Assembly: GCA_027483355.1 (NCBI GenBank) | Contig: JAIXUW010000292.1 | Span: forward strand, 222,226 to 286,225 | Origin: Alphaproteobacteria bacterium | Lineage (GTDB): Bacteria > Pseudomonadota > Alphaproteobacteria > Micavibrionales > UBA2020 | DNA: 64,000 bases | Reading direction: 5' to 3' | In this document: positions 1 to 64,000 of the stretch, in pieces | How positions within the stretch are numbered: position 1 is the first letter of the stretch | Layout: every line of letters begins with the position of its first letter | Made by a program: the position numbers and the translations under genes | Notes under the pieces: model-generated | What the model was told of the DNA's origin: nothing | Databases searched by the model: none | Seen by the model: the letters and a program-made list of their open reading frames with translations, nothing else

Positions 1-135
1 TTTGGGCTGCAGAACTCTGCCGCGTTTGCTGCTTACCTCATCTCGATTCAAATCTTCTTGGATCACTGTGGCGTCGAAAGAACCAAACTAGAAGAGATAG
101 AAGTAGACACCAACGCTAGTTGCGAAGACAACTAG
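1..135 (+). CDS. 3' end of a gene truncated by the window edge (44 codons + stop)
   Basis: Frame 1 is open from base 1 to TAG at 133-135 (FGLQNSAAFAAYLISIQIFLDHCGVERTKLEEIEVDTNASCEDN*). It converges on the minus-strand gene ending at 132, and the two stop codons share the palindrome CTAG. No motif recognised. Confidence 0.3.
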   Translation, partial: FGLQNSAAFAAYLISIQIFLDHCGVERTKLEEIEVDTNASCEDN

Positions 136-623
136 TTTGCGCTCTGCTCCGACGACTGTTGTTCGTCGCCTGCGCCCGCGCTTGCACTTGTATCCGCATT
201 TGCATTTGTATCTGTAGTATCGAGTCTGCGAACCATTAAAGTGCCCGCGTAGTTAAAATTCTCCTCGGGAAGTTGACGATAGACCTCAATGTCGTCTATC
301 TTGCACTGAATTTGAAAATCATGCTCCTCCATCTTTGTGAGAATCATTTCTCTGGCTTTGTCCCAATCTTTGAACTGTCCTTCAACGGAGGTGCCGGTAG
401 TGGAGAAAATGTGCACATAAATGTACTCGCCGACGTAATCTTTGTCGTCCAAGTAGACACAACTGTAGCCATATTCTTCCATGGCGTCGTCGATAGCTTG
501 GTGCATATTAAACTCGTCCACGCCCTTGAAGATTTTCACCGACCCGAACCCGCCTCCGCAGTCGAGTGGATAACGCGAGTCCTTACACAGACGTTCTGTG
601 ACGTATTTGGGGTTGGAGGACAT
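132..623 (-). CDS. hypothetical protein (163 aa from first ATG)
   Basis: ORF 132..653. The codon at 651-653 is TTG and the first ATG is at 623 (MSSNPKYVTERL...). Thr/Asp/Ser/Ala-rich C-terminal tail. No recognisable motif. Confidence 0.55.
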   Translation of the reverse strand: MSSNPKYVTERLCKDSRYPLDCGGGFGSVKIFKGVDEFNMHQAIDDAMEEYGYSCVYLDDKDYVGEYIYVHIFSTTGTSVEGQFKDWDKAREMILTKMEEHDFQIQCKIDDIEVYRQLPEENFNYAGTLMVRRLDTTDTNANADTSASAGAGDEQQSSEQSAN

Positions 624-683
624 GATTCGCGAGATAAATTGTGAACGCTGCAAGCCTGCGCGAATTCTGACACCGTTGGTTTT

Positions 684-1190
684 TTAAGTGGGGGATTTAC
701 AGGTCCATTTAACACACGTTACTTTATGCACAAAATCCATTTCGTTGAATGTTTCAATAACAATTTTCATTTCTTCACGGGTCCATTTGTTGTCCGGGCT
801 ATGGCTCTCGAAACTCAACACCAGTGGGCGTTTTGGTCCCTTGAAGCGAGGTCTTCCTCGTAAAGCTTCCCATCCTTCTTCGAGTACCGTGTCTGGATCA
901 TTGCGAAATCCGCTCAACGGGTCATTCTTGTCAACGATTTGCGGCCAGTCCTTGGGGAAATCAAATCTAAGCAGTTTTTCCCGCCCATCAGACTTTTCAA
1001 AATCAGGCGCTTTTTCTCCATCCTTGAAAACAGAAATTCCGCCTTCGCATCGCGCAAGAGGTTCAAATCTAATTCCTTTTGGCGCCTTCTCGTTTAGACG
1101 GGCAAAAAACTTTATCATGTCACCCTTACGCGGTGGGTTTAGATGAGAAAAATACACTTTTCCATTTTTCGCGTATGAATAGCCACTCAT
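684..1190 (-). CDS. hypothetical protein (168 aa from first ATG)
   Basis: ORF 684..1241 starts on TTG; the first ATG is at 1190 (MSGYSYAKNGKVYF...). Co-oriented and tightly packed with its neighbours. No motif recognised. Confidence 0.55.
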   Translation of the reverse strand: MSGYSYAKNGKVYFSHLNPPRKGDMIKFFARLNEKAPKGIRFEPLARCEGGISVFKDGEKAPDFEKSDGREKLLRFDFPKDWPQIVDKNDPLSGFRNDPDTVLEEGWEALRGRPRFKGPKRPLVLSFESHSPDNKWTREEMKIVIETFNEMDFVHKVTCVKWTCKSPT

Positions 1191-1272
1191 TGTTAGCTGC
1201 GGAGGCTTGGAGCTTGCACTGACCTTATTTATATACAACAAAGTGACGTCTGTAAGGAAATTTTATATTTAT

Positions 1273-2523
1273 TCACTCCATCAACCTTTTCTTAATTGCC
1301 TCGATCTTCTGCCTGCACTCTTGCAATTCGCGATTCGACGGCTCGGGCGTTCTATCGCCGTACTTGTGCTTGTTCTTCTTGAGCCACCTCCCCTTCCCCA
1401 TCGGATGCTTGTCAAGCCCCGTTCTGGCATACACTGAGATATTGATCAATCGTTGAATATGATCCTTGCTCCAGGCGACCGCGGGCAATTGCGGATAATC
1501 GCACTCTCGCTTTACTTTGGGGGTTTTCAAGTCCCAATTCCACCATCCGTAGTCGTCCGGGTCTAGACCGTAAATCGTAGGCTTGTCCGAGCGTACAGGC
1601 AGACCAGGGTACAGCATTCGGAGTTCTTTGTTCAATTCTGAAGACGCATGCGAACTCAGCGTGATCGCGCAAACAGCGCATCGATGAGGCTTGACAGGAT
1701 TGACCGGGCCGAGTTCCTGCTCTTCGGCGTACCACACGCTTTTGATGAGAGATCCAAACCGGTTTCCCTTAATGTCATAATGAACAATGTCCTCGAATGC
1801 CAGTGCGTGCGAGTCGTCAGCGCCCACGTCGAGAGCGACATGACGAAGTGCCAATTCGTTCTCGGGCTCGTGGTGGCGTGTACTAACCAGATTCCACAAA
1901 GAGTATATATCCTCGTCAATGTCAGAGAGCCTGTACTGGAACCATTTGGCAAACTTGGGTCGCTGGTCCATGTAGAAATGGTGCTCGTTTTCGAGGCGGC
2001 TTCCGGCGGGCAGGAAATACGAATGATTGCACGTAGGAAAATGAACCATGATATTGGACAAGTTGGTTTTGCCCAAAAGCTGGTGTAGAGAAGCATCCCA
2101 GGCCGGAGCCCAGTCAAAGGGCGTGATAAAGCTCTCGTCAGGCGACAAATCGCGATTTAGGATTTTGGACACCACATATGACTTTTTGAAATACTCAGTG
2201 TAGTCTGCGTCAATACGCAAAGATATTTCGCGGTCCTGTACACGCCAGACATGGTATTTTTCAATGTACTCGGACTCGAGTGTTTCTTCTTTAGCTTCAA
2301 GTGCTTTCAATTCTTCTTGAAGCTCGTTGCGAGCTTTTTGCTTGATTGTAGGCGCAGTCGGCGTGACTGTAACCCGACCATGTGCAGGGCTATCGGCTGC
2401 CGCACTCGAAGACTCTTGCTGTGGATAAAGAAGAGCGCGAATACTCGACTCTTGTACAATCGGGAATTTGCATTCCAAAGGTATCCAGCGACGCTTCTTG
2501 CGCGGCTTTTGAACGGGCTCCAT
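1273..2523 (-). CDS. hypothetical protein with N-terminal basic NLS-like patch
   Basis: 416-aa ATG-initiated ORF (MEPVQKPRKKRRW...). Contains a coiled-coil-like KARNELQEELKALEAKEETLESEY segment. The internal ORFs on both strands are shorter and compositionally odd. Confidence 0.7.
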   Translation of the reverse strand: MEPVQKPRKKRRWIPLECKFPIVQESSIRALLYPQQESSSAAADSPAHGRVTVTPTAPTIKQKARNELQEELKALEAKEETLESEYIEKYHVWRVQDREISLRIDADYTEYFKKSYVVSKILNRDLSPDESFITPFDWAPAWDASLHQLLGKTNLSNIMVHFPTCNHSYFLPAGSRLENEHHFYMDQRPKFAKWFQYRLSDIDEDIYSLWNLVSTRHHEPENELALRHVALDVGADDSHALAFEDIVHYDIKGNRFGSLIKSVWYAEEQELGPVNPVKPHRCAVCAITLSSHASSELNKELRMLYPGLPVRSDKPTIYGLDPDDYGWWNWDLKTPKVKRECDYPQLPAVAWSKDHIQRLINISVYARTGLDKHPMGKGRWLKKNKHKYGDRTPEPSNRELQECRQKIEAIKKRLME

Positions 2524-2577
2524 TCTAGTCTTCCGTACGTGGCCGGGATATAAGGACTAACTAGAGTAAAAAAGTGT

Positions 2578-3426
2578 TTAATTCAACTTGACACGTTTGT
2601 TCGGACTGAAGTCCGGGGTAGTGTACAAAGCGGGCTGTTGGCCAACGAAAACAGGGGAGGACTCTTCTAGGAATTCTTTTATCTTCTGATCTGGTATAAA
2701 TGTTAACAATTCCACAGGCTCTTGCGTGCTAATCAAAGGAGACTGTTTTTCATTATGTATGATAAACCGCGATCCGCAGTGCCAGAGGAGAGATTTTTCC
2801 AACTCGGCCCAGCCACAGTCGGGATTCTTATACACAAATTCCTCTACTATACACGAGTAGTTGTATATATACGCCTGTGTCTTGCAACATGCATTAACTA
2901 CCAGCCGTGTGATTTTGACCATGTCATCGACGTCGACGTAGTAAAATTCGCGGGTGTACACACCCGCTCTCAAAAATGAATATAAAATTACTGGAGTGAT
3001 TTTTGCTGGCGCTTCAGAGTCCAATCCAAAATATAAAGTATGAAGACGCGAGCGGATTTTTGGAGCCAATTCGATGATTTTGGCAGCAGCCAGACAAAAC
3101 AGAGACTTTTCTGTTCTGGGTTCTAATATATCCAAAAATCTCTTTGCGTTCATTATACCGGCTGTAAAAGCTAGAACATGCCTGTAAAATCCAATTGTGT
3201 TTGTAGGATACGACGCGCCTATAGGCGCGGCTACGATTCCTCTTGACCCTTTTAAAGTCAAAGTTTTTGTTTCTCCGTTTTTTTCTTTCTTGACAATGTC
3301 AATGCTTGTAAAACGTGCAGTAGTTACATCCGAATACTTGGTGCGAGGAAACGCTTTTAGTAAGCCGTCCTGCAACGGTTCTGACAACGAGTCCCACTCC
3401 AAGTTCTCTAATTCAGAAATCGACAT
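2578..3426 (-). CDS. hypothetical protein, tandem paralog A (F-box-like N-terminus)
   Basis: 282-aa ATG ORF. The N-terminus LEWDSLSEPLQDGLLKAFPRTKYSDV aligns with LTWDTLPLVVQEVVFDVISRTEYSDI of the next gene (shared W-D-x-L ... R-T-x-Y-S-D). Confidence 0.65.
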   Translation of the reverse strand: MSISELENLEWDSLSEPLQDGLLKAFPRTKYSDVTTARFTSIDIVKKEKNGETKTLTLKGSRGIVAAPIGASYPTNTIGFYRHVLAFTAGIMNAKRFLDILEPRTEKSLFCLAAAKIIELAPKIRSRLHTLYFGLDSEAPAKITPVILYSFLRAGVYTREFYYVDVDDMVKITRLVVNACCKTQAYIYNYSCIVEEFVYKNPDCGWAELEKSLLWHCGSRFIIHNEKQSPLISTQEPVELLTFIPDQKIKEFLEESSPVFVGQQPALYTTPDFSPNKRVKLN

Positions 3427-3448
3427 TTGAGTTTATGCACACGCAAAT

Positions 3449-4348
3449 CTATGACAGCTTGCACCGTTTGGACCCTTGGACGACTGTTCTGGCGAGCAAC
3501 GCGTCGGCCTCTTCAATTTCGGCGGTTGTGGGGTACTGTAAATACGGCGCCATATTACTGCACCGCGAGCTGCACGTCTGCGTATATGTGCTGTGATTAT
3601 ACGTCATCTTGGAAATATGAACTTTGCGGCATCTGCGGAAGAGATCTTGAACGTCAGGCGGGTCAAAGGCGGCGACCGGGTCCACTGGGTCCCAACCCTT
3701 GATATAAACATCTTCGAAATGGGGCTCGGGGTCGTTCCACGACGTCATAACGAAACGGGCCTCGTAGTCATTCGGTCCTATGTCTTTATAGAGCATCTGA
3801 GCAAATCGAAAAAGGTCGTCTATTGCGCTGTAGTAGAACCCCACTTTTGCGTTGAAGTAGCCCGCAAAAGTGCATTCGCCGAGGTAAAGATCATTTTTCA
3901 ATCCTCGGACTTCAAAAAAGGATGAGATGGCGCTTTGGCGAAACCGGGAATTGTTCTTGAGCACGTGCAACGCGGCCAGGTCGCACAAAGACGGAACGTT
4001 GGCAGTTGCCTTGGACGCGTCAAATCGAGCTGGGTGATAAAAATAACTATACCCAGCCGAGTTTTGTTGAGAGAAACTGGGCAGAGCTTGAAACAAGGTA
4101 TTGTTTTCCTTAATGACAAAAGTGTCATTCTTTTTGCAATGGCTGATGATTAGATGCACAGGAAAAAGTATATATGACGTCAAGGAAGGGCATGGCGGGC
4201 TTGTGTCGTTTACACCTAGCCAATCGCCATACCATTTCAACCTCTGCACCGCAATGTCGCTGTACTCGGTGCGCGAAATGACGTCAAACACGACTTCTTG
4301 TACAACAAGAGGGAGAGTATCCCATGTCAACTTGGGTGTATTATCCAT
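3449..4348 (-). CDS. hypothetical protein, tandem paralog B (F-box-like N-terminus)
   Basis: 299-aa ATG ORF. LPLVVQEVVFDVISRTEYSDIAVQRLKW resembles an F-box (LP..i...If..l......l..v.k.W). Paralog of 2578..3426. Confidence 0.65.
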   Translation of the reverse strand: MDNTPKLTWDTLPLVVQEVVFDVISRTEYSDIAVQRLKWYGDWLGVNDTSPPCPSLTSYILFPVHLIISHCKKNDTFVIKENNTLFQALPSFSQQNSAGYSYFYHPARFDASKATANVPSLCDLAALHVLKNNSRFRQSAISSFFEVRGLKNDLYLGECTFAGYFNAKVGFYYSAIDDLFRFAQMLYKDIGPNDYEARFVMTSWNDPEPHFEDVYIKGWDPVDPVAAFDPPDVQDLFRRCRKVHISKMTYNHSTYTQTCSSRCSNMAPYLQYPTTAEIEEADALLARTVVQGSKRCKLS

Positions 4349-4504
4349 GGCATTGTTCAGTGAAAGTAGTGCATATCAAATTAAAACAACCAACGAGACG
4401 CGACCCCCCGCCTCTCCTTTTTGGCAACTTTTGCTTCCAAGCCCGTAATCGGTTCAGTGAAAAAATCAAGCCGCTGCGTAAAATCATTCAACGCTGTTTC
4501 AGTC

Positions 4505-5755
4505 ATGTCAATCATTGCTACCGCTATAGACCCAAGGCTTGTAGTCAATTTTTTCATCCTTTGTGGCCAGGTTTTAGAATATTGGATCCTCATGATCTTC
4601 TTCATCTCTTTTCCTTGTGCAATCGTGTTTGGAGCTATCCAATACATCATCGTCCCGTATTTCAAGGCCCTATTCTATATGATGTACAAGCAACACGGGA
4701 TGTTTCTTGTTTACATCCACAAGGCGACCCAATGGCGGCTGCTGCTCCCTGTAATCAACTTTTTGGACAAGAAAGCTTGTGCCATGGAATCCGACGCGGT
4801 GTTCAACAATTTTATCTTCAGATGCTTCACCAAGGCAGCGACGTACAGTTGCTACGCGTTTTGCGACACGGCGTACCGCGTTGTCAAGTTTTTCTCCCTC
4901 AAATCCACATCCGAGCCCGCTATGTCCGCCGAACGGATTGCCGAGTTAACAAATGTTGACTATTGGCTCTGCATACATAAGGACGAAAGAGTGGCTCAAT
5001 CCGAAGCGCTCAAGAACGCAAGAAAAAGAGAAAAAGTCGCCCGCATGGAACACGCGGCCCATTTTGTGGACTCGCATATGGAAAACGTGGAACTTCAGCA
5101 AGTCAACGAGGATTTTCAAAGAATGTTGCGCGCGAATGCATCGGCGTTACCCGCCGGCATCAATCCCTCGGATTTAAGCCTGCGGCCCATTTCCGATTTG
5201 GACGGAAAGTCGGTTCTCATGAATCCAAAAATGAGACAAAAGATTCTCGGCGAAGGACTGCCTGACTTTGTACCAACGCACACCAGTTCCAGTTCCAGTT
5301 CCGGCGGACACACTGCGAACATCCCAGTACTGCAGGCTACTTCAGGTTCAAGCGCAGGCTTTGTTCAAGAATCCGCCTCAAAGGCGCCCGTGGAACCCGT
5401 GCAAGTTGAACGGTCTTCCGCTGACAATGCTTCCGAAAAGCCAGGTTTAGCTCCTACTGCGTCAAGAATCACGCGCATTGGAAACACTCGCTATTATTCG
5501 TTCACTAGTCCCGATGGAGAATATTCTTATTATCTCAGTGAACCCAAGCCATTGTCTAAAACTGCGTCCGAGTCGTCGTCAACTGCACCACAGAAAGACG
5601 CATCATCGGTTTACATTGATACTTTGACAGCCAAAAAGATTGAGGCCGAGCGAGATCCTGTCCGCGACGAGGAGTATATCCAGACTCTCAAGGAAGCAAT
5701 TCTGCAAATGGAGAAGCTTCGTGAAATGAACGCCTCCGTTTCGACTGTGGATTGA
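4505..5755 (+). CDS. membrane-associated Ser-rich protein
   Basis: ORF 4421..5755 (444 aa) begins on TTG; the first ATG is at 4505. Hydrophobic N-terminal segments (ILMIFFISFPCAIVFGAIQYIIVPYF), then a Ser/Pro-rich low-complexity region and a C-terminal coiled-coil-like tail. The start is uncertain, but the long open frame argues the whole ORF is coding. Confidence 0.6.
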   Translation: MSIIATAIDPRLVVNFFILCGQVLEYWILMIFFISFPCAIVFGAIQYIIVPYFKALFYMMYKQHGMFLVYIHKATQWRLLLPVINFLDKKACAMESDAVFNNFIFRCFTKAATYSCYAFCDTAYRVVKFFSLKSTSEPAMSAERIAELTNVDYWLCIHKDERVAQSEALKNARKREKVARMEHAAHFVDSHMENVELQQVNEDFQRMLRANASALPAGINPSDLSLRPISDLDGKSVLMNPKMRQKILGEGLPDFVPTHTSSSSSSGGHTANIPVLQATSGSSAGFVQESASKAPVEPVQVERSSADNASEKPGLAPTASRITRIGNTRYYSFTSPDGEYSYYLSEPKPLSKTASESSSTAPQKDASSVYIDTLTAKKIEAERDPVRDEEYIQTLKEAILQMEKLREMNASVSTVD

Positions 5756-5815
5756 AATCAAACACTTGATTGTACACTGTTCTTCCTTTATACATATACA
5801 AATACAAATACAGTC

Positions 5816-6445
5816 TCATTGCGTAATCCGCTCAGATTTACTACGCTTAATCTTGTCGCACAAAAGCAAATACTCTTGTTCTCCGGCTCGAGACTCAAAT
5901 AATTGAGCTAGACCATATTTCACAAGAAGTTCGCCAACGCGAGGGCATGTTGAAAACAGGCACAGTGCGTGCATGACTTCCTTGTCGCTATTCTTCATAA
6001 AAAGATCGAAAAAGAAGTATTCGATGCAATTCCTCAATGTCAATTCAGATGCGTGAACAGTTTTCTGTTTCAGAAGGTAGGAGGCAAACTTTTTGCCCGT
6101 TCGTCTAACCTTCTGTGCGTCGTAGTCCACTTCCGTAAATAGAACGACCTCGCCTCTCAAACTTAGTGTGAGCAATTTCATATGCAATAGCAAATTCAGC
6201 GCCTTGTTTACAGACACCCTGACGCTGAGCATCGAATCGTCGCTGGGCTCGAAAAGCGCGCACAACTCGTCGTCTGTAAACGTAGTTTTGTTGTTATTCT
6301 CAGATTGAAGAGTGTCGCGAACGTGGCTGTAAATCGTGGCTGCGTCCATAATATAATACGGCATGCGCCAAAAGACCTGCGTCGAGCTAGGGCAAAGCTT
6401 TGAAGCTTCTTCGGCAGTTGTCAGGTCGCGCTTCACGGTGCGCAT
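5816..6445 (-). CDS. hypothetical protein (209 aa)
   Basis: ATG-initiated ORF (MRTVKRDLTTAEEASK...). Diverges from the plus-strand gene starting at 6616. No motif recognised. Confidence 0.55.
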   Translation of the reverse strand: MRTVKRDLTTAEEASKLCPSSTQVFWRMPYYIMDAATIYSHVRDTLQSENNNKTTFTDDELCALFEPSDDSMLSVRVSVNKALNLLLHMKLLTLSLRGEVVLFTEVDYDAQKVRRTGKKFASYLLKQKTVHASELTLRNCIEYFFFDLFMKNSDKEVMHALCLFSTCPRVGELLVKYGLAQLFESRAGEQEYLLLCDKIKRSKSERITQ

Positions 6446-6615
6446 TTTTTCGGCGACACTTGATTTCGAAGAATCTGAAAAAAGGTAAAAGGGTTTTTGG
6501 AAATTCGAGGAATTTGTGGTCGTTTTACGCCCCGCCCCCTTCCCACAACATTCGACAAATCTTCGCGCCGAACGCCGCGTATTTCATTTCTTTGGGAGCT
6601 CTCTATATAAGCACA

Positions 6616-7689
6616 ATGGAACCACATAGATGTACAATAGAGCTACCAGACGACATTATATGCTTATGCATCTCGTATTCGACAATACCGTGGCTACGGC
6701 ACCTGCTTTCCAATCACACGAAGCGCATAATCGCCGCGAGCCCTAGGGAAAATGCAGATATGCATCTTTTTCCAAAATTGACACCGCTACGAGACGGAAT
6801 GGAGATTTTACAATCGGGCTCGGGATGGGAAAATGTTTATCTCAACTTTTTGGAGCCACCCGAGCGAATGGTTTTTATGGACATGGAAAATGAGATCTGG
6901 GCAAACATTATTTGGAACGCGGTTGAAAAAATGGCCATTGATTATTCTTCAACTCGAAACGAAAAAATGTTCAGACGGACAGCGCGGTTACATCTTCCCA
7001 CTTTCATGTCGTGTATGGCGCCAAAGCATGTCCAGGCTATAAGCAATGTATTTACAAACATCAGATATCTGACGATAAATGCGAAAGCAACCGCTTCGAG
7101 CATGGACAAACTGTGCCTGAACCATCTAAAACAGATTTGCATTTACGGCAAATGTCGTCAAGCGCCGCTGACAGGCTTTGATCCTCAGCTGCTTCCTTTA
7201 CTGGATTCGGTCAGACTGGACACATCTAACAGTTTGCAGAGCCTTCTCACGTTGTTCGCACACACAGGAGCGCGTATCTTTCATCTCGAACTGCATACGT
7301 ATACGGCCACGTCATGCATCAAAGAAACATTTCCAAATCTGCACACTCTGAGTTTGCATGAAATTTCTTCCAAAACTGACGAACTCGGCCTAAGATGCCA
7401 GATTATACTTCCAGTCATCGCCGTTTTTATACATTGTCCAAAACGCGAACTTGGGTTTAAAGTCCCGCTAAAACTTTTGCCCGGCGAAACAAAGGTCCAA
7501 AAACTACGAATTGTGGACAACGGGCATGAACATTCATGGGACGTTCACGAAGACAAGTTTGCGTCTTTCTTTCTTGGATGCGAACTGTTCTTCATAGCTT
7601 CAGCCGATATACGACCGGAAGAATACAAGAATATCGAAGAAGCCGCAAAGAGAACCGGCCGGACTGTGCATTTCATCTCGACCCCCTAA
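6616..7689 (+). CDS. F-box-like protein with leucine-rich C-terminal region
   Basis: ORF 6400..7689 overlaps the upstream divergent gene. An internal ATG at 6616 gives MEPHRCTIELPDDIICLCISYSTIPWLRHL (F-box-like). TATATAAG lies directly upstream (ctctatataagcacaATG). The remainder is leucine-rich (LxxLxL-like). Confidence 0.65.
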   Translation: MEPHRCTIELPDDIICLCISYSTIPWLRHLLSNHTKRIIAASPRENADMHLFPKLTPLRDGMEILQSGSGWENVYLNFLEPPERMVFMDMENEIWANIIWNAVEKMAIDYSSTRNEKMFRRTARLHLPTFMSCMAPKHVQAISNVFTNIRYLTINAKATASSMDKLCLNHLKQICIYGKCRQAPLTGFDPQLLPLLDSVRLDTSNSLQSLLTLFAHTGARIFHLELHTYTATSCIKETFPNLHTLSLHEISSKTDELGLRCQIILPVIAVFIHCPKRELGFKVPLKLLPGETKVQKLRIVDNGHEHSWDVHEDKFASFFLGCELFFIASADIRPEEYKNIEEAAKRTGRTVHFISTP

Positions 7690-7765
7690 AACTTTTTTTT
7701 CTGTAGAACCCCAATTTGCACTTGTAAACTTTTCATTCCACATTGTATCAATATACATACGCAAC

Positions 7766-8316
7766 ATGGAAATTGTAGACTCTAACCCTGAATGCGCCGC
7801 CGAGCCCGATCTCGCCATTACAACGGGCAATCCCTTCACGTTGCTTCCCGAGATTCGAGACAATTTGCTCAGTATTCTAATAGAGCAAGGATACTGCGAC
7901 ATTGCCAAACGCTTGTCGTTTATACTACGCCAGACCGAAAAGGAGTGGAATGTTTTGCAGAAAAAGCTCAATCGGCCACTTGTAAAACATTCAACCAGCC
8001 TCTAGAAAAATGGACGCCGAGTCCATCGTCGGCAAAAAGATGTATGTTCTCCGAAACCGAGTCTTTCAACCAAGATTTAAGTACATGGAACTGCGCTGAC
8101 ACAACGGGACAAGATATGGTTTACAACGCTTCGTCTTTTTCTTGCGAACATCTGCCCAGGCTCATTGGAATAGGTTGCCAATGCAAATTTGAAAATGACA
8201 TTCGCGTTTTTGTATGCGAGTACTGCAAATTGCATTTTGGGTGCGTCGGTACACCCCCTGAAACCGAGATTCCGCGTAGAACTGGACGTGTTTGGCGGCG
8301 AGCCCAACCACAATAG
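7766..8316 (+). pseudogene. F-box-like + DUF285-like (FNQxLxxW repeat) gene disrupted by a -1 frame change
   Basis: Frame A (7766..8005) encodes a good F-box (LLPEIRDNLLSILIEQGYCDIAKRLSFILRQTEKEWNVL). Frame B (open to 8316) continues with FAEKAQSATCKTFNQPLEKW...MFSETESFNQDLSTW, the repeat typical of DUF285/BspA-like proteins. The frames switch at or near the A5 run 7961-7965. I found no GT-AG interval of compatible phase. Confidence 0.5.
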
Positions 8317-8347
8317 AAAAAAATAGTCAAAGGTTGGACATTGAGCT

Positions 8348-8921
8348 ATGGAGCCCTCTTCGAATATAAGGCCTCACAGCGATTTGAGCGTTAAAATTAC
8401 TCCAGTTGCAGGCCCTCGCTTTATCTACGTTACAGGCCCCAGACGATGCGGCAAATCGAGTCTAGTGTCATTTTACTTGGACGCTCAAAAACGCAAAGCG
8501 TATCATTACCAAGCTCTCTGGCGTTCTTACGCAAAAGAGACAGACGTCATCGTCGACGGCACCAGAAGAAACATTATTAAGCTTTGGTATGACTCTGACT
8601 CCGATACAAGTTTATTGTCAGAATTCCGAGCGAAGTAGAGCGCGTGTGGATTGTAGGACGCGAACCCCGTTCTTTGCACGAGCGGCTAGAGCGGAAATTC
8701 CCAAACGAGATTGGGCGACCGCGGGCATGTCCATAGAAAGATTTGATCTTTCGCTCAATCTCTGGGATCCTGAAACAAAAGGATACAACGTCGATAAACT
8801 GCCGTGGGACCTTAAAGCGTCACCCGAGACCCTGTGGCCTGTTCTTCAGCGCCATGTGGACTTGGAAACCATGGTTCGCGATCTAGACAAAGAAGATACA
8901 TGTAAAGTGGCATCTGAATAA
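8348..8921 (+). pseudogene. decayed tandem copy of the P-loop NTPase gene at 9045..9635
   Basis: Three frames in succession align to the intact paralog. They are MEPS...GPRFIYVTGPRRCGKSSLV (frame of 8348), RIPSEVERVWIVG (second frame, about 8620-8666) and IPKRDWATAG...YNVDKLPWDLKASPETLWPVLQRHVDLETM (frame of 8589). This implies two -1 shifts, near 8618-8620 and at the C4 run 8665-8668. Confidence 0.6.
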
Positions 8922-9044
8922 ATACAAGCCGTCAATTCATCGTGTAAATCTGTGCAATTAAGACCCCCTCATTCTTACCGCAGCCATTGCTTTACTTTCA
9001 CGTGCAAATCCTTGCAATCAGTCAAAAATCACGCGCCAAGTCAC

Positions 9045-9635
9045 ATGGAGCCATCTCTCGATAATTCTACTCCTTCCTCAAATGCAAAGCCTCCGGCCAA
9101 AGTGGCGTCTGCGCCCGGCCCTCGGTTCATCTTCCTCTACGGTCCCACGGGCTCTGGAAAGACCCGCCTCGTCGAATCGTATTTGAAATACCACAAAAGG
9201 AGCTTTATAAAGCTGGACACAAATTGGTTCAGGTACGACAAAGAGACCGACGTCATTTGCGAACGCACTGCAAAGGCCCCGATTACTTTGTCGTACGATC
9301 CAAAGGGAAACATGATCCACTATCGAGCAAGCATAAAAATACCGGAAACGGTTCAGCGTGTGTGGGTTATTGCGTCCGTCTTCAATTTTCGGTCGTTCAA
9401 GGCCTCTGATTTTGCACCACGCGATTGGTCTACTCCCGGCTCATCTGTAGAGCTCTTCCAAGTCGATTTTGACATTTGGAATCATGGAAAGCAGCGCTAC
9501 AATTTCGACAAACTGCCCTGGGACGTCAAGAAGTCGCCCGACACTCTGTGGCCCGTTATCGTCACGCATGTCGATTTGGAAACCATGTTCAAGGCGTGCG
9601 AGGACGAACAAGAAAAATTTGTTGATACTATGTAA
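9045..9635 (+). CDS. P-loop NTPase (Walker A GPTGSGKT), family undetermined
   Basis: ORF 8952..9635; the ATG at 9045 gives MEPSLD..., matching the MEPS start of the upstream copy. Walker A in FIFLYGPTGSGKTRLV. The later VWVIAS...PRDW layout is faintly reminiscent of SF3-type viral helicase domains, but no clear Walker B DD/DE is present. Confidence 0.7.
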   Translation: MEPSLDNSTPSSNAKPPAKVASAPGPRFIFLYGPTGSGKTRLVESYLKYHKRSFIKLDTNWFRYDKETDVICERTAKAPITLSYDPKGNMIHYRASIKIPETVQRVWVIASVFNFRSFKASDFAPRDWSTPGSSVELFQVDFDIWNHGKQRYNFDKLPWDVKKSPDTLWPVIVTHVDLETMFKACEDEQEKFVDTM

Positions 9636-9903
9636 ATACACCTTGTTTATTTCAAGGATGCGTGGCCCAGGACATTGGCAAACACACTTTTTTGTACATA
9701 AAACGATCCAACCGACCTCCGTATGTAAGAATTGCAATATACCACACTGAGATAATAAGCCTCTCTATGGCGATGTAAATCCAAATACGCGCGCGAAAAA
9801 ACTTTTACTGTTGGCTGAGCCCCCTTTATTTCTTCATTTCGCTCGCTTATCTGCTCGCTTCGAACTAATTTGTATTGGTTTTTACGGTACACCGCCTCAA
9901 AAA

Positions 9904-10851
9904 ATGGAACCGGATACTAAATCGCATGACCCGACCGCTTCTTCCGAGAACGCAAACACGCCGAACGCTGGCGCCGTTGAATCGCGTGAATCGTGTGAAC
10001 CATGTGATTCTGTCATCTCGGAGAACAGTGCGCCACAAGAAACCGTAAAAGACAAATTGGAGCAAAGCCTTACATGCCCTGTGTGCATGACAATATGCGC
10101 GCCTCCTACCCAGAGCTGCGTCAACGGGCATTTGATATGCGCTACATGCAAATTGAAAATACCACAATGCCCTATATGTTCAGCCGTTTATGGTGCCCAA
10201 AACAAGCTTACGCGACAATTGGGATTGGAAAGTTTGGCCGAGTTCTCCGGAATCACGTGCAACTGCCCCAACGCTGCTCTAGGGTGCACTCTAACGTTCA
10301 AGTACGACGCCAAAGTTGTCAGAGAGCACCTTAAAACATGCGTCTATCGCGAAGTTTTCTGTCCATGTTGCGACAGGATTACAATGGTAAAAGATCTAGA
10401 TGACCATTACAAGAAAATGTTCGAAACGGAAAAGGTTGGTGTCCAGAACTTATACCACTACCACTCGCCCAACAACACTTTTACGTTTTCGGATAATGAT
10501 GGCGCGAATGCACGCCTCGGCAAAGATTCCATTTTCTTGAAACCTGGTACTATCATCAATTCAGTCGGCACGAAAAACCACACGTATTTCTACGCATATC
10601 ATTTGTCTACACCAGAGCAAAGCGGAAAATGGTGGTCATATTCCGTCACGCTGACCTCGGACAATTTTCCACCGCAGACGTTAAAAACGTTTACAGTGCA
10701 CCTGAAAACGGCCCAAAGCATATATAAACCTTTATGCTTGAAGTTGGATGAAAAGATGCTCAGAGAAGCAAGTAACAAAAAATTTCGATTTGAAACCAGC
10801 GCAGAAGACGTTGATCCCGAATACCTGCCAAGTCTTCAGAAATACGTTTAA
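9904..10851 (+). CDS. SIAH/SINA-type RING E3 ubiquitin ligase-like protein
   Basis: ORF 9811..10851; ATG at 9904 (MEPDTKSH...). RING: CPVCMTICAPPTQSCVNGHLICATCKLKIPQCPIC (compare the SIAH C3HC4 with C-x-GH-x-x-C). It is followed by a SIAH-type zinc finger, CNCPNAALGCTLTFKYDAKVVREHLKTCVYREVFCPCC...HYKKMF, and a C-terminal substrate-binding-like region. Confidence 0.8.
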   Translation: MEPDTKSHDPTASSENANTPNAGAVESRESCEPCDSVISENSAPQETVKDKLEQSLTCPVCMTICAPPTQSCVNGHLICATCKLKIPQCPICSAVYGAQNKLTRQLGLESLAEFSGITCNCPNAALGCTLTFKYDAKVVREHLKTCVYREVFCPCCDRITMVKDLDDHYKKMFETEKVGVQNLYHYHSPNNTFTFSDNDGANARLGKDSIFLKPGTIINSVGTKNHTYFYAYHLSTPEQSGKWWSYSVTLTSDNFPPQTLKTFTVHLKTAQSIYKPLCLKLDEKMLREASNKKFRFETSAEDVDPEYLPSLQKYV

Positions 10852-10997
10852 GTGCACAGATTGGTGACAATGTAAATCCCTTTTCCAATGTAAAAAAGTT
10901 CGCGCTTTACTCGCGGGGGTATCAAAACTTCGCGTCTAGTTTTTTTTTGTCGAGTCACCGTCTCATTCACTAATTTTCACCTCTTATCTTGTCCATC

Positions 10998-11600
10998 ATG
11001 CCTCCTAAGAGAAGAAAGATTGTTTACGACGATATGCCGACCGAGGGAAGGGATGTTGTTCCTAGGCCCGGCCCAGTGAATCAATCGGTTCCCGAGCCAA
11101 TTCCCGAAAAAGCAAAACGAGAGCCTACTACATCTGATCTCTTTTGGGTGGTAGGAATCCCCGTGTTTCGGATCGAGGAAGCCAAGCATGATATTATGAA
11201 TGCCCTCCAAGAAGCCGACGCCGACGAAGATTCGTGGAGTTTCATGCAGTACCACGGCGTCGACAACACGCAAATTCAAGATCATTCCATTAACTTTGTC
11301 AAGGAGCCGTCGCCTTACATGGCGATAATCAAGGTCAACCTCCGCTCCATATTGCATCAAGAGCCTCAGCCGACGCTAGATCAACTCCGCGAGGATATAC
11401 AAGTGATTCATGAGTATATCGGACACGTAGTATTGGACTACTACCCGCTGGTGGGAAAAGTGTTCGACCTCAACAACGTGCAGCTGGAAACGCATATATT
11501 CGGACACGGAGACGAAATGGAAAACTGGAGGAAGACTTGTACTGTGCAAATTGAACAACATCCCAGTTTGAGCAGCGTCACGGCGAACGTGTCCATTTGA
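10998..11600 (+). CDS. hypothetical protein with N-terminal NLS-like MPPKRRK
   Basis: ORF 10989..11600 starts on TTG; ATG at 10998. No other motif recognised. Confidence 0.6.
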   Translation: MPPKRRKIVYDDMPTEGRDVVPRPGPVNQSVPEPIPEKAKREPTTSDLFWVVGIPVFRIEEAKHDIMNALQEADADEDSWSFMQYHGVDNTQIQDHSINFVKEPSPYMAIIKVNLRSILHQEPQPTLDQLREDIQVIHEYIGHVVLDYYPLVGKVFDLNNVQLETHIFGHGDEMENWRKTCTVQIEQHPSLSSVTANVSI

Positions 11601-11671
11601 AGAAAAAACCAGAAACATGTGAAAGATATCGACTATTTTAGTGTGTATACATAAAAAAGACACATATTCGC

Positions 11672-12286
11672 CTAAGCCTGTCTGAGAAAGTGATCCTTGT
11701 AGACCATTTGCATTTCACCGCCAACGTATCCGTTGCATAGATGCGTGTGACTGTAATACTCAATTCGGTCCATAACAATCTTTGTTGGACGAGTCACGCC
11801 TTCGGGCCGCAAACACACGCCTTCTCCATTTTCGAGAACAAAGTATTTGTTCATTCGAACGCAGAAGAAATCATTGTACTTGACTATATCGTCGAACAAG
11901 ACATCTAAAAAATGCAAGGTGTACACGAACGCGTCCTTGCCGTCCACCTTGCAACGCGAGAGATACCTCTTCTCGTACTCCTCGTCGAGAATAGGCTCGC
12001 CTAATCCTTTAGACGTAACCATATTCTCGCCCTTGCTACGAAAGTAGGCGTAATTGATGCTGTCGTGCGCAAATCGTAGCTCGCGGCGCACCCAAAACTT
12101 GTCCCATACAAGAACCAAGCGCAGTTGCTTGGAATCCAAATTAGGGCCCTTCGAGACGGAACTTGAAGTTGATTTACGCAAAAGATTACCCATGATTGCC
12201 GCGTATGCACTGACGTAAGAAACCAACCCAAAAAAGGCGCGATTCCGTTTAGAAAACCACATGGGCGGATGGGGTGCGGCGAACAT
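11672..12286 (-). CDS. hypothetical protein, tandem paralog (family with 12290..12844)
   Basis: 204-aa ATG ORF. Shares YL....VDGK.A.VY.LH.L..L.DDIV.....F.VR with the upstream gene. Its start lies 3 nt after that gene's stop. Confidence 0.6.
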   Translation of the reverse strand: MFAAPHPPMWFSKRNRAFFGLVSYVSAYAAIMGNLLRKSTSSSVSKGPNLDSKQLRLVLVWDKFWVRRELRFAHDSINYAYFRSKGENMVTSKGLGEPILDEEYEKRYLSRCKVDGKDAFVYTLHFLDVLFDDIVKYNDFFCVRMNKYFVLENGEGVCLRPEGVTRPTKIVMDRIEYYSHTHLCNGYVGGEMQMVYKDHFLRQA

Positions 12287-12289
12287 AAA

Positions 12290-12844
12290 TCAGTTTATAA
12301 CAAAATGATTACGGTAAATCTTTACAGGTTTGTCACGTATCCATCCTTCTTCGAGATACTTGACCTCGTATTCTTGTGCGGTGTCCTCTTCCTCGCAAAA
12401 CTCTTCGGTTACCGAAATCGTGCCGTCGCACAGAACGACGGCCTCGTTGCCATCCGGTAACGAAAACGGAATGTGTGATCTCACATAAAAGTTGTTTTCG
12501 TGCTCCACAATGTCGTCGTACAGCCATTGCAAGTAATGGAGCCTGTACACCATAGCAGGTTTTCCGTCCATTGTGATTGGGAAAAGATACTTTCGAATAT
12601 AGTCCGCCTCGGCAAGATGGGGTTGTGTTTCACTGGGTCCGGGCACTCCATTTCGCACAGTAAATCCGTCGGTCCCGTAGCGCGCAATTGTAGAGTCTGC
12701 GAGCTTAAAATCTGCATTGTAACGGACGTAGAACTTATCTTGGTGATTGACGTAGGACGTATTGCTCCGTGTTCTGAAATCGGCGCAGAACTCGGAAACA
12801 ACAGCAGACTCGGATTCACAGTCGCATATTTCAGTTCGGAGCAT
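12290..12844 (-). CDS. hypothetical protein, tandem paralog (family with 11672..12286)
   Basis: ORF 12290..12898 starts on TTG; first ATG at 12844 (MLRTEICDCE...). KYLFPITMDGKPAMVYRLHYLQWLYDDIVEHENNFYVR aligns to RYLSRCKVDGKDAFVYTLHFLDVLFDDIVKYNDFFCVR. Confidence 0.6.
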   Translation of the reverse strand: MLRTEICDCESESAVVSEFCADFRTRSNTSYVNHQDKFYVRYNADFKLADSTIARYGTDGFTVRNGVPGPSETQPHLAEADYIRKYLFPITMDGKPAMVYRLHYLQWLYDDIVEHENNFYVRSHIPFSLPDGNEAVVLCDGTISVTEEFCEEEDTAQEYEVKYLEEGWIRDKPVKIYRNHFVIN

Positions 12845-12947
12845 TGCGTGCAAAAAAACTTTAGAACAGGTCGGACGCAAATTGAAAGAACTGTACAAAA
12901 AACCTTAAACCTAGTCAAGAGAATTTTTTTTTTTACGTGGGGTAGTT

Positions 12948-14363
12948 TTACTCAACAAACACTAAATCTATCCCGGTCTCCCGCGACACAATTTTGCGCC
13001 CAGAAGCGCATTGTATAATAACATGGCATGTCACAGACGGTGCTGGCCCGATGGGCGGCACGGAGCCGTCCCATTTTGCGACAAATTCCACGCTGTTCAA
13101 CTTTGAGTCGTACTCTATTCCCAAATACGCCTGGCATGTTTCCCAGAATTCGTCTTTTGCATCCCAGGTTGCTTCAAAATACGCGTCTCTGTTTACGGTG
13201 GGATACATGCACGGGTCGTACACAATCAAGTCCGGGAAGAACGCGAATCTCGAGTTGGCCGTGTCTTTTGTCACAGGTATGCTCGTAACAATATAAGGTA
13301 TGTAATCCCCGAGCACAGCTTCATTTCCTAACCGGGGACATGCTCCTGCGTCCACATCCAATTTGCCGTCGATCACGTCTTCAGCGGCTGCCACAGCAAC
13401 TGTAGTCACGCACGTGCGTTCGTCTGTGTAACACTGCGCACTATATGTCCAGTATTCAGAACCAGAAAAGTCGTCCATGTTGTACCTGCCTTGAGTGGCA
13501 AATGCCTGAGCGTTTGTCTTAATAAACGCAATGTCATTTGTCAAAGCTAAAAGGTTGCTCTCGATATAACAATCGTTCCTTGTTCGACATGGTCGAGGCA
13601 AATATTCGCTATTGCGGTAATTCCATCGAACGCCCGAAGTCAGGCACTCCTGCGTTGAGTAATACATGAGTTGCACCCATCTCAGATTCGGGCGCTCGAG
13701 ATCTATATCGCAGCCAAAAGACCAGATATACTCAGCGCTTTCGGTTTCGTCCAAATTGTACATGAGCAAACGCGGTGGCGCTTCATTGGATCGATACTTT
13801 GCAATTTGTTCGGGAACGCGCTCGCTTGTCATTGTCGGAATAGCATAGTTCTCTTGTTCGACAAGTTCAGCGAAAAAGTCAAACGGAAACGTGCTTTGGA
13901 TCGCGACGGTATCGGACATGAACGGTTCAAACGTGCGATACGGTGTTCCACTCGAGTCGAACACTAGAGTGGCTCCGCATACAAGGCCGTTGAAACAGGA
14001 CAAGACAGTATAATCTTGAAATTCTTTGTATTCCGGATAGACATTTCGCCAGAAAACATCGGGATCGCATGGACACGGGCTCGCTTCTCTGCCGGGTAAT
14101 AGTTCAAATGTGTAGCCGACCTTGCCTTCGTCGGCTGTAATAACAGCTAGCGCAGGGAGAAAAGGAGCACGGTCGATAGTGCAACCGGAACAAAATTCTT
14201 TGTTTGACATGAATTCAGTGATAGTGTGCCGCGCAGTGAACCCTGTAGGATTCTCGACGAGACCTCTTGCAAAGCACGTGACTGGATTGTACTCGCCAGA
14301 TCCAGCAGCCGAGTTTAGTGCCGCGGCTACGGCTACGAAAAGTACAATCCACTTTAGTCTCAT
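12948..14363 (-). CDS. secreted Cys-rich protein (signal peptide)
   Basis: 471-aa ATG ORF. The N-terminus MRLKWIVLFVAVAAALNSAAGS is signal-peptide-like. There are many Cys and aromatic residues and no further hydrophobic segment. Confidence 0.7.
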   Translation of the reverse strand: MRLKWIVLFVAVAAALNSAAGSGEYNPVTCFARGLVENPTGFTARHTITEFMSNKEFCSGCTIDRAPFLPALAVITADEGKVGYTFELLPGREASPCPCDPDVFWRNVYPEYKEFQDYTVLSCFNGLVCGATLVFDSSGTPYRTFEPFMSDTVAIQSTFPFDFFAELVEQENYAIPTMTSERVPEQIAKYRSNEAPPRLLMYNLDETESAEYIWSFGCDIDLERPNLRWVQLMYYSTQECLTSGVRWNYRNSEYLPRPCRTRNDCYIESNLLALTNDIAFIKTNAQAFATQGRYNMDDFSGSEYWTYSAQCYTDERTCVTTVAVAAAEDVIDGKLDVDAGACPRLGNEAVLGDYIPYIVTSIPVTKDTANSRFAFFPDLIVYDPCMYPTVNRDAYFEATWDAKDEFWETCQAYLGIEYDSKLNSVEFVAKWDGSVPPIGPAPSVTCHVIIQCASGRKIVSRETGIDLVFVE

Positions 14364-14465
14364 TTTCTGGCACGACTTATAATACCAAACATAGAGCGAA
14401 TTTCCAAAGTTTTTGAGCTTTGAGTTTATTTATTGCTGTCGTGGATAACACACATTATTTTCTAT

Positions 14466-17400
14466 TTACATTTTACGCATGCGAGTAGTCGCTGTCTTAG
14501 AATTGTAATTACGAGCTCTGGGTGCAGTGGGAGGAGACGGCGGAGGCGTTATTTTGCTTCTCTTTGCGGGCACAGGAGTTCTGCAGCATAACGAATGGAA
14601 TGCGACAGCCACGATTCCGAAACCTGTAATAGCAACAATCACGTATAGAGGAATCAACGCCGTGGGCTGAGCGGGCGGCGTGACGGGCGGCGTCGGAGGT
14701 CCAGTCTGCAATACAATCGTGTGGAATTCTCCCAGTCCGGACAGAAGAATGGAATTTCCGATTTCAGTCGACAATTCTCTGACTGTGACAGGGAATCGAA
14801 CCGATCCACTTGTGTCCGTGTAATCAATGCCATTCACGGCAATGCCGACTTGACCTGAACTATTACGACCCCATGTTTGGATTTCGAACACGGCCTGTGT
14901 CTGACCGGGCTTGTACAATAAAACATGTTCGACTCCGCACCACACGCCGCGAGTGGCAGTCGTATTCGCGACAATTTGAGGCACTGAACTGTATGCCAAT
15001 TCCGCAACTGTTTTGTTCTGACCCAATTGACCGTATTGGTTGGAGCCCCAGGCGTACACGGAAGACGTGTCCTGAGAAATATACAGTCCGTGCGCGCCTC
15101 CTGCGCAAATGTATTGGGTCTGAAGTTGAACGTTGACAGAATCTGGCGGGATACCGAATGCAATCATGGGCGCGTTTCTATTAGGCGACATTTCAGTCGG
15201 ATCGGCCAATTGGCCCCTGTCGTTATTTCCCCACGAGTAGACGACGACAGGGGATCTTTCAGTGACCGCGAACATGAAATCGGAACCGCATGAGATGAGT
15301 CGAATTGACTCGGCTAACATGACTAGTCTGGGCGTTTCCGTGTTGTTATACGACCCGATTCCCAACTGGCCCTTGTCATTCGATCCCCAAGTCCATACCG
15401 CGCCGTCAGTCGACAAAATAGCCGAATAGTTGGCTCCAGCGCACGCTTGTTTGATTTCGAATAATACAGACACGCGCACACGCGAATTGGGAAGAGCCAC
15501 GGCGGCGCGTTCGGTTCTCGGAGCCAGATCCGCGACTCCAAGCTGCCCGAAATCGTTATTACCGTATGTGATTACAAAATCTTCAATCACATTAGGCGGA
15601 TTCTTGGTGACCGTTCTCACGACGGCTACACTGTGCTCCTGACCTCCTGCCAGAAAGTTGATCGCCACATTACGCGTGTTGGAAAACCAAAACTCGATTC
15701 TCTGGCGAATATAATCGAGTTGCGGTGAAATGCGAGGAAGAGGCACGGACACGGTCGTGTTCGACGCCGGGTCAAGCTGAGCGTTTAGGTTTGAACCCCA
15801 TTCGTAGTATCTTTCGCCGGACAGTTTCATAAGATTGTGTTTGTAGCCAACTGCCAGTACTTGCAGGCTTTGAACGGAATTCACGTCGACAAGTTGAATG
15901 AGAGGGTCGATCGAGGACGAGTTGGAGATGACTCTACCCAGTTGACCTAAATCGTTACCACCCCATGAACCGAGATAGTTGCCGTTGACGTTGGGTGGTT
16001 CGATCGGCGGTGGAACAGGCGGCGACACTGGTGCATTTTGAGGAGGCGCGACTGGCGGGGTTTGAGGCGGTGCGACTGGTGGATTCTGGGGAGGCGCGAC
16101 TGGTTGACTTTGAGGCGGAGCGACCGGAGGTGAAACAGGCGGAGCCACTGGCGGCTCTACGGGTGGGGAAACTGGCGGTGCCTGAGGCGGGGCTACTGGT
16201 GGTGACACAGGCGGAGCCACGGGTGGTGCCTGAGGAGGTAAAACCGGAGGCGCGACTGGCGGTTCCACAGGTGGCGAACCTGGAGGAGCTTGTGGTGGTA
16301 ACACAGGAGGGGCGACAGGCGGGGAAACTGGAGGTGCAACAGGCGGGGAAATTGGAGGTGCCTGAGGTGGTAAAACCGGAGGAGCAACTGGCGGCTCTAC
16401 TGGCGGTGCGACAGGGGGAGCCACAGGAGGGGCGACTGGAGGTGACACAGGTGGAGCCACGGGAGGTGCCTGAGGCGGTTCTACAGGCGGAGCCACAGGA
16501 GGCGCTTGAGGAGGCAAAACTGGAGGGGCAACAGGAGGTGTTTGTGGAGGCGAAACTGGTGGAGCGACAGGCGGTGATTGTGGAGGCGAAACCGGAGGCG
16601 CGACAGGCTGCGCTTGAGGCGGTAAAACTGGCGGCGCAACCGGTGGTTCTACAGGCGGTGCCACAGGAGGTGACTGAGGTGGTGAAACCGGGGGCGCGAC
16701 TGGTGGAGCCACTGGAGGTGCTTGAGGTGGTGAAACTGGCGGGGCCACTGGTGGTGCTTGTGGCGGTGAAATCGGTGGAGCTTGAGGAGGCGAAACCGGG
16801 GGCGCAACTGGCGGGGATTGCGGCGGATTCTGGGGAGGCGCGACTGGTGGGGCTAAAGGCGGTGCTACAGGCGGCGAAACCGGAGGCGCAACAGGCGAGG
16901 CGACCGGTGGGGCCACAGGAGGGGCTTGAGGCGGATTTTGCGGAGGAGCCACAGGAGGGGCCTGAGGCGGTGAAACTGGAGGCGCGACTGGCGGTGCAAC
17001 CGGGGGTGCAACTGGAGGTGCCTTGGGCGGAGCGACCGGAGGCGCGACAGGTGCCGCTTGAGGAGCCAAAACCGGAGGTCCAACCGGAGGCGCGACCGGA
17101 GCGGGAGGTAGCACGACCGTTCTAAACCTCCAAACGTCATTATAGTATGTTGTCGGAGTTGTAAACGCGTTCTGCCCGCCTATTAAACCCGTGTTAATAT
17201 TCGAAGGTGAGAAAGGAGATCCTCCGGGCTGTACAAACACTTCGCCGGAAAGTCGCCCGAACGGGAAGTTTAACGCCGAGAACACATTCGGCGCCGGGTA
17301 TGTCCCAAGTGCGTTGCTTGCATTTCCTGCCATCCAAAAAAACTGATCCGAATCATAATCATACGCCCACAGATGCCCGCGGGCGGTTGTTTGGGATTGA

Positions 17401-18449
17401 ACCACCATGTACAACAGGCGCGAATTTGCATTGACCGTGAACATGGCACCGTTTGAATATATTAGCGCAGGATTTCCAAGTGCGTATTGAAGCGTGAAAA
17501 ATTCGGCTGGGCACGGCGCAGCAGCTCCAGCGCCTCCTCCTCCGACCCACGTCCAAATGTTTGTTGCTAAAGTATACAAAAACATGAAACACGAATTTGT
17601 CGTACTTGACGTAGTATACATGGCCAAGTGCGTCGTGTTGTAGGGCGTGTAGGTGCATTGTTTTCGATTACAAGGCAATGCGATTGTTCCTGCGTTCGAA
17701 ACGCGTTTTGTTCCAGCATTTGGAGTCGAAACACCGTCATCTCTCATACATGCGAACAATAAAGTAGAACTGTTGAATCTGTACATGTCCGATCTCAGTG
17801 CACCTCCGGAAGTGGAAGAGCGCCCACCGCTCAGATAAACAATATTATCCAGCGCCGCGGAAACATATCTCATATGGAATACAGCGTATTCGGCTCGTCT
17901 GCCGAATCGAGGAACTCCACAGGAAGGTCCCTGTGTAGTTTGAGTTATAAAAATCCACGTAGGCGACAATAAAGACGTGTCGAGTCTCCACAAATCGCCT
18001 TGGACAGATCCTGCTGAATTATATCCACCATATAAGAATAAAAATCTGTTTTGAAACGTCCAAGCGCCCATGGAGTAACGCGAGCCGATGGAGCTAGGAA
18101 TAGATATCGCGACATTTGTAGCATTACTGCCCGTGACCCAATTCCACGAAGAAGTTGTTGTTTGATATCGAAAAGTGTTAGCGTAAACATTTACACCGTT
18201 CCTGCCGCCCATAATATACACGATAGAATTATTGGGATTTGTGTTGTCCGTAAGCGTCCACAGCGCAAACTCAGACCGCGTAAATGGCGTATTTGGAATC
18301 GCATTCGATGCTCCGCCGCTCAAGTACGCCCATTGTGGTTGAAGCAATGATATTGGCTGCGATACACCAAAGCCGAGAAGCACGGCAACTGAAAAAATCA
18401 CAACCGTTACACATTGGTACACATACCACGCTTTTTTGTGTGTATACAT
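14466..18449 (-). CDS. type-I membrane protein: Kelch-like propeller + (PPV/APP)n stalk + 7-blade RCC1-like propeller + TM anchor
   Basis: ORF 14466..18602 overlaps the stop of the upstream gene; the ATG at 18449 gives a signal-anchor (VTVVIFSVAVLLGFGVS).
- Kelch-like units: VYIMGGRNG...W, LFLYGGYNSAGSVQGDLWRLD, VYLSGGRSS...MYRF.
- About 375 aa of PPVAPPVSPPQAPPVAPP repeats.
- Seven RCC1 signatures: WGGNDLGQLG, WGSNLNAQLD, YGNNDFGQLG, WGSNDKGQLG, WGNNDRGQLA, WGSNQYGQLG, WGRNSSGQVG.
- C-terminal TM segment LIPLYVIVAITGFGIVAVAF plus a basic tail. Confidence 0.8.
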   Translation of the reverse strand: MYTHKKAWYVYQCVTVVIFSVAVLLGFGVSQPISLLQPQWAYLSGGASNAIPNTPFTRSEFALWTLTDNTNPNNSIVYIMGGRNGVNVYANTFRYQTTTSSWNWVTGSNATNVAISIPSSIGSRYSMGAWTFQNRFLFLYGGYNSAGSVQGDLWRLDTSLLSPTWIFITQTTQGPSCGVPRFGRRAEYAVFHMRYVSAALDNIVYLSGGRSSTSGGALRSDMYRFNSSTLLFACMRDDGVSTPNAGTKRVSNAGTIALPCNRKQCTYTPYNTTHLAMYTTSSTTNSCFMFLYTLATNIWTWVGGGGAGAAAPCPAEFFTLQYALGNPALIYSNGAMFTVNANSRLLYMVVQSQTTARGHLWAYDYDSDQFFWMAGNASNALGTYPAPNVFSALNFPFGRLSGEVFVQPGGSPFSPSNINTGLIGGQNAFTTPTTYYNDVWRFRTVVLPPAPVAPPVGPPVLAPQAAPVAPPVAPPKAPPVAPPVAPPVAPPVSPPQAPPVAPPQNPPQAPPVAPPVASPVAPPVSPPVAPPLAPPVAPPQNPPQSPPVAPPVSPPQAPPISPPQAPPVAPPVSPPQAPPVAPPVAPPVSPPQSPPVAPPVEPPVAPPVLPPQAQPVAPPVSPPQSPPVAPPVSPPQTPPVAPPVLPPQAPPVAPPVEPPQAPPVAPPVSPPVAPPVAPPVAPPVEPPVAPPVLPPQAPPISPPVAPPVSPPVAPPVLPPQAPPGSPPVEPPVAPPVLPPQAPPVAPPVSPPVAPPQAPPVSPPVEPPVAPPVSPPVAPPQSQPVAPPQNPPVAPPQTPPVAPPQNAPVSPPVPPPIEPPNVNGNYLGSWGGNDLGQLGRVISNSSSIDPLIQLVDVNSVQSLQVLAVGYKHNLMKLSGERYYEWGSNLNAQLDPASNTTVSVPLPRISPQLDYIRQRIEFWFSNTRNVAINFLAGGQEHSVAVVRTVTKNPPNVIEDFVITYGNNDFGQLGVADLAPRTERAAVALPNSRVRVSVLFEIKQACAGANYSAILSTDGAVWTWGSNDKGQLGIGSYNNTETPRLVMLAESIRLISCGSDFMFAVTERSPVVVYSWGNNDRGQLADPTEMSPNRNAPMIAFGIPPDSVNVQLQTQYICAGGAHGLYISQDTSSVYAWGSNQYGQLGQNKTVAELAYSSVPQIVANTTATRGVWCGVEHVLLYKPGQTQAVFEIQTWGRNSSGQVGIAVNGIDYTDTSGSVRFPVTVRELSTEIGNSILLSGLGEFHTIVLQTGPPTPPVTPPAQPTALIPLYVIVAITGFGIVAVAFHSLCCRTPVPAKRSKITPPPSPPTAPRARNYNSKTATTRMRKM
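15990..17125 (-). repeat. coding 9-bp-periodic proline-rich repeat (PPV/APP/PPQ units)
   Basis: The DNA is a long degenerate GGNGGNNNN-type periodic tract. It keeps the antisense frame open too (spurious 376-aa ORF 15995..17125). Confidence 0.85.
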
Positions 18450-18598
18450 GAATAGTATGTGTTTACTAGTATTATGAAAATATTTTACATGGGTAAAAAC
18501 TAGGCGAAAAATAAGTGTGAACTCGCGCGAGGGGTTGTTCCAAAAATGGAAGGTGTACACACACATACACCCCCCGGGGTGGGCGGGCGCGCACGCTT

Positions 18599-21500
18599 TC
18601 ACTCAACTCGGCGTTTTTTGGATTTGTCGTCTTCATCAGTGCTTGCATCAATTCTCTTCCGCTTGACAATGCGTTGTTCTGGAACAGCGCACATTTGATT
18701 CCAGAATTTAACGCGGTCGGGACCCACTTCGCTACTTTCGTCGAGACACAGCGCCAGTATTCGCAGACAACTATGTACGTCATTTTGAAGTTTTTGCACG
18801 ACCGCGAGCTTGTCGCCAGTGAAGTATTCGGTAAGCCGACTTGATAAAGGTATATCTCCTTTGAGAGGAGTTTCGACCGATTCTTCAACCAACCATTGCA
18901 ACATGTCGACATATTGCTTATTACGGTAGAGTTTGTCTACACAAGCCCTGCAAAATGATTTTACAGGCGCTTTGTCTGTCAATTTATCCAACAGCCTCAT
19001 GTAAACCGGGTTTTGTTGCGACAGCGCGTTGGTCGCCCATTCTCTGACTTGTAGGCATGTCATGTTCAAAACAACATTGAAAAGCGGTTTTGCTTTTGCC
19101 AGTAAGATGATCTTAAGTATAACGTCGTTTCTTGTCCTTCGTATAGTAAAACATTTGTCCATTCCGGAATTGATCCAAAGCCGATGCAACAAGTTATTCG
19201 AGTCATATTCAAATCCAGGCACTATTCGCATCGTTTTTGAGCCAATAGCAACCATGGGATAGGCATCCGCAAAGGCATCGCGCTCCAAATCGTCACTCTG
19301 CCATTGATTCACAGCGGAGCCTATATCCATTGCATATGAGGACAGAGGAAAATGCACAAGAAATCCAAACGCCGCGTCGCAGTATACTGACGGTAGACCC
19401 GATTTCAGCGTGGAATAATCCGAGCCGCGAACATAATTGATTTTCTGTCCTTTGTAGTCTCTTCCTTGTATCTTTGCATAATCAGACAACCCGACGCAAT
19501 ACACACCACAAAGGTATAAGTATTGTTGCAAGGTGTTGAAAAACACCTTTGCGGTCTGGCCGTGCGATGTCATCTCCCATCGATTTTGAAAATAGTCAAT
19601 CTCGGCCGTGATAAGATAACATCGGCGATCGTTTGGGTTGATCAGATTTTTCACCCATCCTTCTTCACTAGACATCTCGTCTTCGTAGTCCGGATAAAAT
19701 TTGTTCCATTCTGAAGAATAAAGTTCAAGTACGCGACAGAAAAAGCCGTTGATGCTACTAAACGAAAGATCAGGGTTTTGGTCTCTATCTTGGGTCCATT
19801 TTCCAAAGTTCAAATTCATCGGGCTAATAAAGGTCTCGACGTAGTTACTTGTTTTGTCTCCCCGAAGCTCTAACAGTAGCAACTGATCACCTGAAGTCTT
19901 GACCCATTGAATCTTTGAAGAATAGCTGCCCAATTCATGCGTGTCGAACAGTGGTATCCCTATAGCGCGTTCAGTTTGATTGAAAAAACGACTCGGCCCT
20001 TGAATGGTTTCCTTGTCCGAATTTTTCAAATCGTTTACGTATTCTCGAGTGTTCACAGGCCCGGCTATGGGGAAGGGCGTTCGGTCAAAAAAGACTCCAT
20101 ACACGCACTGCATAAACGCAGTGGCTTTGAACTCGTCAAATTTGCCGCCGGCGGAGCTCATATCAAGCCTGTAAATTTTTGCGCATATCGAAACGACGGC
20201 GTATCCCATGGCCGCATCGAGAATAATTCGTCCAGTCTCATAACGCGATCGGATCTGCGTTTCGCGTATTTTTGCGTTTCTATAAGTTCTTGAAAAAAAC
20301 GGGTAGGCGCGACGAGCATAGTCGGCAAACTGTGCATTTTCGTCAACGGTAAATTTACGTTCTTCCGGTAGGTTAAACTGTGGGAGTAGTGGAATGTTTG
20401 CCTCGAACATCTGGGGCAAGTCCAGAAACCCGTTGTTGCACGGCTTTCTGTCGTATGTCAGAGCACCCGTCTTAAACAACCGCAGCTGCTTATCGTCCAA
20501 ATGGTAGACTGGAATAAACGTTTTGGCACATTCTACAATTCCGACTTCGTCGGCAAGTTTTGCAAGTACAGGAAGCACGGCATACACGCATATGTTGTTT
20601 GGCCGTACCACAACTGTTTGAAATTCAGACAAACTTTCGATGAGTTCTTCTACCGTATGGCATTTTCTTTCCACTCGGGCGCCGACGGGCACGTAGCTGT
20701 TGCCGGAAAACTGCAACCAGTTAACCAGCACTACCGTTTTTCCATTTTGGTCTTTCTGATAATGGACGCTGAGTATACAAACGACTTTTGGTTCGCGCGC
20801 AACATAAGGCGAAATAATGCTAGCTGTGGGGATGGATCGCCGGCTTTCAAAGGCCAGTTCAAAGCCGAGGAATTGCTGGTTCTTTTCGGGGGCCGCGTGG
20901 TTATAATCCACAAACTTTCCCAGATTGAACAATCGAGTAAACGGTGCATTTCCATTAGCAGAGGCGATTGTCCATTCCAACAAATTTTCGAATGATGGAA
21001 CGCATCCCTGGACCGCCATTTGACGCCACTCAGGCGTGTTAAACGCGTTTGTATCGTCAATCAACATGCTTTGAAAGAGTTTTTGCCCCTTCTCGGACAT
21101 CATATATTCTCCAATGGTCCACGTTCGCGCGTAATCGGGTGAAAACCGCGTAAGCGGCGCCGATCGATCTGAAGGAGCTACGCGTGACATCAAGATCCAA
21201 TGATATTTTCGCAATTCCACGTACTCGTTGTTCTTCAAGTCATCTTTTTGCTTCAAGTCCAAGTATCGAACTGAAAAATCGTTCGATATACAATGCAGTC
21301 TCAAGAGCGTATTGTCCGTGTAAGTCGAAGTTCGAACATAATGCTTGTTGATGAGTTGCAAAGGGATCGCCTTAGAGTGACCAATTCGAACGTTGTCGTC
21401 CAAAACATCGATTTCGCCAAACTCATTTTTTTCCCACGGTCGTTTATCAAAAATTCCATTTGTGGGTTCGAATACAGCAGTGGCTTGTCGTGGCATACCA

Positions 21501-22054
21501 AAGCCTTCATGTGGTCTTGTGACCGAATTATACTTATTTTTTTGCGCAAATTCCGTCAAGATGCGCGTTGCGATCTGACAGATTTTTTGAACTGGAGTGG
21601 TAGCCGCGCCAAGTTGTTCCCCGGGTGCCGTCCACAACGTCTCCAGTCCCAATCGAATTACCTTTTTGCGATCAGGATAGTCTATCATGACAGAGTCAAA
21701 GTTTTTGTATCCGAGACCGTTGTTGTTCGTGTCGTCAGTTGGCAACGGGAATACAAATATAAAGGGACTCTTGTATGCCAAAAGTTTGGGCTCTAAACTG
21801 TCGATAACACGTGCTCGAATCTCTTTGGAGCGTTCAAATTCGTCTACGGGAGCGACAGCTGTCTGCTCCAAAAGCACAATGCGCGCAAAAGATTTTGCTT
21901 CCGGGATCGTGTCGCCGGGCACAAAATGATATTTACTAGTCGGATCGTGACACTTTTCCAGCTCGTCTGATAACATTTCTACGAAGCTGTCGAGAACGCG
22001 CGTCCTGACACTCTCGATGGGATGCAAATAGTCTGCGCAGATCGAAAACGACAT
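18599..22054 (-). CDS. large orphan protein, tandem paralog 1 (1151 aa), C-terminal NLS-like KRKR...KKRR
   Basis: ORF 18599..22108 starts on TTG; first ATG at 22054 (MSFSICADYLHP...). Collinear similarity to the upstream 1311-aa protein: FIFVFPLP/FIFPFPLG, IRLGLETLW/MRIGQETLW, ARTWTIGE/TRTWAVGE, VPSFENLLEW/APSFEMLFTW. No known domain recognised. Confidence 0.75.
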   Translation of the reverse strand: MSFSICADYLHPIESVRTRVLDSFVEMLSDELEKCHDPTSKYHFVPGDTIPEAKSFARIVLLEQTAVAPVDEFERSKEIRARVIDSLEPKLLAYKSPFIFVFPLPTDDTNNNGLGYKNFDSVMIDYPDRKKVIRLGLETLWTAPGEQLGAATTPVQKICQIATRILTEFAQKNKYNSVTRPHEGFGMPRQATAVFEPTNGIFDKRPWEKNEFGEIDVLDDNVRIGHSKAIPLQLINKHYVRTSTYTDNTLLRLHCISNDFSVRYLDLKQKDDLKNNEYVELRKYHWILMSRVAPSDRSAPLTRFSPDYARTWTIGEYMMSEKGQKLFQSMLIDDTNAFNTPEWRQMAVQGCVPSFENLLEWTIASANGNAPFTRLFNLGKFVDYNHAAPEKNQQFLGFELAFESRRSIPTASIISPYVAREPKVVCILSVHYQKDQNGKTVVLVNWLQFSGNSYVPVGARVERKCHTVEELIESLSEFQTVVVRPNNICVYAVLPVLAKLADEVGIVECAKTFIPVYHLDDKQLRLFKTGALTYDRKPCNNGFLDLPQMFEANIPLLPQFNLPEERKFTVDENAQFADYARRAYPFFSRTYRNAKIRETQIRSRYETGRIILDAAMGYAVVSICAKIYRLDMSSAGGKFDEFKATAFMQCVYGVFFDRTPFPIAGPVNTREYVNDLKNSDKETIQGPSRFFNQTERAIGIPLFDTHELGSYSSKIQWVKTSGDQLLLLELRGDKTSNYVETFISPMNLNFGKWTQDRDQNPDLSFSSINGFFCRVLELYSSEWNKFYPDYEDEMSSEEGWVKNLINPNDRRCYLITAEIDYFQNRWEMTSHGQTAKVFFNTLQQYLYLCGVYCVGLSDYAKIQGRDYKGQKINYVRGSDYSTLKSGLPSVYCDAAFGFLVHFPLSSYAMDIGSAVNQWQSDDLERDAFADAYPMVAIGSKTMRIVPGFEYDSNNLLHRLWINSGMDKCFTIRRTRNDVILKIILLAKAKPLFNVVLNMTCLQVREWATNALSQQNPVYMRLLDKLTDKAPVKSFCRACVDKLYRNKQYVDMLQWLVEESVETPLKGDIPLSSRLTEYFTGDKLAVVQKLQNDVHSCLRILALCLDESSEVGPDRVKFWNQMCAVPEQRIVKRKRIDASTDEDDKSKKRRVE

Positions 22055-22104
22055 TTTAGAGCGTTTGAGAAAACCTTTATATACATGAAGAAAACATATT
22101 TTTT

Positions 22105-25100
22105 TCAAAGCGGGCGGGTCTGGCGCAAAGGTTTTATTTGCGAAGATGAAGAAGAAGTCTTATTCTTGTTCTGTAGCATTTGTGCGTAAGATGTGAAGAG
22201 AGGGTTTTGGCTTGCTACCTGCTGTACACTGATGTTTGCAATGTTTGGACGTCTTGGCGCCGGGCGCGAGGAAACGTTTGTGTCGGACTGCCTGCTGACG
22301 CGATTTTGCACCGCGCTCCTCTCACTGGCCCTCGTGTACGGCACACGGTTTGGAATAGCAGCGTCAACATCCATTGCGTCGTCGGTATCGACACGGTTTG
22401 GAATAACAGCGTCGACGTCCATTGCGTCGTTGGTGCCAGTCTCCGCGAGGCGAGGGGAACTCGACGACAGGGCACGAAGAGAAGGACGATTGGTAATTGG
22501 TGGCTTTGGTAAGACCGCATTACTATCGTCTGAAGTGTTTCGTCTTGGCCTCTTTGCTTCCGGTGTCGCGTTTTCCTCGACGTTTTTCAGCAAAAGTATT
22601 CTTTCTTTTCTGGCCGGCGCAAGCTGTGGTAAAAATTTGGCCTTGCGGCTCCATTTCCTCGACGATCTAGTGTGTGTCTGGTTTTGCGCGGCCCATATGC
22701 TCAATTGCACACCACGTAGTTTAAACCAGGTTTGCGTCAATGCGTCCGACAGTTCAGATGAAAACCCCGATTCCGGGTCGGGTCTCTCTAAAAACGCCAT
22801 CCGAATAAACTCCTGTTCAAAATCAGTTATCCCACCAAGCGAGAATGCTGTTCTATCTTTCTTGGTCAAGAGATGCGAAAGCACCCATTCGACGCTTTCG
22901 TAGACTTCGCTGTCTTCATAGAGAGTTTCCAATGCGTATCGAAACGCATTAGTGTTGTTTTGATCGTCGGGGATGTCATACAACACGTCGATTAATTCGT
23001 TTGCATTCGACCCCTTTGGATATCTATAATCTGAATTCTTGTTAGATCGAAGAACCTCTTCGGAATTCCTGACGTATTCTTTCAGCTCTCCAATCGATAC
23101 GTTGAAACAAGCATTGATTGCCTTTCTAAAATTCAACATGAGTCGCATCCATACTTGAAATCTCGCGTTGACAACGTCCAAACTGAAAATGGCATTTTCA
23201 ATCGAAGAAACGCGGTCTTTGTTGTTGTCGTTGCCGGATTGTTTGATTTTTTCATCGCGATACCACTGTAGAACAGCCGGAAAGGTATCTTTTAGCTGCC
23301 CAGGTTCAAACGTCGTGTTCGCAATTTGCGACATTTCCTGGCCAGGACGAGGCCCGAATAGAGCCAAAAACCCAAACTTTGGCATGCTGTACAACGACGG
23401 CACAATTTCTTTAAACATTGCGTATGTGGCGCCATCAATGTAAAAGTGCCGGAAATATTTGTCTGTCCCGGAAATTCCCGAAGCGTCTTCAAGCATGAAG
23501 ACAAAGGCTCTGCTCACGTAACTTAATTGAGTGAGCAGTATGACCAAATATTCGGCTCTTAATCCGACGGCGTTCAATTCCCAACGACCCTGGAGTAATT
23601 GTAGTTCCGATGTCATCAAGGCGACATCTGTAGGTTTCATTGGATCATTGTTTTCCAAAACTGTTGTTCTGTTTCGTGTCAAGACAAACTCAAATCCGTT
23701 GACAAAAGGGTACACGAGGTCGGGGTCTTGATTGTAATTCTCGCTGGGTTCATCTTCGTCAGAAGACGTAGATATCGATCGCAGTAGACTTTTGCCATAA
23801 TTTGCGCAAGCAAGACGAACGGAAACTTTTGCATTAAACTTGGATCGCACTTCCCTCAATTTCACCAGCGCTAATTTTTTTCCAGCAAATGCCATCCAAG
23901 CAAATTTCTTTGTCTCATACTTTGCTTTCATTCGTTTGACATCGAAGTGATTGTCAAATCGATACTGCGCCTTGATTCCTAAACTAAGCTCGCGCTCGTA
24001 GACATATCTGGCCACAGAGTCCACCGCCACATTCGGATCCCAGTTAGAAAATGGTGTTTTGTCTTCTTGTCCGCCGCTGGCAAACTTTACTCCATTACCT
24101 CCCCTGTCTACGCCCATAGAGGGACCAAACATGGATGCCAGGACGGCGTATCTTCGACGCTCAATGTCACCCAGGTCTCTGCCGACCGTTTCAAATAGGT
24201 AGAAGGCACTACGTCTGGGATCTGTTCGAAACCCGGGAAGTTTGTCGTATACAAGACTCTTTGTAGGATCTTTTTTCGTGCGCTCAAGCAACGCTTTCCC
24301 AATGTAGGCTTGATAGTTTTCAAAGTCCGCCAGCGTGCCATTCTCGGCTTCTTCTTTTGACAATGTCTCGCGCTTGGAGAAAAGAGATTTTCCGAGGGCG
24401 TGAAGTGAGGCAACGTTCATAAATGCCTGGTCCTGGTACTCTGTCTGTGTTTCAAAGCTTTTACGCTGCATTGTAGACAGATGCGATACCGGGACGAAAA
24501 CTTTATAGATGGCTTGCTGCAATCCTACTCTGGCGTCCAATAACAATTGCACTCCCGAGACGCACATGTCAGCATCTTTCCACGCCTCGTCCTCAGTAAC
24601 AATCCATTCTAAAAACGATTCCATATTAGGCCAATCGTGTGGCACACGAGGTTTTCCCAGCTCGTCCACGTAACATTGTAAAGAAATCGCGTCTCTGGGC
24701 TTGGAATAGGTAACCACAATCGCTTTTCTCACATGGCTACGGCACTCCGTGTAATACTTGTCATCGACGCCTTCTGACTCAATAAGCTCTTGCGCGAGCG
24801 TAATGTCCGATCTACGTTGCAGATAAATGACAAACCCTGCTAACGAACGCGAATTGCGTATTTCAGCAAATCTTTGCGCTATAGGATCCTTCAAATCCAC
24901 ATGTATAGGAATCCCGCTAGCGCTGCACATGAGCCAAGTGAATAGCATTTCAAACGATGGTGCCACCCCTTGAGATGCTTGAATTCGATACTCTTCTGAA
25001 TTCAAACAAGATGGTCGGGTGCCCGCCAGCATGCGCTGAAATTCCGAGCGTATATTTGCATTTTCCAAAAGACCTTCACCCACTGCCCACGTACGAGTAA

Positions 25101-26040
25101 AGTCGATGCAATTCATCTTTCTGTACTCGTAAGATATTCGCTTCCTTGGCATGTTTTTCTTTTTTGGCTTGAACAACGTCTGGCGATTCATTAGAACCCA
25201 TGAAAGTTCCGCGCGTTCGTAGTAGGCTTCGTTGTCAAACTCTTCACGCGTGTCATTGTGATACTCCAACGTCGTCGTCCTAAAGTCCGATCCGATGAGA
25301 TAAAACACGACTCCGCTTCGGCCTCTGGATTCTTTGACAATTGATTGCGCGATTTCATGTCGTCTGACTAGATCCATCGGAACTGTACGCTCTTGTTCTA
25401 TTCGTTTCTCATCCCATCGAACGTTTACTTGATCATTTCGCAGCCTTTCAGCGTAACGTTTTCTGAGCGGCTTTTCTGTATAAGAACCGGACACGGCCTG
25501 AAAGGTCTTGTCGCCTAGAGGTCGAGTCAAGCCCGGGTTTTGTTCAACATACGGAGTTAACATTGTATGCAGCACCCTTGCCACTTGCTCAGCGGGAGTG
25601 GTGTCTTTCCAACTCGCCTCGGAACCAGATCGCCACAGCGTCTCCTGCCCGATTCTCATCACTCTGTCCTCGTCTTCGAAATTCACGATGATAGCTGGCA
25701 AGTTTTGGTACGAGTCGACGCGTTCTCCGAGAGGAAAAGGGAATATGAACACGTATTTCCCTTTATGCCGCTGAACCTGATTCTTGTGCAGATTTACAAA
25801 TAGAGCGCTTAGCTCGACTTCGTCTTGAGGCATTTTGGCAGGATAGAACAAGTCTAGGTCTACGAGAACGACCGTGGCTGCAGGAGCGTCCGAGCGGATG
25901 ACAAATTCGAACATCCGAGGCTCGTCGGGGTCCAGAATATTGACCAGTTGTTCATTTGCGTATTTAGTGAACAGTTTTAACGTAGGAGGTCTGCGAGCAG
26001 GGTCCACGCAGACATAGTCGACGACAACGTCGGCGTACAT
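22105..26040 (-). CDS. large orphan protein, tandem paralog 2 (1311 aa) with repeat/Ser-rich C-terminal extension
   Basis: ORF 22105..26058 starts on TTG; first ATG at 26040 (MYADVVVDYVCVD...). Paralogous to 18599..22054. The C-terminal ~200 aa are low-complexity and include the duplicated DAMDVDA(V/A)IPNRV. Confidence 0.75.
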   Translation of the reverse strand: MYADVVVDYVCVDPARRPPTLKLFTKYANEQLVNILDPDEPRMFEFVIRSDAPAATVVLVDLDLFYPAKMPQDEVELSALFVNLHKNQVQRHKGKYVFIFPFPLGERVDSYQNLPAIIVNFEDEDRVMRIGQETLWRSGSEASWKDTTPAEQVARVLHTMLTPYVEQNPGLTRPLGDKTFQAVSGSYTEKPLRKRYAERLRNDQVNVRWDEKRIEQERTVPMDLVRRHEIAQSIVKESRGRSGVVFYLIGSDFRTTTLEYHNDTREEFDNEAYYERAELSWVLMNRQTLFKPKKKNMPRKRISYEYRKMNCIDFTRTWAVGEGLLENANIRSEFQRMLAGTRPSCLNSEEYRIQASQGVAPSFEMLFTWLMCSASGIPIHVDLKDPIAQRFAEIRNSRSLAGFVIYLQRRSDITLAQELIESEGVDDKYYTECRSHVRKAIVVTYSKPRDAISLQCYVDELGKPRVPHDWPNMESFLEWIVTEDEAWKDADMCVSGVQLLLDARVGLQQAIYKVFVPVSHLSTMQRKSFETQTEYQDQAFMNVASLHALGKSLFSKRETLSKEEAENGTLADFENYQAYIGKALLERTKKDPTKSLVYDKLPGFRTDPRRSAFYLFETVGRDLGDIERRRYAVLASMFGPSMGVDRGGNGVKFASGGQEDKTPFSNWDPNVAVDSVARYVYERELSLGIKAQYRFDNHFDVKRMKAKYETKKFAWMAFAGKKLALVKLREVRSKFNAKVSVRLACANYGKSLLRSISTSSDEDEPSENYNQDPDLVYPFVNGFEFVLTRNRTTVLENNDPMKPTDVALMTSELQLLQGRWELNAVGLRAEYLVILLTQLSYVSRAFVFMLEDASGISGTDKYFRHFYIDGATYAMFKEIVPSLYSMPKFGFLALFGPRPGQEMSQIANTTFEPGQLKDTFPAVLQWYRDEKIKQSGNDNNKDRVSSIENAIFSLDVVNARFQVWMRLMLNFRKAINACFNVSIGELKEYVRNSEEVLRSNKNSDYRYPKGSNANELIDVLYDIPDDQNNTNAFRYALETLYEDSEVYESVEWVLSHLLTKKDRTAFSLGGITDFEQEFIRMAFLERPDPESGFSSELSDALTQTWFKLRGVQLSIWAAQNQTHTRSSRKWSRKAKFLPQLAPARKERILLLKNVEENATPEAKRPRRNTSDDSNAVLPKPPITNRPSLRALSSSSPRLAETGTNDAMDVDAVIPNRVDTDDAMDVDAAIPNRVPYTRASERSAVQNRVSRQSDTNVSSRPAPRRPNIANISVQQVASQNPLFTSYAQMLQNKNKTSSSSSQIKPLRQTRPL
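22343..22438 (-). repeat. 2 x 48-bp tandem repeat inside CDS
   Basis: acacggtttggaatagcagcgtcaacatccattgcgtcgtcggtatcg is followed by acacggtttggaataacagcgtcgacgtccattgcgtcgttggtgcc. It encodes the duplicated ...DAMDVDA(V/A)IPNRV motif. Confidence 0.8.
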
Positions 26041-26138
26041 TTCTGGGTATTTTTTCAAACCAAAAAGCCCTTAGTTGTCTCTACGCTAGTGCTTTTCCTT
26101 TCTGAGCCGCGAGAATGCACATTTTTATTATTTACAAG

Positions 26139-27776
26139 TCACGACCGCGCGTATTTTGCCCATTTCTCGATAGGCGTTCTTAGATGAGTGTCAAACAGTT
26201 TTTCATCCAATCTAACCTCGCTTTGCGTGTCGTTTTCGTGCGCCAGATCAGCGCAGCATCGCTTTTGCGCTTGAACTGCAATCTTGTGCAAGTCTTCGAT
26301 ATCCGTAGTCATGCTATGATCCTTTGTGTATGGACATGTGGGAATAAACTGATCTACCACGGTCTCATCCAAAGATTGTTTGATCAGAAAAGAACACGAA
26401 GGCATGGTAGACCTTTCCGGTTTTCTATAGTGCTTGAAATGCGCATCGAATTCAACCCATCTCTGATTAGGCAACGCATTGTACTCGGAGACATTCAAAA
26501 CTCCATTTTGCGCCAAATACGCCATGCCGGGCTCTAAGGCGGGCGCGATTCTGTCCGGCAATGCTCGAGCCAAGAAATGAGCCAAAAATTGACGTCTCGG
26601 ATGCTTGAAATCCTTAAAATCCTGCAAATACTGCGTGACGCATTTCGGGTAGACTGGAGGACGAGCGCCCAGCGATGCCAATTTGGCGCGAACGGCCAGC
26701 TGTCTCTCCTTAGCAGCATTCAGATTGTCGGAAGAATATGCCAGCAACTGGGGCGCGTTTGGGGCAAGTGCTCCCAGCCCAAGAAAGGTGCGCCAGCCTG
26801 CGTTCAGAACGTCAAGGCTTACCAAAGTCGCCGTGACTCTCGGACTCGTACCCTTTAACGTGTATACAGGGTCTAAAATAGTATGATGAAATCGGGGCAC
26901 GTTAATGAACGCTCGAGGATGCTGTTGAACGAGCGCCATTCCGCCTGGCATTTTACCGCTCCAAAACAATCGCAGAATCTTCCACGTGTTCAAGGCTACG
27001 AGTCCCGTGTTGAAAGACAGACTGAACGTTCGTTCTGTGTCCGTTTGAAGTTCTGGCTCGCTTACAATTTTTAACCGCGACTCTTGGCTGCTTGAAAGAC
27101 GCATAAAACTGCCTTCCTTGTCCATACTTCCAAAGAATCGGTGGCTGTCATTCGAGTAACTGGATTTCGACTGCGATTTTGCTGTTTCCTCCACCACTTT
27201 GCTAAATTCTTGTTGTTTTTGAGCTCCGAGCATAGATTTCCACGTTTCTATAATAGTAGACGATGTTTTGGACGAAGGCAAGCTGGCTCGGCGCAGCAAA
27301 TGCTCTTGGAGACTTTGAAGCGGCCCGCGTTCCGTTATCTCGTCGTAAACGCAAGAAACGAATAGGGGCAAGAATTCGAACAAGACTCGACTTATAAATC
27401 TCATGATATTATACATTTGAGTTGACGCCTTGAGGGCAAAAGCCAAATCAATGTCCATTTTCGGCGCCAGCGCCCTTCCATGATCCGGCAGAGAGAATTC
27501 TAACAAAGGCAACTCATTTGTGGAATCACGCGTGATCAAATTCCAAAGATCCGTGCCTTCGTAGCGCCGCGGACATGTTTTGACTTCGGCCAGAAGGTAC
27601 GCCGCGAAATCGTAAATGAAAGAGGCGTTGTTAATGTCGTGTAGAGGAACAGCGCATATGATAAACCACGTAACGCGGTCCAGATTCCACGCTCCCTCTT
27701 TCAGAACGCCCGCGAGGCCGGAATAGAAACTTTCAAACTCTGTTACTAAGCAGTTGTAGAAATACACTGCCGACAT
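26139..27776 (-). CDS. hypothetical protein (545 aa)
   Basis: Long ATG-initiated ORF (MSAVYFYNCLVTEFESFY...), co-oriented with the two giant paralogs. No motif recognised. Confidence 0.7.
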   Translation of the reverse strand: MSAVYFYNCLVTEFESFYSGLAGVLKEGAWNLDRVTWFIICAVPLHDINNASFIYDFAAYLLAEVKTCPRRYEGTDLWNLITRDSTNELPLLEFSLPDHGRALAPKMDIDLAFALKASTQMYNIMRFISRVLFEFLPLFVSCVYDEITERGPLQSLQEHLLRRASLPSSKTSSTIIETWKSMLGAQKQQEFSKVVEETAKSQSKSSYSNDSHRFFGSMDKEGSFMRLSSSQESRLKIVSEPELQTDTERTFSLSFNTGLVALNTWKILRLFWSGKMPGGMALVQQHPRAFINVPRFHHTILDPVYTLKGTSPRVTATLVSLDVLNAGWRTFLGLGALAPNAPQLLAYSSDNLNAAKERQLAVRAKLASLGARPPVYPKCVTQYLQDFKDFKHPRRQFLAHFLARALPDRIAPALEPGMAYLAQNGVLNVSEYNALPNQRWVEFDAHFKHYRKPERSTMPSCSFLIKQSLDETVVDQFIPTCPYTKDHSMTTDIEDLHKIAVQAQKRCCADLAHENDTQSEVRLDEKLFDTHLRTPIEKWAKYARS

Positions 27777-27840
27777 GGTTTGGTCTTTTCCCTACTTATG
27801 GCATTTATGAGACGCATTTTAGGCTGAGATTGAGACAAAA

Positions 27841-28431
27841 ATGTTTAATAAACCCCCTACCGGGCGGCGCTTGTGTGCGGTTCGAGCCGCCACGCTCTTC
27901 ATCGCATCTTCTCGAATTTTCTTTTCGGACAAATTCAAAATGAGTGAAATAGTCGATTTTGATGTCAAAACCATGGATTGGGATGAATTTTATCATCACA
28001 GTAGAGGTTTCAGGGTCATTTTTCCCTCGCTGAAGGTGTACTGCGGCTTCCAATACGCTTTCAGTTTGCGTCCGCCGGGCTTTGCCGAAGGCGAGGTGCG
28101 TTCTTTCTGACATAATATAATTATATACACATTGTTCCATTTATTCACAGTGCTTCTATCATTTTATCCGGACCGGTTACCATTGCAGCTTTTGCGCGAC
28201 GTTGTTATCGCGTGCCCTACCGAGAATCGTCTCTGCGTTGCTTTCAGAAATTGTACTAGCATACGAGTCAAAGTCGGAGATGAGCGGAGTTCGTTTAAGG
28301 ACGCGCCGAAGGAAGGTAGAGGACTCTACACTTTCGACGCTCCGAACGGACTTGTAAAATTCAACGTGGATGGCGCGCAGTTCTATCTCGAAGCCGGCAC
28401 GTACTACTACAAAAATAAGATTGCTTTGTAA
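27841..28431 (+). CDS. hypothetical protein, probably two exons (27841 or 27940..28095 + 28189..28431)
   Basis: ORF 27841..28110 has ATGs at 27841 and 27940. The downstream same-strand ORF 28132..28431 begins on TTG and contains no ATG at all, so it cannot be an independent ATG-initiated gene. An in-phase GTGCGT...CAG interval (28096..28188) joins the two frames. Confidence 0.4.
28096..28188 (+). other. candidate spliceosomal-type intron (93 nt, tentative)
   Basis: Donor GTGCGT (same hexamer as the intron at 43348) and acceptor CAG, phase 0 on both sides. It contains the in-frame TGA at 28108. The branch-like motif is weak (GTTAC). Confidence 0.35.
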
Positions 28432-28545
28432 ATGTCATAAATCTGACACGAATTTTGTATTTTTTCTTTCATAGGGTTTCAAACCACGCCGAACAAGTCA
28501 CTACGTACTTACGTGAAAGGCGAGACGTTTGAGCATCTATTTAAG

Positions 28546-30585
28546 ATGCCGAATAGACAAAAGAAGCCGCATTACAATTGGCCTGTACCTAGCAAGGGCT
28601 CTTTGGAAGAGTTTCAAAACGGGTTTTCAAAGCAAGTTTATGATACCAGGTTCTTCCTTTTAAAGAGACCCGTGGCGTGTATCACGGCGGCTGCTGTCAA
28701 ATTGATTACGAGGCTCAATGTCCGAATTGTCAACGCGGACTCTGTTGATCTTCCGGTGCCAGAACAAGGAGCATCACAGCCCGTTATTTTCAACGAGGAC
28801 ACTCAGCCTATTCCTTCCTCACCCGTCGAATCTGCGGTTCAAAGCTTGAATTTTGAGGATTTTACTCAGAATGCCGAATCACAGCCGCCTTTTGAACCGA
28901 TGCCAGAGCTCGAGCCCGAGCCCGAGCAGGAGCCGGAGCCCGAACCTGAGTACACTCCCACGCACTCTTCAAGTGTCGCGAAGACCAAGCGCCGAGCTTC
29001 AGCGCTGCCAGTTCGCGATTTTCAACGAGAAGAGAAATCGGTTGCTAAATTGTGTGAGAAATACGACACTGTGGCGGAGCTACTTGGCGCTGGCCACAGT
29101 CGCCAAGAGTTCTTACTCTCTTCTCTTCAAACGGCGCCGTATTTACTGATCTTTGTTGTCACAAACGATTTGACCAACATTATCTTCTTTGGCGAGTACG
29201 AAATCGATTCTGGATTCTACTTGTCGGCTGACGTTTTCGGTCGCTGCTGGCTCCGCGTGACGGATCTACGCAAGTACAACGCAATCGTATTGAATGAGTT
29301 ATCTTGGCCTGTGAAAACTGGCTACTATTATCTGGGTACACGCCTGAATGGTAAGGGCCTGTTTATCGGACCTCGAGCTGTTCGATTTCAATCTCTCGGC
29401 ATGTCTGGCGGTGGATTTTCTGGCCGTCGTCCTTATTCCATGCAGTATTCCGAGATCGCGCCCGAATGCTTCAGGCCTGCATTAGGCGAGGTCGTATTCC
29501 AATTCGATCAGATGAAAGACGTCATCGTCTCGTCTGCCAGATGCGGGATATTGAATTTGGCACAACGCGGCGATGTATTCAGCGACGTGATGACTGGTCG
29601 CAAAGTGGACGAATTCCTGACGTCGACTCATGCTGAAGTTGACATGATGACATCAAATCGCTCATTGGCACACGCCGCAGGTCAATTGGACATTTCTGCA
29701 TTTATGCTATGGCAGTGTATTCCTCTTCACGCTTACGACAAGCCGTTTGCTTCTCTTGACAAGCTAGACGCAGCGTCTCTTTGGTTTTTCAAGAAGACAA
29801 TGGCTCGAACTGCCGACTTTCTGAAAAGGGGAAAGTTCTCCGAATCTTTCTTCATGCCATCATGTGTCAGGCAGAGCATCAGAGAAATGTCATTGTTCCG
29901 CGCTCCAATCGCATCGCCGGTGCGGGAGACTTCTATGGTCAACGAGATTTGGGCTAACTTGAAAATCATGGCATATGGGGACATTGAGCTCGCACCCTTG
30001 CTCTGGATTTTGAAAGACAAGCCCTTGAATTTGTCCAAGATGTGGTATGTCAAGTGGCCGTCTGCCATCGCAAGGGCGTGCCTCTTTCCTGCCGATATGA
30101 TTGCCTTGGAGGCTCGATTGAAGCAATATGCCTTGTCAGACTCTCGACTGGCACCTATTTTGTTCTACTGCGCTTTCTTAGTCTACAAATGGGCGGTTTC
30201 TGTCAACGTATTTAGTCCACTTTCCAGATTGTGCTTGCTCAATTGCATCGCGCAACTTGGCGAGATTGCTGGACTAGGGTGCATTTTCGAGGAAGCGCCT
30301 GCCGATGTCGCTCAATTACGCGACCAATGCGCCAAGAATTTGCTCAAAGTCGACGAGTGGAAACTGGTCTCTGTCGTCGCTACTTACTATTTGCATATTT
30401 TGCTTCGCAAGGTCGATCGGTCTGTCATTGAGGAAAATGGATTTTTCAGCGTCGACGAAAAGATGCACATTTCGTTAATGACGATTGACGAGACTCTCTT
30501 CTATCTGGCCAATTTGTCACCCGAATTTATAGCTGTCGAGGACAGTACATTGGAGTCGCCGGCGAAAAGAAGAAAGATTCATTGA
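28546..30585 (+). CDS. hypothetical protein (679 aa) with acidic PE-repeat and C-terminal KRRK
   Basis: ORF 28513..30585 starts on GTG; ATG at 28546 (MPNRQKKPHYNW...). Contains PELEPEPEQEPEPEPE and ends SPAKRRKIH. No catalytic motif recognised. Confidence 0.7.
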   Translation: MPNRQKKPHYNWPVPSKGSLEEFQNGFSKQVYDTRFFLLKRPVACITAAAVKLITRLNVRIVNADSVDLPVPEQGASQPVIFNEDTQPIPSSPVESAVQSLNFEDFTQNAESQPPFEPMPELEPEPEQEPEPEPEYTPTHSSSVAKTKRRASALPVRDFQREEKSVAKLCEKYDTVAELLGAGHSRQEFLLSSLQTAPYLLIFVVTNDLTNIIFFGEYEIDSGFYLSADVFGRCWLRVTDLRKYNAIVLNELSWPVKTGYYYLGTRLNGKGLFIGPRAVRFQSLGMSGGGFSGRRPYSMQYSEIAPECFRPALGEVVFQFDQMKDVIVSSARCGILNLAQRGDVFSDVMTGRKVDEFLTSTHAEVDMMTSNRSLAHAAGQLDISAFMLWQCIPLHAYDKPFASLDKLDAASLWFFKKTMARTADFLKRGKFSESFFMPSCVRQSIREMSLFRAPIASPVRETSMVNEIWANLKIMAYGDIELAPLLWILKDKPLNLSKMWYVKWPSAIARACLFPADMIALEARLKQYALSDSRLAPILFYCAFLVYKWAVSVNVFSPLSRLCLLNCIAQLGEIAGLGCIFEEAPADVAQLRDQCAKNLLKVDEWKLVSVVATYYLHILLRKVDRSVIEENGFFSVDEKMHISLMTIDETLFYLANLSPEFIAVEDSTLESPAKRRKIH

Positions 30586-30618
30586 GGCTTTTTTATACAC
30601 ACATATATATGTAATAAT

Positions 30619-30654
30619 ACACACACACACACACACACGCACACACACACACAC
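30619..30654. repeat. (AC)n microsatellite
   Basis: acacacacacacacacacgcacacacacacacacac lies between two convergent genes. It generates the spurious ORF 30517..30699. Confidence 0.9.
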
Positions 30655-30676
30655 ATACAAAAACCGGGAAACGCGC

Positions 30677-32665
30677 TCAACTTGTCTCGCTGGCTCCACC
30701 TAGAACGCCCTCTGCTCCGCTCGACTCTTTAGGTTTGAATTCTATCTTGACATATGTATTCCCGTAAATACTGAGCGCGAGAATAAAGAGCCACTGCGCC
30801 GTTTTCGCGTAGGCACTAAAACTCAAATTCATTCTCTTGCTCATCATTTCCCGCAGCTCGTCTTTTCTCATATAGATAGATTGCTTTTTCATATCTTCTT
30901 CGGGATACTGAGAAGCCGGTGGCAGCGGACTGTACTCAATCTCGTCAAGTTCGTCATCTTCGTCGAGTTCGTTTGGGTCAAGTTGCATTACTATCCTTTC
31001 ATACTCTTCTACAAGTTCCACTAGACTGTCGTGCGACTTTTGAGCCGCTTTAGTCTCTCGTGTGAACAGATCTTTCAACGCAACGGCGTCAAATTCGGAA
31101 ATGGCGGTAATGTAGAGCCACTGCATGAATTCCGTCATTTCAGACTGCCATGCGTGAATCCGTTCCATATACAAACGTTCTTCGAGACCGACGGCGACTT
31201 CCTGAGTGTTCTTACCCTTGAACGACGAGGCACCTCCGACTGTGGTCGTCGAGCGGCCTCCAGCAGTACCGAATAAAAGTCGAGACATGCTAAATCGAGC
31301 CAGAACAGCGTCTTGGTATTCGTTTACGAGCCCGTCGATGGAGCGACCCACGTATTCCGCCTTTTGCAATTGGACGACGGCCACTCCAGGCGGGCGTTCG
31401 ACGCTCTCGCGATTGAGATAGTCTTTCCCGCGTTGGTATGCCAACATAGATTGCCATTCGGTCTTTTTCAAAAAGTCATAAGTGATTCCAGACAAGGTTT
31501 TGGTTTCTGAGTGAACTGGCTGATGAGGAACTCCGGCGACTTGTTCGGCCGTGGTCGGAGGTGCCAAATCGTCGTCACAGTTTTCCATATTGGTCACCGG
31601 CTTTGCGCTTCCACGTTCCCATAAACTTCTTTCCATGACATGTAGAATGTACTTGTGCGCGTCGTATGAGATCTTTTTCCCGTTCACGACTAGATTTTCC
31701 GTCGCATAAGAACCCTTTTGAGCAATTTCATCGACAGTGTCTTTGATTGTCTTATCGACGTCATCTCCAAGAGTAGCAGTGACTTGTTCAACAAACACCG
31801 ACCTGGCTCTGTCCATAACAACGCTATTATGTGCCGCCTCCATGACGACTAACTTTGCGTATGTCGGGTACAATTGCGAAATAGCCGAAGTGAACGACGG
31901 CTGCTTTTGCAAACTTGAGCCAATGTAGTCACACCCAAACATTCCCTGGCTCGGCCTGTACACTTCGAATCGATATCCGGCCGATTGAAGTGTCTGAGCG
32001 TATTGCGACTGAGCCACAAAGCGATATTCGCGCATGCACGTATGCGAGCAGATATAGACGTTGATATCGCCTTCGTGAGGATCCAGAACAATGCAGGGAA
32101 GCAGATTCTGCCGCTCAAACGTCCGTTCGAGATGCAATTCGGAATTGGCGGCCGCGCTCGTGCCCGACAGAGCCATGTCGCCTAACAAGGAAGCAGGCAG
32201 ATCCTTTGGGATCGCGATAACGGCGAACCCGGCCACGAATATCGACGTGAGTACTTTGAGAAACATGGTTTTTGTCGCGTTCATGAACACGGGTGCGTTC
32301 AGTACAGATGGGACAGGAATCATTTGAGCCGGAGCGTCGTTCATCTGCGTTTCCACTTTCATGATAATATCGTAGGGCATGACAGTGTCATTGGTGACTT
32401 TTTCAATGACGCGACTCAAAAACAATTCTTCGTTTGCGTATTTCCACAAATGCTCGGCGGATGAAGCCGGGACTGTACACACAAAAACGTCATTCTTGTG
32501 TTGCTTGATATACGGCTTGGGTTGATTCAGAAGCCCCGCGGCCGCAAGTTTAGCAGCTTTCATGGACTGAGTCGTCACCGTTTTATAGTTATGCGTAGTT
32601 TGCAAGGCATTGCGTGCCTTTTTGATCTGAGACCGCAAAGACGGCGCTCTTGTCCTTGTCTGCAT
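30677..32665 (-). CDS. hypothetical protein (662 aa)
   Basis: Long ATG ORF (MQTRTRAPSLRSQIKKARN...). Acidic DELDEDDELDEIEY segment near the C-terminus and a hydrophobic stretch WLFILALSIYG. No motif recognised. Confidence 0.7.
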   Translation of the reverse strand: MQTRTRAPSLRSQIKKARNALQTTHNYKTVTTQSMKAAKLAAAGLLNQPKPYIKQHKNDVFVCTVPASSAEHLWKYANEELFLSRVIEKVTNDTVMPYDIIMKVETQMNDAPAQMIPVPSVLNAPVFMNATKTMFLKVLTSIFVAGFAVIAIPKDLPASLLGDMALSGTSAAANSELHLERTFERQNLLPCIVLDPHEGDINVYICSHTCMREYRFVAQSQYAQTLQSAGYRFEVYRPSQGMFGCDYIGSSLQKQPSFTSAISQLYPTYAKLVVMEAAHNSVVMDRARSVFVEQVTATLGDDVDKTIKDTVDEIAQKGSYATENLVVNGKKISYDAHKYILHVMERSLWERGSAKPVTNMENCDDDLAPPTTAEQVAGVPHQPVHSETKTLSGITYDFLKKTEWQSMLAYQRGKDYLNRESVERPPGVAVVQLQKAEYVGRSIDGLVNEYQDAVLARFSMSRLLFGTAGGRSTTTVGGASSFKGKNTQEVAVGLEERLYMERIHAWQSEMTEFMQWLYITAISEFDAVALKDLFTRETKAAQKSHDSLVELVEEYERIVMQLDPNELDEDDELDEIEYSPLPPASQYPEEDMKKQSIYMRKDELREMMSKRMNLSFSAYAKTAQWLFILALSIYGNTYVKIEFKPKESSGAEGVLGGASETS

Positions 32666-32768
32666 TTATGGAGTGCACTCTCGATAAATCAATAGAAAAA
32701 CGTATGCGCGCGCAAACGACAGAAAAATAGTCAATTGTTTTTATTATTATCGCGCATAGCAAAGTGTG

Positions 32769-34493
32769 CTAGAACAACACGAACTGCACGACCAATATGC
32801 TCAGCAAGGGGAACACGAGCGCCATGTAGCCAAGCGCTTTGTAGGACTCTGACTCTGCGCTATTTGTCAAATACAACGCAGGTGGATCCGGCGTATCGAT
32901 AATATTGTTCAAATTGCCGTTGGAAGGTGGAACAGTAATGTACTGAGAACCGGTTCCCAATGCCACCGCGTGATCAATAAACGAGAATCGATTCACTGTA
33001 TTCGGAGGCACGTTTCTGACGATTCCGTCTTTGGCGTCGTCAAACATGCGCAGGCGAATCGCGTCTGTGTAAAGCACTGCTTCTTGCAATCTAATATCCG
33101 TGCCTCTCTTCTTATGTCGTCTCAAAGTAGCAGCGTAGAACCCAGAAGGCATTTCCCCGGCGTGAAGTGACGCGATTCCAGTAGCGATCGGAGTGGCAGG
33201 GCTAGTTCCGGAAACGGCAGTGTAGGCCGAGAATCCAGACGCCGAAGCGCAATACACGTTGACCCCTGGCGCGATTATAGTGACACTAGGTCCAAAATTG
33301 CTAAAGGACGCCCAGTTTCCGGAAGTTGAGCAGGCGGCGACGGACATGACTTTGCCTTGACTTGGCTGGACTAAAGCAGCGGGCACGAAATTAGATGCGT
33401 CTCTGGCTTCGTTTCCAGCAGCGGCGAATATCATAGCACCGCAGCGACGGCGCACATTGTTAAACGCGTCGGCCATCGCGTCCACGTCAGAGACGGCCGT
33501 CGTTTCGCCGCCCAAACTGTAATTGATAACCACAGTCTTTTGCAAATTGTACTGAGCGCAGTGATCACCGATAGCGTAGGTTGCGGCGACTACGTCAGAG
33601 AGCCAGCCTCCTCCGTCACAGTCAAGAACTCGAGCTCCGAAGACTAGACTGTTCGGATTCACACCGACCGTGCGGCCTGCCGCGATCGAAGCAATGCATG
33701 TTTCGTGATCTTCGCAATAGGCGGGCAACAGGGGAAACGCGTTGTAGATTGTGGTAGCTCGGGAGCTCGAGTCAGGGCGAGTGAACTCGTAGTGGCTTGT
33801 ACGAATGCCAGTGCCCACAATATAGACAAGTGCAGGTTCGTGAGTCTGATAGGCCGTAGGAATAGCAAAAATCCCGTCGTTTGAAGCCGTGCTGATCACG
33901 TCCAAATGAGACGGCACGCTCGTCGGGATAACATTTCCAAAACGCTCTGTGTCGTTCATACTGTTGACGAGATCAGCAGATCCAAACCCAGAGCCCGCTT
34001 TTAAACGCTGCGTCTCAATACGAGCATTGTGATTCAGCATTACAATCGTGGGTGTGATTCCTAATGCCGAAAGTGTGGAATTCGTAGTTCTATTCTTATG
34101 AGGCACGTTCGAAAGTGAATCCATTTTCATTTGAGTCACGGCATTGGCGTTGCGTTGCAAAATTCGACGGGCCTGCACCAAATGCCCCTGCATGCTTTCT
34201 TGTACGCTTTTCACGTCGCGTTTTGCATTAGGTGCAACAACAATCTTTCCGCGAACCAGGGCCAAGCAATCAAAAACATCGACACGAAGTTTCTGAGACA
34301 CGGCGACGGTCGAGCCTTTGGTGATGGACGTCGAGATTGACTCAATGATTTGAGCAGACGTCTTATGTTTAACAAGATCGCAGTCATTCACAGTGAGAAG
34401 AATAGGTATATGTTCGTAGGCGAGGCACGAGTTTGCAAGAGTGAGAAAGAAAACCCCCGCCAGGAAAAGAGGCAGAGCAAACTGGGATCGCAT
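32769..34493 (-). CDS. proteinase-K-like subtilase (S8) homolog, signal peptide + C-terminal TM anchor, catalytic Asp replaced by Gly
   Basis: ORF 32769..34523 starts on TTG; ATG at 34493 gives MRSQFALPLFLAGVFFLTLANSCLA.
- VYIVGTGIRTSHYEF corresponds to V-I-D-T-G-I...H-x-E-F, with G where the catalytic D sits.
- DHETCIASIAAG corresponds to GHGTHCAG (His kept).
- NYSLGG keeps the oxyanion Asn.
- SGTSPATPIATG corresponds to GTSMATPHVAG (Ser kept).
- C-terminal LGYMALVFPLLSILVVQFVLF. Confidence 0.8.
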   Translation of the reverse strand: MRSQFALPLFLAGVFFLTLANSCLAYEHIPILLTVNDCDLVKHKTSAQIIESISTSITKGSTVAVSQKLRVDVFDCLALVRGKIVVAPNAKRDVKSVQESMQGHLVQARRILQRNANAVTQMKMDSLSNVPHKNRTTNSTLSALGITPTIVMLNHNARIETQRLKAGSGFGSADLVNSMNDTERFGNVIPTSVPSHLDVISTASNDGIFAIPTAYQTHEPALVYIVGTGIRTSHYEFTRPDSSSRATTIYNAFPLLPAYCEDHETCIASIAAGRTVGVNPNSLVFGARVLDCDGGGWLSDVVAATYAIGDHCAQYNLQKTVVINYSLGGETTAVSDVDAMADAFNNVRRRCGAMIFAAAGNEARDASNFVPAALVQPSQGKVMSVAACSTSGNWASFSNFGPSVTIIAPGVNVYCASASGFSAYTAVSGTSPATPIATGIASLHAGEMPSGFYAATLRRHKKRGTDIRLQEAVLYTDAIRLRMFDDAKDGIVRNVPPNTVNRFSFIDHAVALGTGSQYITVPPSNGNLNNIIDTPDPPALYLTNSAESESYKALGYMALVFPLLSILVVQFVLF

Positions 34494-34608
34494 GCTCAAA
34501 CTTGTGGGTTCGCACCAGTGCAAACCAAATATGTATTACTTGCGTTTAATTGAAGGATTGCACCTACTTTTACAAGGCCCAGTTTAAAAAATTGGTCGCG
34601 TCGCTCAA

Positions 34609-35832
34609 ATGCTCGACATAAGCCAGCCTATTCCAACAACACTTCCTGGAGACATAGTATTTGAAATAATCAAGTTCTTATCATGCTACATGCGTCTAGT
34701 GGACAGGGACCAACGAGAGAGAACGAGAAAGGACTCTCTGTGCTTTGAGCCTACGAGCAAGATACCAATCAACGTATTGTCAGAAAAAGATGGACACTCG
34801 GTCTTCCTCGATAATTTGGGATGGCTGGACTTCTATTTTCACGGCATATTTACTTCACTAGATCGCATCTTGCCCGACTTGGAGTACTGGCTCTCTAAAT
34901 CGTCATTGTATAAGATTTCGATAATAATCCGTCCTGGGTGGGAACCGTCTTTCTTGGAGTCATGCGCTGTAAGAAACCAACGATTTGTGCATCAAATACT
35001 TGGACGCGCACGGCATATTGTTTTTGGTTTCAGGGGATACACCGGAAAATATATGAGCGCTCTTGTGGATCTCATTTTAAGCGGAGTCTACCCGAATGTG
35101 ACCACGATTGCACTGAATGCTTCGATGACGAGTTATATTCCTAGCGAAAGGCTTTCTGCTGCACTTCCTAATCTCACAAAGATTGTACAACATGAAACTT
35201 CTGGCCAATATATGATGACAGACAAGAATGACCCCGTTCATTGGCGGAAAATCCCACAGGGGTATCTAACATTTTTTCCGAAATTGGAAGCGTTAGACAT
35301 ATCGGAGACTATTGAAGACGTGTTGCCATCAATCAAAACAGTGCGATTTGACGGCTGTAATTCGAAAATCGAACTGCATGCGTTTCCATCTGCTACAACC
35401 TACATTGCAAGTTGTCATGATTTGACGTCCAGCGTTTTTGAGAACCTTTCGAGACTAGGTCTTGGAGATAAGGACGCAAAAATCGTCGTTTGCACCGATT
35501 TCAGAGTGGACTCGGCGTTGTTCAGCGCCGAAGAGAAATCCCCAATCTTCAACGGTAAAATAGAAGTGCATATACAGATGAATTTTGTATTCGTGAAAAT
35601 GTCAATGCTCGAGCTCGAACGGACAACGGAGGACAAGAATGCATTTTTACAAAACATGGAGAGATTCATGAAGAACAACGGGATACAACATCTTGTATTA
35701 CGTTGCGGGCTGGAAGAGGTCATGGACACGGATTATGTAAAAACCCGCGCAAAATGGTGCATGGAACATAAGCATCCAGAATTGACAATCTCAATCGTCT
35801 GCGGATGTTGCAATGGCCTGTTCACGTCATAA
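34609..35832 (+). CDS. F-box-like protein with leucine-rich region
   Basis: 407-aa ATG ORF. N-terminal TLPGDIVFEIIKFLSCYMRLV. Same overall layout as 6616..7689 and 60867..62240. Confidence 0.65.
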   Translation: MLDISQPIPTTLPGDIVFEIIKFLSCYMRLVDRDQRERTRKDSLCFEPTSKIPINVLSEKDGHSVFLDNLGWLDFYFHGIFTSLDRILPDLEYWLSKSSLYKISIIIRPGWEPSFLESCAVRNQRFVHQILGRARHIVFGFRGYTGKYMSALVDLILSGVYPNVTTIALNASMTSYIPSERLSAALPNLTKIVQHETSGQYMMTDKNDPVHWRKIPQGYLTFFPKLEALDISETIEDVLPSIKTVRFDGCNSKIELHAFPSATTYIASCHDLTSSVFENLSRLGLGDKDAKIVVCTDFRVDSALFSAEEKSPIFNGKIEVHIQMNFVFVKMSMLELERTTEDKNAFLQNMERFMKNNGIQHLVLRCGLEEVMDTDYVKTRAKWCMEHKHPELTISIVCGCCNGLFTS

Positions 35833-35860
35833 TACCTTCCCCCTTTTTCTCACGCATGTC

Positions 35861-36763
35861 TCATTCTTCATCCGAAGAGCTCGACTGTTGAGGGATAGAG
35901 GATTTCAAAAAGAAATGCTCGAGATTGAGCCTCGAGAGTCCATCAGCGTGCTTTTGTTCTTCCAAACTCATCGTCTCGGAGTTGAATAAACCCAGTACTT
36001 TCAATGTAGCAAATCCGGTTCGTCTTTTGCCACCATGCGCCGGGTTTAACACTGTAGGATGAACGAGTGACGCAGTACGTAAATTGACTCGAAACGAATC
36101 GGCGTCCTTGTACATGGGCATGTCTTCTACTAAGACAAGAACAGCACCGCTCATATTTGACAATACTTGTTCGACATTTGCGCATTTGGGCAGCCCGCGG
36201 AGGCCCTGTTTCCACATGACGACAAAATAAGCGTCTACCGAGTTTACGCCGTTCCTGCAGTGAATTTGATACGACGGATTGTCCTTGTACTGAGCAACAC
36301 GTGTCACAGTTTTGCAATTGACATTTAAGGACATGCCTGTGGCCGCGCATATGATTTTAACGTCGTCATGAGAAAAATCCGTGGCTCCGCCTTGGTGCAG
36401 CTTTGTGCAAACTGTAGTGTTAATCCCCATGTCTTCGAGCTTGAGTTTATCCGCAAAGTAGCACCAGAGCGCTTTTCCGATGCTGTCGGCGGTTTCCCAA
36501 GTCGCGGGCGAGCAAAATGTTTTTATGATTGCGGGCAATGGCACGATCGCTTTTGTAGAGTCCGCTTTTGTAGTTTTGGCATTTGTTTCAGCTAAATGTT
36601 TCTGAAGACGCAATTTCAAATGATTGCACACGTCCGTGACGAGTTCCTTGATATCTACGTTGGCCGAGTTTGAACGTGATTTTAGACTACGCCAGATTGT
36701 CAATGTAGTTTCCGAAATAAAGTCATTCGAGTCTTGTTTTGGTTTTAGTGATGAAAGTTCCAT
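35861..36763 (-). CDS. hypothetical protein (300 aa)
   Basis: ATG ORF (MELSSLKPKQDSN...), ending in the acidic SSSSDEE. No motif recognised. Confidence 0.6.
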   Translation of the reverse strand: MELSSLKPKQDSNDFISETTLTIWRSLKSRSNSANVDIKELVTDVCNHLKLRLQKHLAETNAKTTKADSTKAIVPLPAIIKTFCSPATWETADSIGKALWCYFADKLKLEDMGINTTVCTKLHQGGATDFSHDDVKIICAATGMSLNVNCKTVTRVAQYKDNPSYQIHCRNGVNSVDAYFVVMWKQGLRGLPKCANVEQVLSNMSGAVLVLVEDMPMYKDADSFRVNLRTASLVHPTVLNPAHGGKRRTGFATLKVLGLFNSETMSLEEQKHADGLSRLNLEHFFLKSSIPQQSSSSDEE

Positions 36764-36937
36764 TTTTTCTTTTCAGTTAAAACGCGTAACACAACAAAGT
36801 CCATGCCTCGTCACGCTTTTTTTTCTACCCGAGGGGTTCTTTGCTGTCTGGCAGCAATCCCATCCCAACCCAACCACGATTAACAGTTCCGTACTATTGT
36901 AAATACATTCAAAATATATATTCACACGCATATGTTC

Positions 36938-37534
36938 TCAATTACTAACCCGGACAGAACACAGAGTAACCTGCACGGATTCCACTTTTTCCCACGCATG
37001 TTCTTTGAGATGCGCGTCCGGACACGTGCAAGCAATCGCGTGAACGTCCAACACTAGTTCATTCTTGTCCGGGTACGAATTGTCCAATAAATTCCCATAC
37101 TCGCGTTCCAATTGCATGGCGACGGTTACGAGACTTGCCAAATCGTCCACGGTCGTCGGAGCGGTTTCCACAAATTTTCGACTCTCCAAATACGCTCTCA
37201 TATCTTTGCTCGTTTGCATCAGCGGTGTTTCCACGACGTAATGAAAATGCGCCGCGCGGTGCTTTACGTAGAGTATTGTGGCCTCCTCCAAACGATCCTT
37301 TAAAACTTTGCACGCTATCTGCTGGCACGTTGAGTCAAAATTATACGTGGCTACTTGGATTTTGCAATGCCCGGGCTGAGGGAGCCACGACGAAACGCCG
37401 GCAAACCATACAAGCGGTTCGCCCATAACACGTCGAGTGTCCGCTATTGTATTCTTTTCCGTCGGTGCATAATTTGCTACGAAACTGGGGTATTCTTGCC
37501 ACCAATTACCAGGCTCGGGTTCGGATTTTTCCAT
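36938..37534 (-). CDS. hypothetical protein (198 aa)
   Basis: ATG ORF (MEKSEPEPGNWWQEYP...). No motif recognised. Confidence 0.6.
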   Translation of the reverse strand: MEKSEPEPGNWWQEYPSFVANYAPTEKNTIADTRRVMGEPLVWFAGVSSWLPQPGHCKIQVATYNFDSTCQQIACKVLKDRLEEATILYVKHRAAHFHYVVETPLMQTSKDMRAYLESRKFVETAPTTVDDLASLVTVAMQLEREYGNLLDNSYPDKNELVLDVHAIACTCPDAHLKEHAWEKVESVQVTLCSVRVSN

Positions 37535-37664
37535 GGCCGATTACTGAATGAGCGCGTTCAGTATTTTTTGCGGCGAAATGTTCCCCGTTCCCCTCAGTTT
37601 CGATTCTATGACAAAACATGATAATCTAGAAAACGGTTTTAATGATACTACTTTGACCTTGAAA

Positions 37665-38651
37665 TCACAACCGGGTTAGATATGTATACAAACGCTCTAC
37701 TAATCCGTCTGCAATAGTAAAATCAAACAGGTTTTTCTCCTCGGCTCCATTTCTCACCTTCTCCATGGCCCGATTGAAATCATACTCATTCATTATGGCC
37801 CACAAAAGTGCCCACATGCATTCGTAGCTTTGCGCTAGAGCGTCCGCGCCAGCCGTATGATCTCTCTGAACGGGAATCAGTTTTTCGTCCAAATAGTTGA
37901 ACTGATGGAGTTTTCCGTTGAGATAAGTATCGTTGACCAATTGGTCATAGTTCAACTCACGAACGCCGTTCCATTTTCCGTCCGTGTTGTAGGGAGGCGA
38001 GTAATACCCGCCCGCGGACATGAAAGAATGCAGTCGCTTGCTGTCCGCCGTAGCCGTGTCGGTCGCCACGATGAATTTGAACTCGGACGAGTTAGGCATA
38101 AAATGTTTTTTCACCTGGTCCATCCATTGGACAAATTGGTCGGCGCTGTTGCGCATGTGGGCGTCAAACTTTTCCTTGTCCACTTTGACGTGACCTTTGG
38201 CTTTCAAACTCTCAAACGCGGCTGGGTTTTTCGCCCAAAACTCAGAAGCCGAAACGGGGAGATCTTCCCATTCCTGGTCGTCCTTTGTGGTGGGAAAAAC
38301 GTCCTCAAACACCAACGGGACATTGTCAGATGCGCTAGGTCTCGCTATGCGTGCATGCAAGAGATCTCCGTCTTCGTCAAAGACAAAAGAGATTTCAAAC
38401 CACGCGGCCCCGAAAGAGGCAAGCGTTTCAGCACCGAACAAGACGGCGGAATCCTTGTCGGCGATTTCACCACGAGCCTCAAAGTCGTACGCGATAACTA
38501 CAAAGGTCTCTGTATAAGTCTTCAAAGGTTCGTCCAACTTGACGCGTTTGGAGGCAGGCTCTTCGAACGGGACGATTTGCGACTGCTCTTCGTAGATAAC
38601 GGGCATCGGCTCGTCCACAATGGCTTGCGAGAATACTTCGGGGTCGGTCAT
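37665..38651 (-). CDS. DEDDh (DnaQ/RNase T-like) 3'-5' exonuclease-like protein
   Basis: ORF 37665..38699 starts on GTG; ATG at 38651 (MTDPEVF...).
- Exo I-like: VVIAYDFEARG (D-x-E).
- Exo II-like: FIVATDTATAD.
- Exo III-like: RDHTAGADALAQSY (H-x4-D-A).
This is motif reading only. The 288-aa antisense ORF 37857..38723 is R/V/G-rich and judged spurious. Confidence 0.5.
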   Translation of the reverse strand: MTDPEVFSQAIVDEPMPVIYEEQSQIVPFEEPASKRVKLDEPLKTYTETFVVIAYDFEARGEIADKDSAVLFGAETLASFGAAWFEISFVFDEDGDLLHARIARPSASDNVPLVFEDVFPTTKDDQEWEDLPVSASEFWAKNPAAFESLKAKGHVKVDKEKFDAHMRNSADQFVQWMDQVKKHFMPNSSEFKFIVATDTATADSKRLHSFMSAGGYYSPPYNTDGKWNGVRELNYDQLVNDTYLNGKLHQFNYLDEKLIPVQRDHTAGADALAQSYECMWALLWAIMNEYDFNRAMEKVRNGAEEKNLFDFTIADGLVERLYTYLTRL

Positions 38652-38812
38652 GTTTTTCTTTTGAACGGGGTGAACAATGGAGTAGCGACTGTAAAACACA
38701 CTGCGGGCGGCTTGAACATATGATCGAAACTGGGAGGGGGCGTCTTACTTTACCAATCAACACAAGGGCCACGAGAGCTGTTCTGCGATCTTTATATGTG
38801 TAAAATACAATC

Positions 38813-40276
38813 TCACTTGTTCATAATCCTTTTAATAGCCGCCATTGCCGCCTTGCACTTGCGAGAATGCTCAATATAGTTTTCCAGATGCCTGCGCAAA
38901 TCCTCGACTTCTCGTGTGGAATCTTTCACATTATCAACAATACTCCTAAGTGCGTCAATCTTCTCCAGCGTAGGCAGAATGTTCAAGCTCTCAGACGCGA
39001 TCACAGCGCCCGCGGTGACAGAAATTTTGGCATTCCTCTTAAAGTAAGTCTCGGTCGACTCGTCGACCTTGATCCTCTTAGGTTGAAACATCTTCTCGAT
39101 CACGTTCTGTTCGGGCGCAGTCTTTCTCTTGCCCGGTTTTCTTCCACGCTTGCCCGTCTCAAACTCGGGCTCCTTGAAATCGATGAAATAGACCGGATTC
39201 GCATTCACCAGGCCGGTCTTGCAGTTAAAGAGAGACAAATGCTCCAAGGAATACACGTTGCATAGAGTGAGTCGACTGCATGCATAATCTTCGAGGTAAA
39301 GCGCGCGTCGGTTCTCGTTGGCAAACGAAGTCTTGCGCTGAATGACATGACTGATAAAATCATGAATCCGCCCTCTCAAAATCGACTCGATCAGTTTGTA
39401 CCGGTACATGAATAGCCCGGCCAACTGGCGATGCAGAGACGTTTTAACGCCGCGCGTTTTCAAATGCGTCACGTAGCCACGCGCTTCAAAATGAGCAAAA
39501 TCGGGAATGCCACGCTCGTCGCGCATGCCCTCGGTGAAATACGTTTCAAGATCGAGACAGAACGGAGCAGCGTGCTCAATGTCGAAATTCTCAGGAATTC
39601 CAAAGACAAAATCGCATGGACTGTATCTTAGCATGAATGCTTGGCGATTGATGGGGTATTTTGCAATATAAGATGTAAAAGAAAGAATGGGCTTGCCCTT
39701 CAAGCCCTCAGGCAAGGCAAATGGTGCCTTTGAAATAGCTTGATTCAGCTTGATAACAAGATCCTTCTCGGCTGCAAGCTCGGAATTGAGATTGGGATCA
39801 AGGGACTCGGATAAATTTTCAAGGGAAGCGAGATCGACACGCGTCAAGGGAGCGGGCGCAGGCGCGGACACAGAACTATCCTCGTCCGACTCGTCGCTCT
39901 CTTCATCATCCGAATCGAATTCATCGGGCTGTTCTTGTCGCCTGGACACAATAGTCTCAAAAGTGGAAAGGTCCGCAAGAACGGATTCCGCGGCACCGGC
40001 GGCGGTGGAGCTTCCAAAGGAGGCATCGGCTAAACTTTCCTCCGACTCCAAACCGTTGGCCTCGGGCGCGTCCTCGAGATCGACTTCAGAACTCTCAGAA
40101 TCACTTTGAAGTTCTTCCATTTGAGTCAGCAAAATGATTTGAGATTCTATAAAGGGCTGCCAGGCGAGCGGGACGGAAGGCTCCGGATCTTGCTCACGCG
40201 GCTCCAAAAGTTCCATATCAAATTTGGAATCAGATGAAGGCAAATTATCGTGAATTTCAAAATCGACAACTTCCAT
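38813..40276 (-). CDS. acidic nuclear-type protein with basic GRKPGKRK patch
   Basis: ORF 38813..40354; ATG at 40276 (MEVVDFEIHDN...). Long Asp/Glu/Ser-rich N-terminal half (DEFDSDDEESDESDEDSS). TGKRGRKPGKRK (AT-hook/NLS-like). C-terminal coiled-coil-like segment. Confidence 0.65.
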   Translation of the reverse strand: MEVVDFEIHDNLPSSDSKFDMELLEPREQDPEPSVPLAWQPFIESQIILLTQMEELQSDSESSEVDLEDAPEANGLESEESLADASFGSSTAAGAAESVLADLSTFETIVSRRQEQPDEFDSDDEESDESDEDSSVSAPAPAPLTRVDLASLENLSESLDPNLNSELAAEKDLVIKLNQAISKAPFALPEGLKGKPILSFTSYIAKYPINRQAFMLRYSPCDFVFGIPENFDIEHAAPFCLDLETYFTEGMRDERGIPDFAHFEARGYVTHLKTRGVKTSLHRQLAGLFMYRYKLIESILRGRIHDFISHVIQRKTSFANENRRALYLEDYACSRLTLCNVYSLEHLSLFNCKTGLVNANPVYFIDFKEPEFETGKRGRKPGKRKTAPEQNVIEKMFQPKRIKVDESTETYFKRNAKISVTAGAVIASESLNILPTLEKIDALRSIVDNVKDSTREVEDLRRHLENYIEHSRKCKAAMAAIKRIMNK

Positions 40277-40653
40277 TTTCCGGGCACGGGAGCGGTACGG
40301 GAACCGGAAACAAAAAAAAACTGGGCCGAACACAAAACACTGTGTGTTAGACACCGCAAAACCGACCAGCGCGTTCGAATGTTATCAAAAAGACGTACAA
40401 TACAATGTTCTAAAGAATAGACAGCTCAAAATCGAGGAGACGCGATGAATTGAAATTAACCAAGCGCCATTTTTCTGCTGTTGTCCAAACTTGCGCGCAA
40501 TTTCCCCCCTTTTGTCGACCCCCTATCGCCAACCCACATGTTTTTACAAATCATTTATATCCAAATATGTACACAAATCGATAGAACATCGAGAACTCGA
40601 TATAATACACTGAGTGGGATGAGAGGAGGAATTACAAAATGTAAACCAAGAGC

Positions 40654-42030
40654 TCAGGTCGCTATCTTTTTCGAACTCGGTTCTAGCATGTCATCATCGC
40701 CCTTAATAGAAGGTCTAATCTTACGCTTTGGAGGTCTAAACTTGAAAGGTATCCACTCGCCTCTGTGATTGGGTTGCTCCAAGTGCCGCCGCAAGTGCAT
40801 TTTGTCAAATTCAGAGCAGTACATCACTTGGCACACGGCCTCGGTCAACGAGAAGGGTCTAATGAGTCCAATATCAAACATGTACTCGCAGCTCAGCGTG
40901 ACAATGTTGGACAAATACTCGGCCTTTTTCTTGTGACCCTCGGTCATCGCTTGATGTTTTGGGTCGTAGCATACCACAAATCCGCTAAAGGGAACAATGA
41001 AGCGGTTCAAATACGCCGTTGCCAAATCCGAAAAGAATTCGTCCAAGTTATAGTCCACGCACTCTGCGTTTTGAGAGTACATAATCGCTTTGACGCTTCT
41101 AGCTATGGTCAGTAAATCACGCATGGGACAATGGACTTGACGTGCCGAATCGGCTGTGTAGACAATGTAGGAGCTCCCGATTCCGCCAGTCCAGTTCCGG
41201 AACTCGGCGCACCCAAAATCCACAATTTTCCACTCGTAAATGCCAAAACTGTTCAGTTTCAAAAGTACGTTACCCGTATGAAGATCGTTGTGTAGAATTC
41301 CAATCTTGTTCATCTTGTCAATGCATCGTATGAGTGAATTGGCGGCCGCGGGGCTCCGCAAAAAGCAACCCATGGATATCGACTGTTCGCAAGTAGGTAA
41401 ATCGGCGATCATTTTCATGCAGTGATAGAGAGACGTGCCAGCGTGGTCCATGACTATGCAAAAGGCCCGACCGCGAATAATAGTGTTCTCGTTGGTTGAA
41501 CTAAGCCCAAAGGAGTCGACAGTGAACATGGCGTAGATCTTTGGCCCTATTCCGTGATCGCCCGCGATCTTTCCGATTTTATGCTCTGCCTCCAGTTCTT
41601 CTAAAAACAGTTTAAATCGTTCGCAATAGGGAATCTCCGCATGGGTCTTAAAATGAGACGATGAAAAATTGACAATCTTCATGGCGTACGAGGCCGTTTC
41701 CGTTTTATCCGACCTGGCATATACGCTATAAATCGCACTGGCGGGGCCGGAACCCAATTTCTCGCACCAATTCGGATTCTGTGGATGCTTTGCGAATTCG
41801 TAGCCGGCCTCGCGGACTTGTGACCGGGAAACGCAAATGCGCGGGCGCTGACTGCCGCTTGATATTTCGCACCACTCATTTTTGTTGTATTTGTAACGAT
41901 GGTAGATGTCAGTTTCTTTAGGAGCCGACGGAGACGAAGACGACAATGAAGAAGAAGATGAACGAGAAGCGTCGTTTGTGGGTGGCAGCACAGGAGTACG
42001 AGCGCACTCGGCACTTGTTTCCTCGGCCAT
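40654..42030 (-). CDS. Ser/Thr protein kinase
   Basis: ORF 40654..42045 starts on TTG; ATG at 42030 (MAEETSAE...). Subdomain II YAMKIV, catalytic loop HNDLHTGNVLL (HxD...N), and DFGCAEF (DFG). Ser-rich N-terminus. Confidence 0.85.
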   Translation of the reverse strand: MAEETSAECARTPVLPPTNDASRSSSSSLSSSSPSAPKETDIYHRYKYNKNEWCEISSGSQRPRICVSRSQVREAGYEFAKHPQNPNWCEKLGSGPASAIYSVYARSDKTETASYAMKIVNFSSSHFKTHAEIPYCERFKLFLEELEAEHKIGKIAGDHGIGPKIYAMFTVDSFGLSSTNENTIIRGRAFCIVMDHAGTSLYHCMKMIADLPTCEQSISMGCFLRSPAAANSLIRCIDKMNKIGILHNDLHTGNVLLKLNSFGIYEWKIVDFGCAEFRNWTGGIGSSYIVYTADSARQVHCPMRDLLTIARSVKAIMYSQNAECVDYNLDEFFSDLATAYLNRFIVPFSGFVVCYDPKHQAMTEGHKKKAEYLSNIVTLSCEYMFDIGLIRPFSLTEAVCQVMYCSEFDKMHLRRHLEQPNHRGEWIPFKFRPPKRKIRPSIKGDDDMLEPSSKKIAT

Positions 42031-42059
42031 TCTAACAGATCCCAAAAATAGTGTAGGTG

Positions 42060-42296
42060 TTAGAGAACAATGTAGAAAATTTGATATCGAAGAAAGAGCA
42101 CAGGCCTAGATGGGTAAAGGCAAAAAACGATGCCGACAAGAGCCAGTGAATGCAAATAATATGACACTGTGAAGAATGTGATTATTGAACAAGAATAAAT
42201 GCTCCAATGCCAAGTAGCAAATCGCTGTGGAATGAGGCTGCCCGGAACAGCAGGCAAAGTGACGACGGAATGAGAGGGAGAAAGGGGTTTGGTCAT
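42060..42296 (-). CDS. possible small hydrophobic protein (78 aa)
   Basis: ATG ORF whose stop lies 30 nt upstream of the kinase start, which is typical spacing here. It contains IYSCSIITFFTVSYYLHSLALVGIVFCLY. There is no other support. Confidence 0.25.
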   Translation of the reverse strand: MTKPLSPSHSVVTLPAVPGSLIPQRFATWHWSIYSCSIITFFTVSYYLHSLALVGIVFCLYPSRPVLFLRYQIFYIVL

Positions 42297-42910
42297 GCGA
42301 AAATCCGAGATATATCAAAAGCGTGGATTGGAAGAAAAAAGAGGCACATGTGCCACATCAAACCAATATGATATTCGATGAATTGAATAACGTAAAGCAA
42401 CGTAGCATTCCAATGAAAAGAGGTTGGGCGGCTCACCGCGAATTTCCGACAATCTGCATATCTTACATTATTATCACATGAGTAGTATGTATATACATTT
42501 GGATAAAATGGATTCAGTAAACGCCTACGTTCCTTATAAACGCCAAATCAGTATTTTTTTCGCGAACTAGAATTCAACGTTTACGCAGTTGATAACGGCC
42601 ATGTAAAATGGCTTGAATGACTTAATATTGCCAAAAATTTGTGGGCGTCAAATCAAGTGACAAAGAGCAGCACAAACTTTACACTGAATTGACTGTGGCG
42701 GCAACCTTGGCTCAGTTCAAGGTAAAGCAGGTGCGCTCAATGTGCTTGCGACGATCTCAAAACCTTGTATACTAAAGTATAGTCTTTTGTAGCCGTTTAA
42801 AACGCCGCCGTCGTACCCCCGCCCCACCTTTCTTTTCCGCGTTACCTACAATTGCGCCGGCACTGAAAAAGGGCTTTTACCGTTTATATACACATGACTA
42901 CTCTCAGACG

Positions 42911-43099
42911 TCATTTGCCAGTCGGAACTGGACGCATAGAACCGTTCATCCATTGCCGCGTTATTCCGTATAGTTCGGCTTCTTTTTTCGTAATAGTTCC
43001 AACGGCAGCCAGGTCATTCATCCAATCAGATGAAGAAGGGGCCTGTTTTTGGGGCGGTTTCGCGTCATCGCGGGCCGGTTCAGCGGGTTTGCCAGACAT
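42911..43099 (-). CDS. possible small hydrophilic protein (62 aa)
   Basis: ATG ORF (MSGKPAEPARDDAKPPQKQAPSSSDWMNDLAAVGTITKKEAELYGITRQWMNG...). Its composition is more protein-like than the overlapping plus-strand ORF 42894..43103. No other support. Confidence 0.3.
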   Translation of the reverse strand: MSGKPAEPARDDAKPPQKQAPSSSDWMNDLAAVGTITKKEAELYGITRQWMNGSMRPVPTGK

Positions 43100-43275
43100 T
43101 TGAATAAAGATGGTATTTGCACAAGAAATTGGGATATGCTAGACTTTTTGTATCGCTAGAGACGTCCGAAAACAACTCCCCCTTCTTGTAAGCCACTTTC
43201 TTAAAACCGTTTCTTGGATTTTTCTCGCCAAATCATTTTTGGTAATTTGTGTACATTTTACTAATACACAAAAGC

Positions 43276-45356
43276 ATGGGGGCTCAAACCCCATTTTCGG
43301 CCGTCGCTGTTTTTTTTGAATCTCTGCCGGAAGAACTCAAATTGACTGTGCGTTAAAACCCATTGCTTCTAAAACGTGTTCTGGCACTGACTCTTTGTTT
43401 TACGTATCTAGATCTTCTTCCTTTTGCCGTTTCGCAGTTTGAAAGCAGCGAGATTGGTCTGTAAAAAGTACGGTTCTATGCGCAAAAGTGCCAAACAAAG
43501 CCGTTGTTTTTTTTGTGACCTTGCACCTCGTATAGATGGTATCGAATTTCAATCGATCAAAGAATTTGGAAAAACTTGCATGAAAGATTCTTCGGGATAC
43601 CTCATTTCCCGCTGTACTCGACACACGACTTGGCGGAACAGCCCAAAAGCGTACCCAAAGCTGGCGCGAATACGTCGACGTTTCCTTCCAGCCCTCCCAT
43701 CATCTCATCTTCTGTGGAACCAAAACATGTTTTTTCATACGAGCCCGGCACGGACCGCGAGACGATTTTTCGTCGGTTGCATCGTGAATACAAACGCGTG
43801 AACAATCTCCAAGAGCGGTTGCTTTGGGCTATCGAAGGCCATTATTTTGAGCTTACAAAGCGGCTTGTGGAGAAAAAGGGCGCCGTGATCGAACGCGACA
43901 AGCCCAAAATGAGCTACGGTGCTCTGTACGCCGCTGCGAAAATTGGATGCGGACAGATCACAGCTTATTTGATTAATAAGGGCGCTAATATAAATGCATT
44001 GGCGGATGACAAATCGACACCGTTGTACATCGCGGCACAGAACGGGTGTATTGACTCTTTGAAATTGCTCATCAACGCCGGCGCTTCACTGGAGTGTGTT
44101 TTCAAGTACGTTTTCAAATTTTCATGTAAATATGCGATCTAACACGACTTTTGCACCGATAGTGATGGCTACACACCCCTCTACATTGCGTCCCAAACAA
44201 ATCGGGTGGAAGCCGTTCGACTTTTAGTCGACGCCAAAGCAAAAATCAATGCTTGTTGCTCTCAAGGTTCCACGCCTTTGTATATCGCCGCTCAACAGGG
44301 CCATTTGGAAGTCGCAAAGGTTTTAGTGTCCGCCGGCGCTAACATTGAATCCAAATTCAAAACGGGGTTTACTCCAATCTATGTCGCATCAAGAAACAGC
44401 CATTCGGCGATTGTAGAGTATTTGATTGAAAAAGGAGCGTCGGTCAACGCCAGTGACGGTGACGGATCGACGCCTCTTTACGTGGCATCCCAAAAGTGCG
44501 GTTTTGCGATTTTTATTCCAAACTACAATTGCATTATTCTAACAAACGTGTAAGCGCAGTGGCAGCATAGAATGTGTGCGGGTACTGCTTCAACACGGAG
44601 CTGATCACAGAATCGCCTTCATGAATGGATTCGCTCCGCTTTATATTGCTAGCCAAAATGGACACGCGGAAATTGTAGATCTTTTGTGCAAATCAGGCTC
44701 AGAGGTGAACCGCGTTGCGGACAACGACTTGACAGCGTTATACGTGGCCTGTCAAAACGGGCATGTCGGGGCTGTCGCGCGGCTGCTCAGCCACGGAGCC
44801 AATGCAGATGTTGTGTTCGACGCGGGTTATAGGCCACTTTACATTGCTTCCCAGAAGAACCATGTCGAAATCGTGGAATTGCTTGTCTCGCATGGCGCGC
44901 CTATCAACGCAGTCACGGGCAAGAAGGCAACCGCGTTATATGTTGCATGTCAAAAGGGCAATTTTCAAATTGTCAAATATCTTTTGGAACATGGAGCGGA
45001 TCCAGCGTTGCGGTTTCAAGTACGTTTTCGACGCCGCACTCCGGTTCTTTTTTACTTTCCATAATATCCAACACCTTATTTTCCCCTAGAACGGATTTAC
45101 ATGTCTGCATATTGCCGCGCAAGAAGGCAACGAAAGAGTAGTCGAGTATTTGCTAGAAAACACGAAAATCAACCCTTCAACAAAGTCGAATGATCAGAGA
45201 ATGGCAGCAGAAGTGGCAAAAAAGGCGACTATAACAAAAATAATCAGGGAGAAAATTGAGCAAATGTATACAAAGCCGGCACCCCATCCTGTGCAAACGC
45301 AGGCACTACAAAAACCTCGGTGCATGTGCCGAGAGTGTGTAGTCAGACGGTCTTAG
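43276..45356 (+). CDS. F-box + ankyrin-repeat protein, multi-exon (about 594 aa)
   Basis: Proposed exons are 43276..43347, 43412..43650, 43692..44105, 44163..44495, 44560..45019 and 45090..45356, totalling 1785 nt in frame.
- Exons 1+2 give MGAQTPFSAVAVFFESLPEELKLT|IFFLLPFRSLKAARLVCKKY, a canonical F-box.
- Later exons give about 11 ANK repeats (TPLYIAAQNGH..VV..LL..GA).
- Splicing restores the repeat register at every junction.
- The ORF-track pieces 43576, 44206, 44576 and 45150 all start on TTG/GTG, not ATG.
- The exon 2/3 junction is tentative. Confidence 0.75.
43348..43411 (+). other. spliceosomal-type intron (64 nt)
   Basis: GTGCGT...cactgactc (CTGAC about 20 nt from the 3' end)...TCTAG. 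It removes an in-frame TAA and joins the two halves of the F-box in phase 0. Confidence 0.7.
43651..43691 (+). other. candidate very short intron (41 nt, tentative)
   Basis: A frame change from the 43424 frame to the 43576 frame is required between about 43600 and 43700. GTACCC...tttccttccag gives the right phase. The alternative 43614..43660 (47 nt) also fits, so this is not resolved. Confidence 0.3.
44106..44162 (+). other. spliceosomal-type intron (57 nt)
   Basis: GTACGT...tctaacac...gatAG. It joins ...LECVF + N + DGYTPLYIASQ across a split AA|T codon. Confidence 0.8.
44496..44559 (+). other. spliceosomal-type intron (64 nt)
   Basis: GTGCGG...ttctaacaaac...gcgCAG. It joins ...TPLYVASQ + N + GSIECVRVLLQHGAD. 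Confidence 0.8.
45020..45089 (+). other. spliceosomal-type intron (70 nt)
   Basis: GTACGT...atccaacacc...ttttcccctAG (good polypyrimidine tract). It joins ...GADPALRFQ|NGFTCLHIAAQEGN in phase 0. Confidence 0.8.
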
Positions 45357-45372
45357 ACACATTGTAAACAAA

Positions 45373-46353
45373 ATGGATGCTGTTGTTCTTATTACATTGC
45401 TAGAAACAATTGATTTTGCTGCTAAAAAGCACTCCAAGCAACGCAGAAAGAACGCCGATGCCTCGCCCTACATCGGCACGCCCTCTTTGCATTTTTTTCG
45501 CGCGCGTGTATGACACAGCAACGCCTAACACTTTTATGTTCAAACACAGAGCATCCGATTGGCGTTGCCAAATTGCTGGCAGCGGTTGGTGGTGTCACCG
45601 ACATTTCTACGCTCCAAGCCGGCGTATTACACGATACGCTTGAAGACACGGACACTACATTTCAAGAATTGCAGTCCAAGTTTGGCGAGAAAGTGGCCAA
45701 AATTGTGCGGGAAGTACGTACTTTGAGTTTGGCGTTGCCAAGAACGCTAAGAACGGCTCGTTTTCAGGCCCTTGTTTCTTACAAATCCCACACAGGTTAC
45801 CGACGACAAGAGTCTGCCCAAAGACGAACGCAAGAGACTTCAGATCTCACATGCTCCTCATATGTCGACCGAGGCCAAGCTCGTAAAGCTCGCCGACAAG
45901 CTGCACAATCTTCAATCCCTTCAGATCGAGTCTCCTGCTTTATGGTCTAAATCTCGTATTCAAGGATACTTTGCGTGGGCGCACGCTGTCGTCGCTGGTC
46001 TTCGAGGCACAAATCTTTGGCTCGAATCCGCGTTGAAGCAAGTTTTCTCTGGATCGTTCAAGTGCAAAGAGGGCATGTTTCCTACTTTGCCCGAAAACAC
46101 AGAGGCTGCTCTCGAAAATTATCTCAAGGAAATGAAAGAAGTGGATCAGACGGAGAAAGCGCCAAAAATTGTGGGCATCGTCGTTGGTAACATGTGCTTA
46201 AAAACAAAGCCGTGCCAGCATGTTGTTGAAATGGTTTTTGCCGACGGTCGCAGAGAGAAAAAGCGCATGGACGCCGCTGATGTCGCTTTGGCCTTCAAGA
46301 ACGCAAACCTGACGATTCCCGATCATTTTGTAAACGATGTAGCTCACTTTTGA
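45373..46353 (+). CDS. MESH1/HDDC3-like HD-domain hydrolase ((p)ppGpp-hydrolase/small-alarmone-hydrolase fold) with extra C-terminal ~60-aa domain, 3 exons
   Basis: Exon 1 is MDAVVLITLLETIDFAAKKHSKQRRKNADASPYI.... Exon 2 is HPIGVAKLLAAVGGVTDISTLQAGVLHDTLEDTDTTFQELQSKFGEKVAKIVRE. Exon 3 is VTDDKSLPKDERKRLQISHAPHMSTEAKLVKLADKLHNL.... The order matches metazoan MESH1 as I recall it: (DFAA.KH..QRRK....PYI.HP.GVA, LLHDT.EDT, EVTDDK.LPK.ERKR.Q, KLVKLADKL.NL). The C-terminal 46165..46329 is an added domain. Confidence 0.8.
45506..45549 (+). other. first intron of the HD-hydrolase gene (boundaries ambiguous: 45506..45549 GT-AG, or 45476..45549 GC-AG)
   Basis: The acceptor aaacaCAG|AG is preceded by gcctaacac. 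The only in-phase GT donor (GTGTAT at 45506) leaves a 10-aa insertion (GTPSLHFFRA) inside the conserved PYI.HP motif. A GC donor at 45476 would give PYIEHPIGVA, matching the family motif. Confidence 0.5.
45714..45795 (+). other. spliceosomal-type intron (82 nt)
   Basis: GTACGT...cttac...cacaCAG. It joins KIVRE|VTDDKSLPKDERKRLQ in phase 0 and restores the conserved EVTDDK motif. Confidence 0.85.
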
Positions 46354-46457
46354 TAAAATGCGGAAGATGCAACCGCTGTCCCCCTAAACTGGCAAGTGAA
46401 AAAAAAGTGGTCAGTTTCGCGCCTCTCAATAGAGTCAGTTCTCAAGTTTTGTCTAAA

Positions 46458-47027
46458 ATGCTACGCCAATTGTCCATATTCTTTATCAATCTATCATACG
46501 TGTGCTCGTATGCGCCCATTTTCATCATACCAGTCTTGCAACTGGGTCTGCCGTACGCTGCGCCGCTTCTGGCGCACTTTTTGCTTCGCTTGGACTTGTG
46601 GACTATATTCATGGCTCATTTCGCAGTGAATATCATGCTCGGCGTTATCTTTGGCGTGTGGGTGTTCTACCTTATGAACGGTTGTTGGGAGAAGCACGAG
46701 AGGGAGCTCCAGCGAGAGAGCTGGTGTCCCAAATCCTGCGTTCATCCGCGCAGAGTGGACCATTTTGCAGTCACCCGATTCTTTTTCATGTGGACGTGGG
46801 TGTTATTCACAATCTCACTCTCTTCGCTTGCAAACTTTGCCACCACAGTCGTGTTGGACAACATGTACAGTAACGCGACAGAAAACAGAGTCGGCGGCTA
46901 TGCTGCCCTCGCTTTTCTCGCGCCGTTTGCCATGTTAGTATCAAGAGGTGTGCTGGAAATGGGTCTGTGTATTTACGAGATGGATTTTGCACGCGAAGTG
47001 TGTGACGAAGACAAAGTTGTGAAATAA
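46458..47027 (+). CDS. multi-pass membrane protein (189 aa)
   Basis: ORF 46350..47027 starts on TTG overlapping the preceding stop; ATG at 46458 (MLRQLSIFFINLSYVCSYAPIFIIPVL...). At least four hydrophobic segments. No motif recognised. Confidence 0.6.
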   Translation: MLRQLSIFFINLSYVCSYAPIFIIPVLQLGLPYAAPLLAHFLLRLDLWTIFMAHFAVNIMLGVIFGVWVFYLMNGCWEKHERELQRESWCPKSCVHPRRVDHFAVTRFFFMWTWVLFTISLSSLANFATTVVLDNMYSNATENRVGGYAALAFLAPFAMLVSRGVLEMGLCIYEMDFAREVCDEDKVVK

Positions 47028-47119
47028 ACGATTTACAGACACCCCACAGTTTTTCGAGTGGATGACGCGGCACTAGAGTTCTTGTTCGACCCAGTCGCTT
47101 ATTTTTCGCCGCGTGAAAC

Positions 47120-47350
47120 ATGGAACCGAGAAAAGTAGCCCAAATCATACCCAGTGAACTGTGCCGTTCAACTTTTCCGTGCCTACATTCGGTTAAAATT
47201 GTCTTCCAAGACGGAACTGTGGAAACCAAAACAATGGATGGCAACGACATTGCTCAACTCTACCTTAATGCAAACATACAAGTCCCCGCGCACTTTGCCA
47301 TGTATATATCGTCTCCAACGTTTAGTGCAAGCGGTCTCTCTAAACACTAA
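47120..47350 (+). CDS. small protein (76 aa) homologous to the C-terminal domain of the HD hydrolase
   Basis: MEPRKVAQIIPSELCRSTFPCLHSVKIVFQDGTVETKTMDGNDIAQLYLNANIQVPAHF aligns with KIVGIVVGNMCLKTKPCQHVVEMVFADGRREKKRMDAADVALAFKNANLTIPDHF. About 24 of 55 positions are identical by my manual alignment. Confidence 0.55.
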   Translation: MEPRKVAQIIPSELCRSTFPCLHSVKIVFQDGTVETKTMDGNDIAQLYLNANIQVPAHFAMYISSPTFSASGLSKH

Positions 47351-47376
47351 CAATAAACTCTTATGTGCTCGAAAAT

Positions 47377-47448
47377 GCCGGCGTGGTTCAATTGGTAGAA
47401 TACCTGGTTGTGGCTCAGGCGACGATGGTTCGATTCCACCCGCTGGCA
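47377..47448 (+). tRNA. tRNA-His (anticodon GTG)
   Basis: Manual cloverleaf:
- acceptor gccggcg/cgctggc (one G-U)
- D arm gttc-aattggta-gaat
- anticodon arm cctgg-ttGTGgc-tcagg
- 4-nt variable region
- T arm gatgg-ttcgatt-ccacc (one A-C mismatch, B-box GGTTCGATTCC)
- discriminator A
There is no encoded G-1 or CCA, which is the eukaryote style. Confidence 0.7.
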
Positions 47449-47453
47449 TTGCG

Positions 47454-47530
47454 GACGGCTTAGCTCAGGTGGGATAGTGCTTCATCACGCGCGTATGGGG
47501 AGGTCGCTGGTTCGACCCCAGCAGCTGTCG
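47454..47530 (+). tRNA. tRNA-like gene with abnormal 11-nt anticodon loop (isotype undetermined)
   Basis: Manual fold:
- acceptor gacggct/agctgtc (one G-U)
- U8-A9
- D arm gctc-aggtggga-tagt (3 bp)
- anticodon stem cttca/tgggg (5 bp, two G-U)
- loop tcacgcgcgta (11 nt, contains the palindrome ACGCGCGT)
- variable region aggtc
- perfect T arm gctgg-ttcgacc-ccagc
It starts 5 nt after tRNA-His and is followed by a T5 run. Confidence 0.5.
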
Positions 47531-47535
47531 TGGTC

Positions 47536-47540
47536 TTTTT
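47536..47540 (+). terminator. T5 run, candidate RNA polymerase III terminator for the tRNA pair
   Basis: TTTTT lies 6 nt after the tRNA-like gene, and there is no T-run between the two tRNAs. Confidence 0.4.
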
Positions 47541-47571
47541 ATCCTTTTCCCCCTTTGTTTGTTTATTACAG

Positions 47572-48324
47572 TCAATGTACAATCTCTTGTGTACGTGTGT
47601 CACGCACGCGCGCGCATTTTTTAAGAGCCGCGATAAACAGAATAGGATCGTCCGAATGTTGCATTTGAGTTTTCACAAAATCAACGTTTGAAACTACTTT
47701 TACAAAGCACGAATCTGTGAACTTGCCGCTCGCTTTGAAGGTTTTTCTCAGCAGCTCGGTGTGCTCCGGACGCCATGTATCGACCGAAAAGGCGGGTATG
47801 CCCATCGACAGACGACCTTCGATAGTGACAGGCCAAAACCGCCATGTAGATCGCGGATCGCATCTCATCACAATCCATTCGACGGAACTCTCGCATCGAC
47901 ACCGCGGGCGATTCTTTTTTGGGTCAATGTCATTACACGTGTGAAACGGAATCTTGATTTTTCTATCGGCGTTAGGTTGAACAGAAGCGCTAGTTCTACG
48001 AGGAGTAGTTTTACCTCGCTTTGATTCATAACCGCCTCGGCGTATAGCGCACATTGTGCAATATCCTCCGTTTGATTCCAAGTGAATAACAGGGAAGTAA
48101 ACATAGTTTTGACAGAGTTTGCACATTGCCACGGGCTCAGCAGGCATTTCAGTAACTGGGTCCTTTTGTACCATTGCGTGGCACGAATGTCGTGGATTGG
48201 TTTGATCGTAAGGCGGATCTACTCTTGACATTTGGTTTACTTTGCTGTTTTGTGTTTTAAACGACTGACATACCGCATGGACCACAGATGTCAAAAAAAC
48301 ACGATTTGTGTACGGGGAGGTCAT
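47572..48324 (-). CDS. hypothetical Cys-rich (zinc-ribbon-like) protein
   Basis: 250-aa ATG ORF, with an alternative ATG at 48231 (MSRVDPPYDQ). CKLCQNYVYFPVIHLESNGGYCTMC (CxxC...CxxC) and RCRCESSVEWIVMRC. Its first codons overlap the tRNA 3'-half copy at 48314..48346. Confidence 0.55.
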   Translation of the reverse strand: MTSPYTNRVFLTSVVHAVCQSFKTQNSKVNQMSRVDPPYDQTNPRHSCHAMVQKDPVTEMPAEPVAMCKLCQNYVYFPVIHLESNGGYCTMCAIRRGGYESKRGKTTPRRTSASVQPNADRKIKIPFHTCNDIDPKKNRPRCRCESSVEWIVMRCDPRSTWRFWPVTIEGRLSMGIPAFSVDTWRPEHTELLRKTFKASGKFTDSCFVKVVSNVDFVKTQMQHSDDPILFIAALKKCARVRDTRTQEIVH

Positions 48325-48346
48325 TGGTTCGAGTCCGCAAGCTGTC
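48314..48346 (+). other. orphan copy of a tRNA 3' half (variable region + T arm + 3' acceptor strand)
   Basis: ggggaggtcattggttcgagtccgcaagctgtc versus ggggaggtcgctggttcgaccccagcagctgtc (47497..47529): 26 of 33 identical by manual alignment. The B-box GGTTCGAGTCC is kept but T-stem pairing is lost, and no matching 5' half lies upstream. Confidence 0.55.
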
Positions 48347-48435
48347 TTTGCATTTCCGAACGTTGTTTATTTGTCGTTCATCACTCGCAACACGCATTTA
48401 CATTTTTTTCTATTGTTTTGAAAACAAGCGTTAGA

Positions 48436-48795
48436 ATGGACACTCTACTATGGAACTACGTCTGCCGATGGCAGAACGAGAGTTTGTCCGGAAACACAAC
48501 AGAAACGCTCAAGTTCAAGCACAAGAACCGCAAGGGCACTGTTCAACTGAAATGGTGGAAACAGAGAAGTATGCTCATTATCAAAGCCGTGGAAATGGAC
48601 ACGGGAGTGTCCCACACCAAGGGCGAGTTCACACAGGCTTGCCGCGATGTTTTACTCTCTCATAGCGACGTGATTAAATGCGTCAGAATGGAGTCTGTCT
48701 CATCGGGCGGATACGCTGAATATTTGAAGGCACAAGGATGGACCGTGGCCGGGCCTTTTTACACAGGAATGAACGCCGATTTATGTGTACAATAA
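48436..48795 (+). CDS. hypothetical protein (119 aa)
   Basis: ORF 48232..48795; first plausible ATG at 48436 (MDTLLWNYVCRWQNESL...), downstream of the divergent gene start. No motif recognised. Confidence 0.5.
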   Translation: MDTLLWNYVCRWQNESLSGNTTETLKFKHKNRKGTVQLKWWKQRSMLIIKAVEMDTGVSHTKGEFTQACRDVLLSHSDVIKCVRMESVSSGGYAEYLKAQGWTVAGPFYTGMNADLCVQ

Positions 48796-48806
48796 TACAG
48801 AAAAGA

Positions 48807-48983
48807 TCAATGAGTGACCTCCAATACGGCCATGCGATCATACAAATTGCGGATTCGATAATCGATTAGCTTGCGTTCGGCGTCGCTCGACGTTCTGGAC
48901 TTTTTTTGTTCAAGCGCTCTCACTTCTCTCTGCAGTTGTTCAATCATTCTTCCTTGCCAATTGTCGCTACTGGGAGAAGACAT
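48807..48983 (-). CDS. possible small coiled-coil protein (58 aa, below the ORF-track cutoff)
   Basis: My translation is MSSPSSDNWQGRMIEQLQREVRALEQKKSRTSSDAERKLIDYRIRNLYDRMAVLEVTH*. It fills an otherwise empty spacer and converges on 48436..48795. Confidence 0.35.
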   Translation of the reverse strand: MSSPSSDNWQGRMIEQLQREVRALEQKKSRTSSDAERKLIDYRIRNLYDRMAVLEVTH

Positions 48984-49163
48984 TTTTGTTCTATAAAGTC
49001 AATCTTGCGATTTTTTGCACTGGCAAACCACGAAGAGCACAGTTCAAGTGAAAAAAACTTTCCTTTTGGGGGTGCTTTGTGAACGCGCGAGCTCTGCGGC
49101 CGAAAATCGGAGTTTCCATGTGCTGGCCGATTATTTTTAGAATTGATTCACATAAATACGCGA

Positions 49164-49294
49164 AATAACGCAACGTAACGCAGCGCGACGCAACGCGGCG
49201 CACCAGCGCGCAAAGGACCGCAGCGCAGCGCAACGCAACGCGACGCACCGCAACCCACCGCAGCGCAGCGCGACGCACCGCAGCGCAACGCAGC
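49164..49294. repeat. degenerate pentanucleotide array (CGCAR/CGCGA/CGCAC)n, about 26 units
   Basis: cgcaa cgtaa cgcag cgcga cgcaa cgcgg cgcac ... cgcag cgcaa cgcag, with strict 5-nt phasing visible across thirteen 10-nt blocks. It lies in the divergent spacer between 48983(-) and 49394(+). It creates three spurious overlapping minus-strand ORFs (AALRC-type). Confidence 0.85.
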
Positions 49295-49393
49295 TCTTGA
49301 AATTCCCTTGCCGTTTATATTTAACAAACAATAAATCCATAATAATACGACAAATACATTCTCAATATTAAGTCTAAAACGTTTCTGCAAAAT

Positions 49394-50062
49394 ATGGATT
49401 TAGAAGAGAGCAAACCACGAAAGAAAAGACCGCTGCCGTATATTGCATCGGGTACTTTTGACCTTTTGGACAATATATTCGAACCAAATCCAAATCTCAA
49501 AAATACATCTAAGCGCGCAAAACATAACCCTGCAACGGCTGTGACGCTCAGTGTCCCAACTCGCTCGACCGTGATACATCGATTCGGAAAGGCAAAAGCG
49601 GTCGCATTCGTCAAATCTGATATTTTGGGGTTCTCCGAACAAGACATTCAACTATCTTTGCATTGGGCGGAGTCGGACACGACGGAGCTCGGAAAATGGT
49701 ACACAGGTTTATCTGCTGCCAACTTTGCGCCCAAAAGTTTGGAAATGACTTCCAACACCAACGAAATGGAGATATATTACACTATCCCCAAATCGTATGA
49801 ACCCAGAGTGGCACAGGAAGTCCGGCAAAATCTATTAGTGCCCGGAACCAAGGTAACCGCGTTTTTAAAAGCGAATCAACAAGAATTTTCATTTGTGATA
49901 TCTCGTTTGCAACAATCGACCGCGCAACGGCAGCACAGCGGAGTTATGTTTATACTCGCCGCGGAATCTTCCGGAAACGTGTCCGCCCAGCCCGCCAACT
50001 TCTTTAAAAAGCCGGCACCCAGACGTGAAATACGTAAAAATGCGTTTGGAATCCATTTATAA
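49394..50062 (+). CDS. hypothetical protein with N-terminal NLS-like SKPRKKRP
   Basis: 222-aa ATG ORF (MDLEESKPRKKRPLPY...). No other motif recognised. Confidence 0.6.
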   Translation: MDLEESKPRKKRPLPYIASGTFDLLDNIFEPNPNLKNTSKRAKHNPATAVTLSVPTRSTVIHRFGKAKAVAFVKSDILGFSEQDIQLSLHWAESDTTELGKWYTGLSAANFAPKSLEMTSNTNEMEIYYTIPKSYEPRVAQEVRQNLLVPGTKVTAFLKANQQEFSFVISRLQQSTAQRQHSGVMFILAAESSGNVSAQPANFFKKPAPRREIRKNAFGIHL

Positions 50063-50178
50063 ATGTACAATTGAAATGTAAAATTTTGCTTTTTATGTGT
50101 GACTCTTTCCCAAAAAGGAAGGTGCGACGTCGGCGTTACTTTTATATGTCGTCTTTGACTCCTACTATACATTATATA

Positions 50179-50919
50179 CTACAAATTCACCGTTTCAAGT
50201 CCGTTCCGTGTAGTCGAACCGTTGTCGGGAACAAACCACGTTAGCGGAGCTGAAGAATTTCTGCGAGGGCTGCGTGGTGGCGATCGCGGCCGTCTTCCTT
50301 CAATTTCCATTTTATTCCAAGCCATGTTATCGAGATAAATTCGAAAATGCAAGCCGATCTTTTCCGCTGAAACTCCGGACGAGTTTAAAAGTCGCAGCGC
50401 CTGCGACAGACTGTGATTTCTGTACTTGACCAAAAAATATACAATGTTGGACACTGATCGCGACATTCCTTCTCTGCAGTGTATCAAAACAGTGTATTTT
50501 TCCCGCAAAAGCCGGTCGATTGTACTGGCCGACGTTTTGAACTTTTCTTTGTTGAATTCAAAGTCGTCCTCTATGTTGTAATCATGTAGCGCTAATTCTC
50601 TGCCAGTCTCTTTTACTGGGTCGGCCAATGAAATAATATGGGTAATTCCAAGCTCGCTAAATGTTTTAAGAGCTTCTTCAGAAGCAATAGTTGCATTGGA
50701 CAAATACAAACGACCTTGGTTTGGTTCGTCAAGCAAGATCTCAGTAGGCTTTTCAAATCCAGTAAACGGAAGTGGTTCAAACGCAATGTATTGAACTTGC
50801 GGCGTTACTTTGCGCTTTTTTGTAGGCGATTCGTAGCCAGAGTTCGATTCGTAATCGTCCTCCATTGCGATTAGCCTCGCTTCTTTTGTGTGGTTTCCTG
50901 TAAATGCAATCATTCGCAT
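50179..50919 (-). CDS. dual-specificity (Cys-based) protein phosphatase
   Basis: ORF 50179..50922 starts on GTG; ATG at 50919, with an alternative MEDDYES at 50865. Active-site loop VLIHCREGMSRSVSNIVYFLV (HCxxGxxRS). An upstream D in IEDDFEF is a possible general acid. PTKKRKV NLS-like motif. Confidence 0.8.
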   Translation of the reverse strand: MRMIAFTGNHTKEARLIAMEDDYESNSGYESPTKKRKVTPQVQYIAFEPLPFTGFEKPTEILLDEPNQGRLYLSNATIASEEALKTFSELGITHIISLADPVKETGRELALHDYNIEDDFEFNKEKFKTSASTIDRLLREKYTVLIHCREGMSRSVSNIVYFLVKYRNHSLSQALRLLNSSGVSAEKIGLHFRIYLDNMAWNKMEIEGRRPRSPPRSPRRNSSAPLTWFVPDNGSTTRNGLETVNL

Positions 50920-51012
50920 CACATGTGATTATTTATTTGTATACTCCGAAAGCTAAAAAAAAAGAAGGCGAGAGTCAAGTCCGACCCGGGACCGCGTTCT
51001 ATTTTTAGCTCG

Positions 51013-51032
51013 CCACCTACTCAGGTAGGTGG
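51013..51032. repeat. perfect 8-bp stem / 4-nt loop hairpin (ccacctac tcag gtaggtgg)
   Basis: Read directly from the sequence. It abuts the iteron array. The half-site CCACCTACT recurs at 52312..52320. Confidence 0.7.
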
Positions 51033-51080
51033 ACTCGGCCTCGACTCTGGCTCGACTCGGGTTCGACTCTGGGGCGACTC
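51031..51080. promoter_or_regulatory. five iterons containing (C/G)GACTC at exact 11-bp spacing
   Basis: GACTC occurs at 51032, 51043, 51054, 51065 and 51076 (ggactcggcct cgactctggct cgactcgggtt cgactctgggg cgactc). One copy per helical turn, in an ORF-poor region. Confidence 0.55.
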
Positions 51081-51115
51081 GCTCTCGCGCGTATTTTTTG
51101 TTCTATCATGTAAAA

Positions 51116-51418
51116 ATGTGTTTGATAAACCATATACATAGCAAATATATACACGTCCGGGCGCGTAAAATTTGCTGTGGGGAGAAAAGTCGGGAGCGTC
51201 GCAACGACCTCGTTGCGATCGTAAAAACTTTTTGCCCGCAGGCGATTCGCAGTTTTATAGAGACATGTCTTAAATCATGCGCGCAAATTAGGTGCACAGA
51301 TATAATAACAAATACCGCGGGTTGGATGCAAAGGACCGTAAGCACAATGCGTTTTGTGCGGCAGACTTTGAATTACTCAGCTTCTTCACGCCGCGTGATT
51401 TTACCACATGTTTATTAG
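51116..51418 (+). CDS. possible small Cys-rich protein (100 aa), best-preserved member of a locally triplicated decayed family
   Basis: MCLINHIHSKY...RRNDLVAIVKTFCPQA. Related truncated copies start at 51704 (MNLIGGINDRGKCNDP...) and 52058 (MCLGKIDCDWAKTNPNEVVAIGKTFRA*). Confidence 0.25.
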   Translation: MCLINHIHSKYIHVRARKICCGEKSRERRNDLVAIVKTFCPQAIRSFIETCLKSCAQIRCTDIITNTAGWMQRTVSTMRFVRQTLNYSASSRRVILPHVY

Positions 51419-52417
51419 CACAATATATAAGAATACACGTTTGAAATACAAACTCGCTGGTTTTATTCAAATCCGCGCTATACAATCTTGGTGCTAGCAT
51501 GCAAAAGCGTCGTTCGGCGCTATACCATTTTTTTGATCCGCGCAAAAATTCATATACACTTTCACATATCTAGTTAGGAATTTACAAATCAATCAGAGGT
51601 CTTAAATACGGCGAGATGCACGGATAATTCTACACGCGACCAAATGCATCGGCAAATGATATTATACTCAATTCCGTCCATAACTTTCATGTTGAAAATC
51701 AAAATGAATTTGATTGGCGGGATAAACGATAGAGGCAAGTGCAACGACCCAACAAGCGGTCTCACGATGACTGGAAACTTTTTTGCGGTGGGACCCGTCC
51801 GGGTGTACCCTCCCGGGCGAAAAAGTACGAACGTCGTTAGGACGTTGCGGGTTCCTCTATCGTTTTTCTTTCAGGACAAATTCTCAGAACATCTGATTTT
51901 GTATACTGTTGACTAATCTGAATATAATTGCATCCGCCAACGCATTGTATCGGTGCCAGGTCGATTTCATGCGACTTTGGGGTCGAATCTACGCCGGGCG
52001 ATTTAAGAACCGAAACCATTTTTTTAGTCATATTCATATTGTATAGATCAATAAAAAATGTGTTTGGGGAAAATCGATTGCGATTGGGCCAAAACTAACC
52101 CAAACGAGGTCGTTGCGATTGGGAAAACTTTTCGGGCCTAGGCAACGTCACACATTTCCGGGGATAATTTCTTTTACTACATAAAAATACATGTAACAGT
52201 ATACAATTGGTTGGAGCAAAAATGTCGGGGCGGAGAGCGCGAACCGAGCGTTTTTGTCCGCGGTCGCCCAGAAAAAAAAACCCAAAAGGCGCGTTAAGGC
52301 GCCGCTCGCCCCCACCTACTAATGTTGCGCGCCTGCGCCGTTCTTCAAGTATCTTAAGTGCAATTTTCACATTTGTATGCGTCCATATATCTTGTGAACC
52401 TCATTTTCATTTGAAGA

Positions 52418-52792
52418 ATGGAGAATCCAATGTCCGCGAGCGAGAAAACGCAACGTTTGCTGGCTGCGCTAGTGCAACAGAACGCGGTTATCCTAAAAGA
52501 GTTTGGAAAAATCGCAGTGACCATGTCACGCATGTGCAAGAAAGTGGATGCTTATATTGCGACAACAGCGACAAAGGAGATGGAGAGGCGTTTTTCCGAC
52601 GCTGCCACCGACGACTGTGCGGTAACTAAGACTCGTGCCAGTGAGCTTGCGCCGCCGCCCATTTCATCCAACATGACACGACAATTGAGTCGGTTGACGG
52701 AACTTGCTAATTATGAAGAAAATTTGGATATTGCGCGCGCGTATGATGCGCAGCCACTCAGTGATCTTGTCTCAAACCTGGGTACGCTCTGA
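52418..52792 (+). CDS. hypothetical protein (124 aa)
   Basis: ATG ORF (MENPMSASEKTQRLLAALVQQNAVILKEF...), predicted helical. No motif recognised. Confidence 0.5.
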   Translation: MENPMSASEKTQRLLAALVQQNAVILKEFGKIAVTMSRMCKKVDAYIATTATKEMERRFSDAATDDCAVTKTRASELAPPPISSNMTRQLSRLTELANYEENLDIARAYDAQPLSDLVSNLGTL

Positions 52793-52835
52793 TATTTTTT
52801 CTGTTTTTACATATAACAATAACTGACTATGTCAA

Positions 52836-54350
52836 ATGACAAATTCAGACGCGTTGTTGAATTCCGTGCCGGGTTTGGGCGCTGCTTCAACTTCTGACAC
52901 TTTTCCGGTAAGTTTGGCGAGTCCCGCGGCAGCTGCTATCGCTGCTGCTGTCGCTGCAATTGAACCTGTCTCGGCTCCTAGTGAATCTGTCGGTCCCGTT
53001 GCACCGAAAAGGCCTATATCCAATCCCAAGAATGTAACATTTGAGATCCCGGCCTCTATATCCTCGGTTTCAAGCGAGAGCGGCCAAGTTCTCACCGCCA
53101 AACCGCCTAAGAAGTCGAACGGCGGACGTCCCAGAAAACGCAAGGAGATGACTCCGTCGTCTCCGTCTTCAGGCTCTTCCACTTCATTTATCGTTGCCGC
53201 CGAATCGGCCAAACGCCGTAAAATGACGCCCTCTTCGACGCGTACTCCAACAATACCCATGTGGGGTTCTGGAATCAGCAAACGAAAGAGGGTCTACTTT
53301 TTCGGAAGTTCGCCCACTGACACTTGCCAAATTTCTGATGTCAGATCCGACCCCGATAGTTTTTTCATTGGCGACGAATCCTGCCGCATATACGCTGCCA
53401 GCATGCAGACGATTTATCAGTCAGTGCTGTGTCTTGACGCCATTCAACAGCGCAAGGAGATTAGCGTTTGCAAGTCTGTCGGCGACGCGAATAAGAAAGC
53501 GTGGACGTCGTCTGGATCTGGAAGCATCAAAGAGTTTTTGGCTGATTTCAAAATCGGCGAACCTACTGGCAAGGTGACAAAGTTCAACTTTCACAACTGT
53601 GCCGACTGCACCGCTGCGCCTGGAAACGGATCGGCGTTCACGCGGCAAAGCACTGCGTTTTTGGATATCTTTCTGAGCAAATACGCTCCAGAAGCCACCG
53701 CGGATCCAGTTGCAGGAGATAAGCGTCGCAAGATTTACTTGGTAGGCCATGCTTGCTTTCAGCAGGAAAAGAATAAGACGAGAGATCCAGATGGAATCTA
53801 CGTACATTTTAGAATCCTGTACCGCATTCTTCAGTATGGCTACAATTCTTTGAGTATTGATACGCTGATGCGCGGCATTTCCAAAATGGGAGACTACCCT
53901 CCCGTCTGTTACACGTATTGCTCGTGCAAATCGAAACCTGAGGGGTGCAACGCCACGGAATGCGTACCAGGCTTTAGTGAATTGCCAAACATGCAACAAA
54001 TCAACGAATTCAACGACAAATATGCTCAGCATCCTGAAATCGCGCTCGTGCATCCTCAAGAGCATGATTTAGAGCCGCAAGAAAACGTCGACGCGGCAGA
54101 AAACATTTTGATTGAAGAGACAAATTCGGATGCCATGGATACGGCACCGTCCGCCGGCATGGCTGAAAGCTGGCCATCGCCACACGAAGAATTCGAAACC
54201 GCTGGGCAAGTAGAATCGCCAATCAGCGACTTGTATGCGCGCTACGGTATTGACACACATCATATGGCGATGGAAGTCGACCCGATCACTGTATCGGGCT
54301 CGGTTTTGGACAACCGATTCATCTACGATGAGCCAGTACAAGGGTTCTAG
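52836..54350 (+). CDS. hypothetical protein with AT-hook-like GGRPRKRK and Cys-rich C-terminal half
   Basis: 504-aa ATG ORF. Ala/Ser/Pro-rich N-terminus, then KKSNGGRPRKRKEM (GRP core), then a Cys/His-containing region. The antisense ORFs 52832..53281 and 53421..54065 are judged spurious. Confidence 0.65.
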   Translation: MTNSDALLNSVPGLGAASTSDTFPVSLASPAAAAIAAAVAAIEPVSAPSESVGPVAPKRPISNPKNVTFEIPASISSVSSESGQVLTAKPPKKSNGGRPRKRKEMTPSSPSSGSSTSFIVAAESAKRRKMTPSSTRTPTIPMWGSGISKRKRVYFFGSSPTDTCQISDVRSDPDSFFIGDESCRIYAASMQTIYQSVLCLDAIQQRKEISVCKSVGDANKKAWTSSGSGSIKEFLADFKIGEPTGKVTKFNFHNCADCTAAPGNGSAFTRQSTAFLDIFLSKYAPEATADPVAGDKRRKIYLVGHACFQQEKNKTRDPDGIYVHFRILYRILQYGYNSLSIDTLMRGISKMGDYPPVCYTYCSCKSKPEGCNATECVPGFSELPNMQQINEFNDKYAQHPEIALVHPQEHDLEPQENVDAAENILIEETNSDAMDTAPSAGMAESWPSPHEEFETAGQVESPISDLYARYGIDTHHMAMEVDPITVSGSVLDNRFIYDEPVQGF

Positions 54351-54467
54351 GCGGTTTTTTTTGGCGGCGTGTATCATTAGATATAGATATAGATAGAGAA
54401 TATTAAAATTACTTGTGAAAAAGCTTCGAATTTCTCCTCCGTCTCCCGTCTGGCATAGTCGAAAAAA

Positions 54468-55118
54468 ATGTCAGTCTTTTGCGTCTGTTCAAACAGTCAG
54501 TACCTGACGCCCATTCAAGAATTGTACATTGGTCTCGGATCTCAGGCCGGCATTTTCTTGCAAATATTCTACTTGGGCTCGTCGGTGCTTCGCACGGTTC
54601 AAAGCATAGTGAATCAGTCAAGTACTCGCACCACTGTGAACACTGCCGTGACTTGGATATTCTGGGCGGTCGTCTTCCTGCTTCAATGGGTGATAAATTC
54701 CAAACGTCCATTCGGCGAAGAACACGCATTGTCCTGTAGAACGTGTCAAAAGGACAACACGATTATCTGGGAGAGTATCAATGTTTACGGGTTTCCCGAT
54801 GTCTACATGATCACGGGATTCTCTTACGGAGCCTTGGATTTGTACTATACGTGGAAAGAAACAAGATCGCTTCAGTACAAGCACGCAACAGGGCTTGTGA
54901 TTCTTCTGTTCTGGTATTGCTATTCTGAATTCGTAAACGGACGAACTTACATTTATCAATTGCTAGGCAATCTGGGTGTCACTCTATTCCTAGTCCTCGT
55001 ATGCGAGCGTACGATCCAGATCATGCAGTCCATGGCGCCCGAATTGTTCGAGGCCTGGATCTACGTGGCAAGGCACTTTCCCAAATCCAAACGATTTGCT
55101 AATCTCAAAACAGAGTAG
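54468..55118 (+). CDS. multi-pass membrane protein (216 aa)
   Basis: ATG ORF with several hydrophobic segments (AVTWIFWAVVFLLQWVI, GLVILLFWYCYSEF, LGNLGVTLFLVLVC). No catalytic motif recognised. Confidence 0.6.
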   Translation: MSVFCVCSNSQYLTPIQELYIGLGSQAGIFLQIFYLGSSVLRTVQSIVNQSSTRTTVNTAVTWIFWAVVFLLQWVINSKRPFGEEHALSCRTCQKDNTIIWESINVYGFPDVYMITGFSYGALDLYYTWKETRSLQYKHATGLVILLFWYCYSEFVNGRTYIYQLLGNLGVTLFLVLVCERTIQIMQSMAPELFEAWIYVARHFPKSKRFANLKTE

Positions 55119-55294
55119 GTGTGGCGCAAAATTTTTTTTTCAAGAGTGCCGTGTGTAAAATTAAAAATGAAGTTAAAACGAGCACGTTTCGTTGGTCGTG
55201 AAAAAGGGGAGCATCAATTGGATTATACTCTTTCTGTGCGCGCGCGGTTTTTTTTTGTATTAGACCTGCCAAAGTGAGCCAAAAGATATAACGA

Positions 55295-58200
55295 ATGGCC
55301 ACGGGAGGTAGATACAAGCCGTATCTTACCGCTCCGGAGCCAGAGACCCCGCTTGAATCGACTCCTCTTACAGAATACCCGCCGACAGCTCCATTACAAT
55401 TACTTTCGACTGTCGGACAAAATGCCGCATCAGCGGGCGAAAAGGCCGCGTTTTCCGCAGGTTGGAGGGGCCTCAGTTTAGTGGGCGCGACTGTTGCCGC
55501 AACAGCGTTTGCCGTATCGGTCATCTCAATCGTCTACGTTGTTGCTTATAACGGGGCGTTTGATAATGTCCCCTCGGGCGCTCTTTTATTCCGGTCGGCG
55601 TCAAACTCTTCAGTGCTCGGAGGCACACTCAGGGCCACGCTCACTGAGAACGGAACACTTGCTTCCAACACTGGGTATTTCCAAAAACTCTACATTAACA
55701 ATAGATTGGTTACTATTGGAAACGGATCAATAGACTTGGGAGGCTCTGTTATCGGCCCCATTTCGTCGACTCCAGGCAAGGGAGTTCGATGGTCCTCTTC
55801 GGACGGTGTCTACATTGACGAAGCCCCTTATTTCGTGGACGATAACGGCGTTTTTACAAACGTGACTAGTATTTATTCGAGTCAAGGGTTTTATGAGGGC
55901 GGAGTGAAGCGAGGAGACGTGTTTTCTCTCGCCACAAGCGGGCCGTCGCTCTCAGGAAAGTTTGCAGTCTTCCCGTCGACGGATTCAAAACAAATTTCGA
56001 CGGCTTTGGGCATTTCAAGTCAGCCAGGCGGAGTAATCTTGATCGACTCTCTCGCAGTTGCGAATGCGATTAATGCAAACGGGACAGCGAATTTCCAAAC
56101 TGTCAACGCTCAAAATGTGACGACATTGGGCTTAAATGCTCGAGGACAATCACAATTTGAGACTATTGACGCGATGAACATATTTGTAAACGGCACGAGG
56201 CTCGGGACAGGTTTCGGAAATCTTTCCACAATCACGGGCGCTACTCCGTTCAAGCTGCCCGTGTATTTATCAAATTCAACGGTTGGCCCTTCAAATATCA
56301 CGCTCGTAGGCGCGAATTCTCTTGAAAACATTGGCGTTGTGTCCGCTCAAACCGTACAAGCAACAGAAATATTTGTGAACGGGTCCAGAGTAGGAACGGG
56401 AAATGCCACTGTTAGCGCCGGAATCTCGCCTCTCAAACTGATTACGATTGTGAATGGGAATGAGATAATCAGCACTAACATATCCGTTGTTGGCGCTGGT
56501 TCGTTGAGCGGTGTGAATGTCGTTGAAGTGCAAACCGTGAACGCTCAGACTATAACGGCCAATTCGGTCACCGTAAACGGGACAGCAGTCGGATTTGGAA
56601 ACGCTAGCTTTGTTGGACCCGAGCTCTCGAACGCTGTGGTCGTATCAGACGGCTCGAACGGAAAAGTGAAGGCCTCCCAAGTGCTGATCAACGCGTCGAA
56701 TTCTATTTCCGGAATTCAATCTCTACAAGCTCAATCTGTGTTTGTAAACGGTGAAAACGTGTCTCAGATCTTTATGAGACGGCCTACGGGCGAACTGATA
56801 CCGTCCGCGAGCGTACTCGCCGCGCTTAACAATGCCTCTGGTCAGTACGAGCTTTATCCGACTATGGCATTGGTGTTCCCCAATGGAACTATTCGCGTTT
56901 TTAGATTGGACATTGAATCCGGAGGAACGGTTGCAGGAGAACCTATCGGGACGCTGAAAGCGCCTGTCGGACCCATCGACGACAATACGGTTCTTGTGAA
57001 TTCTAACGGCGATCGCTATTCGTCAAAGGGCTCTTCTATGAAAATCTTCCCCAACGGAACTGTCACGGGCGTGTCTAGCTTGTACGCCGAGGACATTTTT
57101 CTATTCGTAAACGGCCAATGGGTGAGCTTTTTCACATTGATCCAGAACATTTCCAATCCGAATTCTACTATATTCGGTAACATGTTTGGACCCAGTGTCG
57201 CAGTGGACACTTTTTCCATCGCCACCTATGCAACAAGTCGAAATTTAGCCGGGACTACAGTCCGCGCGTTCCCCAACGGTACCATGGATCGGATTTTGGA
57301 TTTATTCGCTCAATCTATTATCACAAGTGCCATATCCACGCCTGGAGGTGTTCTTCAGGTCACGGCAGCGAATACTACGTTTTCAGGCGCACTAAGAGCC
57401 CAAAGTGTGGCAACGGCGACGATTGAATCGACAGCGCCCACACTTGTCATTTTGGCGGCAAACACTTCTTTTACTGGCCCTGTGACCGCGCCGATTGCTT
57501 CGACCTCAAGAATTGAAAGTTTGTCAAGTACATTGACCGTGCTGGCTGCGAAAACTGAGTTCAGCGGTGCCGTGGACGCTACATCCGGAAATTTCAGCGG
57601 AGCCGTGGATGCTACATCCGGAAGTTTCAGCGGAGCTGTGAACGCCGCTTCAGGAAACTTTAGCGGAGCCGTAAGCGCCGCCTCTGGTACTTTCAACGGG
57701 CCTGTGACGGCCACAACGGGAACGTTTGATTCCGTGGTCACTGACACGATTAACGGCACTCTAAACGTGTTCCCGGATTCCGGAGTGATGACTATACAGG
57801 GCGTAGGAGAAAACAAACTGATTTTACGAGGAGAATCGACGGACAACGTCATCACAATGTCTGCAGACGATAGTAGCGCACCTGGATATTCCTACATTGA
57901 TTTTAACGGAAGACGGCCTGGTGGCGGCCCGCCGCTCAACCCTTCAAAGGCAACATTCACCTTGTACAGCGATCAATCTGGATCTATTAGCGACGTGGGA
58001 CTGTTGTACCAAGTGGGAGTAAGCGCGCTTCCTCTGCTGAGATATGCTCCGGCAGACAGCACATTTCTGCAATTGCGACAGAGTTCTATGCCTCAAATAA
58101 GAGTGCCAATCATTGACTCCCTTGGAAACATCTCGATCAATCCTCTGGTAGCAGTCACGTTGAACAACAAAAATCTGGAAAATGTCAACGCGTTGACCGC

Positions 58201-60724
58201 AGCCTCGGGAACATTCAGCGGGACTGTCTCCGCAACAGTCGGCGCATTTGGGTCTATTACAGCAAACGCGATCGCGCCTCCAAGCGGAACATTGACTGTG
58301 GCTGGAATTTTGCAGCTGAACACTCCTGGAGTATCCGAAGTGTTTTTGACTTCAACGTCCGCCAGTCGGTTCAGATGGACAAACGGAATCCGAAACGGCA
58401 CAGGCTCAGGAAACATTGATTTGCAAATCTTCAATTCGCTGGGCCCCCGTCAGGGATGGTCCGTATTGGCATGGAACGGATACTGGAACGCGGGTATTCA
58501 GCGATACGACACTACCAAATACAGTTACCAAATGATCGTGGATCAAAGTCCTACGGATGACAATTGGAGTCTCCGTTCGTTTTCACCCACTGAATCAACA
58601 CACATTTTAGTACAGCCTGCTGCGTACCCTGGAGTGATTGCGCCCAACGGGATATCGGCATCAGAAGTACTTACGCCTACCGTACGATCCACTGGAAATC
58701 TGTCACTTAATCCAGGAGGTACCGCCGTCACATTGAATAACAAAGCGATAATCGACTTGGCAACGTTGAACACGTCGACTTCCACGGATTTTCAGCTGAA
58801 TTTAGGGACTGACCAGACCATAATCAGAGGCACTGGCGCAAATAGGTTGCTATTCCAGGGCGCTAGCGGCAACGGAAACAGTCGCATTGTAATCCAGGCC
58901 AGCAACTCGCAGCCGGGAAACACTGCAATCATTTTCAACGGCCCAGCCGCGGATGGCAGTGTCGTAGACAATTCAAAGTTTCGGTACTTTATCGAAGCCG
59001 ACCAGACAATTGGGTTCGACCAGTTTCAAATCAGAGCTAGGCAAGGCGTGGCCGAGTACTTGCTGTTGTCGTTTGACCCACTGAGCAGTTTGACTATGGC
59101 CTCGTCTGTACCCTTCTCTTCTCCTACGCTATTCGCCGCGAATTCGGTAACCACTCCACTTGTAAACACGCTTTCAGGAGATCTATCGCTGAACCCCGCA
59201 GGCTCAAACGTGAATTTCAACTCTAAAAACGTGACCAATATTAACACGCTCAGTCTGTCTAGAATCGTCAGCGCACTCGGTGACATTTCCATCCTCCCTG
59301 CTGGTTCTAATATCAGAGTGACGGGTAAGAATATCATAGGCGCGACCAATATTGGCACTCAAGGTATAACAGGAGCGCCCAGTGTTGGTGTTCTTCTCGG
59401 AGGCGGCGGCGCTTTCACGCTACAAAGTTTTGACGGAGTGACCACTGTGGACTATCTCTCTGCTACGGGCGGGACTTTATTCGTCAATGTAAATATGGAT
59501 TTGGGCGGAACGACGACATTGTCTCCCACTGGGATTGCGACTCCTACACTCACAGCGACTACAATTACATCGCCAGGAATCTTGTCAATCAACCCCGGAG
59601 GCGCAAGCGTGACGTTTAACACAAAATTACTGACGGATATTGCAAGTGTTTCCACGCCGATATTGACAAGTCCAAGCAGTCTGACATATAACGTGCCTAC
59701 AATTGGAGATTCGCATGCGTTTTCCGTAAATTCAGTTCCGCGACTTAGCGTTACGACTTCCACAGTGACTCTGGCATCGGGTGTCTCGCTTACAACTTCG
59801 GCCAACAATCTCGTTTTGAACCCGGCCGGTGCCAGTATCGACATGAGCACAAAATCGCTCATTCAAGTGGGAAGCATCGACGCGTCCTCGTCAACGGCGG
59901 ATTTCACTTTCCGAACAGTGGGAGCTCCAGATAACAGTTTGCGAGTTTGGAACAACGTTGTGGGAGCAGGAGCGTCAAATGTTCGAATACAGTCTCTCTT
60001 GCAAGCCCCGGGACTCATGTATCTTGCTTTTAATGGAGGGTTCAGCGGCACTGAATTTGCCGACAATACCGCAAAGAGAAGATGGAGATTCGGAGCCGAC
60101 CAGAGATCGACTACAGATCAAATATTTTTGGAGGGTTGGATTTCAAACACGCCGACAAATTACATGGTATTGGCACCGGGCACAACGCCTCGCGTGCAAT
60201 TTCCATTAGGCATTCGCCCTACGGTTGTCGATATTCCGTATGGATGTTTCAACGGGCAGCAAATCACGCGCAACACGCCGGGTAACACTGCAGTTGTATG
60301 TGGGTCGACAGCGGGCTCTAGTACAATGCCCGCTGGATTGATGAACCGTGCCGGGGCGTACTTTAGGCTGCAGTCGGCGTGGCAATTGACAAACATGGCC
60401 AATTCTGCTACGTCCAGTGTTGTCTTGGTCGCTCTTGTTGGATCGGGTGGCATAACTCTCGGCGTTTTTCCTGCATCCAGCACGTTCGGAGCTGGATTTG
60501 TACAAACCGAAACCTTCTGCTATTATGTTTCATCCACGACTGTAACTTGCACGTGGTTTATGACAGTGAATGCAGGAGGAACAACGACGTATTCTGGGAC
60601 AGGAAACGTTAGTACACTAAATCTAGCAATCGACCAAGCCTTGAGTCTGCAACTGAACCAAAATTTGACTCCGACCGGCAACACCGACATTAGATTGATA
60701 AATTACACCATGGAAAGAATGTAA
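55295..60724 (+). CDS. giant N-terminally anchored, sequon-rich fibre/adhesin-like protein (1809 aa)
   Basis: ATG ORF with an N-terminal TM segment (LSLVGATVAATAFAVSVISIVYVVAY).
- Dozens of N-x-S/T sequons.
- ~55-aa modules (..V.AQ.V.A..IFVNG...G.GN).
- Five 11-aa SGAVDATSGNF units.
- Six or more L(S/V)(L/I)NP(A/G)G..V.(L/F)N.K motifs.
- Beta-rich C-terminal ~150 aa.
All internal antisense ORFs are judged spurious. Confidence 0.8.
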   Translation: MATGGRYKPYLTAPEPETPLESTPLTEYPPTAPLQLLSTVGQNAASAGEKAAFSAGWRGLSLVGATVAATAFAVSVISIVYVVAYNGAFDNVPSGALLFRSASNSSVLGGTLRATLTENGTLASNTGYFQKLYINNRLVTIGNGSIDLGGSVIGPISSTPGKGVRWSSSDGVYIDEAPYFVDDNGVFTNVTSIYSSQGFYEGGVKRGDVFSLATSGPSLSGKFAVFPSTDSKQISTALGISSQPGGVILIDSLAVANAINANGTANFQTVNAQNVTTLGLNARGQSQFETIDAMNIFVNGTRLGTGFGNLSTITGATPFKLPVYLSNSTVGPSNITLVGANSLENIGVVSAQTVQATEIFVNGSRVGTGNATVSAGISPLKLITIVNGNEIISTNISVVGAGSLSGVNVVEVQTVNAQTITANSVTVNGTAVGFGNASFVGPELSNAVVVSDGSNGKVKASQVLINASNSISGIQSLQAQSVFVNGENVSQIFMRRPTGELIPSASVLAALNNASGQYELYPTMALVFPNGTIRVFRLDIESGGTVAGEPIGTLKAPVGPIDDNTVLVNSNGDRYSSKGSSMKIFPNGTVTGVSSLYAEDIFLFVNGQWVSFFTLIQNISNPNSTIFGNMFGPSVAVDTFSIATYATSRNLAGTTVRAFPNGTMDRILDLFAQSIITSAISTPGGVLQVTAANTTFSGALRAQSVATATIESTAPTLVILAANTSFTGPVTAPIASTSRIESLSSTLTVLAAKTEFSGAVDATSGNFSGAVDATSGSFSGAVNAASGNFSGAVSAASGTFNGPVTATTGTFDSVVTDTINGTLNVFPDSGVMTIQGVGENKLILRGESTDNVITMSADDSSAPGYSYIDFNGRRPGGGPPLNPSKATFTLYSDQSGSISDVGLLYQVGVSALPLLRYAPADSTFLQLRQSSMPQIRVPIIDSLGNISINPLVAVTLNNKNLENVNALTAASGTFSGTVSATVGAFGSITANAIAPPSGTLTVAGILQLNTPGVSEVFLTSTSASRFRWTNGIRNGTGSGNIDLQIFNSLGPRQGWSVLAWNGYWNAGIQRYDTTKYSYQMIVDQSPTDDNWSLRSFSPTESTHILVQPAAYPGVIAPNGISASEVLTPTVRSTGNLSLNPGGTAVTLNNKAIIDLATLNTSTSTDFQLNLGTDQTIIRGTGANRLLFQGASGNGNSRIVIQASNSQPGNTAIIFNGPAADGSVVDNSKFRYFIEADQTIGFDQFQIRARQGVAEYLLLSFDPLSSLTMASSVPFSSPTLFAANSVTTPLVNTLSGDLSLNPAGSNVNFNSKNVTNINTLSLSRIVSALGDISILPAGSNIRVTGKNIIGATNIGTQGITGAPSVGVLLGGGGAFTLQSFDGVTTVDYLSATGGTLFVNVNMDLGGTTTLSPTGIATPTLTATTITSPGILSINPGGASVTFNTKLLTDIASVSTPILTSPSSLTYNVPTIGDSHAFSVNSVPRLSVTTSTVTLASGVSLTTSANNLVLNPAGASIDMSTKSLIQVGSIDASSSTADFTFRTVGAPDNSLRVWNNVVGAGASNVRIQSLLQAPGLMYLAFNGGFSGTEFADNTAKRRWRFGADQRSTTDQIFLEGWISNTPTNYMVLAPGTTPRVQFPLGIRPTVVDIPYGCFNGQQITRNTPGNTAVVCGSTAGSSTMPAGLMNRAGAYFRLQSAWQLTNMANSATSSVVLVALVGSGGITLGVFPASSTFGAGFVQTETFCYYVSSTTVTCTWFMTVNAGGTTTYSGTGNVSTLNLAIDQALSLQLNQNLTPTGNTDIRLINYTMERM
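57563..57727 (+). repeat. 5 x 33-bp tandem coding repeat
   Basis: Encodes SGAVDATSGNF SGAVDATSGSF SGAVNAASGNF SGAVSAASGTF NGPVTATTGTF. Confidence 0.8.
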
Positions 60725-60866
60725 ATATGTTCAATAGAATTTTGTATAATTTGAGCGGCAAGAAATTTTTGCATACAGGACAAAAACAGGGGACTTTGGT
60801 GTTTTCTTCGCGTGGCTCCCTGCAAACGTTTTTCAGTCTCGCGCCCCGTAAATTCATCTACACACT

Positions 60867-62240
60867 ATGGACCCATCTCTCCCCGAGTCTATCCTGTCAC
60901 GCATGGGCGTTCCTAGCGAAATTGTGGCGATTATATTTGACTACATTCCTCTGGACCGTCTCGGAAAGGTCCTCTCTACATGCAAAAACGGTTTGGCACT
61001 GATACCCGTGGATTACATTAGAGTGCTTGATGTCACGCGATTTGAATCGTGGAATGACGTCATGCGAGCCCTTGTCGCGATTCCCATTTCTCGCGTCTCC
61101 GTTTTCAAGGTTTCGCACTCTACATACAAGATGACCTGGGACGATATTCCGACATATTGTACGAGCAAATTACTTCAAATTTTTGCACCTCTTATGGAGT
61201 CTGAGTTGAGTGTTGACTGGAAACTGTTTGAAAAGTGGGCCTTTCACTACAACGGCAACCTGAGTTTGCATCGACTTTTCGATAGATTCAATGCATTTTC
61301 AGTCTCGCGTGTTTACCAGCCGGCGATGCCTACAACGGAACCCACTGCTCCAATTTTTAACAAACCTGGAAGGTCAATACGGGTTATGTACCTACCTTTC
61401 AGCTGCCCGTTTGCTTCAAAGCCTTCCACATTACATGCATTGGTCAGGAAATGCAAGAAGATTGACACGGAATATAAATGCGTTCTTTCTCGTCGCCCGC
61501 TCAGTTTACACGCGCAACTCGAAAGGTGTTGGTGCCGTCAAATCACCGAGCCCGCCGTGAAGACGAAAAAGCGAAAAATCTTTTTGCAGCACACGGTTGT
61601 TTATTCTCACGGGCCCAAGTGCCTGCCTGGCATTATCGCCAATGTGCACAAGCTTGAGAAGGCGAAAATCAAACTTTGCGTGCACCCTGAAGATATGCAC
61701 AAGCAACCCGTGGAAGTCTGGGATGCTGTTTTGGACAATGGGCTGTACAACATTACCAAGGTGATATGTTTGCTACGCGAGATTGTCCGTGGAAATATGT
61801 CGGCAGAGCACGCGACGCATTTGGCCGGAAAGATTCTTTCTGTCATGTTATCCGCTCCAAGAAATGCGGAGATGCCAGCGTTTACCAATTACGACATCTG
61901 CCCCGTCGCAATGCGCTGTGTGTACTCAAAGTTTCAAGAATTGAAAGCCGAATACAGCAATGAATATTCGGCCGAAGTTTCAGAGAGACTTGACTACATT
62001 GAAAGCAGCATGGCTGCGTGGTGGAAAGATTCGTGCCGCGTTGTCAAAAACGACGTCGATTTTTTGCGCGCATGCATGAGAGAGGAGGACGGAGACATTT
62101 TGAAAAGGATGCTTTTCTCGGTCGATTCGGACAAGAAACTGATCGAGGTCGAAGACGGCAACGAGGATGCAGCCAGCAGTAGCAGCAGCTCTTCGTACTC
62201 GATTTATTCTATGGATTCTGACAACGAGTCTGACTATTAA
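60867..62240 (+). CDS. F-box-like protein with acidic/Ser-rich C-terminus
   Basis: 457-aa ATG ORF. MDPSLPESILSRMGVPSEIVAIIFDYIPLDRLGKVLSTCKNG (F-box-like). The tail is EDAASSSSSSSYSIYSMDSDNESDY. Confidence 0.65.
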   Translation: MDPSLPESILSRMGVPSEIVAIIFDYIPLDRLGKVLSTCKNGLALIPVDYIRVLDVTRFESWNDVMRALVAIPISRVSVFKVSHSTYKMTWDDIPTYCTSKLLQIFAPLMESELSVDWKLFEKWAFHYNGNLSLHRLFDRFNAFSVSRVYQPAMPTTEPTAPIFNKPGRSIRVMYLPFSCPFASKPSTLHALVRKCKKIDTEYKCVLSRRPLSLHAQLERCWCRQITEPAVKTKKRKIFLQHTVVYSHGPKCLPGIIANVHKLEKAKIKLCVHPEDMHKQPVEVWDAVLDNGLYNITKVICLLREIVRGNMSAEHATHLAGKILSVMLSAPRNAEMPAFTNYDICPVAMRCVYSKFQELKAEYSNEYSAEVSERLDYIESSMAAWWKDSCRVVKNDVDFLRACMREEDGDILKRMLFSVDSDKKLIEVEDGNEDAASSSSSSSYSIYSMDSDNESDY

Positions 62241-62444
62241 GGTCATTTTTTGTAAATTTTCTGTTTATGTAACATTTACAAGGGCTCAAAGAACTCAATG
62301 TCTTCACTCCCTATTAAAGGTCTGGGTCCGAGTTTTCCTCTTCTGTGAGAATCTGGAAGCGAGCGATAATATTAAACTCGTGCGTGTTTTTGCAGCCAGT
62401 TCATGGATAACGAGAATTGAACTCTTGACTGAAAAAAAGAATAA

Positions 62445-63785
62445 ATGTCGTATATCCATCCTATTCCGATTTACGCGCAGTCTATCACGCGCACGGTTCT
62501 ACCGATATTCGTTCCCGTGCGCAACCCGGCGCGAGGAGAGGCCGAATACTTGTTCCAAAGCGCGTCCAAACACGTGGACACTTCAGATGTGAAAAAGATG
62601 TTTGAATACGTGACGCAGGCCGCGCTATGCTTTGCTTGCAACCCCATGGAACCCAAAACAGGGGAGCTCATGTTGGACGCATTTGATCGACTAATCCTTC
62701 GTAATGCAATACAGGAATCGTCCGGAATCACGGCTTCTTTGTTTTTGGAGCATGCACGCTTCTGGTCTACACCTTCGACGAGAAAAGTCATTCAAATCGA
62801 TGACCGAATTGAACTAGAATTCGTGTGCTATCATAATGTATTGTGCGCATGCATGCACTTGATTCTAAAGTGTGGAACGGAAAAAGTCGCAAAGTGTAGC
62901 GACAAAATCAGGGAAATCAGTCTAAAATGTGCCACGCTTCTCATGAATGTCAAGAGCGTGTCGCTAAAAGAACTACTGCGAGGATCGCAAATGGATAAAA
63001 TCTACATGGAACTCTGTTCTCTATACGCAACTGCATGGAGCGCGTTCCGGACTAGTCCCAACCCATGGCTTCACTGCAAAAAGGAAATGACCGAGGCCAT
63101 GAAAAAGGCGACTATGTTGACCGTCCAATGGGATGAAATGGTGAAATCTCCCAAGAGCGCAGCCGATATGTACTCTTGTATTCTCAGCATGCCCCTCATG
63201 GCATTTTTGCACGATTTTCAAGCGTGTATCTACATGACAGGCATTTCGGAATTTGGAATGATTCAATTGAACGCATTTGCCGCTGCCCAAGCGTCAGACG
63301 ACGAAACGCAAAAGGGGAAACTGCTAGATTTTTTACTGGGCCTGCGCGAGTATATCGCGGCAAGAATGAAAACGCTTAGCGTGAACGGAGTCATAGAACG
63401 GTGCACGACGCCGGCCGGATTCCGCGAAAGGCAGACTAAATTTGCGGACGGGCTCCACCGAGTCTACTGCATGCCCCAAGTTCCCGATGAACTCATGGAA
63501 GTCAAATACGGCAGTTTTATGATTCCAAATCACATTATCGAGGGCGCTATGTCGGTCAGTGGGAAGCCGGACTTTCGGCTAGACTACATGATCACACATT
63601 TCCAGAATTTCGTCGATTGGATACGACTACCGAAAGATTATATGAGATTATGCGTTCAAAACTTTCAAGATATACTGGCGAGACTAGAGGGTTTGACAAG
63701 TGAAAACTTTGTCACCCCCGAAGCCGCTCAGTACGCTAAACACATGGGCAAGTATATATTTCCGGCGCCAGACGCTGCGCAATAG
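62445..63785 (+). CDS. hypothetical protein (446 aa)
   Basis: ATG ORF (MSYIHPIPIYAQSITRTVLPIF...), probably helical. No motif recognised. Confidence 0.65.
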   Translation: MSYIHPIPIYAQSITRTVLPIFVPVRNPARGEAEYLFQSASKHVDTSDVKKMFEYVTQAALCFACNPMEPKTGELMLDAFDRLILRNAIQESSGITASLFLEHARFWSTPSTRKVIQIDDRIELEFVCYHNVLCACMHLILKCGTEKVAKCSDKIREISLKCATLLMNVKSVSLKELLRGSQMDKIYMELCSLYATAWSAFRTSPNPWLHCKKEMTEAMKKATMLTVQWDEMVKSPKSAADMYSCILSMPLMAFLHDFQACIYMTGISEFGMIQLNAFAAAQASDDETQKGKLLDFLLGLREYIAARMKTLSVNGVIERCTTPAGFRERQTKFADGLHRVYCMPQVPDELMEVKYGSFMIPNHIIEGAMSVSGKPDFRLDYMITHFQNFVDWIRLPKDYMRLCVQNFQDILARLEGLTSENFVTPEAAQYAKHMGKYIFPAPDAAQ

Positions 63786-63827
63786 TTTCCATTATAATGT
63801 ACATTTACAGTATTGAAAAAAATAACG

Positions 63828-64000
63828 CTACTTGGACAAAGTCAATTTGGCTTGCTCCTTTTCCTCTTCGTTCAGTTTATACACAATAGTAATCAACATG
63901 TAAATAGTCGCTACTGTGAATGCCAATAGAATGATTTCGAATACAGCAGTCGTTAAATAGACAGTAGTGTCATATTTTGTAACAGTGGACGCTATTTCCG
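63828..64000 (-). CDS. 3' end of a gene entering from beyond the window (C-terminal TM anchor)
   Basis: The minus-strand frame is open from the window edge to the stop at 63828-63830: ...EIASTVTKYDTTVYLTTAVFEIILLAFTVATIYMLITIVYKLNEEEKEQAKLTLSK*. It is not in the ORF track because its start lies outside the window. Confidence 0.35.
   Translation of the reverse strand, partial: EIASTVTKYDTTVYLTTAVFEIILLAFTVATIYMLITIVYKLNEEEKEQAKLTLSK

Follow-up and report, generated by a model that had tools for sequence, protein, structure and literature searches.

Genomic islands and prophages that have integrated into tRNA genes (tDNAs) of prokaryotic chromosomes leave behind a tRNA gene followed, in the same orientation, by a 3′ fragment bounded by the anticodon loop on one side and the acceptor end on the other. 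The combination of an intact tDNA and a displaced 3′ fragment is the signature used by Islander, and the tDNA islands known to date are multigene units that carry an integrase (PMC4383910). A similar arrangement is found for the tRNA pseudogene fragments of organelle, phage and giant-virus tRNA clusters, in which a 3′-only copy lies near an intact paralogue on the same strand, complementarity of the stems is lost, the fragment goes undetected as a tRNA and a local duplication is found nearby. Orphan B-boxes are also described from eukaryotic nuclear genomes as extra-TFIIIC (ETC) sites, which consist of a perfect B-box without an A-box or a full tRNA and are located between divergent genes. Finally, giant-virus tRNAs with long “introns” feature among published ARAGORN predictions (PMC11946776).

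Here, we describe a locus that recalls each of the first three of these systems. It is contained in a window of 64 kb, which is the whole stretch of DNA that we analysed, and comprises a tRNA-His gene, a tRNA-like gene, a Cys/His-rich gene and an orphan tRNA 3′ half (Table 1). The genome that carries it looks like a eukaryote-associated genome of the giant-virus type. The order of the elements is that of tDNA-integrated islands. However, unlike in such islands, there is no integrase, a single gene occupies the 783 bp between the two copies, the repeats are only 78–79% identical with no exact core, and the context is a eukaryote-type giant-virus genome and not a prokaryotic chromosome. Indeed, tDNA-targeted integration is a prokaryotic mechanism, and we know of no description of it in eukaryotic giant-virus genomes. 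The characteristics listed above for tRNA pseudogene fragments are all found at this locus, with the difference that the “parent” is itself a non-canonical tRNA-like gene and that the ancestral third copy is hypothetical. As in ETC sites, an isolated perfect B-box is placed between divergent genes; unlike in ETC sites, it clearly derives from a tRNA fragment, of which more than the B-box has been kept. ETC-like sites are not established in a viral context.

Table 1. Features of the locus, in coordinates of the window.
Feature	Position	Strand	Source
76-aa gene directly upstream of tRNA-His	47120..47350	+	BLASTP, tblastn
tRNA-His (GTG)	47377..47448	+	Rfam RF00005, 58.1 bits; ARAGORN agrees
tRNA-like gene	47455..47531	+	Rfam marginal, 31.1 bits; ARAGORN
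Repeat copy 1 (3′ half of the tRNA-like gene)	47493..47529	+	sequence, repeat search, local alignment
T5 run, first oligo-T after both tRNAs	47536..47540	+	read from sequence
Cys/His-rich lineage-specific gene, 219 aa	47572..48231	-	homologues P0002, P0003, P0004, IMG/VR contig
Divergent intergenic spacer, 204 bp	48232..48435	.	between Cys-rich gene (-) and 119-aa gene (+)
Repeat copy 2 (orphan tRNA 3′ half)	48310..48346	+	sequence, repeat search, local alignment
119-aa gene, right-hand neighbour	48436..48795	+	homologue P0005

The upstream tRNA genes and the repeat pair

The tRNA-His gene is a good canonical tRNA gene; its −1 base is a T, hence G−1 is not encoded. The tRNA-like gene begins 5–6 nt further on, with no T-run in between. 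In an 8-kb Rfam scan with permissive filters, it scores just above the gathering score (31.1 bits versus 29), and it drops out of the gathering scan of the whole window. The acceptor stem and both the D and the T arm are well formed, but the anticodon arm is aberrant: in the Rfam alignment, 11 nt separate the two strands of the stem, U33 is missing and a (CG)3 run is present. ARAGORN proposes two solutions, either tRNA-?(Ala|Arg)(cgcg) with a 4-base anticodon and an 8-nt loop, or Arg(gcg) with a 7-nt loop, ACGCGCG, that has C33 and C37, and a C.U mismatch in the stem. The gene thus lacks a canonical anticodon arm, with its 5-bp stem, 7-nt loop, U33 and purine 37, and we suggest that this second “tRNA” (47455-47531) be marked in annotations as non-canonical or as a pseudogene. 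Oligo-T stretches are termination signals for Pol III, and the T5 run downstream is a putative Pol III-type terminator of a dicistronic unit formed by the His and tRNA-like genes.

The original prediction drew attention to a 33-nt direct repeat, with 26 of 33 positions identical on the same strand, and to the absence of a 5′ half at its second copy. Both points are borne out, the first by the sequence together with shuffled controls and the second by local alignment, ARAGORN and Rfam. Copy 1 is GGGGAGGTCGCTGGTTCGACCCCAGCAGCTGTC (47497-47529) and copy 2 is GGGGAGGTCATTGGTTCGAGTCCGCAAGCTGTC (48314-48346). A degenerate pattern spanning both copies, with up to 3 mismatches allowed, matched twice in the 64 kb, each time with 0 mismatches; it had no match in 100 dinucleotide-preserving shuffles, and the 64-kb window contains no further copy. 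Repeat search lengthens the pair to 47493-47538 and 48310-48355 (46 nt, 74%). By local alignment, GTATGGGG... and GTACGGGG... are aligned without gaps as far as AGCTGTC, with 29 of 37 positions identical, and these 37 nt start on the 3′ side of the anticodon loop and include everything up to the final base of the acceptor, which is exactly a tRNA 3′ half.

Copy 1 begins with the end of the anticodon loop and the 3′ strand of the anticodon stem, followed by the variable loop AGGTC, the T arm GCTGG/TTCGACC/CCAGC and the acceptor 3′ strand AGCTGTC. The orphan reads GTACGGGGAGGTC-ATTGG-TTCGAGT-CCGCA-AGCTGTC. Overall identity is 78–79% and the longest exact run between the two is GGGGAGGTC (9 nt). 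The idiosyncratic parts are shared, that is, the 3′ strand of the anticodon stem with the variable loop (GTAYGGGGAGGTC, 12/13) and the acceptor strand AGCTGTC (7/7). Judging from these sequences, the homology is specific to this tRNA-like gene and goes beyond a generic T loop. The mismatches are unevenly distributed, with seven of the eight in the 17-nt T arm and a single one in the remaining 20 nt (Fisher p=0.014, in a post hoc test on only 8 mismatches). This clustering points to paralogous tRNA copies that diverged in a stem and not to a uniformly decaying att duplication.

The enclosed gene and the case for integration

The gene located between the two copies encodes a 219-aa protein with an N-terminal CxxC...CxxC and a conserved C-terminal domain, H-x-C...RCxCE...CDP...WP. 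It had been read as a 250-aa ORF (47572-48324) whose 5′ end overlaps the repeat. This has to be revised, because the homologues P0002 (59%) and P0003 (52%) begin at an MSR equivalent to M32 and the similarity stops exactly at 48231. The CDS is therefore 47572-48231, the 31-codon extension is spurious and an overlap arises only with the far-upstream ATG at 48324. With the gene start corrected, the repeat lies 83 nt upstream of the CDS; in annotations, the start of the ORF should be moved to 48231. The C-terminal domain is common to an IMG/VR giant-virus contig and to the distant homologue P0004, the single relative added by an exhaustive profile search of 1.84 billion representatives.

A recombinase, endonuclease or transposase fold, for which a check had been proposed, gave no signal in Pfam, PHROGs, PDB or a structure model. 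Indeed, the 219-aa protein has no Pfam match at E<=0.01 and no PHROGs match at E<=1, a PDB profile search gave nothing meaningful (the best hit, at E=0.83, is a RING finger), and tblastn against phages returned 0 matches. The AlphaFold2 model, built from a 3-sequence alignment, has a pLDDT of 45.6; with this model, Foldseek found nothing at E<=0.001, and its best hit (E=1.2) is meaningless at such a pLDDT. As for composition, the 783-bp interval is ordinary, with a trinucleotide divergence at the 43rd percentile, and its CAI (0.813) falls inside the range of the other genes (0.77–0.83). The GC3 of the ORF is 0.44, about 2 SD under the window mean (0.525 +/- 0.041), an observation that sits uneasily with a pseudogene origin of the orphan.

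We compared the locus with contigs that carry homologues of the ORF (L002-L006), its distant homologue (L007) or its IMG/VR relative (L010), and with those of the homologue of the 119-aa gene (L008) and of the best MESH1 relative (L009). None of the contigs L002-L010 is syntenic, as none has neighbours in common with the window, and relatives of the ORF are found at five other kinds of locus (nine contigs), all in unrelated neighbourhoods. No tRNA, tRNA fragment or B-box lies beside the gene in these nine contigs, and in the four inspected for bracketing direct repeats (L002, L006, L007 and L010) there are none except a trivial 16-nt pair in L010. Elsewhere, the ORF family is thus independent of tRNAs. 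Scans with two kinds of DNA pattern, one representing the 3′ half and the other the D arm plus T loop, gave 0 matches in viral and metagenome contigs. In prokaryotic genomes, the same kind of scan produced a single match, in Enterovibrio, which is a chance hit to a non-tRNA sequence, and a degenerate tRNA-His pattern recovered from viral contigs only an unrelated phage tRNA cluster (L011).

These data bear on the possibility that the repeats are an integration scar. In this scenario, the Cys-rich gene would have arrived on a small element that also carried a copy of the tRNA 3′ half. Site-specific recombination within the anticodon loop would have restored the tRNA-like gene (attL) and pushed its original 3′ half to 48310-48346, as attR; since then the two repeats would have diverged, and any integrase would have acted in trans or been lost. 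We consider this series of events unlikely. The order and orientation do fit an att pair, the 3′ fragment being located on the same strand and downstream of a gene that would have been regenerated. In addition, the homology begins in the anticodon loop, which Williams reportedly described in 2002 as a classical crossover sublocation in tRNA genes, and the boundary of homology coincides exactly with the abnormality in the loop of the “regenerated” gene. The non-synteny of the ORF homologues is compatible with a mobile gene, and the GC3 of the ORF is somewhat low. On the other side, the sole enclosed gene has the signature neither of a tyrosine or serine recombinase nor of a transposase or nuclease, and an interval of 783 bp with one gene contrasts with multigene islands that include an integrase. 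A contiguous core of identity is absent, although an old event could have erased it, and it is mostly in the T arm that the copies differ, at an overall identity of 78–79%. Pairing of the orphan with the resident 5′ half is worse than that of copy 1 (A31 faces C39), and the T stem of the orphan is itself broken. Finally, the nine contigs with their lack of tRNA sequences beside the gene, the four contigs without bracketing repeats other than the L010 pair, and the ordinary composition of the interval all argue against an integrated element.

A bolder version of the same idea sees in the 783-bp interval a minimal mobile cassette that targets tRNA genes; its Cys/His-rich protein would be a new recombinase or nuclease that inserts the cassette into the anticodon loops of tRNA-like genes. 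It would then be the first site-specific integration system of the tDNA type to be found in the genome of a eukaryotic giant virus. Such a one-gene cassette with a new recombinase would be of real interest for the biology of mobile elements in giant viruses, but we judge it very improbable. We propose instead that the 219-aa gene is an ordinary resident of this virus lineage that is found between the two copies by chance and is not the cargo of an element.

The orphan 3′ half and its divergent spacer

The orphan is a truncated sequence. When a 5′ half was searched for upstream of it by local alignment, the best score was 5, a value reached in 494 of 500 shuffles. No tRNA is found at this position by ARAGORN, with relaxed thresholds and introns allowed, nor by Rfam at E<=10. 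In its T stem, ATTGG/CCGCA, only 3 of 5 positions pair, and the orphan has no stable fold, with folding z-scores of +0.06 and +1.19. It thus combines what characterizes tRNA pseudogene fragments: similarity to a tRNA, no cloverleaf and broken stems.

The homology also begins near the canonical 37/38 intron position, and long “introns” in giant-virus tRNAs provide a precedent for a disrupted gene. The orphan could then be the 3′ exon or half of a long-intron, split or permuted tRNA whose 5′ half lies elsewhere, with the ORF within the “intron”. We regard this as extremely unlikely. ARAGORN, run with introns of up to 1200 nt and thresholds lowered to 70%, gave no tRNA employing the orphan 3′ half, and reading of the sequence revealed no upstream segment able to pair with AGCTGTC as the 5′ strand of an acceptor stem. 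Moreover, with two non-pairs among the five positions of its T stem the half could not fold, and the sole compatible 5′ half is already part of a complete gene.

The orphan sits mid-way in the divergent spacer and is separated on each side from the ATG of the flanking gene by a T-rich stretch. T-runs are the sole enriched upstream 7-mers in the window, and these stretches are putative promoters of the Cys-rich and 119-aa genes. A scan for bacterial promoters and terminators gave counts equal to shuffle expectation. The genome uses spliceosomal-type introns; expression therefore probably takes place in the nucleus with Pol III and TFIIIC.

The B-box of the orphan, GGTTCGAGTCC (48326-48336), is intact. 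This perfect preservation could hint at a retained function and is, as such, a point against a mere pseudogene. A partial function might be that of an extra-TFIIIC boundary site, where an isolated B-box would be bound by TFIIIC between two divergently transcribed genes, or that of a tag, where a tRNA-like element in the transcript would be recognised by tRNA-processing enzymes. In both versions, we see such a function as quite improbable. The sequence is a perfect match to the consensus GGTTCGANTCC outside any tRNA gene, and the window has 4 consensus sites where 0.61 are expected; the fourth site, at 14792-14802(-), is inside a coding region without tRNA features and is attributed to chance. 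The differences from copy 1 all spare the specified positions of the B-box, the orphan is central in the divergent intergenic region, and nuclear expression would make Pol III and TFIIIC available. Nonetheless, at ~22% divergence the 9 specified positions would stay unchanged by chance in about 1 case in 10, and a function of the B-box leaves unexplained why the other parts, GGGGAGGTC and AGCTGTC, were kept. The lack of a stable RNA structure in the orphan and of a B-box in the homologous intergenic regions of L002, L006 and L008 also speaks against it.

Origin of the orphan

Altogether, we think it somewhat probable that the orphan is what remains, as a truncated pseudogene, of a second copy paralogous to the tRNA-like gene 47455-47531. 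Most likely, it is debris that a local duplication or a rearrangement left behind, as opposed to a mobile-element scar. The two origins initially envisaged do not fare equally: a remnant or rearranged tRNA copy fits better, while attL/attR sites are without support. The geometry itself, a same-strand 3′ fragment starting in the anticodon loop, is exactly that of tDNA integration and counts against the pseudogene reading. For annotation purposes, the orphan should not be taken as an att site.

As to how a truncated pseudogene could have arisen, the starting point would be a small virus-borne cluster in which at least one more related copy accompanied tRNA-His and the tRNA-like gene. This cluster would have been reshuffled by local duplication and rearrangement, which are common in these genomes, and a breakpoint within or close to the anticodon loop would have removed the 5′ half of the additional copy. 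The T stem of the truncated copy would have decayed afterwards, and what is left today may be no more than inert spacer sequence at the centre of a divergent intergenic region. We infer this order of events, as well as the lack of a present function. The locus would then matter little: it is small debris that documents gene turnover around a tRNA mini-cluster, in a giant-virus-like lineage of which few members have been sampled.

On the right, the 119-aa gene has a homologue, P0005, that is 69% identical over 99% of its length; in contig L008, the gene of P0005 follows an unrelated gene after a 6-bp gap, with no tRNA. On the left, the 76-aa gene is a paralogue of the C-terminal extension of a MESH1-like protein (46165-46329), with 44% identity over 55 aa (BLASTP, E=1e-16), and tblastn supports the same pair. 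This pair is independent evidence of local duplication in the neighbourhood, 150 bp away. Finally, since the “parent” of the orphan is itself degenerate, with its 31 bits and aberrant anticodon arm, the locus displays a gradient from an intact gene through a damaged one to a fragment.

The orphan copy and the tRNA-like gene

Downstream of tRNA-His and on one strand, we found a tRNA-like gene and a second, orphan copy of its 3′ half (see table). As originally predicted, the two 33-mers are identical at 26 of 33 positions and similarity continues just upstream; indeed, the local alignment runs ungapped from GTA(T/C)GGGG to AGCTGTC (29/37), and a repeat search widens the pair to 46 nt (47493-47538 and 48310-48355, 74%). 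The homologous span begins on the 3′ side of the anticodon loop, takes in the 3′ strand of the anticodon stem, the variable loop AGGTC and the T arm, and ends with the last acceptor base: the repeated stretch corresponds exactly to a tRNA 3′ half. In a check for further copies, a degenerate pattern for both (≤3 mismatches) matched only these two sites in the 64-kb window, each with 0 mismatches, and gave no match in 100 dinucleotide-preserving shuffles.

That the orphan lacks a 5′ half, another element of the original prediction, was confirmed. Upstream of the orphan, no counterpart to the 5′ half of the tRNA-like gene is present (494 of 500 shuffles gave an equal or better score), and Rfam at E ≤ 10 detects no tRNA there. 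It is essentially excluded that the orphan forms part of a split or long-intron tRNA, since ARAGORN, with relaxed scores and introns of up to 1200 nt, finds no tRNA at the orphan or using it. Only 3 of the 5 positions of its T stem (ATTGG/CCGCA) pair, and no stable fold was obtained (z = +0.06 and +1.19).

The tRNA-like gene is itself non-canonical. With permissive filters its score is 31.1 bits (gathering score 29), and it is absent from the whole-window gathering scan. It has a sound acceptor stem, D arm and T arm (GCTGG/TTCGACC/CCAGC), but 11 nt separate the strands of its anticodon stem. ARAGORN proposes either 'cgcg', an anticodon of 4 bases, or Arg-GCG, which comes with a mismatched stem, C33 and C37, and no reading of the anticodon arm supplies U33. 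Because a (CG)3 run lies within the expanded anticodon loop, slippage at this run may have enlarged it. The 5-6 nt that separate the gene from tRNA-His contain no T-run; a T5 run first appears at 47536-47540, and both genes probably belong to one transcription unit. The tRNA-like gene would either be a pseudogene or encode a tRNA-like RNA that does not decode and is transcribed together with tRNA-His.

Positions of the features around the repeated tRNA 3′ half
Feature	Position	Strand	Remarks
MESH1-like gene	45373-46353	+	HD domain, ppGpp hydrolase family
MESH1-like exons	45373-45475; 45550-45713; 45796-46353	+	best splice model against P0007
MESH1-like intron 1	45476-45549	+	74 nt, GC-AG
MESH1-like intron 2	45714-45795	+	82 nt, GT-AG (GTACGT..CACAG)
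MESH1-like C-terminal extension	46165-46329	+	~60 aa
76-aa ORF	47120-47350	+	directly upstream of tRNA-His
tRNA-His(GTG)	47377-47448		58.1 bits; good gene
tRNA-like gene	47455-47531	+	marginal tRNA; owner of copy 1
Copy 1, GGGGAGGTCGCTGGTTCGACCCCAGCAGCTGTC	47497-47529	+
Copy 2 (orphan), GGGGAGGTCATTGGTTCGAGTCCGCAAGCTGTC	48314-48346	+
119-aa gene	48436-48795		divergent from the Cys/His-rich ORF

The Cys/His-rich ORF and the integration scenario

The ORF between the two copies had been read as 250 aa long, with a 5′ end overlapping the repeat; neither statement survives a correction of its start. Among 5.8 billion proteins, the 250-aa ORF has three close sequences: itself, P0002 (59% identical, 219 aa) and P0003 (52%, 226 aa). 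Since both homologues start with MSR, equivalent to M32 of the window ORF, and since nucleotide and translated similarity stops exactly at 48231, the true CDS is 47572-48231 (219 aa). The 31-codon extension reaching the repeat is an accidental open frame; upstream open frames span 45 codons in the window, and 49 and 18 in two contigs with family members (L002 and L006), without conservation. This places the orphan 83 nt upstream of the corrected ORF and 90 nt upstream of the 119-aa gene, midway along a 204-bp spacer and outside T-rich stretches. Across the window, the only 7-mers enriched in the 120 nt before 39 ORFs are T-runs (GTGTTTT, GTTTTTT and TTTTTTG, 5- to 10-fold over expectation), which suggests that this genome uses a T-rich signal in its promoters or terminators.

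Searching 1.84 billion representatives exhaustively with a profile yielded a single further relative, the distant P0004 (E = 8e-7); it has only the C-terminal domain in common with the ORF. This domain, also present in the 847-kb IMG/VR giant-virus contig L010, has invariant H97, C99, C111, C113, E114, C124, D125, W133, P134 and H157 and looks like a zinc-binding module. The suggested fold check for a recombinase, endonuclease or transposase gave no such signal. Pfam (E ≤ 0.01), PHROGs (E ≤ 1) and tblastn against phage genomes returned no hit, the sole match in a PDB sequence search is a RING finger (E = 0.83), and Foldseek with a poor AlphaFold2 model (pLDDT 45.6) retrieved nothing at E ≤ 0.001. 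The family can be described as a giant-virus gene family that is specific to its lineage; it is not recognisable as a mobile-element enzyme. In L010, a 16-nt motif, GACATGCA(T/C)GTATATA, stands just up- and downstream of the distant homologue (4487-4502 and 5385-5400) and may serve that lineage as a promoter or terminator motif; similar AT-rich strings occur near the gene ends in L006, and the motif is absent around the window ORF.

The original prediction also raised an att footprint of integration into the tRNA gene. Its geometry holds: tDNA islands are mapped by this signature, a regenerated gene with a displaced 3′ fragment downstream on the same strand (PMC4383910). However, such islands are multigene units carrying an integrase (PMC4383910), whereas here the 783-bp interval holds a single gene and no integrase. 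The copies have no contiguous identity core, their longest exact run being 9 nt, and 7 of the 8 mismatches fall within the 17-nt T arm against 1 in the remaining 20 nt (Fisher p = 0.014, a small post hoc test), unlike the even decay of a duplication that was once identical. The orphan is also a poorer pairing partner for the resident 5′ half than the resident 3′ half is, a C replacing U opposite A31. Composition is ordinary: trinucleotide divergence is at the 43rd percentile, CAI is 0.813 (other genes 0.77-0.83), and the sole deviation is a GC3 about 2 SD low. Elsewhere, members of the ORF family (L002-L006, L007 and L010) and a homologue of the 119-aa gene (L008) lie in neighbourhoods unrelated to the window, with no tRNA or B-box beside them in L002-L008 and L010 and, in L002, L006, L007 and L010, no flanking direct repeats save one 16-nt pair in L010. 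No relative sharing synteny with the window was found. DNA pattern scans with either half of the tRNA-like gene matched nothing in viral or metagenome contigs, and one site in prokaryotic genome contigs was judged a chance match on checking. An old integration scar is therefore unlikely, and for annotation purposes the orphan should not be taken for an att site.

A probable relic of local duplication

On balance, we lean towards the orphan being a truncated pseudogene of a further paralogous tRNA-like copy, left by duplication and rearrangement of the tRNA cluster and without present function, the Cys/His-rich gene being an unrelated resident. A small viral tRNA cluster would have been duplicated and rearranged, and one paralogous copy reduced to a 3′ fragment and stranded. 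This is a form of the alternative originally proposed (recombination between tRNA copies, or a remnant tRNA array), favoured here on three grounds. First, the mismatch pattern looks like that of two paralogous tRNA copies differing in a stem; the idiosyncratic acceptor and anticodon-stem strands are identical in both. Second, the 76-aa ORF is a paralogue of the MESH1-like C-terminal extension ~1 kb away (44% over 55 aa, E = 1e-16), an extension wanting in MESH1 homologues, the top hits covering only ~61-65% of the query. The two are, as judged from their similarity, a small duplicated domain, and their paralogy implies that small pieces have been copied within this neighbourhood. Third, the locus shows a gradient of tRNA decay, from the intact His gene to the damaged tRNA-like gene and the bare 3′ fragment.

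The orphan contains a perfect B-box, GGTTCGAGTCC, and could have been kept for a function as a candidate B-box; exact consensus sites number 4 in the window against 0.61 expected. Such retention is, however, expected by chance about 1 time in 10, and we consider a retained function quite improbable. The fourth site, GGTTCGATTCC (14792-14802, minus strand), falls within Kelch/RCC1 coding sequence with no tRNA features around and was judged to be chance. Altogether, the finding is real but ordinary, and its practical value lies in annotation: the ORF start, a non-canonical tRNA and an orphan not to be taken for an att site.

Probable giant-virus setting of the window

The window is densely coding, with ~47% GC and mostly ORFs without Pfam match; recognised domains include ankyrin, Kelch/RCC1, Sina-RING, dual-specificity phosphatase, kinase and subtilase. 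The best match of the MESH1-like gene is P0007 (63% identity), whose longest carrying contig (846,857 bp) has the same size as the IMG/VR contig with the ORF-domain relative. The MESH1-like gene is split over three reading frames by two interruptions, and the splice model recovers PYIEHP and REVTDDK just as they stand in P0007. Such spliceosomal-type introns imply that expression of this virus-like genome depends on the nucleus. Taken together, domain content, relatives and introns point to a giant virus dependent on the nucleus, or to an endogenised copy of such a virus.

Several repeats were also noted. Within ORF 14466-18602 (minus strand), a GC-rich segment (16027-17039, 58.5%, strong GC skew) made up of nested coding tandem repeats with units of 24, 36, 72 and 108 nt occupies the middle of the 1378-aa protein, between N-terminal Kelch and C-terminal RCC1 domains. 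An (AC)20 microsatellite (30619-30659) separates two convergent or adjacent ORFs, and an intergenic AACGC tandem array of ~25 copies (49167-49292; period 20 also scored) lies upstream of the 222-aa gene at 49394.

Follow-up and report, generated by a model that had tools for sequence, protein, structure and literature searches.

The homologous regions (hrs) of baculoviruses and of the nimavirus WSSV occur as copies dispersed around the genome; they work as enhancers and are candidate origins of replication. In the oriP element of EBV, the family of repeats consists of 20 units of 30 bp. Typical Rep iterons are 17–22 bp long, and parC of R1, a type II centromere, is made of two sets of five 11-bp repeats. 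The paper on the mirusvirus episome does not use the term ‘origin of replication’, and for large intron-bearing DNA viruses or episomes that replicate in the nucleus we found no known origin in the literature that we searched.

Here we consider an interval of 1,510 bp without a called gene (50920–52429), called the island below, in a window of 64 kb (the whole stretch of DNA that was analysed, 64,000 nt). It extends from a phosphatase gene on the minus strand to an ORFan gene on the plus strand, the two genes being divergent. Like an iteron origin, the island has at least three phased direct repeats, namely five GACTC sites at a step of 11 bp, with a conserved part shorter than the 17–22 bp of iterons; like an hr, it has palindrome-cored units in either orientation (A, L, R and B, with R inverted). 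Our tentative preference is for a non-coding divergent promoter region, with a minisatellite upstream of a promoter and with decaying local duplications, both direct and inverted.

The island and its genomic setting

A 1.5-kb gene-free gap had been described in the first-pass annotation of this DNA. Indeed, no gene was called at 50920–52429; the right flanking gene, though, starts at 52430 and not at 52418 as had been proposed. The island, with divergent genes on its two sides, is the longest uncalled gap in the window. Since the other divergent gaps are only 115–405 bp long, ∼1.1 kb of the island is in excess of what a promoter needs. A second gap of similar size, 42031–43477, is seen if only ORFs of at least 100 aa are considered; as read from the sequence, it apparently has at least one plausible small ORF.

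The features of the island and the flanking genes are as follows (coordinates in the window).

50179–50919, minus strand: dual-specificity phosphatase P0010, 246 aa (Pfam DSPc, E=7e-14)
50937–50945, minus strand: TATA-like AGTATACAA, 17 nt ahead of the start codon of the phosphatase, read from the sequence
50955–50963, minus strand: T9 as read on the sense strand of the phosphatase gene (plus strand: A9), promoter-proximal poly(dA:dT)
51008–51021, plus strand: GCTCGCCACCTACT, the left one of the two proposed flanking repeats
51013–51032, unstranded: perfect hairpin, 8-bp stem and 4-nt loop (DNA fold of 51000–51100, z=−2.6)
51031–51081, plus strand: five (C/G)GACTC cores, consensus TCGACTC(T/G)GG, 11-bp period and 22-bp higher-order period (repeat family D1, TRF)
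51092–51152, unstranded: AT-rich segment full of TATA, with a duplex of low stability, adjoining the array (fourth least stable 60-mer in the window)
51100–51262, plus strand: repeat unit A (A–B z=8.1, A–R z=4.1 versus shuffles)
51630–51815, plus strand: repeat unit L, left arm of the imperfect palindrome (L–R z=14.2, L–B z=5.9)
51637–51952, unstranded: imperfect palindrome of ∼316 bp, ∼117-nt arms and 82-nt GC-rich centre (tblastx and blastn self-matches)
51775–51960, minus strand: repeat unit R, right arm, inverted (inverted pair I1, shuffle z-scores)
52025–52165, plus strand: repeat unit B, contains AACGAGGTCGTTGCGA (repeat families D2 and D5; pair I5)
52195–52206, plus strand: AACAGTATACAA, with a perfect reverse complement at 51899–51910 (pair I21)
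52272–52280, plus strand: the other A9 run, 150 nt before the gene at 52430
52304–52320, plus strand: GCTCGCCCCCACCTACT, the right one of the two proposed flanking repeats (repeat family D11)
52430–52792, plus strand: ORFan P0009, 120 aa, right flanking gene (exact product in the protein collection)

The exact product of the phosphatase gene, from the ATG at 50919, is also present in the protein collection. The protein-database search returned the query alone for the phosphatase (no homologue at E≤1e-5), for P0009, which has no Pfam family either, and for protein P0001; IMG/VR, too, yielded no relative of the phosphatase or of P0001.

In composition the island resembles other intergenic DNA of the window (GC 0.439 versus 0.428); its CpG observed/expected ratio is raised (1.53 versus ∼1.25), which counts against a promoter or spacer. 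The genome seen through the window, uncharacterised so far, is of eukaryote type, with introns, TATA-like boxes and AATAAA signals, and resembles that of a large DNA virus of eukaryotes. The one relative found, L198 (JGI 3300045032; ∼79% nucleotide identity), overlaps the window at 25.4–26.4 kb, outside the island. Its coding DNA is ∼85% identical and its intergenic DNA nearly unalignable; therefore, spacers of this lineage evolve fast.

Hairpin, 11-bp array and A/T tracts

The hairpin at 51013–51032, noticed in the first-pass annotation, is perfect (CCACCTAC-tcag-GTAGGTGG). Two of the eight perfect hairpins of the 64 kb with a stem of at least 8 bp and a loop of at most 10 nt are in the island. 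The five GACTC sites that follow (51032, 51043, 51054, 51065 and 51076) are spaced by exactly 11 bp, as had been claimed, and the arrangement is unique in the window: the pattern GACTC-N6-GACTC occurs four times here and not once elsewhere, with 0.09 occurrences expected. The array is situated 113–162 nt upstream of the phosphatase ATG.

The GACTC core is identical throughout the array, the spacers of the five units being variable (a rough estimate of the chance of this is ∼1 in 10); 5–7 nt are conserved per unit, with degeneration beyond the 5-nt core. TRF described the array as 4.5 copies of period 11 with 79% matches and, alternatively, as a repeat of period 22 with 85% matches. The better score of the 22-bp period points to duplication of dimers and suggests an origin of the array by slippage or duplication.

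Similar arrays were sought in other collections. A pattern of four GACTC retrieved from IMG/VR 73 tandem repeats of 11 bp, all of them unrelated; among the listed matches to three TCGACTC in metagenomes the arrays were unrelated as well, and none resembled the window outside the array. An array of TFIIIC B-boxes was considered and rejected, one unit alone (51060–51070) being within one mismatch of GGTTCGANNCC.

Both A9 runs are present. On the strand of the gene, a T9 run recurs 36–50 nt upstream of the ATG at four genes (10998, 40276, 50919 and 55295), thus A9/T9 runs are generic promoter-proximal features here; the hexamers most enriched in upstream regions are A6/T6 runs. Matches to the TATA-like AGTATACAA with at most one mismatch are more frequent in the window than expected (23 versus 9.2), and three exact matches are in the island. 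As a general promoter motif, AGTATACAA did not stand up, since its positions in the window do not support such a role; a motif of CGCGC plus an A/T run was found to be not specific.

The direct repeats proposed to flank the island exist as a pair of sequences, both copies being where the first-pass annotation had put them. Their similarity is weak: 14 of 1000 shuffles matched or exceeded it, and the best local flank-to-flank alignment was driven by the A-run. CCACCTAC was found three times in the island and nowhere in the rest of the window.

Diverged repeat units in the interior

The interior ∼1.05 kb of the island, which had escaped earlier description, is made of four degenerate copies of a ∼130–185-nt unit, in the order A, L, R and B, with R on the minus strand and the others on the plus strand. 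The units are 55–76% identical to each other. A profile built from L, R and B found unit A as its best match outside the training set (E=0.004). No further copies were found in the 64-kb window by blastn and nhmmer, and the L/R core pattern had no match in IMG/VR. The phage collection gave no match either.

An AT-rich TATA-like patch, a block GAATTTG...AAACGAT and an A(n)CT(n) motif recur in each unit, together with a small palindrome, GCAACGNCC, which is near GCAACG in each of A, L, R and B. The palindrome that had been noted at 51200–51217 is inside unit A and turned out to be longer, with 9-bp arms (TCGCAACGA-CC-TCGTTGCGA, 51199–51218). The motifs GCAACGACC and AAACTTTT are retained in three to four diverged copies; one could think of selection for candidate binding sites.

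Exact k-mer pairs, direct as well as inverted, are clearly more numerous in the island than in shuffles. No sharp outer limit was seen for the similarity between L and R, and the centre of the L/R dyad (51754–51835) is GC-rich. The fold of 51690–51900 gave z from −4.2 to −4.4 on either strand; single units have neither a shared fold nor unusual stability.

How the island may have been built

According to the reading that we prefer, the island would be non-coding divergent intergenic DNA grown by local duplication, and would not be a dedicated origin. Its left ∼250 bp would be upstream DNA of the phosphatase promoter, with the TATA-like AGTATACAA, T9, the hairpin and the five-unit 11-bp minisatellite; the array and the hairpin are as far from the start codon as one would expect if they were an upstream element of this promoter. 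At most, the array might present a GACTC-recognising factor with five sites aligned along the same face of the helix and act as an upstream regulatory element. The four copies of the ∼130–185-nt unit would have appeared by direct and inverted duplication and would now be decaying, with slippage or template switching as the presumed source of the repeats. The right ∼200 bp could then be the upstream region of the gene at 52430. The anatomy of the island, the kinship of its repeats, the missing coding and RNA-family signals and the generic character of the A/T tracts are seen directly in the data; from them we infer a regulatory role for the island.

A related arrangement is seen at gene 49394, where a (NNCGC)∼25 array (49167–49292) is ∼100–230 nt upstream of the gene and is followed by an AT-rich TATA region. 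On the opposite side, the excess of k-mer pairs, the two hairpins out of eight, the short motifs kept in diverged units, the invariant GACTC core and the oversized gap speak against a simple promoter and spacer. Should the island be a promoter and spacer only, the result would be of value for annotation alone: no gene is to be forced into it. The island illustrates a genome tolerant of microsatellites, introns and long spacers, like a nuclear eukaryote-like replicon.

Coding and RNA signal

Another explanation, to which we give a low probability, is that the island holds unannotated transcription units, either for small proteins (a 90-aa ORF at 51644–51916 and a 66-aa ORF at 51837–52037 on the minus strand) or for a hairpin RNA transcribed through the L/R palindrome, with the AACAGTATACAA element at 51910 on the minus strand as a candidate start. 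The codon scores of the two ORFs, 0.077 and 0.087, are in the range of real small genes and are reached by 8–10% of null ORFs; with ∼10 ORFs scored, one or two would be expected in this tail by chance, and the scores of island ORFs in general were null-like or borderline. The two best ORFs overlap in antisense and are not in-frame paralogues; the L frame is interrupted by stops in its R copy, and indels between units disrupt the reading frames.

None of the 19 island ORFs tried was in the protein collection. The 90-aa ORF had no homologue among 1.84 billion representatives, which is weak evidence in an ORFan genome. Canonical splice donors (GTACGT-type) are absent from the island, where two weak spliced ORFs were found; in sum of these features, the coding composition, homologue, called product and splice sites of a protein-coding gene were not seen in it.

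For an RNA, one could point to the way the units open with TATA-like AT-rich sequence and close with an A(n)CT(4–6) run, to the perfect 12-nt element placed divergently at 51899–51910 and 52195–52206, to AATAAA on both strands within the island and to the stable fold of the palindrome (z about −4.3). This stability, however, is equal on the two strands, as expected of any inverted duplication, and neither a called gene nor an Rfam match nor a shared or stable fold of single units goes with it. The sole match of Rfam 15 to the island was GEBRO, with 15.7 bits versus a gathering threshold of 284.7 (E=0.51), and no tRNA was found there. A family of small-RNA genes was rejected because there was no consensus structure and z was ∼0 for single units. 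Logan contigs were discarded as transcript evidence; they are low-coverage DNA pieces with ends mostly within genes.

Possible replication origin or inserted element

It is about equally improbable, in our estimate, that the island is a replication origin or an episome-maintenance element with an initiator or partition protein, viral or of the host, bound to the five phased GACTC sites. The AT-rich 60–70 bp beside the array would then unwind, and the hairpins, together with the ∼316-bp dyad, would extrude or recruit further factors, by analogy with EBV oriP (array and dyad) or with a herpesvirus or baculovirus non-hr origin between divergent genes. A more specific version seems less probable still: in a DNA virus or episome of ∼292 kb that has introns and replicates in the nucleus, the GACTC sites, the unwinding segment and the dyad might cooperate as one oriP-like cis-element. 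The first-pass annotation had proposed an origin or a site for multimeric binding proteins, and it is architecture alone (hairpin, phased repeats, AT-rich stretch, divergent position) that leads to this reading.

The order of elements is suggestive, with the hairpin passing into five 11-bp-phased repeats and these into an AT-rich segment of low stability; so are the density of direct and inverted repeats, the small palindromic motifs recurring in every unit and the location in the longest uncalled gap, with divergent genes on its two sides. Yet each repeat has just 11 bp and is degenerate except for a 5-nt core, the array looks like an 11/22-bp minisatellite, a comparable short-repeat array precedes another gene (49167–49292), and A-tracts are generic to promoters here. 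Of the 12 least stable 60-mers of the window, four fall in the island; the global minimum is elsewhere, at 49314, and AT-richness is common to all intergenic DNA here. The GC skew makes no turn at the locus, and gene orientation does not switch specifically at this site.

One site resembling HSV UL9 box I, with a single mismatch, is found at 51823–51833; ∼0.02 such sites were expected by chance, and it was one of six motifs tried. ACS, DnaA box and AP-1/Gcn4 sites are absent from the island. An AT-rich-centred palindrome with inverted sites, as in herpesvirus oriS/oriL, was not found: the centre of the dyad is GC-rich and the UL9-like site is single. No cognate initiator gene, nor any other replication or partition gene, is adjacent, the neighbours being the dual-specificity phosphatase and ORFans. 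If the island were a true origin or maintenance site, it would be a clonable candidate for the start or upkeep of replication in a large nuclear or episomal protist virus.

The least probable explanation, a relic of a ∼1.3-kb non-autonomous insert with the direct repeats GCTCGCC(CCC)ACCTACT (GCTCGCC...CCACCTACT) as att-like or terminal repeats, can draw on a 14/17-nt motif that is found at either end, similarly oriented and each time after an A9 run, and on the confinement of CCACCTAC to the island, and is very unlikely given that the flank similarity is marginal, that A9 runs are generic in this genome, that the composition is that of other intergenic DNA, that terminal inverted repeats at the ends, a recognisable target-site duplication and a transposase or integrase are missing, and that there is no second copy in the window, IMG/VR or phage records, so that the sharp TIRs, target-site duplication and multiple copies of a MITE or TIR transposon were not seen in the island.

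Comparison with known systems

Similarly to hrs and non-hr origins, the island is non-coding and AT-rich to some degree, and has degenerate units of ∼100–250 bp with imperfect palindromes in both orientations; hrs are defined by several dispersed copies, and one cluster was seen in the 64-kb window, with unit sequences unrelated to theirs. With HSV oriS/oriL, HCMV and EBV oriLyt and EBV oriP (family of repeats plus dyad symmetry) it shares a position between divergent genes, many short repeats, and short sites arrayed in tandem several hundred base pairs away from a dyad-symmetry element. It differs from the herpesvirus origins by the GC-rich dyad centre, by having one UL9-like site and by the five units of 11 bp.

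The five direct 11-bp repeats beside a promoter are reminiscent of R1 parC. In contrast with plasmid origins and with R1 parC, the genome is of eukaryote type, there is no adjacent Rep, ParR or ParM, and the set of repeats is single.

Finally, the island is like the mini- and microsatellites and poly(dA:dT) tracts of eukaryotic promoters in that an array 100–230 bp before the start, A/T tracts and TATA-like sequence occur together, and do so at two genes. It departs from a typical product of slippage in its perfectly conserved core, its exact helical period and the fusion of the array to a perfect hairpin.

Repeats of the island

All elements described in the first-pass annotation are present where it had placed them. 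No gene was called between the phosphatase gene (50179-50919, - strand) and an ORFan gene (52430-52792, + strand). The window has seven divergent gene pairs; this uncalled gap, the island, has 1,510 bp, and the remaining divergent gaps have 115-405 bp, except one of 1,447 bp (42.0-43.5 kb) that, judging from the sequence, appears to hold at least one plausible small ORF.

Near the phosphatase lies a perfect hairpin, CCACCTAC-tcag-GTAGGTGG (51013-51032); the GACTC cores adjoining it start at 51032, 51043, 51054, 51065 and 51076, i.e. in exact 11-bp steps. TRF reported this array with period 11 (4.5 copies, 79% matches) and with period 22 (85% matches). The spaced pair GACTC-N6-GACTC was seen four times in the array and nowhere else in the window (0.09 expected). 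The core is identical in all units and the spacers are variable; position 6 of the unit alternates between G and T with a 22-bp super-period, the pattern expected from duplication of dimers. By a rough estimate, five contiguous columns would be conserved by chance in about 1 case in 10. In scans of IMG/VR and metagenomes for arrays of the GACTC type, the matches listed were unrelated tandem repeats with an 11-bp unit.

Reading of the array as B-boxes fails, as only one unit is within one mismatch of the consensus. A perfect B-box consensus (GGTTCGAGTCC) is located at 48326-48336, just 5′ of the - strand gene 47572-48324, at a site without a predicted tRNA.

The palindrome at 51200-51217 was confirmed as well, its arms reaching 9 bp on extension. 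Two of the eight perfect hairpins of the 64 kb (stem ≥8, loop ≤10) fall in the island, and exact direct and inverted k-mer pairs are several-fold more frequent in it than in dinucleotide shuffles.

The sequence of the island interior points to four diverged copies of one unit; we are confident of two pairs, and a single family is likely.

Repeat units of the island
51100-51262, + strand, unit A
51630-51815, + strand, unit L
51775-51960, - strand, unit R
52025-52165, + strand, unit B

Smith-Waterman comparison with dinucleotide shuffles gave z of 14.2 for L-R, 8.1 for A-B, 5.9 for L-B and 4.1 for A-R; similarity of A-L and R-B was not significant. When L, R and B were combined in a profile, its best non-training match in the window was A (E=0.004); no further copies were found in the window, IMG/VR or phage records. 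Every unit has four parts, namely a TATA-like patch rich in AT, a block of the form GAATTTG...AAACGAT, a small palindromic sequence around GCAACGNCC, and an A(n)CT(4-6) run with GC-rich sequence after it. Three copies of GCAACGACC are in the island and none elsewhere in the window; three of the eight window matches to a AAAACTTTT-like motif fall in the island. Together L and R make an imperfect palindrome of ∼316 bp (arms of ∼117 nt, GC-rich centre of 82 nt); folding gave z near -4.3 for both strands.

The features of the island are real and non-random. Their most economical account, which we offer tentatively, would be a non-coding divergent promoter region in which a minisatellite upstream of the promoter is fused with a hairpin and accompanied by a cluster of local duplications, both direct and inverted, that is decaying.

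Search for origin signals

The first-pass annotation had likened the iterons, hairpin and A-tracts to replication origins or sites for multimeric DNA-binding proteins. The AT-rich DNA adjoining the array (51092-51152) is among the least stable of the window, and 4 of the 12 least stable 60-mers are in the island; the global minimum is at 49314. No GC-skew turn occurs at the island, no replication gene adjoins it, and a search for known motifs (ACS, DnaA box, AP-1/Gcn4) found none. At 51823-51833 (- strand) CGTTCGTACTT is one mismatch away from HSV-1 UL9 origin-binding box I (CGTTCGCACTT); this site, which occurs once and close to the middle of the L/R dyad (chance expectation ∼0.02), is regarded as a chance match. 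Furthermore, gene 49394 has a GC-rich array of degenerate pentanucleotides, (NNCGC) x ∼25 (49167-49292), 100-230 nt upstream; directly after this array comes an AT-rich TATA region, with 49314-49400 less stable than any other DNA in the window. Since this second array precedes a gene, the order of array, AT-rich DNA and gene recurs as a promoter layout and does not mark the island out as unique. In our judgement the island is unlikely to be an origin or maintenance element.

Coding capacity and transcripts

Small transcripts missed in the annotation, or an RNA hairpin, are likewise an unlikely explanation of the island. About ten island ORFs were scored by codon-usage log-odds trained on long ORFs. 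The 90-aa ORF 51644-51916 and the 66-aa ORF 51837-52037 (- strand) scored like real small genes, yet these scores fall in the 8-10% tail of null ORFs, with about ten tried; the two overlap on opposite strands and show no in-frame paralogy. The score of the 100-aa ORF in unit A (51116-51418) was like the null distribution, and reading frames are broken by indels between units. No homologue of the 90-aa ORF was found among 1.84 billion representatives; 19 island ORFs with ATG or alternative starts were absent from a collection of 15 billion proteins, in which both flanking products are present.

Donor hexamers of this genome's introns do not occur in the island, and relaxed donors gave just two weak spliced ORFs. 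Rfam (E≤1) returned only noise, ARAGORN found no tRNA, and the four units have no consensus structure, single units being no more stable than shuffles. Logan contigs matching the window are identical DNA fragments and carry no transcript information.

Flanks of the island

The flanking direct repeats, earlier taken as possible marks of an inserted segment, proved weak: of 1000 shuffles, 14 did as well as the best local alignment between the flanks, an alignment that depends on the A-run. Runs of ≥8 A or T are nearly restricted to intergenic DNA. T9 on the sense strand is found 36-50 nt upstream of the ATG in four genes, the phosphatase among them (T9/A9 runs at 10940, 40312, 50955 and 55248), and may be a promoter or 5′-end element of this genome; the most enriched hexamers upstream of genes are A6 and T6. 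The left A9 of the island is therefore an ordinary promoter-proximal tract. Three copies of CCACCTAC occur in the island and none elsewhere in the window; this motif being island-specific, the two ends could still be related. We consider an insertion relic very improbable.

Ends of two Logan contigs (L075 and L001; 52283 and 55133) are ≤3 nt from 9-base homopolymers (A9 52272-52280, T9 55132-55140), likely an assembly break; other Logan contig ends are inside genes.

Genome setting and comparison

The window has GC of ∼47% and coding density of ∼84%. Its products are singletons from one NCBI contig of 292,368 bp; almost every one is without a Pfam family, the exceptions being eukaryote-style domains (dual-specificity phosphatase, RCC1/Kelch, subtilase, Sina RING finger, DUF285, kinase fragment). 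The phosphatase, the 120-aa ORFan product and another window protein (P0001) had no homologue among 5.8 billion proteins. Spliceosomal introns (GTACGT...CTAAC...YAG, ∼60-90 nt) are present in an ankyrin-repeat gene and an HD-domain gene (43800-46353), unusual in an otherwise ORFan-rich, giant-virus-like genome; TATA-like boxes and AAAATG start contexts are frequent.

A related virus is represented by contig L198 (JGI metagenome 3300045032; also an ENA assembly), which was recovered for window 25390-26444 and has ∼79% nucleotide identity (88% at the amino-acid level over 88 residues). Identity reaches ∼85% in coding DNA, and the intergenic spacer is essentially unalignable, apart from AATAAA directly after the stop codon and an A-rich start context; therefore, if this relative had kept the island, that would be informative.

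Eukaryotic nuclear signals (introns, TATA-like boxes, AAAATG starts, AATAAA) are in use by this genome. We therefore take the window to belong to a large DNA virus or episome, as yet uncharacterised, with expression in a eukaryote nucleus.

Several other features were observed. An (AC)20 microsatellite, a eukaryote-like feature, lies between two convergent genes (30619-30659). At 47376-47530 tRNA-His (GTG) is followed after 4 nt by a tRNA-like gene of 77 nt (Rfam tRNA score 31 bits), to which ARAGORN assigned a 4-base anticodon (cgcg); either an odd anticodon loop or a small intron could account for this. The 1,366-aa ORF 14466-18566 (- strand) has both Kelch and RCC1 propeller domains and, at 16000-17100, repeats of 12/24/36/108 nt over ∼1.1 kb, which give a proline-rich tract on the coding strand. 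A direct repeat of 170 nt (8763-8926 and 9477-9640, 69% identity), shared by the 3′ portions of two adjacent + strand genes, probably represents paralogous C-termini.

Thraustochytrid mirusvirus episomes (circular, 275-298 kb) are of similar size and also have introns, a resemblance only. The island, read tentatively as a repeat-bearing divergent promoter region, is alike in kind to repeat-rich non-coding regions of other large DNA viruses.

Follow-up and report, generated by a model that had tools for sequence, protein, structure and literature searches.

Among the described systems compared here, the S74-type phage fibres and spikes, exemplified by the L-shaped tail fibre pb1 of T5, the stalk of the K1F endosialidase and the rV5-like fibres, combine short β repeats with inserted β domains and a distal binding tip. 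The mosaic adhesive trimer (MAT) fibres of Bdellovibrio bacteriovorus are adhesive trimers on the cell surface whose tips are of either the S74 or the β-sandwich type (Caulton et al. 2024, PMC10769870), and in the members without S74 a C-terminal β-sandwich replaces the chaperone (PMC10769870). The adenovirus fibre consists of a tail, a repeating shaft and a C-terminal β-sandwich knob; it and the paramyxovirus HN/G proteins, which are type II attachment glycoproteins, are anchored at the N-terminus and carry a long repetitive stalk with a C-terminal receptor-binding head. The available excerpts of a prasinovirus study describe hypervariable regions with phage tail-fibre proteins, ConA-like lectins, an endosialidase chaperone and YadA-like adhesins, which are thought to govern host range (PMC12906663).

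We analysed a 64-kb stretch of DNA (the window), in which the ORF at 55295..60724 of the forward strand is complete from ATG to stop and encodes a protein of 1809 aa. It shares with S74-type fibres the organization outlined above, as well as body segments found in two S74-bearing proteins, P0026 (LNP repeat) and P0042 (module B). Unlike these fibres, it has neither the S74 chaperone (PF13884) nor a phage N-terminal attachment domain, ends in a β-sandwich knob instead, and combines an N-terminal transmembrane (TM) anchor and a sequon-rich stalk with a eukaryote-type, intron-containing genome. It resembles the MAT fibres in being a chimeric surface fibre with shuffled segments and a variable tip, but lacks their ~130-aa N-terminal domain (NF053851; an NCBIfam scan returned 0 families) and their signal peptide, is anchored by a TM helix in a eukaryotic or viral context, and has no sequence match to the solved MAT fragments in the PDB. 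Its predicted type II topology and predicted N-glycosylated stalk recall HN/G; however, neither its sequence nor Pfam links it to HN/G or to the adenovirus fibre, the latter is bound to the capsid and not to a membrane, and in place of the coiled-coil stalk of HN the present stalk is rich in β repeats and about ten times longer. The prasinovirus genes provide a parallel in a marine eukaryotic dsDNA virus with phage-type fibre, lectin and adhesin genes; the comparison is by description alone, and the excerpts that describe these fibre genes do not mention a membrane anchor (PMC12906663). We also considered a YadA-type trimeric autotransporter, for which there is no Pfam match and from which the protein departs by an anchor that is N-terminal and helical.

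Anchor and proximal stalk

The ORF is a genuine gene, and the repeats listed in Table 1 are all above chance. Its product is rich in Ser (11.7%), Thr (11.1%), Gly (10.5%), Ala (9.1%), Val (8.4%) and Asn (7.7%), such that Ser, Thr, Asn and Gly together account for 41% of the protein, with 4.9% Pro. Charged residues are few (Glu 1.9%, Lys 1.4%) and a coiled-coil stalk is therefore unlikely.

Table 1. Features of the 1809-aa protein, with nucleotide positions in the window
Feature	Residues (aa)	Position (nt)	Strand	Remarks
N-terminal tail	1-58	55295..55468	+	Pro/Thr/Glu-rich; predicted cytosolic/virion-interior side
Single TM signal-anchor helix	59-85	55469..55549	+	KD19 maximum 2.2
Membrane-proximal conserved domain	86-240	55550..56014	+	Motifs NGTL..TGYF, GP.S....V.W
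Conserved RGD	206-208	55910-55918	+	Within membrane-proximal domain
Four 57-73-aa stalk repeats	233-491	55991..56767	+	Sequon-rich; end ...AQxVxAxxIxVNGxxVGxGN
Conserved middle stalk	501-690	56795..57364	+	~75-aa repeats, (F)PNGT(I/V/M) motif; ~45% identity to P0007
Two 30-aa and five 11-aa repeats	692-751; 756-810	57365..57730	+	
β module M1 (type A)	815-945	57737..58129	+	Six copies in P0007
LNP repeat 1	941-973	58115..58213	+	
β module M2 (type B)	1000-1130	58292..58684	+	WNGY...DQ
LNP repeat 2	1131-1163	58685..58783	+	
β module M3 (type A)	1165-1290	58787..59164	+	
LNP repeats 3 and 4, tandem	1292-1358	59168..59368	+	
LNP repeat 5	1425-1457	59567..59665	+	
LNP repeat 6	1501-1533	59795..59893	+	
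β module M4 (type B)	1535-1640	59897..60214	+	FNGG...RRWRFGADQR; AlphaFold2 pLDDT 80.4, all-β
C-terminal knob	1641-1809	60215..60721	+	Four conserved Cys: 1651, 1669, 1742, 1752

The sequence-only reading of this locus had proposed an N-terminal TM anchor, which is borne out by the strongest hydrophobic peak of the protein at aa 59-85 (GLSLVGATVAATAFAVSVISIVYVVAY, KD19 2.2), preceded by 58 residues. The three relatives of full architecture (P0007, P0008 and P0014) keep an equivalent helix at aa ~50-90, i.e., it is present in 4/4 family members including the target, and it is absent from shorter proteins that share modules with the target. A conserved AFSAxW(R/K) motif lies directly before the helix, with F53 invariant across four relatives. 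The single internal helix, in place of a cleavable signal peptide, and the position of all 37 N-x-S/T sequons C-terminal to it are those of a type II signal-anchor protein and suggest an N-in, C-out orientation. The presence of a membrane anchor implies that the fibre is enveloped or membrane-displayed rather than capsid-bound.

The proximal stalk of ~600 aa is conserved, with four ~60-aa repeats and N-x-S/T sites at conserved positions. The repeat copies occupy aa 233-305, 308-368, 369-434 and 435-491, and their xxVNG anchor motif is observed four times against 0.10 expected from shuffles; these are the modules earlier estimated at ~55 aa, present in four copies of 57-73 aa. The 37 sequons correspond to 2.05 per 100 aa, as compared to 0.59 in the other ORFs of the window, but over the whole protein they do not exceed the expectation from composition (30.2 ± 4.4, z 1.5). 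Enrichment is limited to aa 86-830 (28 sequons against 13.6 ± 3.1 expected, z 4.6), whereas aa 830-1809 have fewer than expected (9 against 16.3, z -2.2). The earlier description of the protein as sequon-saturated thus holds for its proximal half and fails for the depleted distal half. In a comparison of the stalks, 14 of the 24 sequon positions are shared with P0007, and the conservation and enrichment of these sites suggest N-glycosylation of the stalk.

Distal repeats, β modules and knob

Five units of the FSGAVDATSGN type at aa 756-810 correspond to a 33-bp DNA repeat at 57560-57724; they had been recognised before, with coordinates (57563-57727) that were off by 3 nt in phase. In tblastn searches, aa 757-807 match annotated tail-fibre genes of rV5-like phages, in 115 phage records, with 53-55% identity over 51 aa, and the five units show the tandem F-x-G-x-V-x-A-x-x-G-x pattern of the rV5-like tail-fibre repeat. 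The region of 30-aa and 11-aa repeats matches rV5-type phage tail fibres, and 135 of the 150 library matches are limited to this stretch. Since the matches of the 11-aa repeats are heterogeneous, and also include bactofilin-type proteins and an apolipoprotein-like/GPCR protein, they appear to be partly a matter of repeat or compositional similarity.

Further along the chain, six 33-aa LNP repeats are interspersed with four ~130-aa β modules. The LNP motif is found at aa 941, 1131, 1292, 1326, 1425 and 1501, against 0.02 copies expected; at least six copies had been noted before, at intervals of 100-200 aa, and while their number stands, the actual spacing is 34-190 aa. As by-products, the repeats give rise to antisense ORFs within the gene, such as 57355-57855(-) and 59026-59358(-), whose tblastn 'hits' are LNP repeats translated in antisense. 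LNP repeats are also found in P0026, which carries Pfam Peptidase_S74 at 1.1e-8, and P0042 has two copies of the type B module, together with a signal peptide, Peptidase_S74 at 3e-16 and a match to NCBIfam Bdello_MAT_N (NF053851) at 1.4e-9, under the curated cut-off. A scan of GTDB genomes with module B retrieved one uncultured bacterium and a weak match in Afipia. Because the contig of a short module-sharing relative (P0025, contig L008) has no phage family matches, only the relatives that bear S74 or are of rV5 type can securely be called 'phage-derived'.

The M4 module and the knob were modelled as separate pieces using AlphaFold2, as monomers only, and both are predicted to be all-β and folded rather than disordered. 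These two globular pieces lend no support to the β-helical shaft suggested by the sequence-only reading, and the M4 monomer model (module B) has no match among PDB folds. The distinct β-rich head that the sequence-only reading placed at the C-terminus is modelled as an all-β sandwich (pLDDT 70, pTM 0.70); it holds the only four Cys of the protein, all within aa 1651-1752, and a GS(A/S)T(I/M)PAG(V/L)MNR(A/V)GA motif that is conserved in the alignment with P0007 and P0008 (three sequences in all). Foldseek searches of BFVD with this model identified C-termini of uncultured tailed-phage and Clandestinovirus proteins (E 7.5e-9, TMq 0.52-0.63), with weaker matches to the KP34 depolymerase (TMq 0.40) and to collagen-repeat proteins of Solumvirus and Pithovirus LCPAC202 (TMq 0.34-0.38). 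Matches in the PDB are weak (TMq at most 0.48, with high rmsd) and include the carbohydrate-binding domain of the cyanophage A-1(L) short tail fibre and legume lectins of the ConA-like fold, the latter being among the top PDB matches (TMq 0.33-0.48, rmsd 7-14 Å). The predicted C-terminal domains of phage proteins agree better with the knob model (TMq up to 0.63), which is similar to the distal ends of phage fibres and spikes. Overall, the earlier observations on the ORF, anchor, repeats and C-terminal head are confirmed, and the fibre-like modular layout with a separate distal head is upheld by the match of the 11-aa repeats to rV5-like tail fibres, the occurrence of the LNP repeat and type B module in S74 proteins and the similarity of the knob to phage C-termini.

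Relatives and genomic context

An exhaustive HMMER search of 1.84 billion cluster representatives, on which the family size rests and which used aa 610-1809 only, identified three relatives of full architecture, all on marine or environmental metagenome contigs. P0007 (2095 aa), known from metagenome contigs of 132 and 208 kb and a Tara Oceans fragment, matches the target with an E-value of 3.6e-164 over aa 610-1809, and with 44.7% identity at E 5e-148 over aa 89-689. P0008 (1766 aa) and P0014 (1220 aa) have the same architecture, and the number of segments varies, with six type A modules in P0007 and about 14 LNP repeats in P0008. A word-indexed search of 5.8 billion proteins returned the query itself alone, as an identical protein of NCBI origin on a contig of 292,368 bp, IMG/VR scans with the protein and with the N-terminal and knob alignments found no relatives, and a JGI metagenome scan found two contigs only, both of P0008. 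The target has no family match in Pfam, PHROGs or NCBIfam (Pfam at E <= 1 gave a spurious DUF7278 alone), no match in PDB sequence searches with the whole protein or with module, knob and stalk profiles, and no paralogue within the window.

The window contains roughly 50 tightly packed genes, of which about seven have any Pfam match; these matches include RCC1/Kelch, Sina RING, subtilase, kinase-like and P-loop ATPase families. A neighbouring MESH1 homologue is split by two apparent introns of ~70-80 nt and spliceosomal type. The neighbourhoods of the target and of its three relatives are likewise densely packed and dominated by ORFans, and no synteny was found between the neighbours of the target and those of the relatives. 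No capsid, polymerase or packaging genes were recognised within the window, no double-jelly-roll major capsid protein was found nearby, and the EhV promoter nonamer is not enriched. The context is that of a eukaryotic, intron-containing, ORFan-rich genome and not of a phage. The source is probably a large DNA virus, or an element resembling one, with a marine eukaryote as its host, and it may, as a hypothesis only, have a mirusvirus origin.

Proposed attachment fibre and competing explanations

With somewhat better than even confidence, we propose that the protein is an attachment fibre, type II anchored, glycan-stalked and probably trimeric, of a large DNA virus that is expressed in the nucleus; its location on the virion and its binding of a receptor are what we infer from the features described above. 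The uncleaved signal-anchor would insert the protein into the ER membrane, keeping the 58-aa tail in the cytosol, later the tegument or virion-interior side, and placing the remaining ~1720 residues in the lumen and later outside the envelope or cell surface. The proximal ~750 residues would form the conserved N-glycosylated stalk of ~60-75-aa β repeats, and the distal ~1000 residues a chain of 11-aa repeats, 33-aa LNP repeats and ~130-aa β modules, segments of the kinds that make up phage tail fibres and the chimeric fibre adhesins of bacteria. At the end of the chain, a disulfide-stabilised β-sandwich knob would bind a ligand on the host surface, for which a glycan is the most plausible candidate. 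Every characterised relative of these segment types is a parallel homotrimer, and by analogy the present fibre probably is one too.

A type II anchor with a sequon-rich ectodomain would suit any secretory-pathway surface protein, and the protein could accordingly reside on the plasma membrane of an infected or carrier cell, or be a true cellular adhesin, with a role in adhesion between cells or to a substrate, in aggregation or in the exclusion of superinfection, instead of being a virion component. No virion hallmark gene is seen in the window, the contig has intron-containing, eukaryote-like genes, and the bacterial analogues, the MAT fibres, sit on cells and not on virions. We nevertheless regard a non-virion location as unlikely, given that the packed, ORFan-dominated neighbourhoods of the target and its three relatives are unlike cellular chromosomes, that the family is very sparse (three in 1.84 billion, none in IMG/VR and only the two P0008 contigs in JGI), and that fast-evolving proteins of host recognition typically combine a fibre and knob with a varying number of segments.

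Internal membranes and fibres associated with vertices occur in many large DNA viruses of protists. A TM anchor and a long fibre are compatible with anchoring inside an icosahedral capsid, in its internal lipid membrane, and with projection at or through a special vertex (spike or stargate-associated fibre) rather than from an outer envelope, but this arrangement is improbable, as the conserved N-glycosylation sequons imply an ER-lumenal, topologically external ectodomain, some 1720 residues would need to pass through the capsid shell, and the double-jelly-roll major capsid protein was not found nearby. Least credible, to the point of being nearly dismissed, is a mucin-like, mostly disordered glycan coat that binds no specific receptor. 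The Ser, Thr, Asn and Gly content and the 37 sequons would agree with such a coat, but Pro is low, the long repeats have conserved hydrophobic patterns, stalk and orthologue share about 45% identity across 600 aa, the two modelled pieces are compact all-β domains (pLDDT 70 and 80), the distal half is sequon-depleted and the conserved terminal domain holds four conserved cysteines; the protein thus falls outside the class of mucin-like disordered glycoproteins.

Returning to the proposed attachment fibre, a bolder version of it, which we put forward tentatively and consider rather doubtful, is that the protein founds a family of envelope attachment spikes in an uncharacterised lineage of large marine DNA viruses that contain introns, are expressed in the nucleus and are possibly mirusvirus-like. 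In these spikes a eukaryotic-style type II anchor and N-glycosylated stalk would have been fused to segments of the types found in phage tail fibres and in adhesins of bacterial predators. If this were true, the strictly conserved membrane-proximal RGD would be a second contact site, integrin-type or other, and host-recognition modules would have been exchanged across the divide between prokaryote viruses and eukaryote viruses.

Neither the module of types A and B nor the repeat of the proximal stalk, two β domains of this protein, has a solved structural relative. Almost no uncultured large DNA virus of a marine eukaryote has a known attachment protein, and the determinants of host range in these viruses are therefore a blind spot. 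The gene described here is a candidate host-recognition gene and a marker with a tip that could be compared between strains, and it offers a case in which the reuse of phage-type fibre segments on a membrane protein of a eukaryotic virus, or of viral derivation, can be put to the test.

Anchor, repeats and family of the fibre-like protein

The open reading frame at 55295-60724 (+) runs without interruption for 1809 aa; its product consists largely of S, T, G, A, V and N and has four cysteines in total, all inside the final 160 residues. The top hydrophobic segment (aa 59-85), 27 residues without charge, follows a Pro/Thr/Glu-rich tail of 58 residues and recurs as the same helix in three relatives, in agreement with the N-terminal transmembrane anchor of the sequence-only reading. 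The repeat systems described there are likewise present: the modules of about 55 aa are four copies of a slightly longer unit (module motif 4 observed vs 0.10 expected from shuffled sequence), the LNP motif is found in six 33-aa units (6 vs 0.02), and the 11-aa motif counts six (vs 0.03), the five-unit DNA repeat having been placed earlier at 57563-57727. Long antisense ORFs within the gene were rejected as genes, since their database matches are LNP repeats translated antisense, and are thus artefacts of repeat composition.

Coordinates of features of the fibre-like protein, its relatives and the window
Feature	Protein position (aa)	Window position (strand)	Remarks
'V.AQ.V.A..IFVNG' modules	233-491	(+)	four repeats, 57-73 aa each
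30-aa repeats	directly N-terminal of the 11-mers	(+)	two
33-bp tandem DNA repeat	756-810	57560-57724 (+)	five units; encodes FSGAVDATSGN-type 11-mers
LNP repeats	941, 1131, 1292, 1326, 1425, 1501	(+)	six 33-aa units
Beta modules, ~130 aa	between LNP repeats		four; type A, M1 and M3; type B, M2 and M4
RGD	206-208	55910-55918
RGD in relatives	P0007 201; P0008 231, 913; P0014 425, 476
Antisense ORFs		57355-57855, 58093-58434, 59026-59358, 59452-59862 (-)
MESH1/HDDC3 homologue		45370-46350 (+)	exons 45397-45483, 45552-~45713, 45793-46047
ORF-poor regions		42045-46350, 48800-52800
Ankyrin-repeat protein fragments		44621-45064
F-box-like N-termini		2578-3426 (-), 3449-4348 (-), 6616-7689 (+), 34609-35832 (+), 60867-62240 (+)	neighbouring ORFans
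Kelch/RCC1 protein		14466-18602 (-)	1378 aa
Adjoining large ORFs		18599-26058 (-)	1169 and 1317 aa; 4-nt overlap
tRNA calls		47376-47530 (+)	tRNA-His(GTG); tRNA-like element 5 nt on
DUF285-like repeat ORF		7792-8316 (+)
DUF285 gene near P0008			L001 16181-18001; L002 10665-12485 (contig loci)

The protein has no match in curated libraries or PDB sequences, and a word-indexed protein search returned nothing beyond the query itself, on a 292,368-bp NCBI contig; IMG/VR holds no relatives. An exhaustive HMMER search with aa 610-1809 gave 222 proteins at E <= 1e-3 and, by local mapping, 135 of the best 150 align only over the 30/11-aa repeat stretch. The overall architecture is common to three proteins, viz., P0007 (2095 aa, E 3.6e-164; 132- and 208-kb metagenome contigs, its cluster also including a Tara Oceans fragment), P0008 (1766 aa; NCBI metagenome contigs VFQM01/VFQO01) and P0014 (1220 aa; Logan assembly). 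All four members have the N-terminal anchor helix, and the membrane-proximal domain is clearly conserved in P0007 and P0008 and partly in P0014. Within this domain all four carry an RGD. The tripeptide, set in GG(V/I)xRGD(V/L/M), is present twice in two of the proteins and may have a structural role or be a cell-attachment motif. The C-terminal knob (aa 1641-1809) is shared with P0007 and P0008, and its four cysteines align. The internal segments vary in number and kind (P0007 has six type A modules, P0008 about 14 LNP repeats in tandem), as expected of a modular fibre.

Stalk, beta modules and knob

The protein has 37 N-x-S/T sites (2.05 per 100 aa vs 0.59 in the window's other long ORFs), a count in line with its composition (expected 30.2 +/- 4.4). 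The description 'sequon-saturated' holds for the proximal part, where aa 86-830 contain 28 sequons (13.6 +/- 3.1 expected, z 4.6), but fails for the distal half, where aa 830-1809 contain nine (16.3 expected, z -2.2). Aligned collinearly with P0007 over aa 86-700, the protein has 14 of its 24 sequons in the same columns as 14 of the 16 in P0007. Thus, judged from sequence, the regional excess and shared positions make the proximal stalk look genuinely glycosylated, and the distal half not.

M4, modelled with the preceding LNP repeat from an alignment of 17 sequences, is predicted with pLDDT 80.4, its ordered part being entirely beta strands, and has no similar structure in the PDB (best E 0.84). 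The knob model, from three sequences, is a beta sandwich (pLDDT 70, pTM 0.70). Its top PDB matches comprise legume lectins and botulinum-toxin binding domains as well as two cyanophage proteins, the A-1(L) short tail fibre (carbohydrate-binding domain) and an A4 tail protein; at TMq <= 0.48 the likeness is suggestive only. Among predicted viral structures it resembles C-terminal parts of uncultured tailed-phage and Clandestinovirus proteins (E down to 7.5e-9, TMq 0.52-0.63) and, more weakly, Klebsiella phage KP34 depolymerase (TMq 0.40) and collagen-repeat proteins of Solumvirus and Pithovirus LCPAC202 (TMq 0.34-0.38). The models thereby support the distinct beta-rich head proposed earlier, and of a fibre-tip kind.

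Similarity to fibres extends to other segments. Residues 757-807 match 115 records of annotated rV5-like E. coli phage tail-fibre genes at 53-55% identity, and since they also match bactofilin-type and apolipoprotein-like repeat proteins, the similarity there is in part repeat or compositional. Two proteins share segments only: P0026 has LNP repeats and a C-terminal Peptidase_S74 endosialidase chaperone (1.1e-8), and P0042 has a signal peptide, two type B modules, Peptidase_S74 (3e-16) and an N-terminus matching the Bdellovibrio mosaic adhesive trimer (MAT) fibre domain at 1.4e-9, below the cut-off. MAT fibres, surface adhesins of chimeric build, are trimers whose phage-like bodies are beta-helical and whose ends are formed by an S74 chaperone or a beta-sandwich tip (PMC10769870). 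Having neither an S74 domain nor a MAT N-domain, the protein belongs to neither group, but is constructed in the same way.

Genomic setting

About 50 closely spaced genes occupy the window. Only a handful match Pfam, all of them of eukaryote type (RCC1 plus Kelch; Sina RING/zinc finger; subtilase; kinase-like domain; P-loop ATPase); no viral hallmark genes were found in these 64 kb. Neighbourhoods of the three relatives are as ORFan-rich. A homologue of the HD-domain protein MESH1/HDDC3, with up to 62% identity to human MESH1, lies in three frame-shifted pieces. The two gaps of about 70-80 nt, the second edged by GTACGT...CAG, look like spliceosomal introns, which would imply nuclear expression of this DNA. 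We infer that this DNA comes from a marine eukaryote's large, nuclear-expressed DNA virus, or from an element derived from such a virus, a mirusvirus being one candidate.

Two regions where long ORFs are scarce, holding ankyrin-repeat fragments and the apparently spliced MESH1 gene, may hide further intron-containing genes. F-box-like N-termini (e.g. LPxEIxxxIFxYL), which would point to an expanded family of paralogues, were seen by eye in several neighbouring ORFans but had no support in Pfam at E <= 1e-3. The protein with N-terminal Kelch and C-terminal RCC1 repeats coincides, especially at 16000-18000, with a GC spike (58.5%, skew +0.23; about 47% GC elsewhere). The two adjoining large ORFs, matching nothing in Pfam, PHROG or PDB sequences, are candidate lineage-specific structural proteins. 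Rfam confirmed only the first tRNA call, the second having a 4-base anticodon (ARAGORN). The DUF285-like ORF matches a gene 3 kb downstream of the P0008 homologue, the sole other similarity of the two contexts. In intergenic regions across the window, for example 55195-55294, A/T homopolymer motifs (TGAAAAAA, or T8-9 then G) recur in the 100 nt preceding many ORFs at 5-7 times background k-mer frequency, and may be promoter or terminator elements.

Proposed arrangement and its alternatives

The protein is most parsimoniously read as a type II anchored fibre, in which a short internal tail followed by a signal-anchor would hold the protein in the membrane, and the conserved, probably glycosylated stalk would keep the functional end clear of it. 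Distally, a recombining chain of fibre segments would terminate in a disulfide-stabilised beta-sandwich tip that may bind a molecule, probably a carbohydrate, on the host surface. Going by every characterised relative of these segment types, a homotrimer is the expected oligomeric state.

Particles are the more likely place of such a fibre; display on an infected or cellular plasma membrane instead is rather unlikely, and anchoring in an internal capsid membrane appears improbable. A mucin-like coat, the disordered alternative that the sequence-only reading had named as its refutation, is very hard to sustain, being contradicted by the beta models of M4 and knob at their respective pLDDT and by 44.7% identity to P0007 across stalk aa 89-689.

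Attachment proteins made of a shaft and a knob are classical. Fibre, lectin and adhesin genes of phage type have a precedent in marine eukaryotic dsDNA viruses, namely in the hypervariable regions of prasinoviruses (PMC12906663). New in the anchored fibre is that a conserved N-terminal membrane anchor and a sequon-rich stalk are combined with tail-fibre/MAT-type segments, in a tiny family that is restricted to uncharacterised marine contigs and whose modules lack any solved structural relative.
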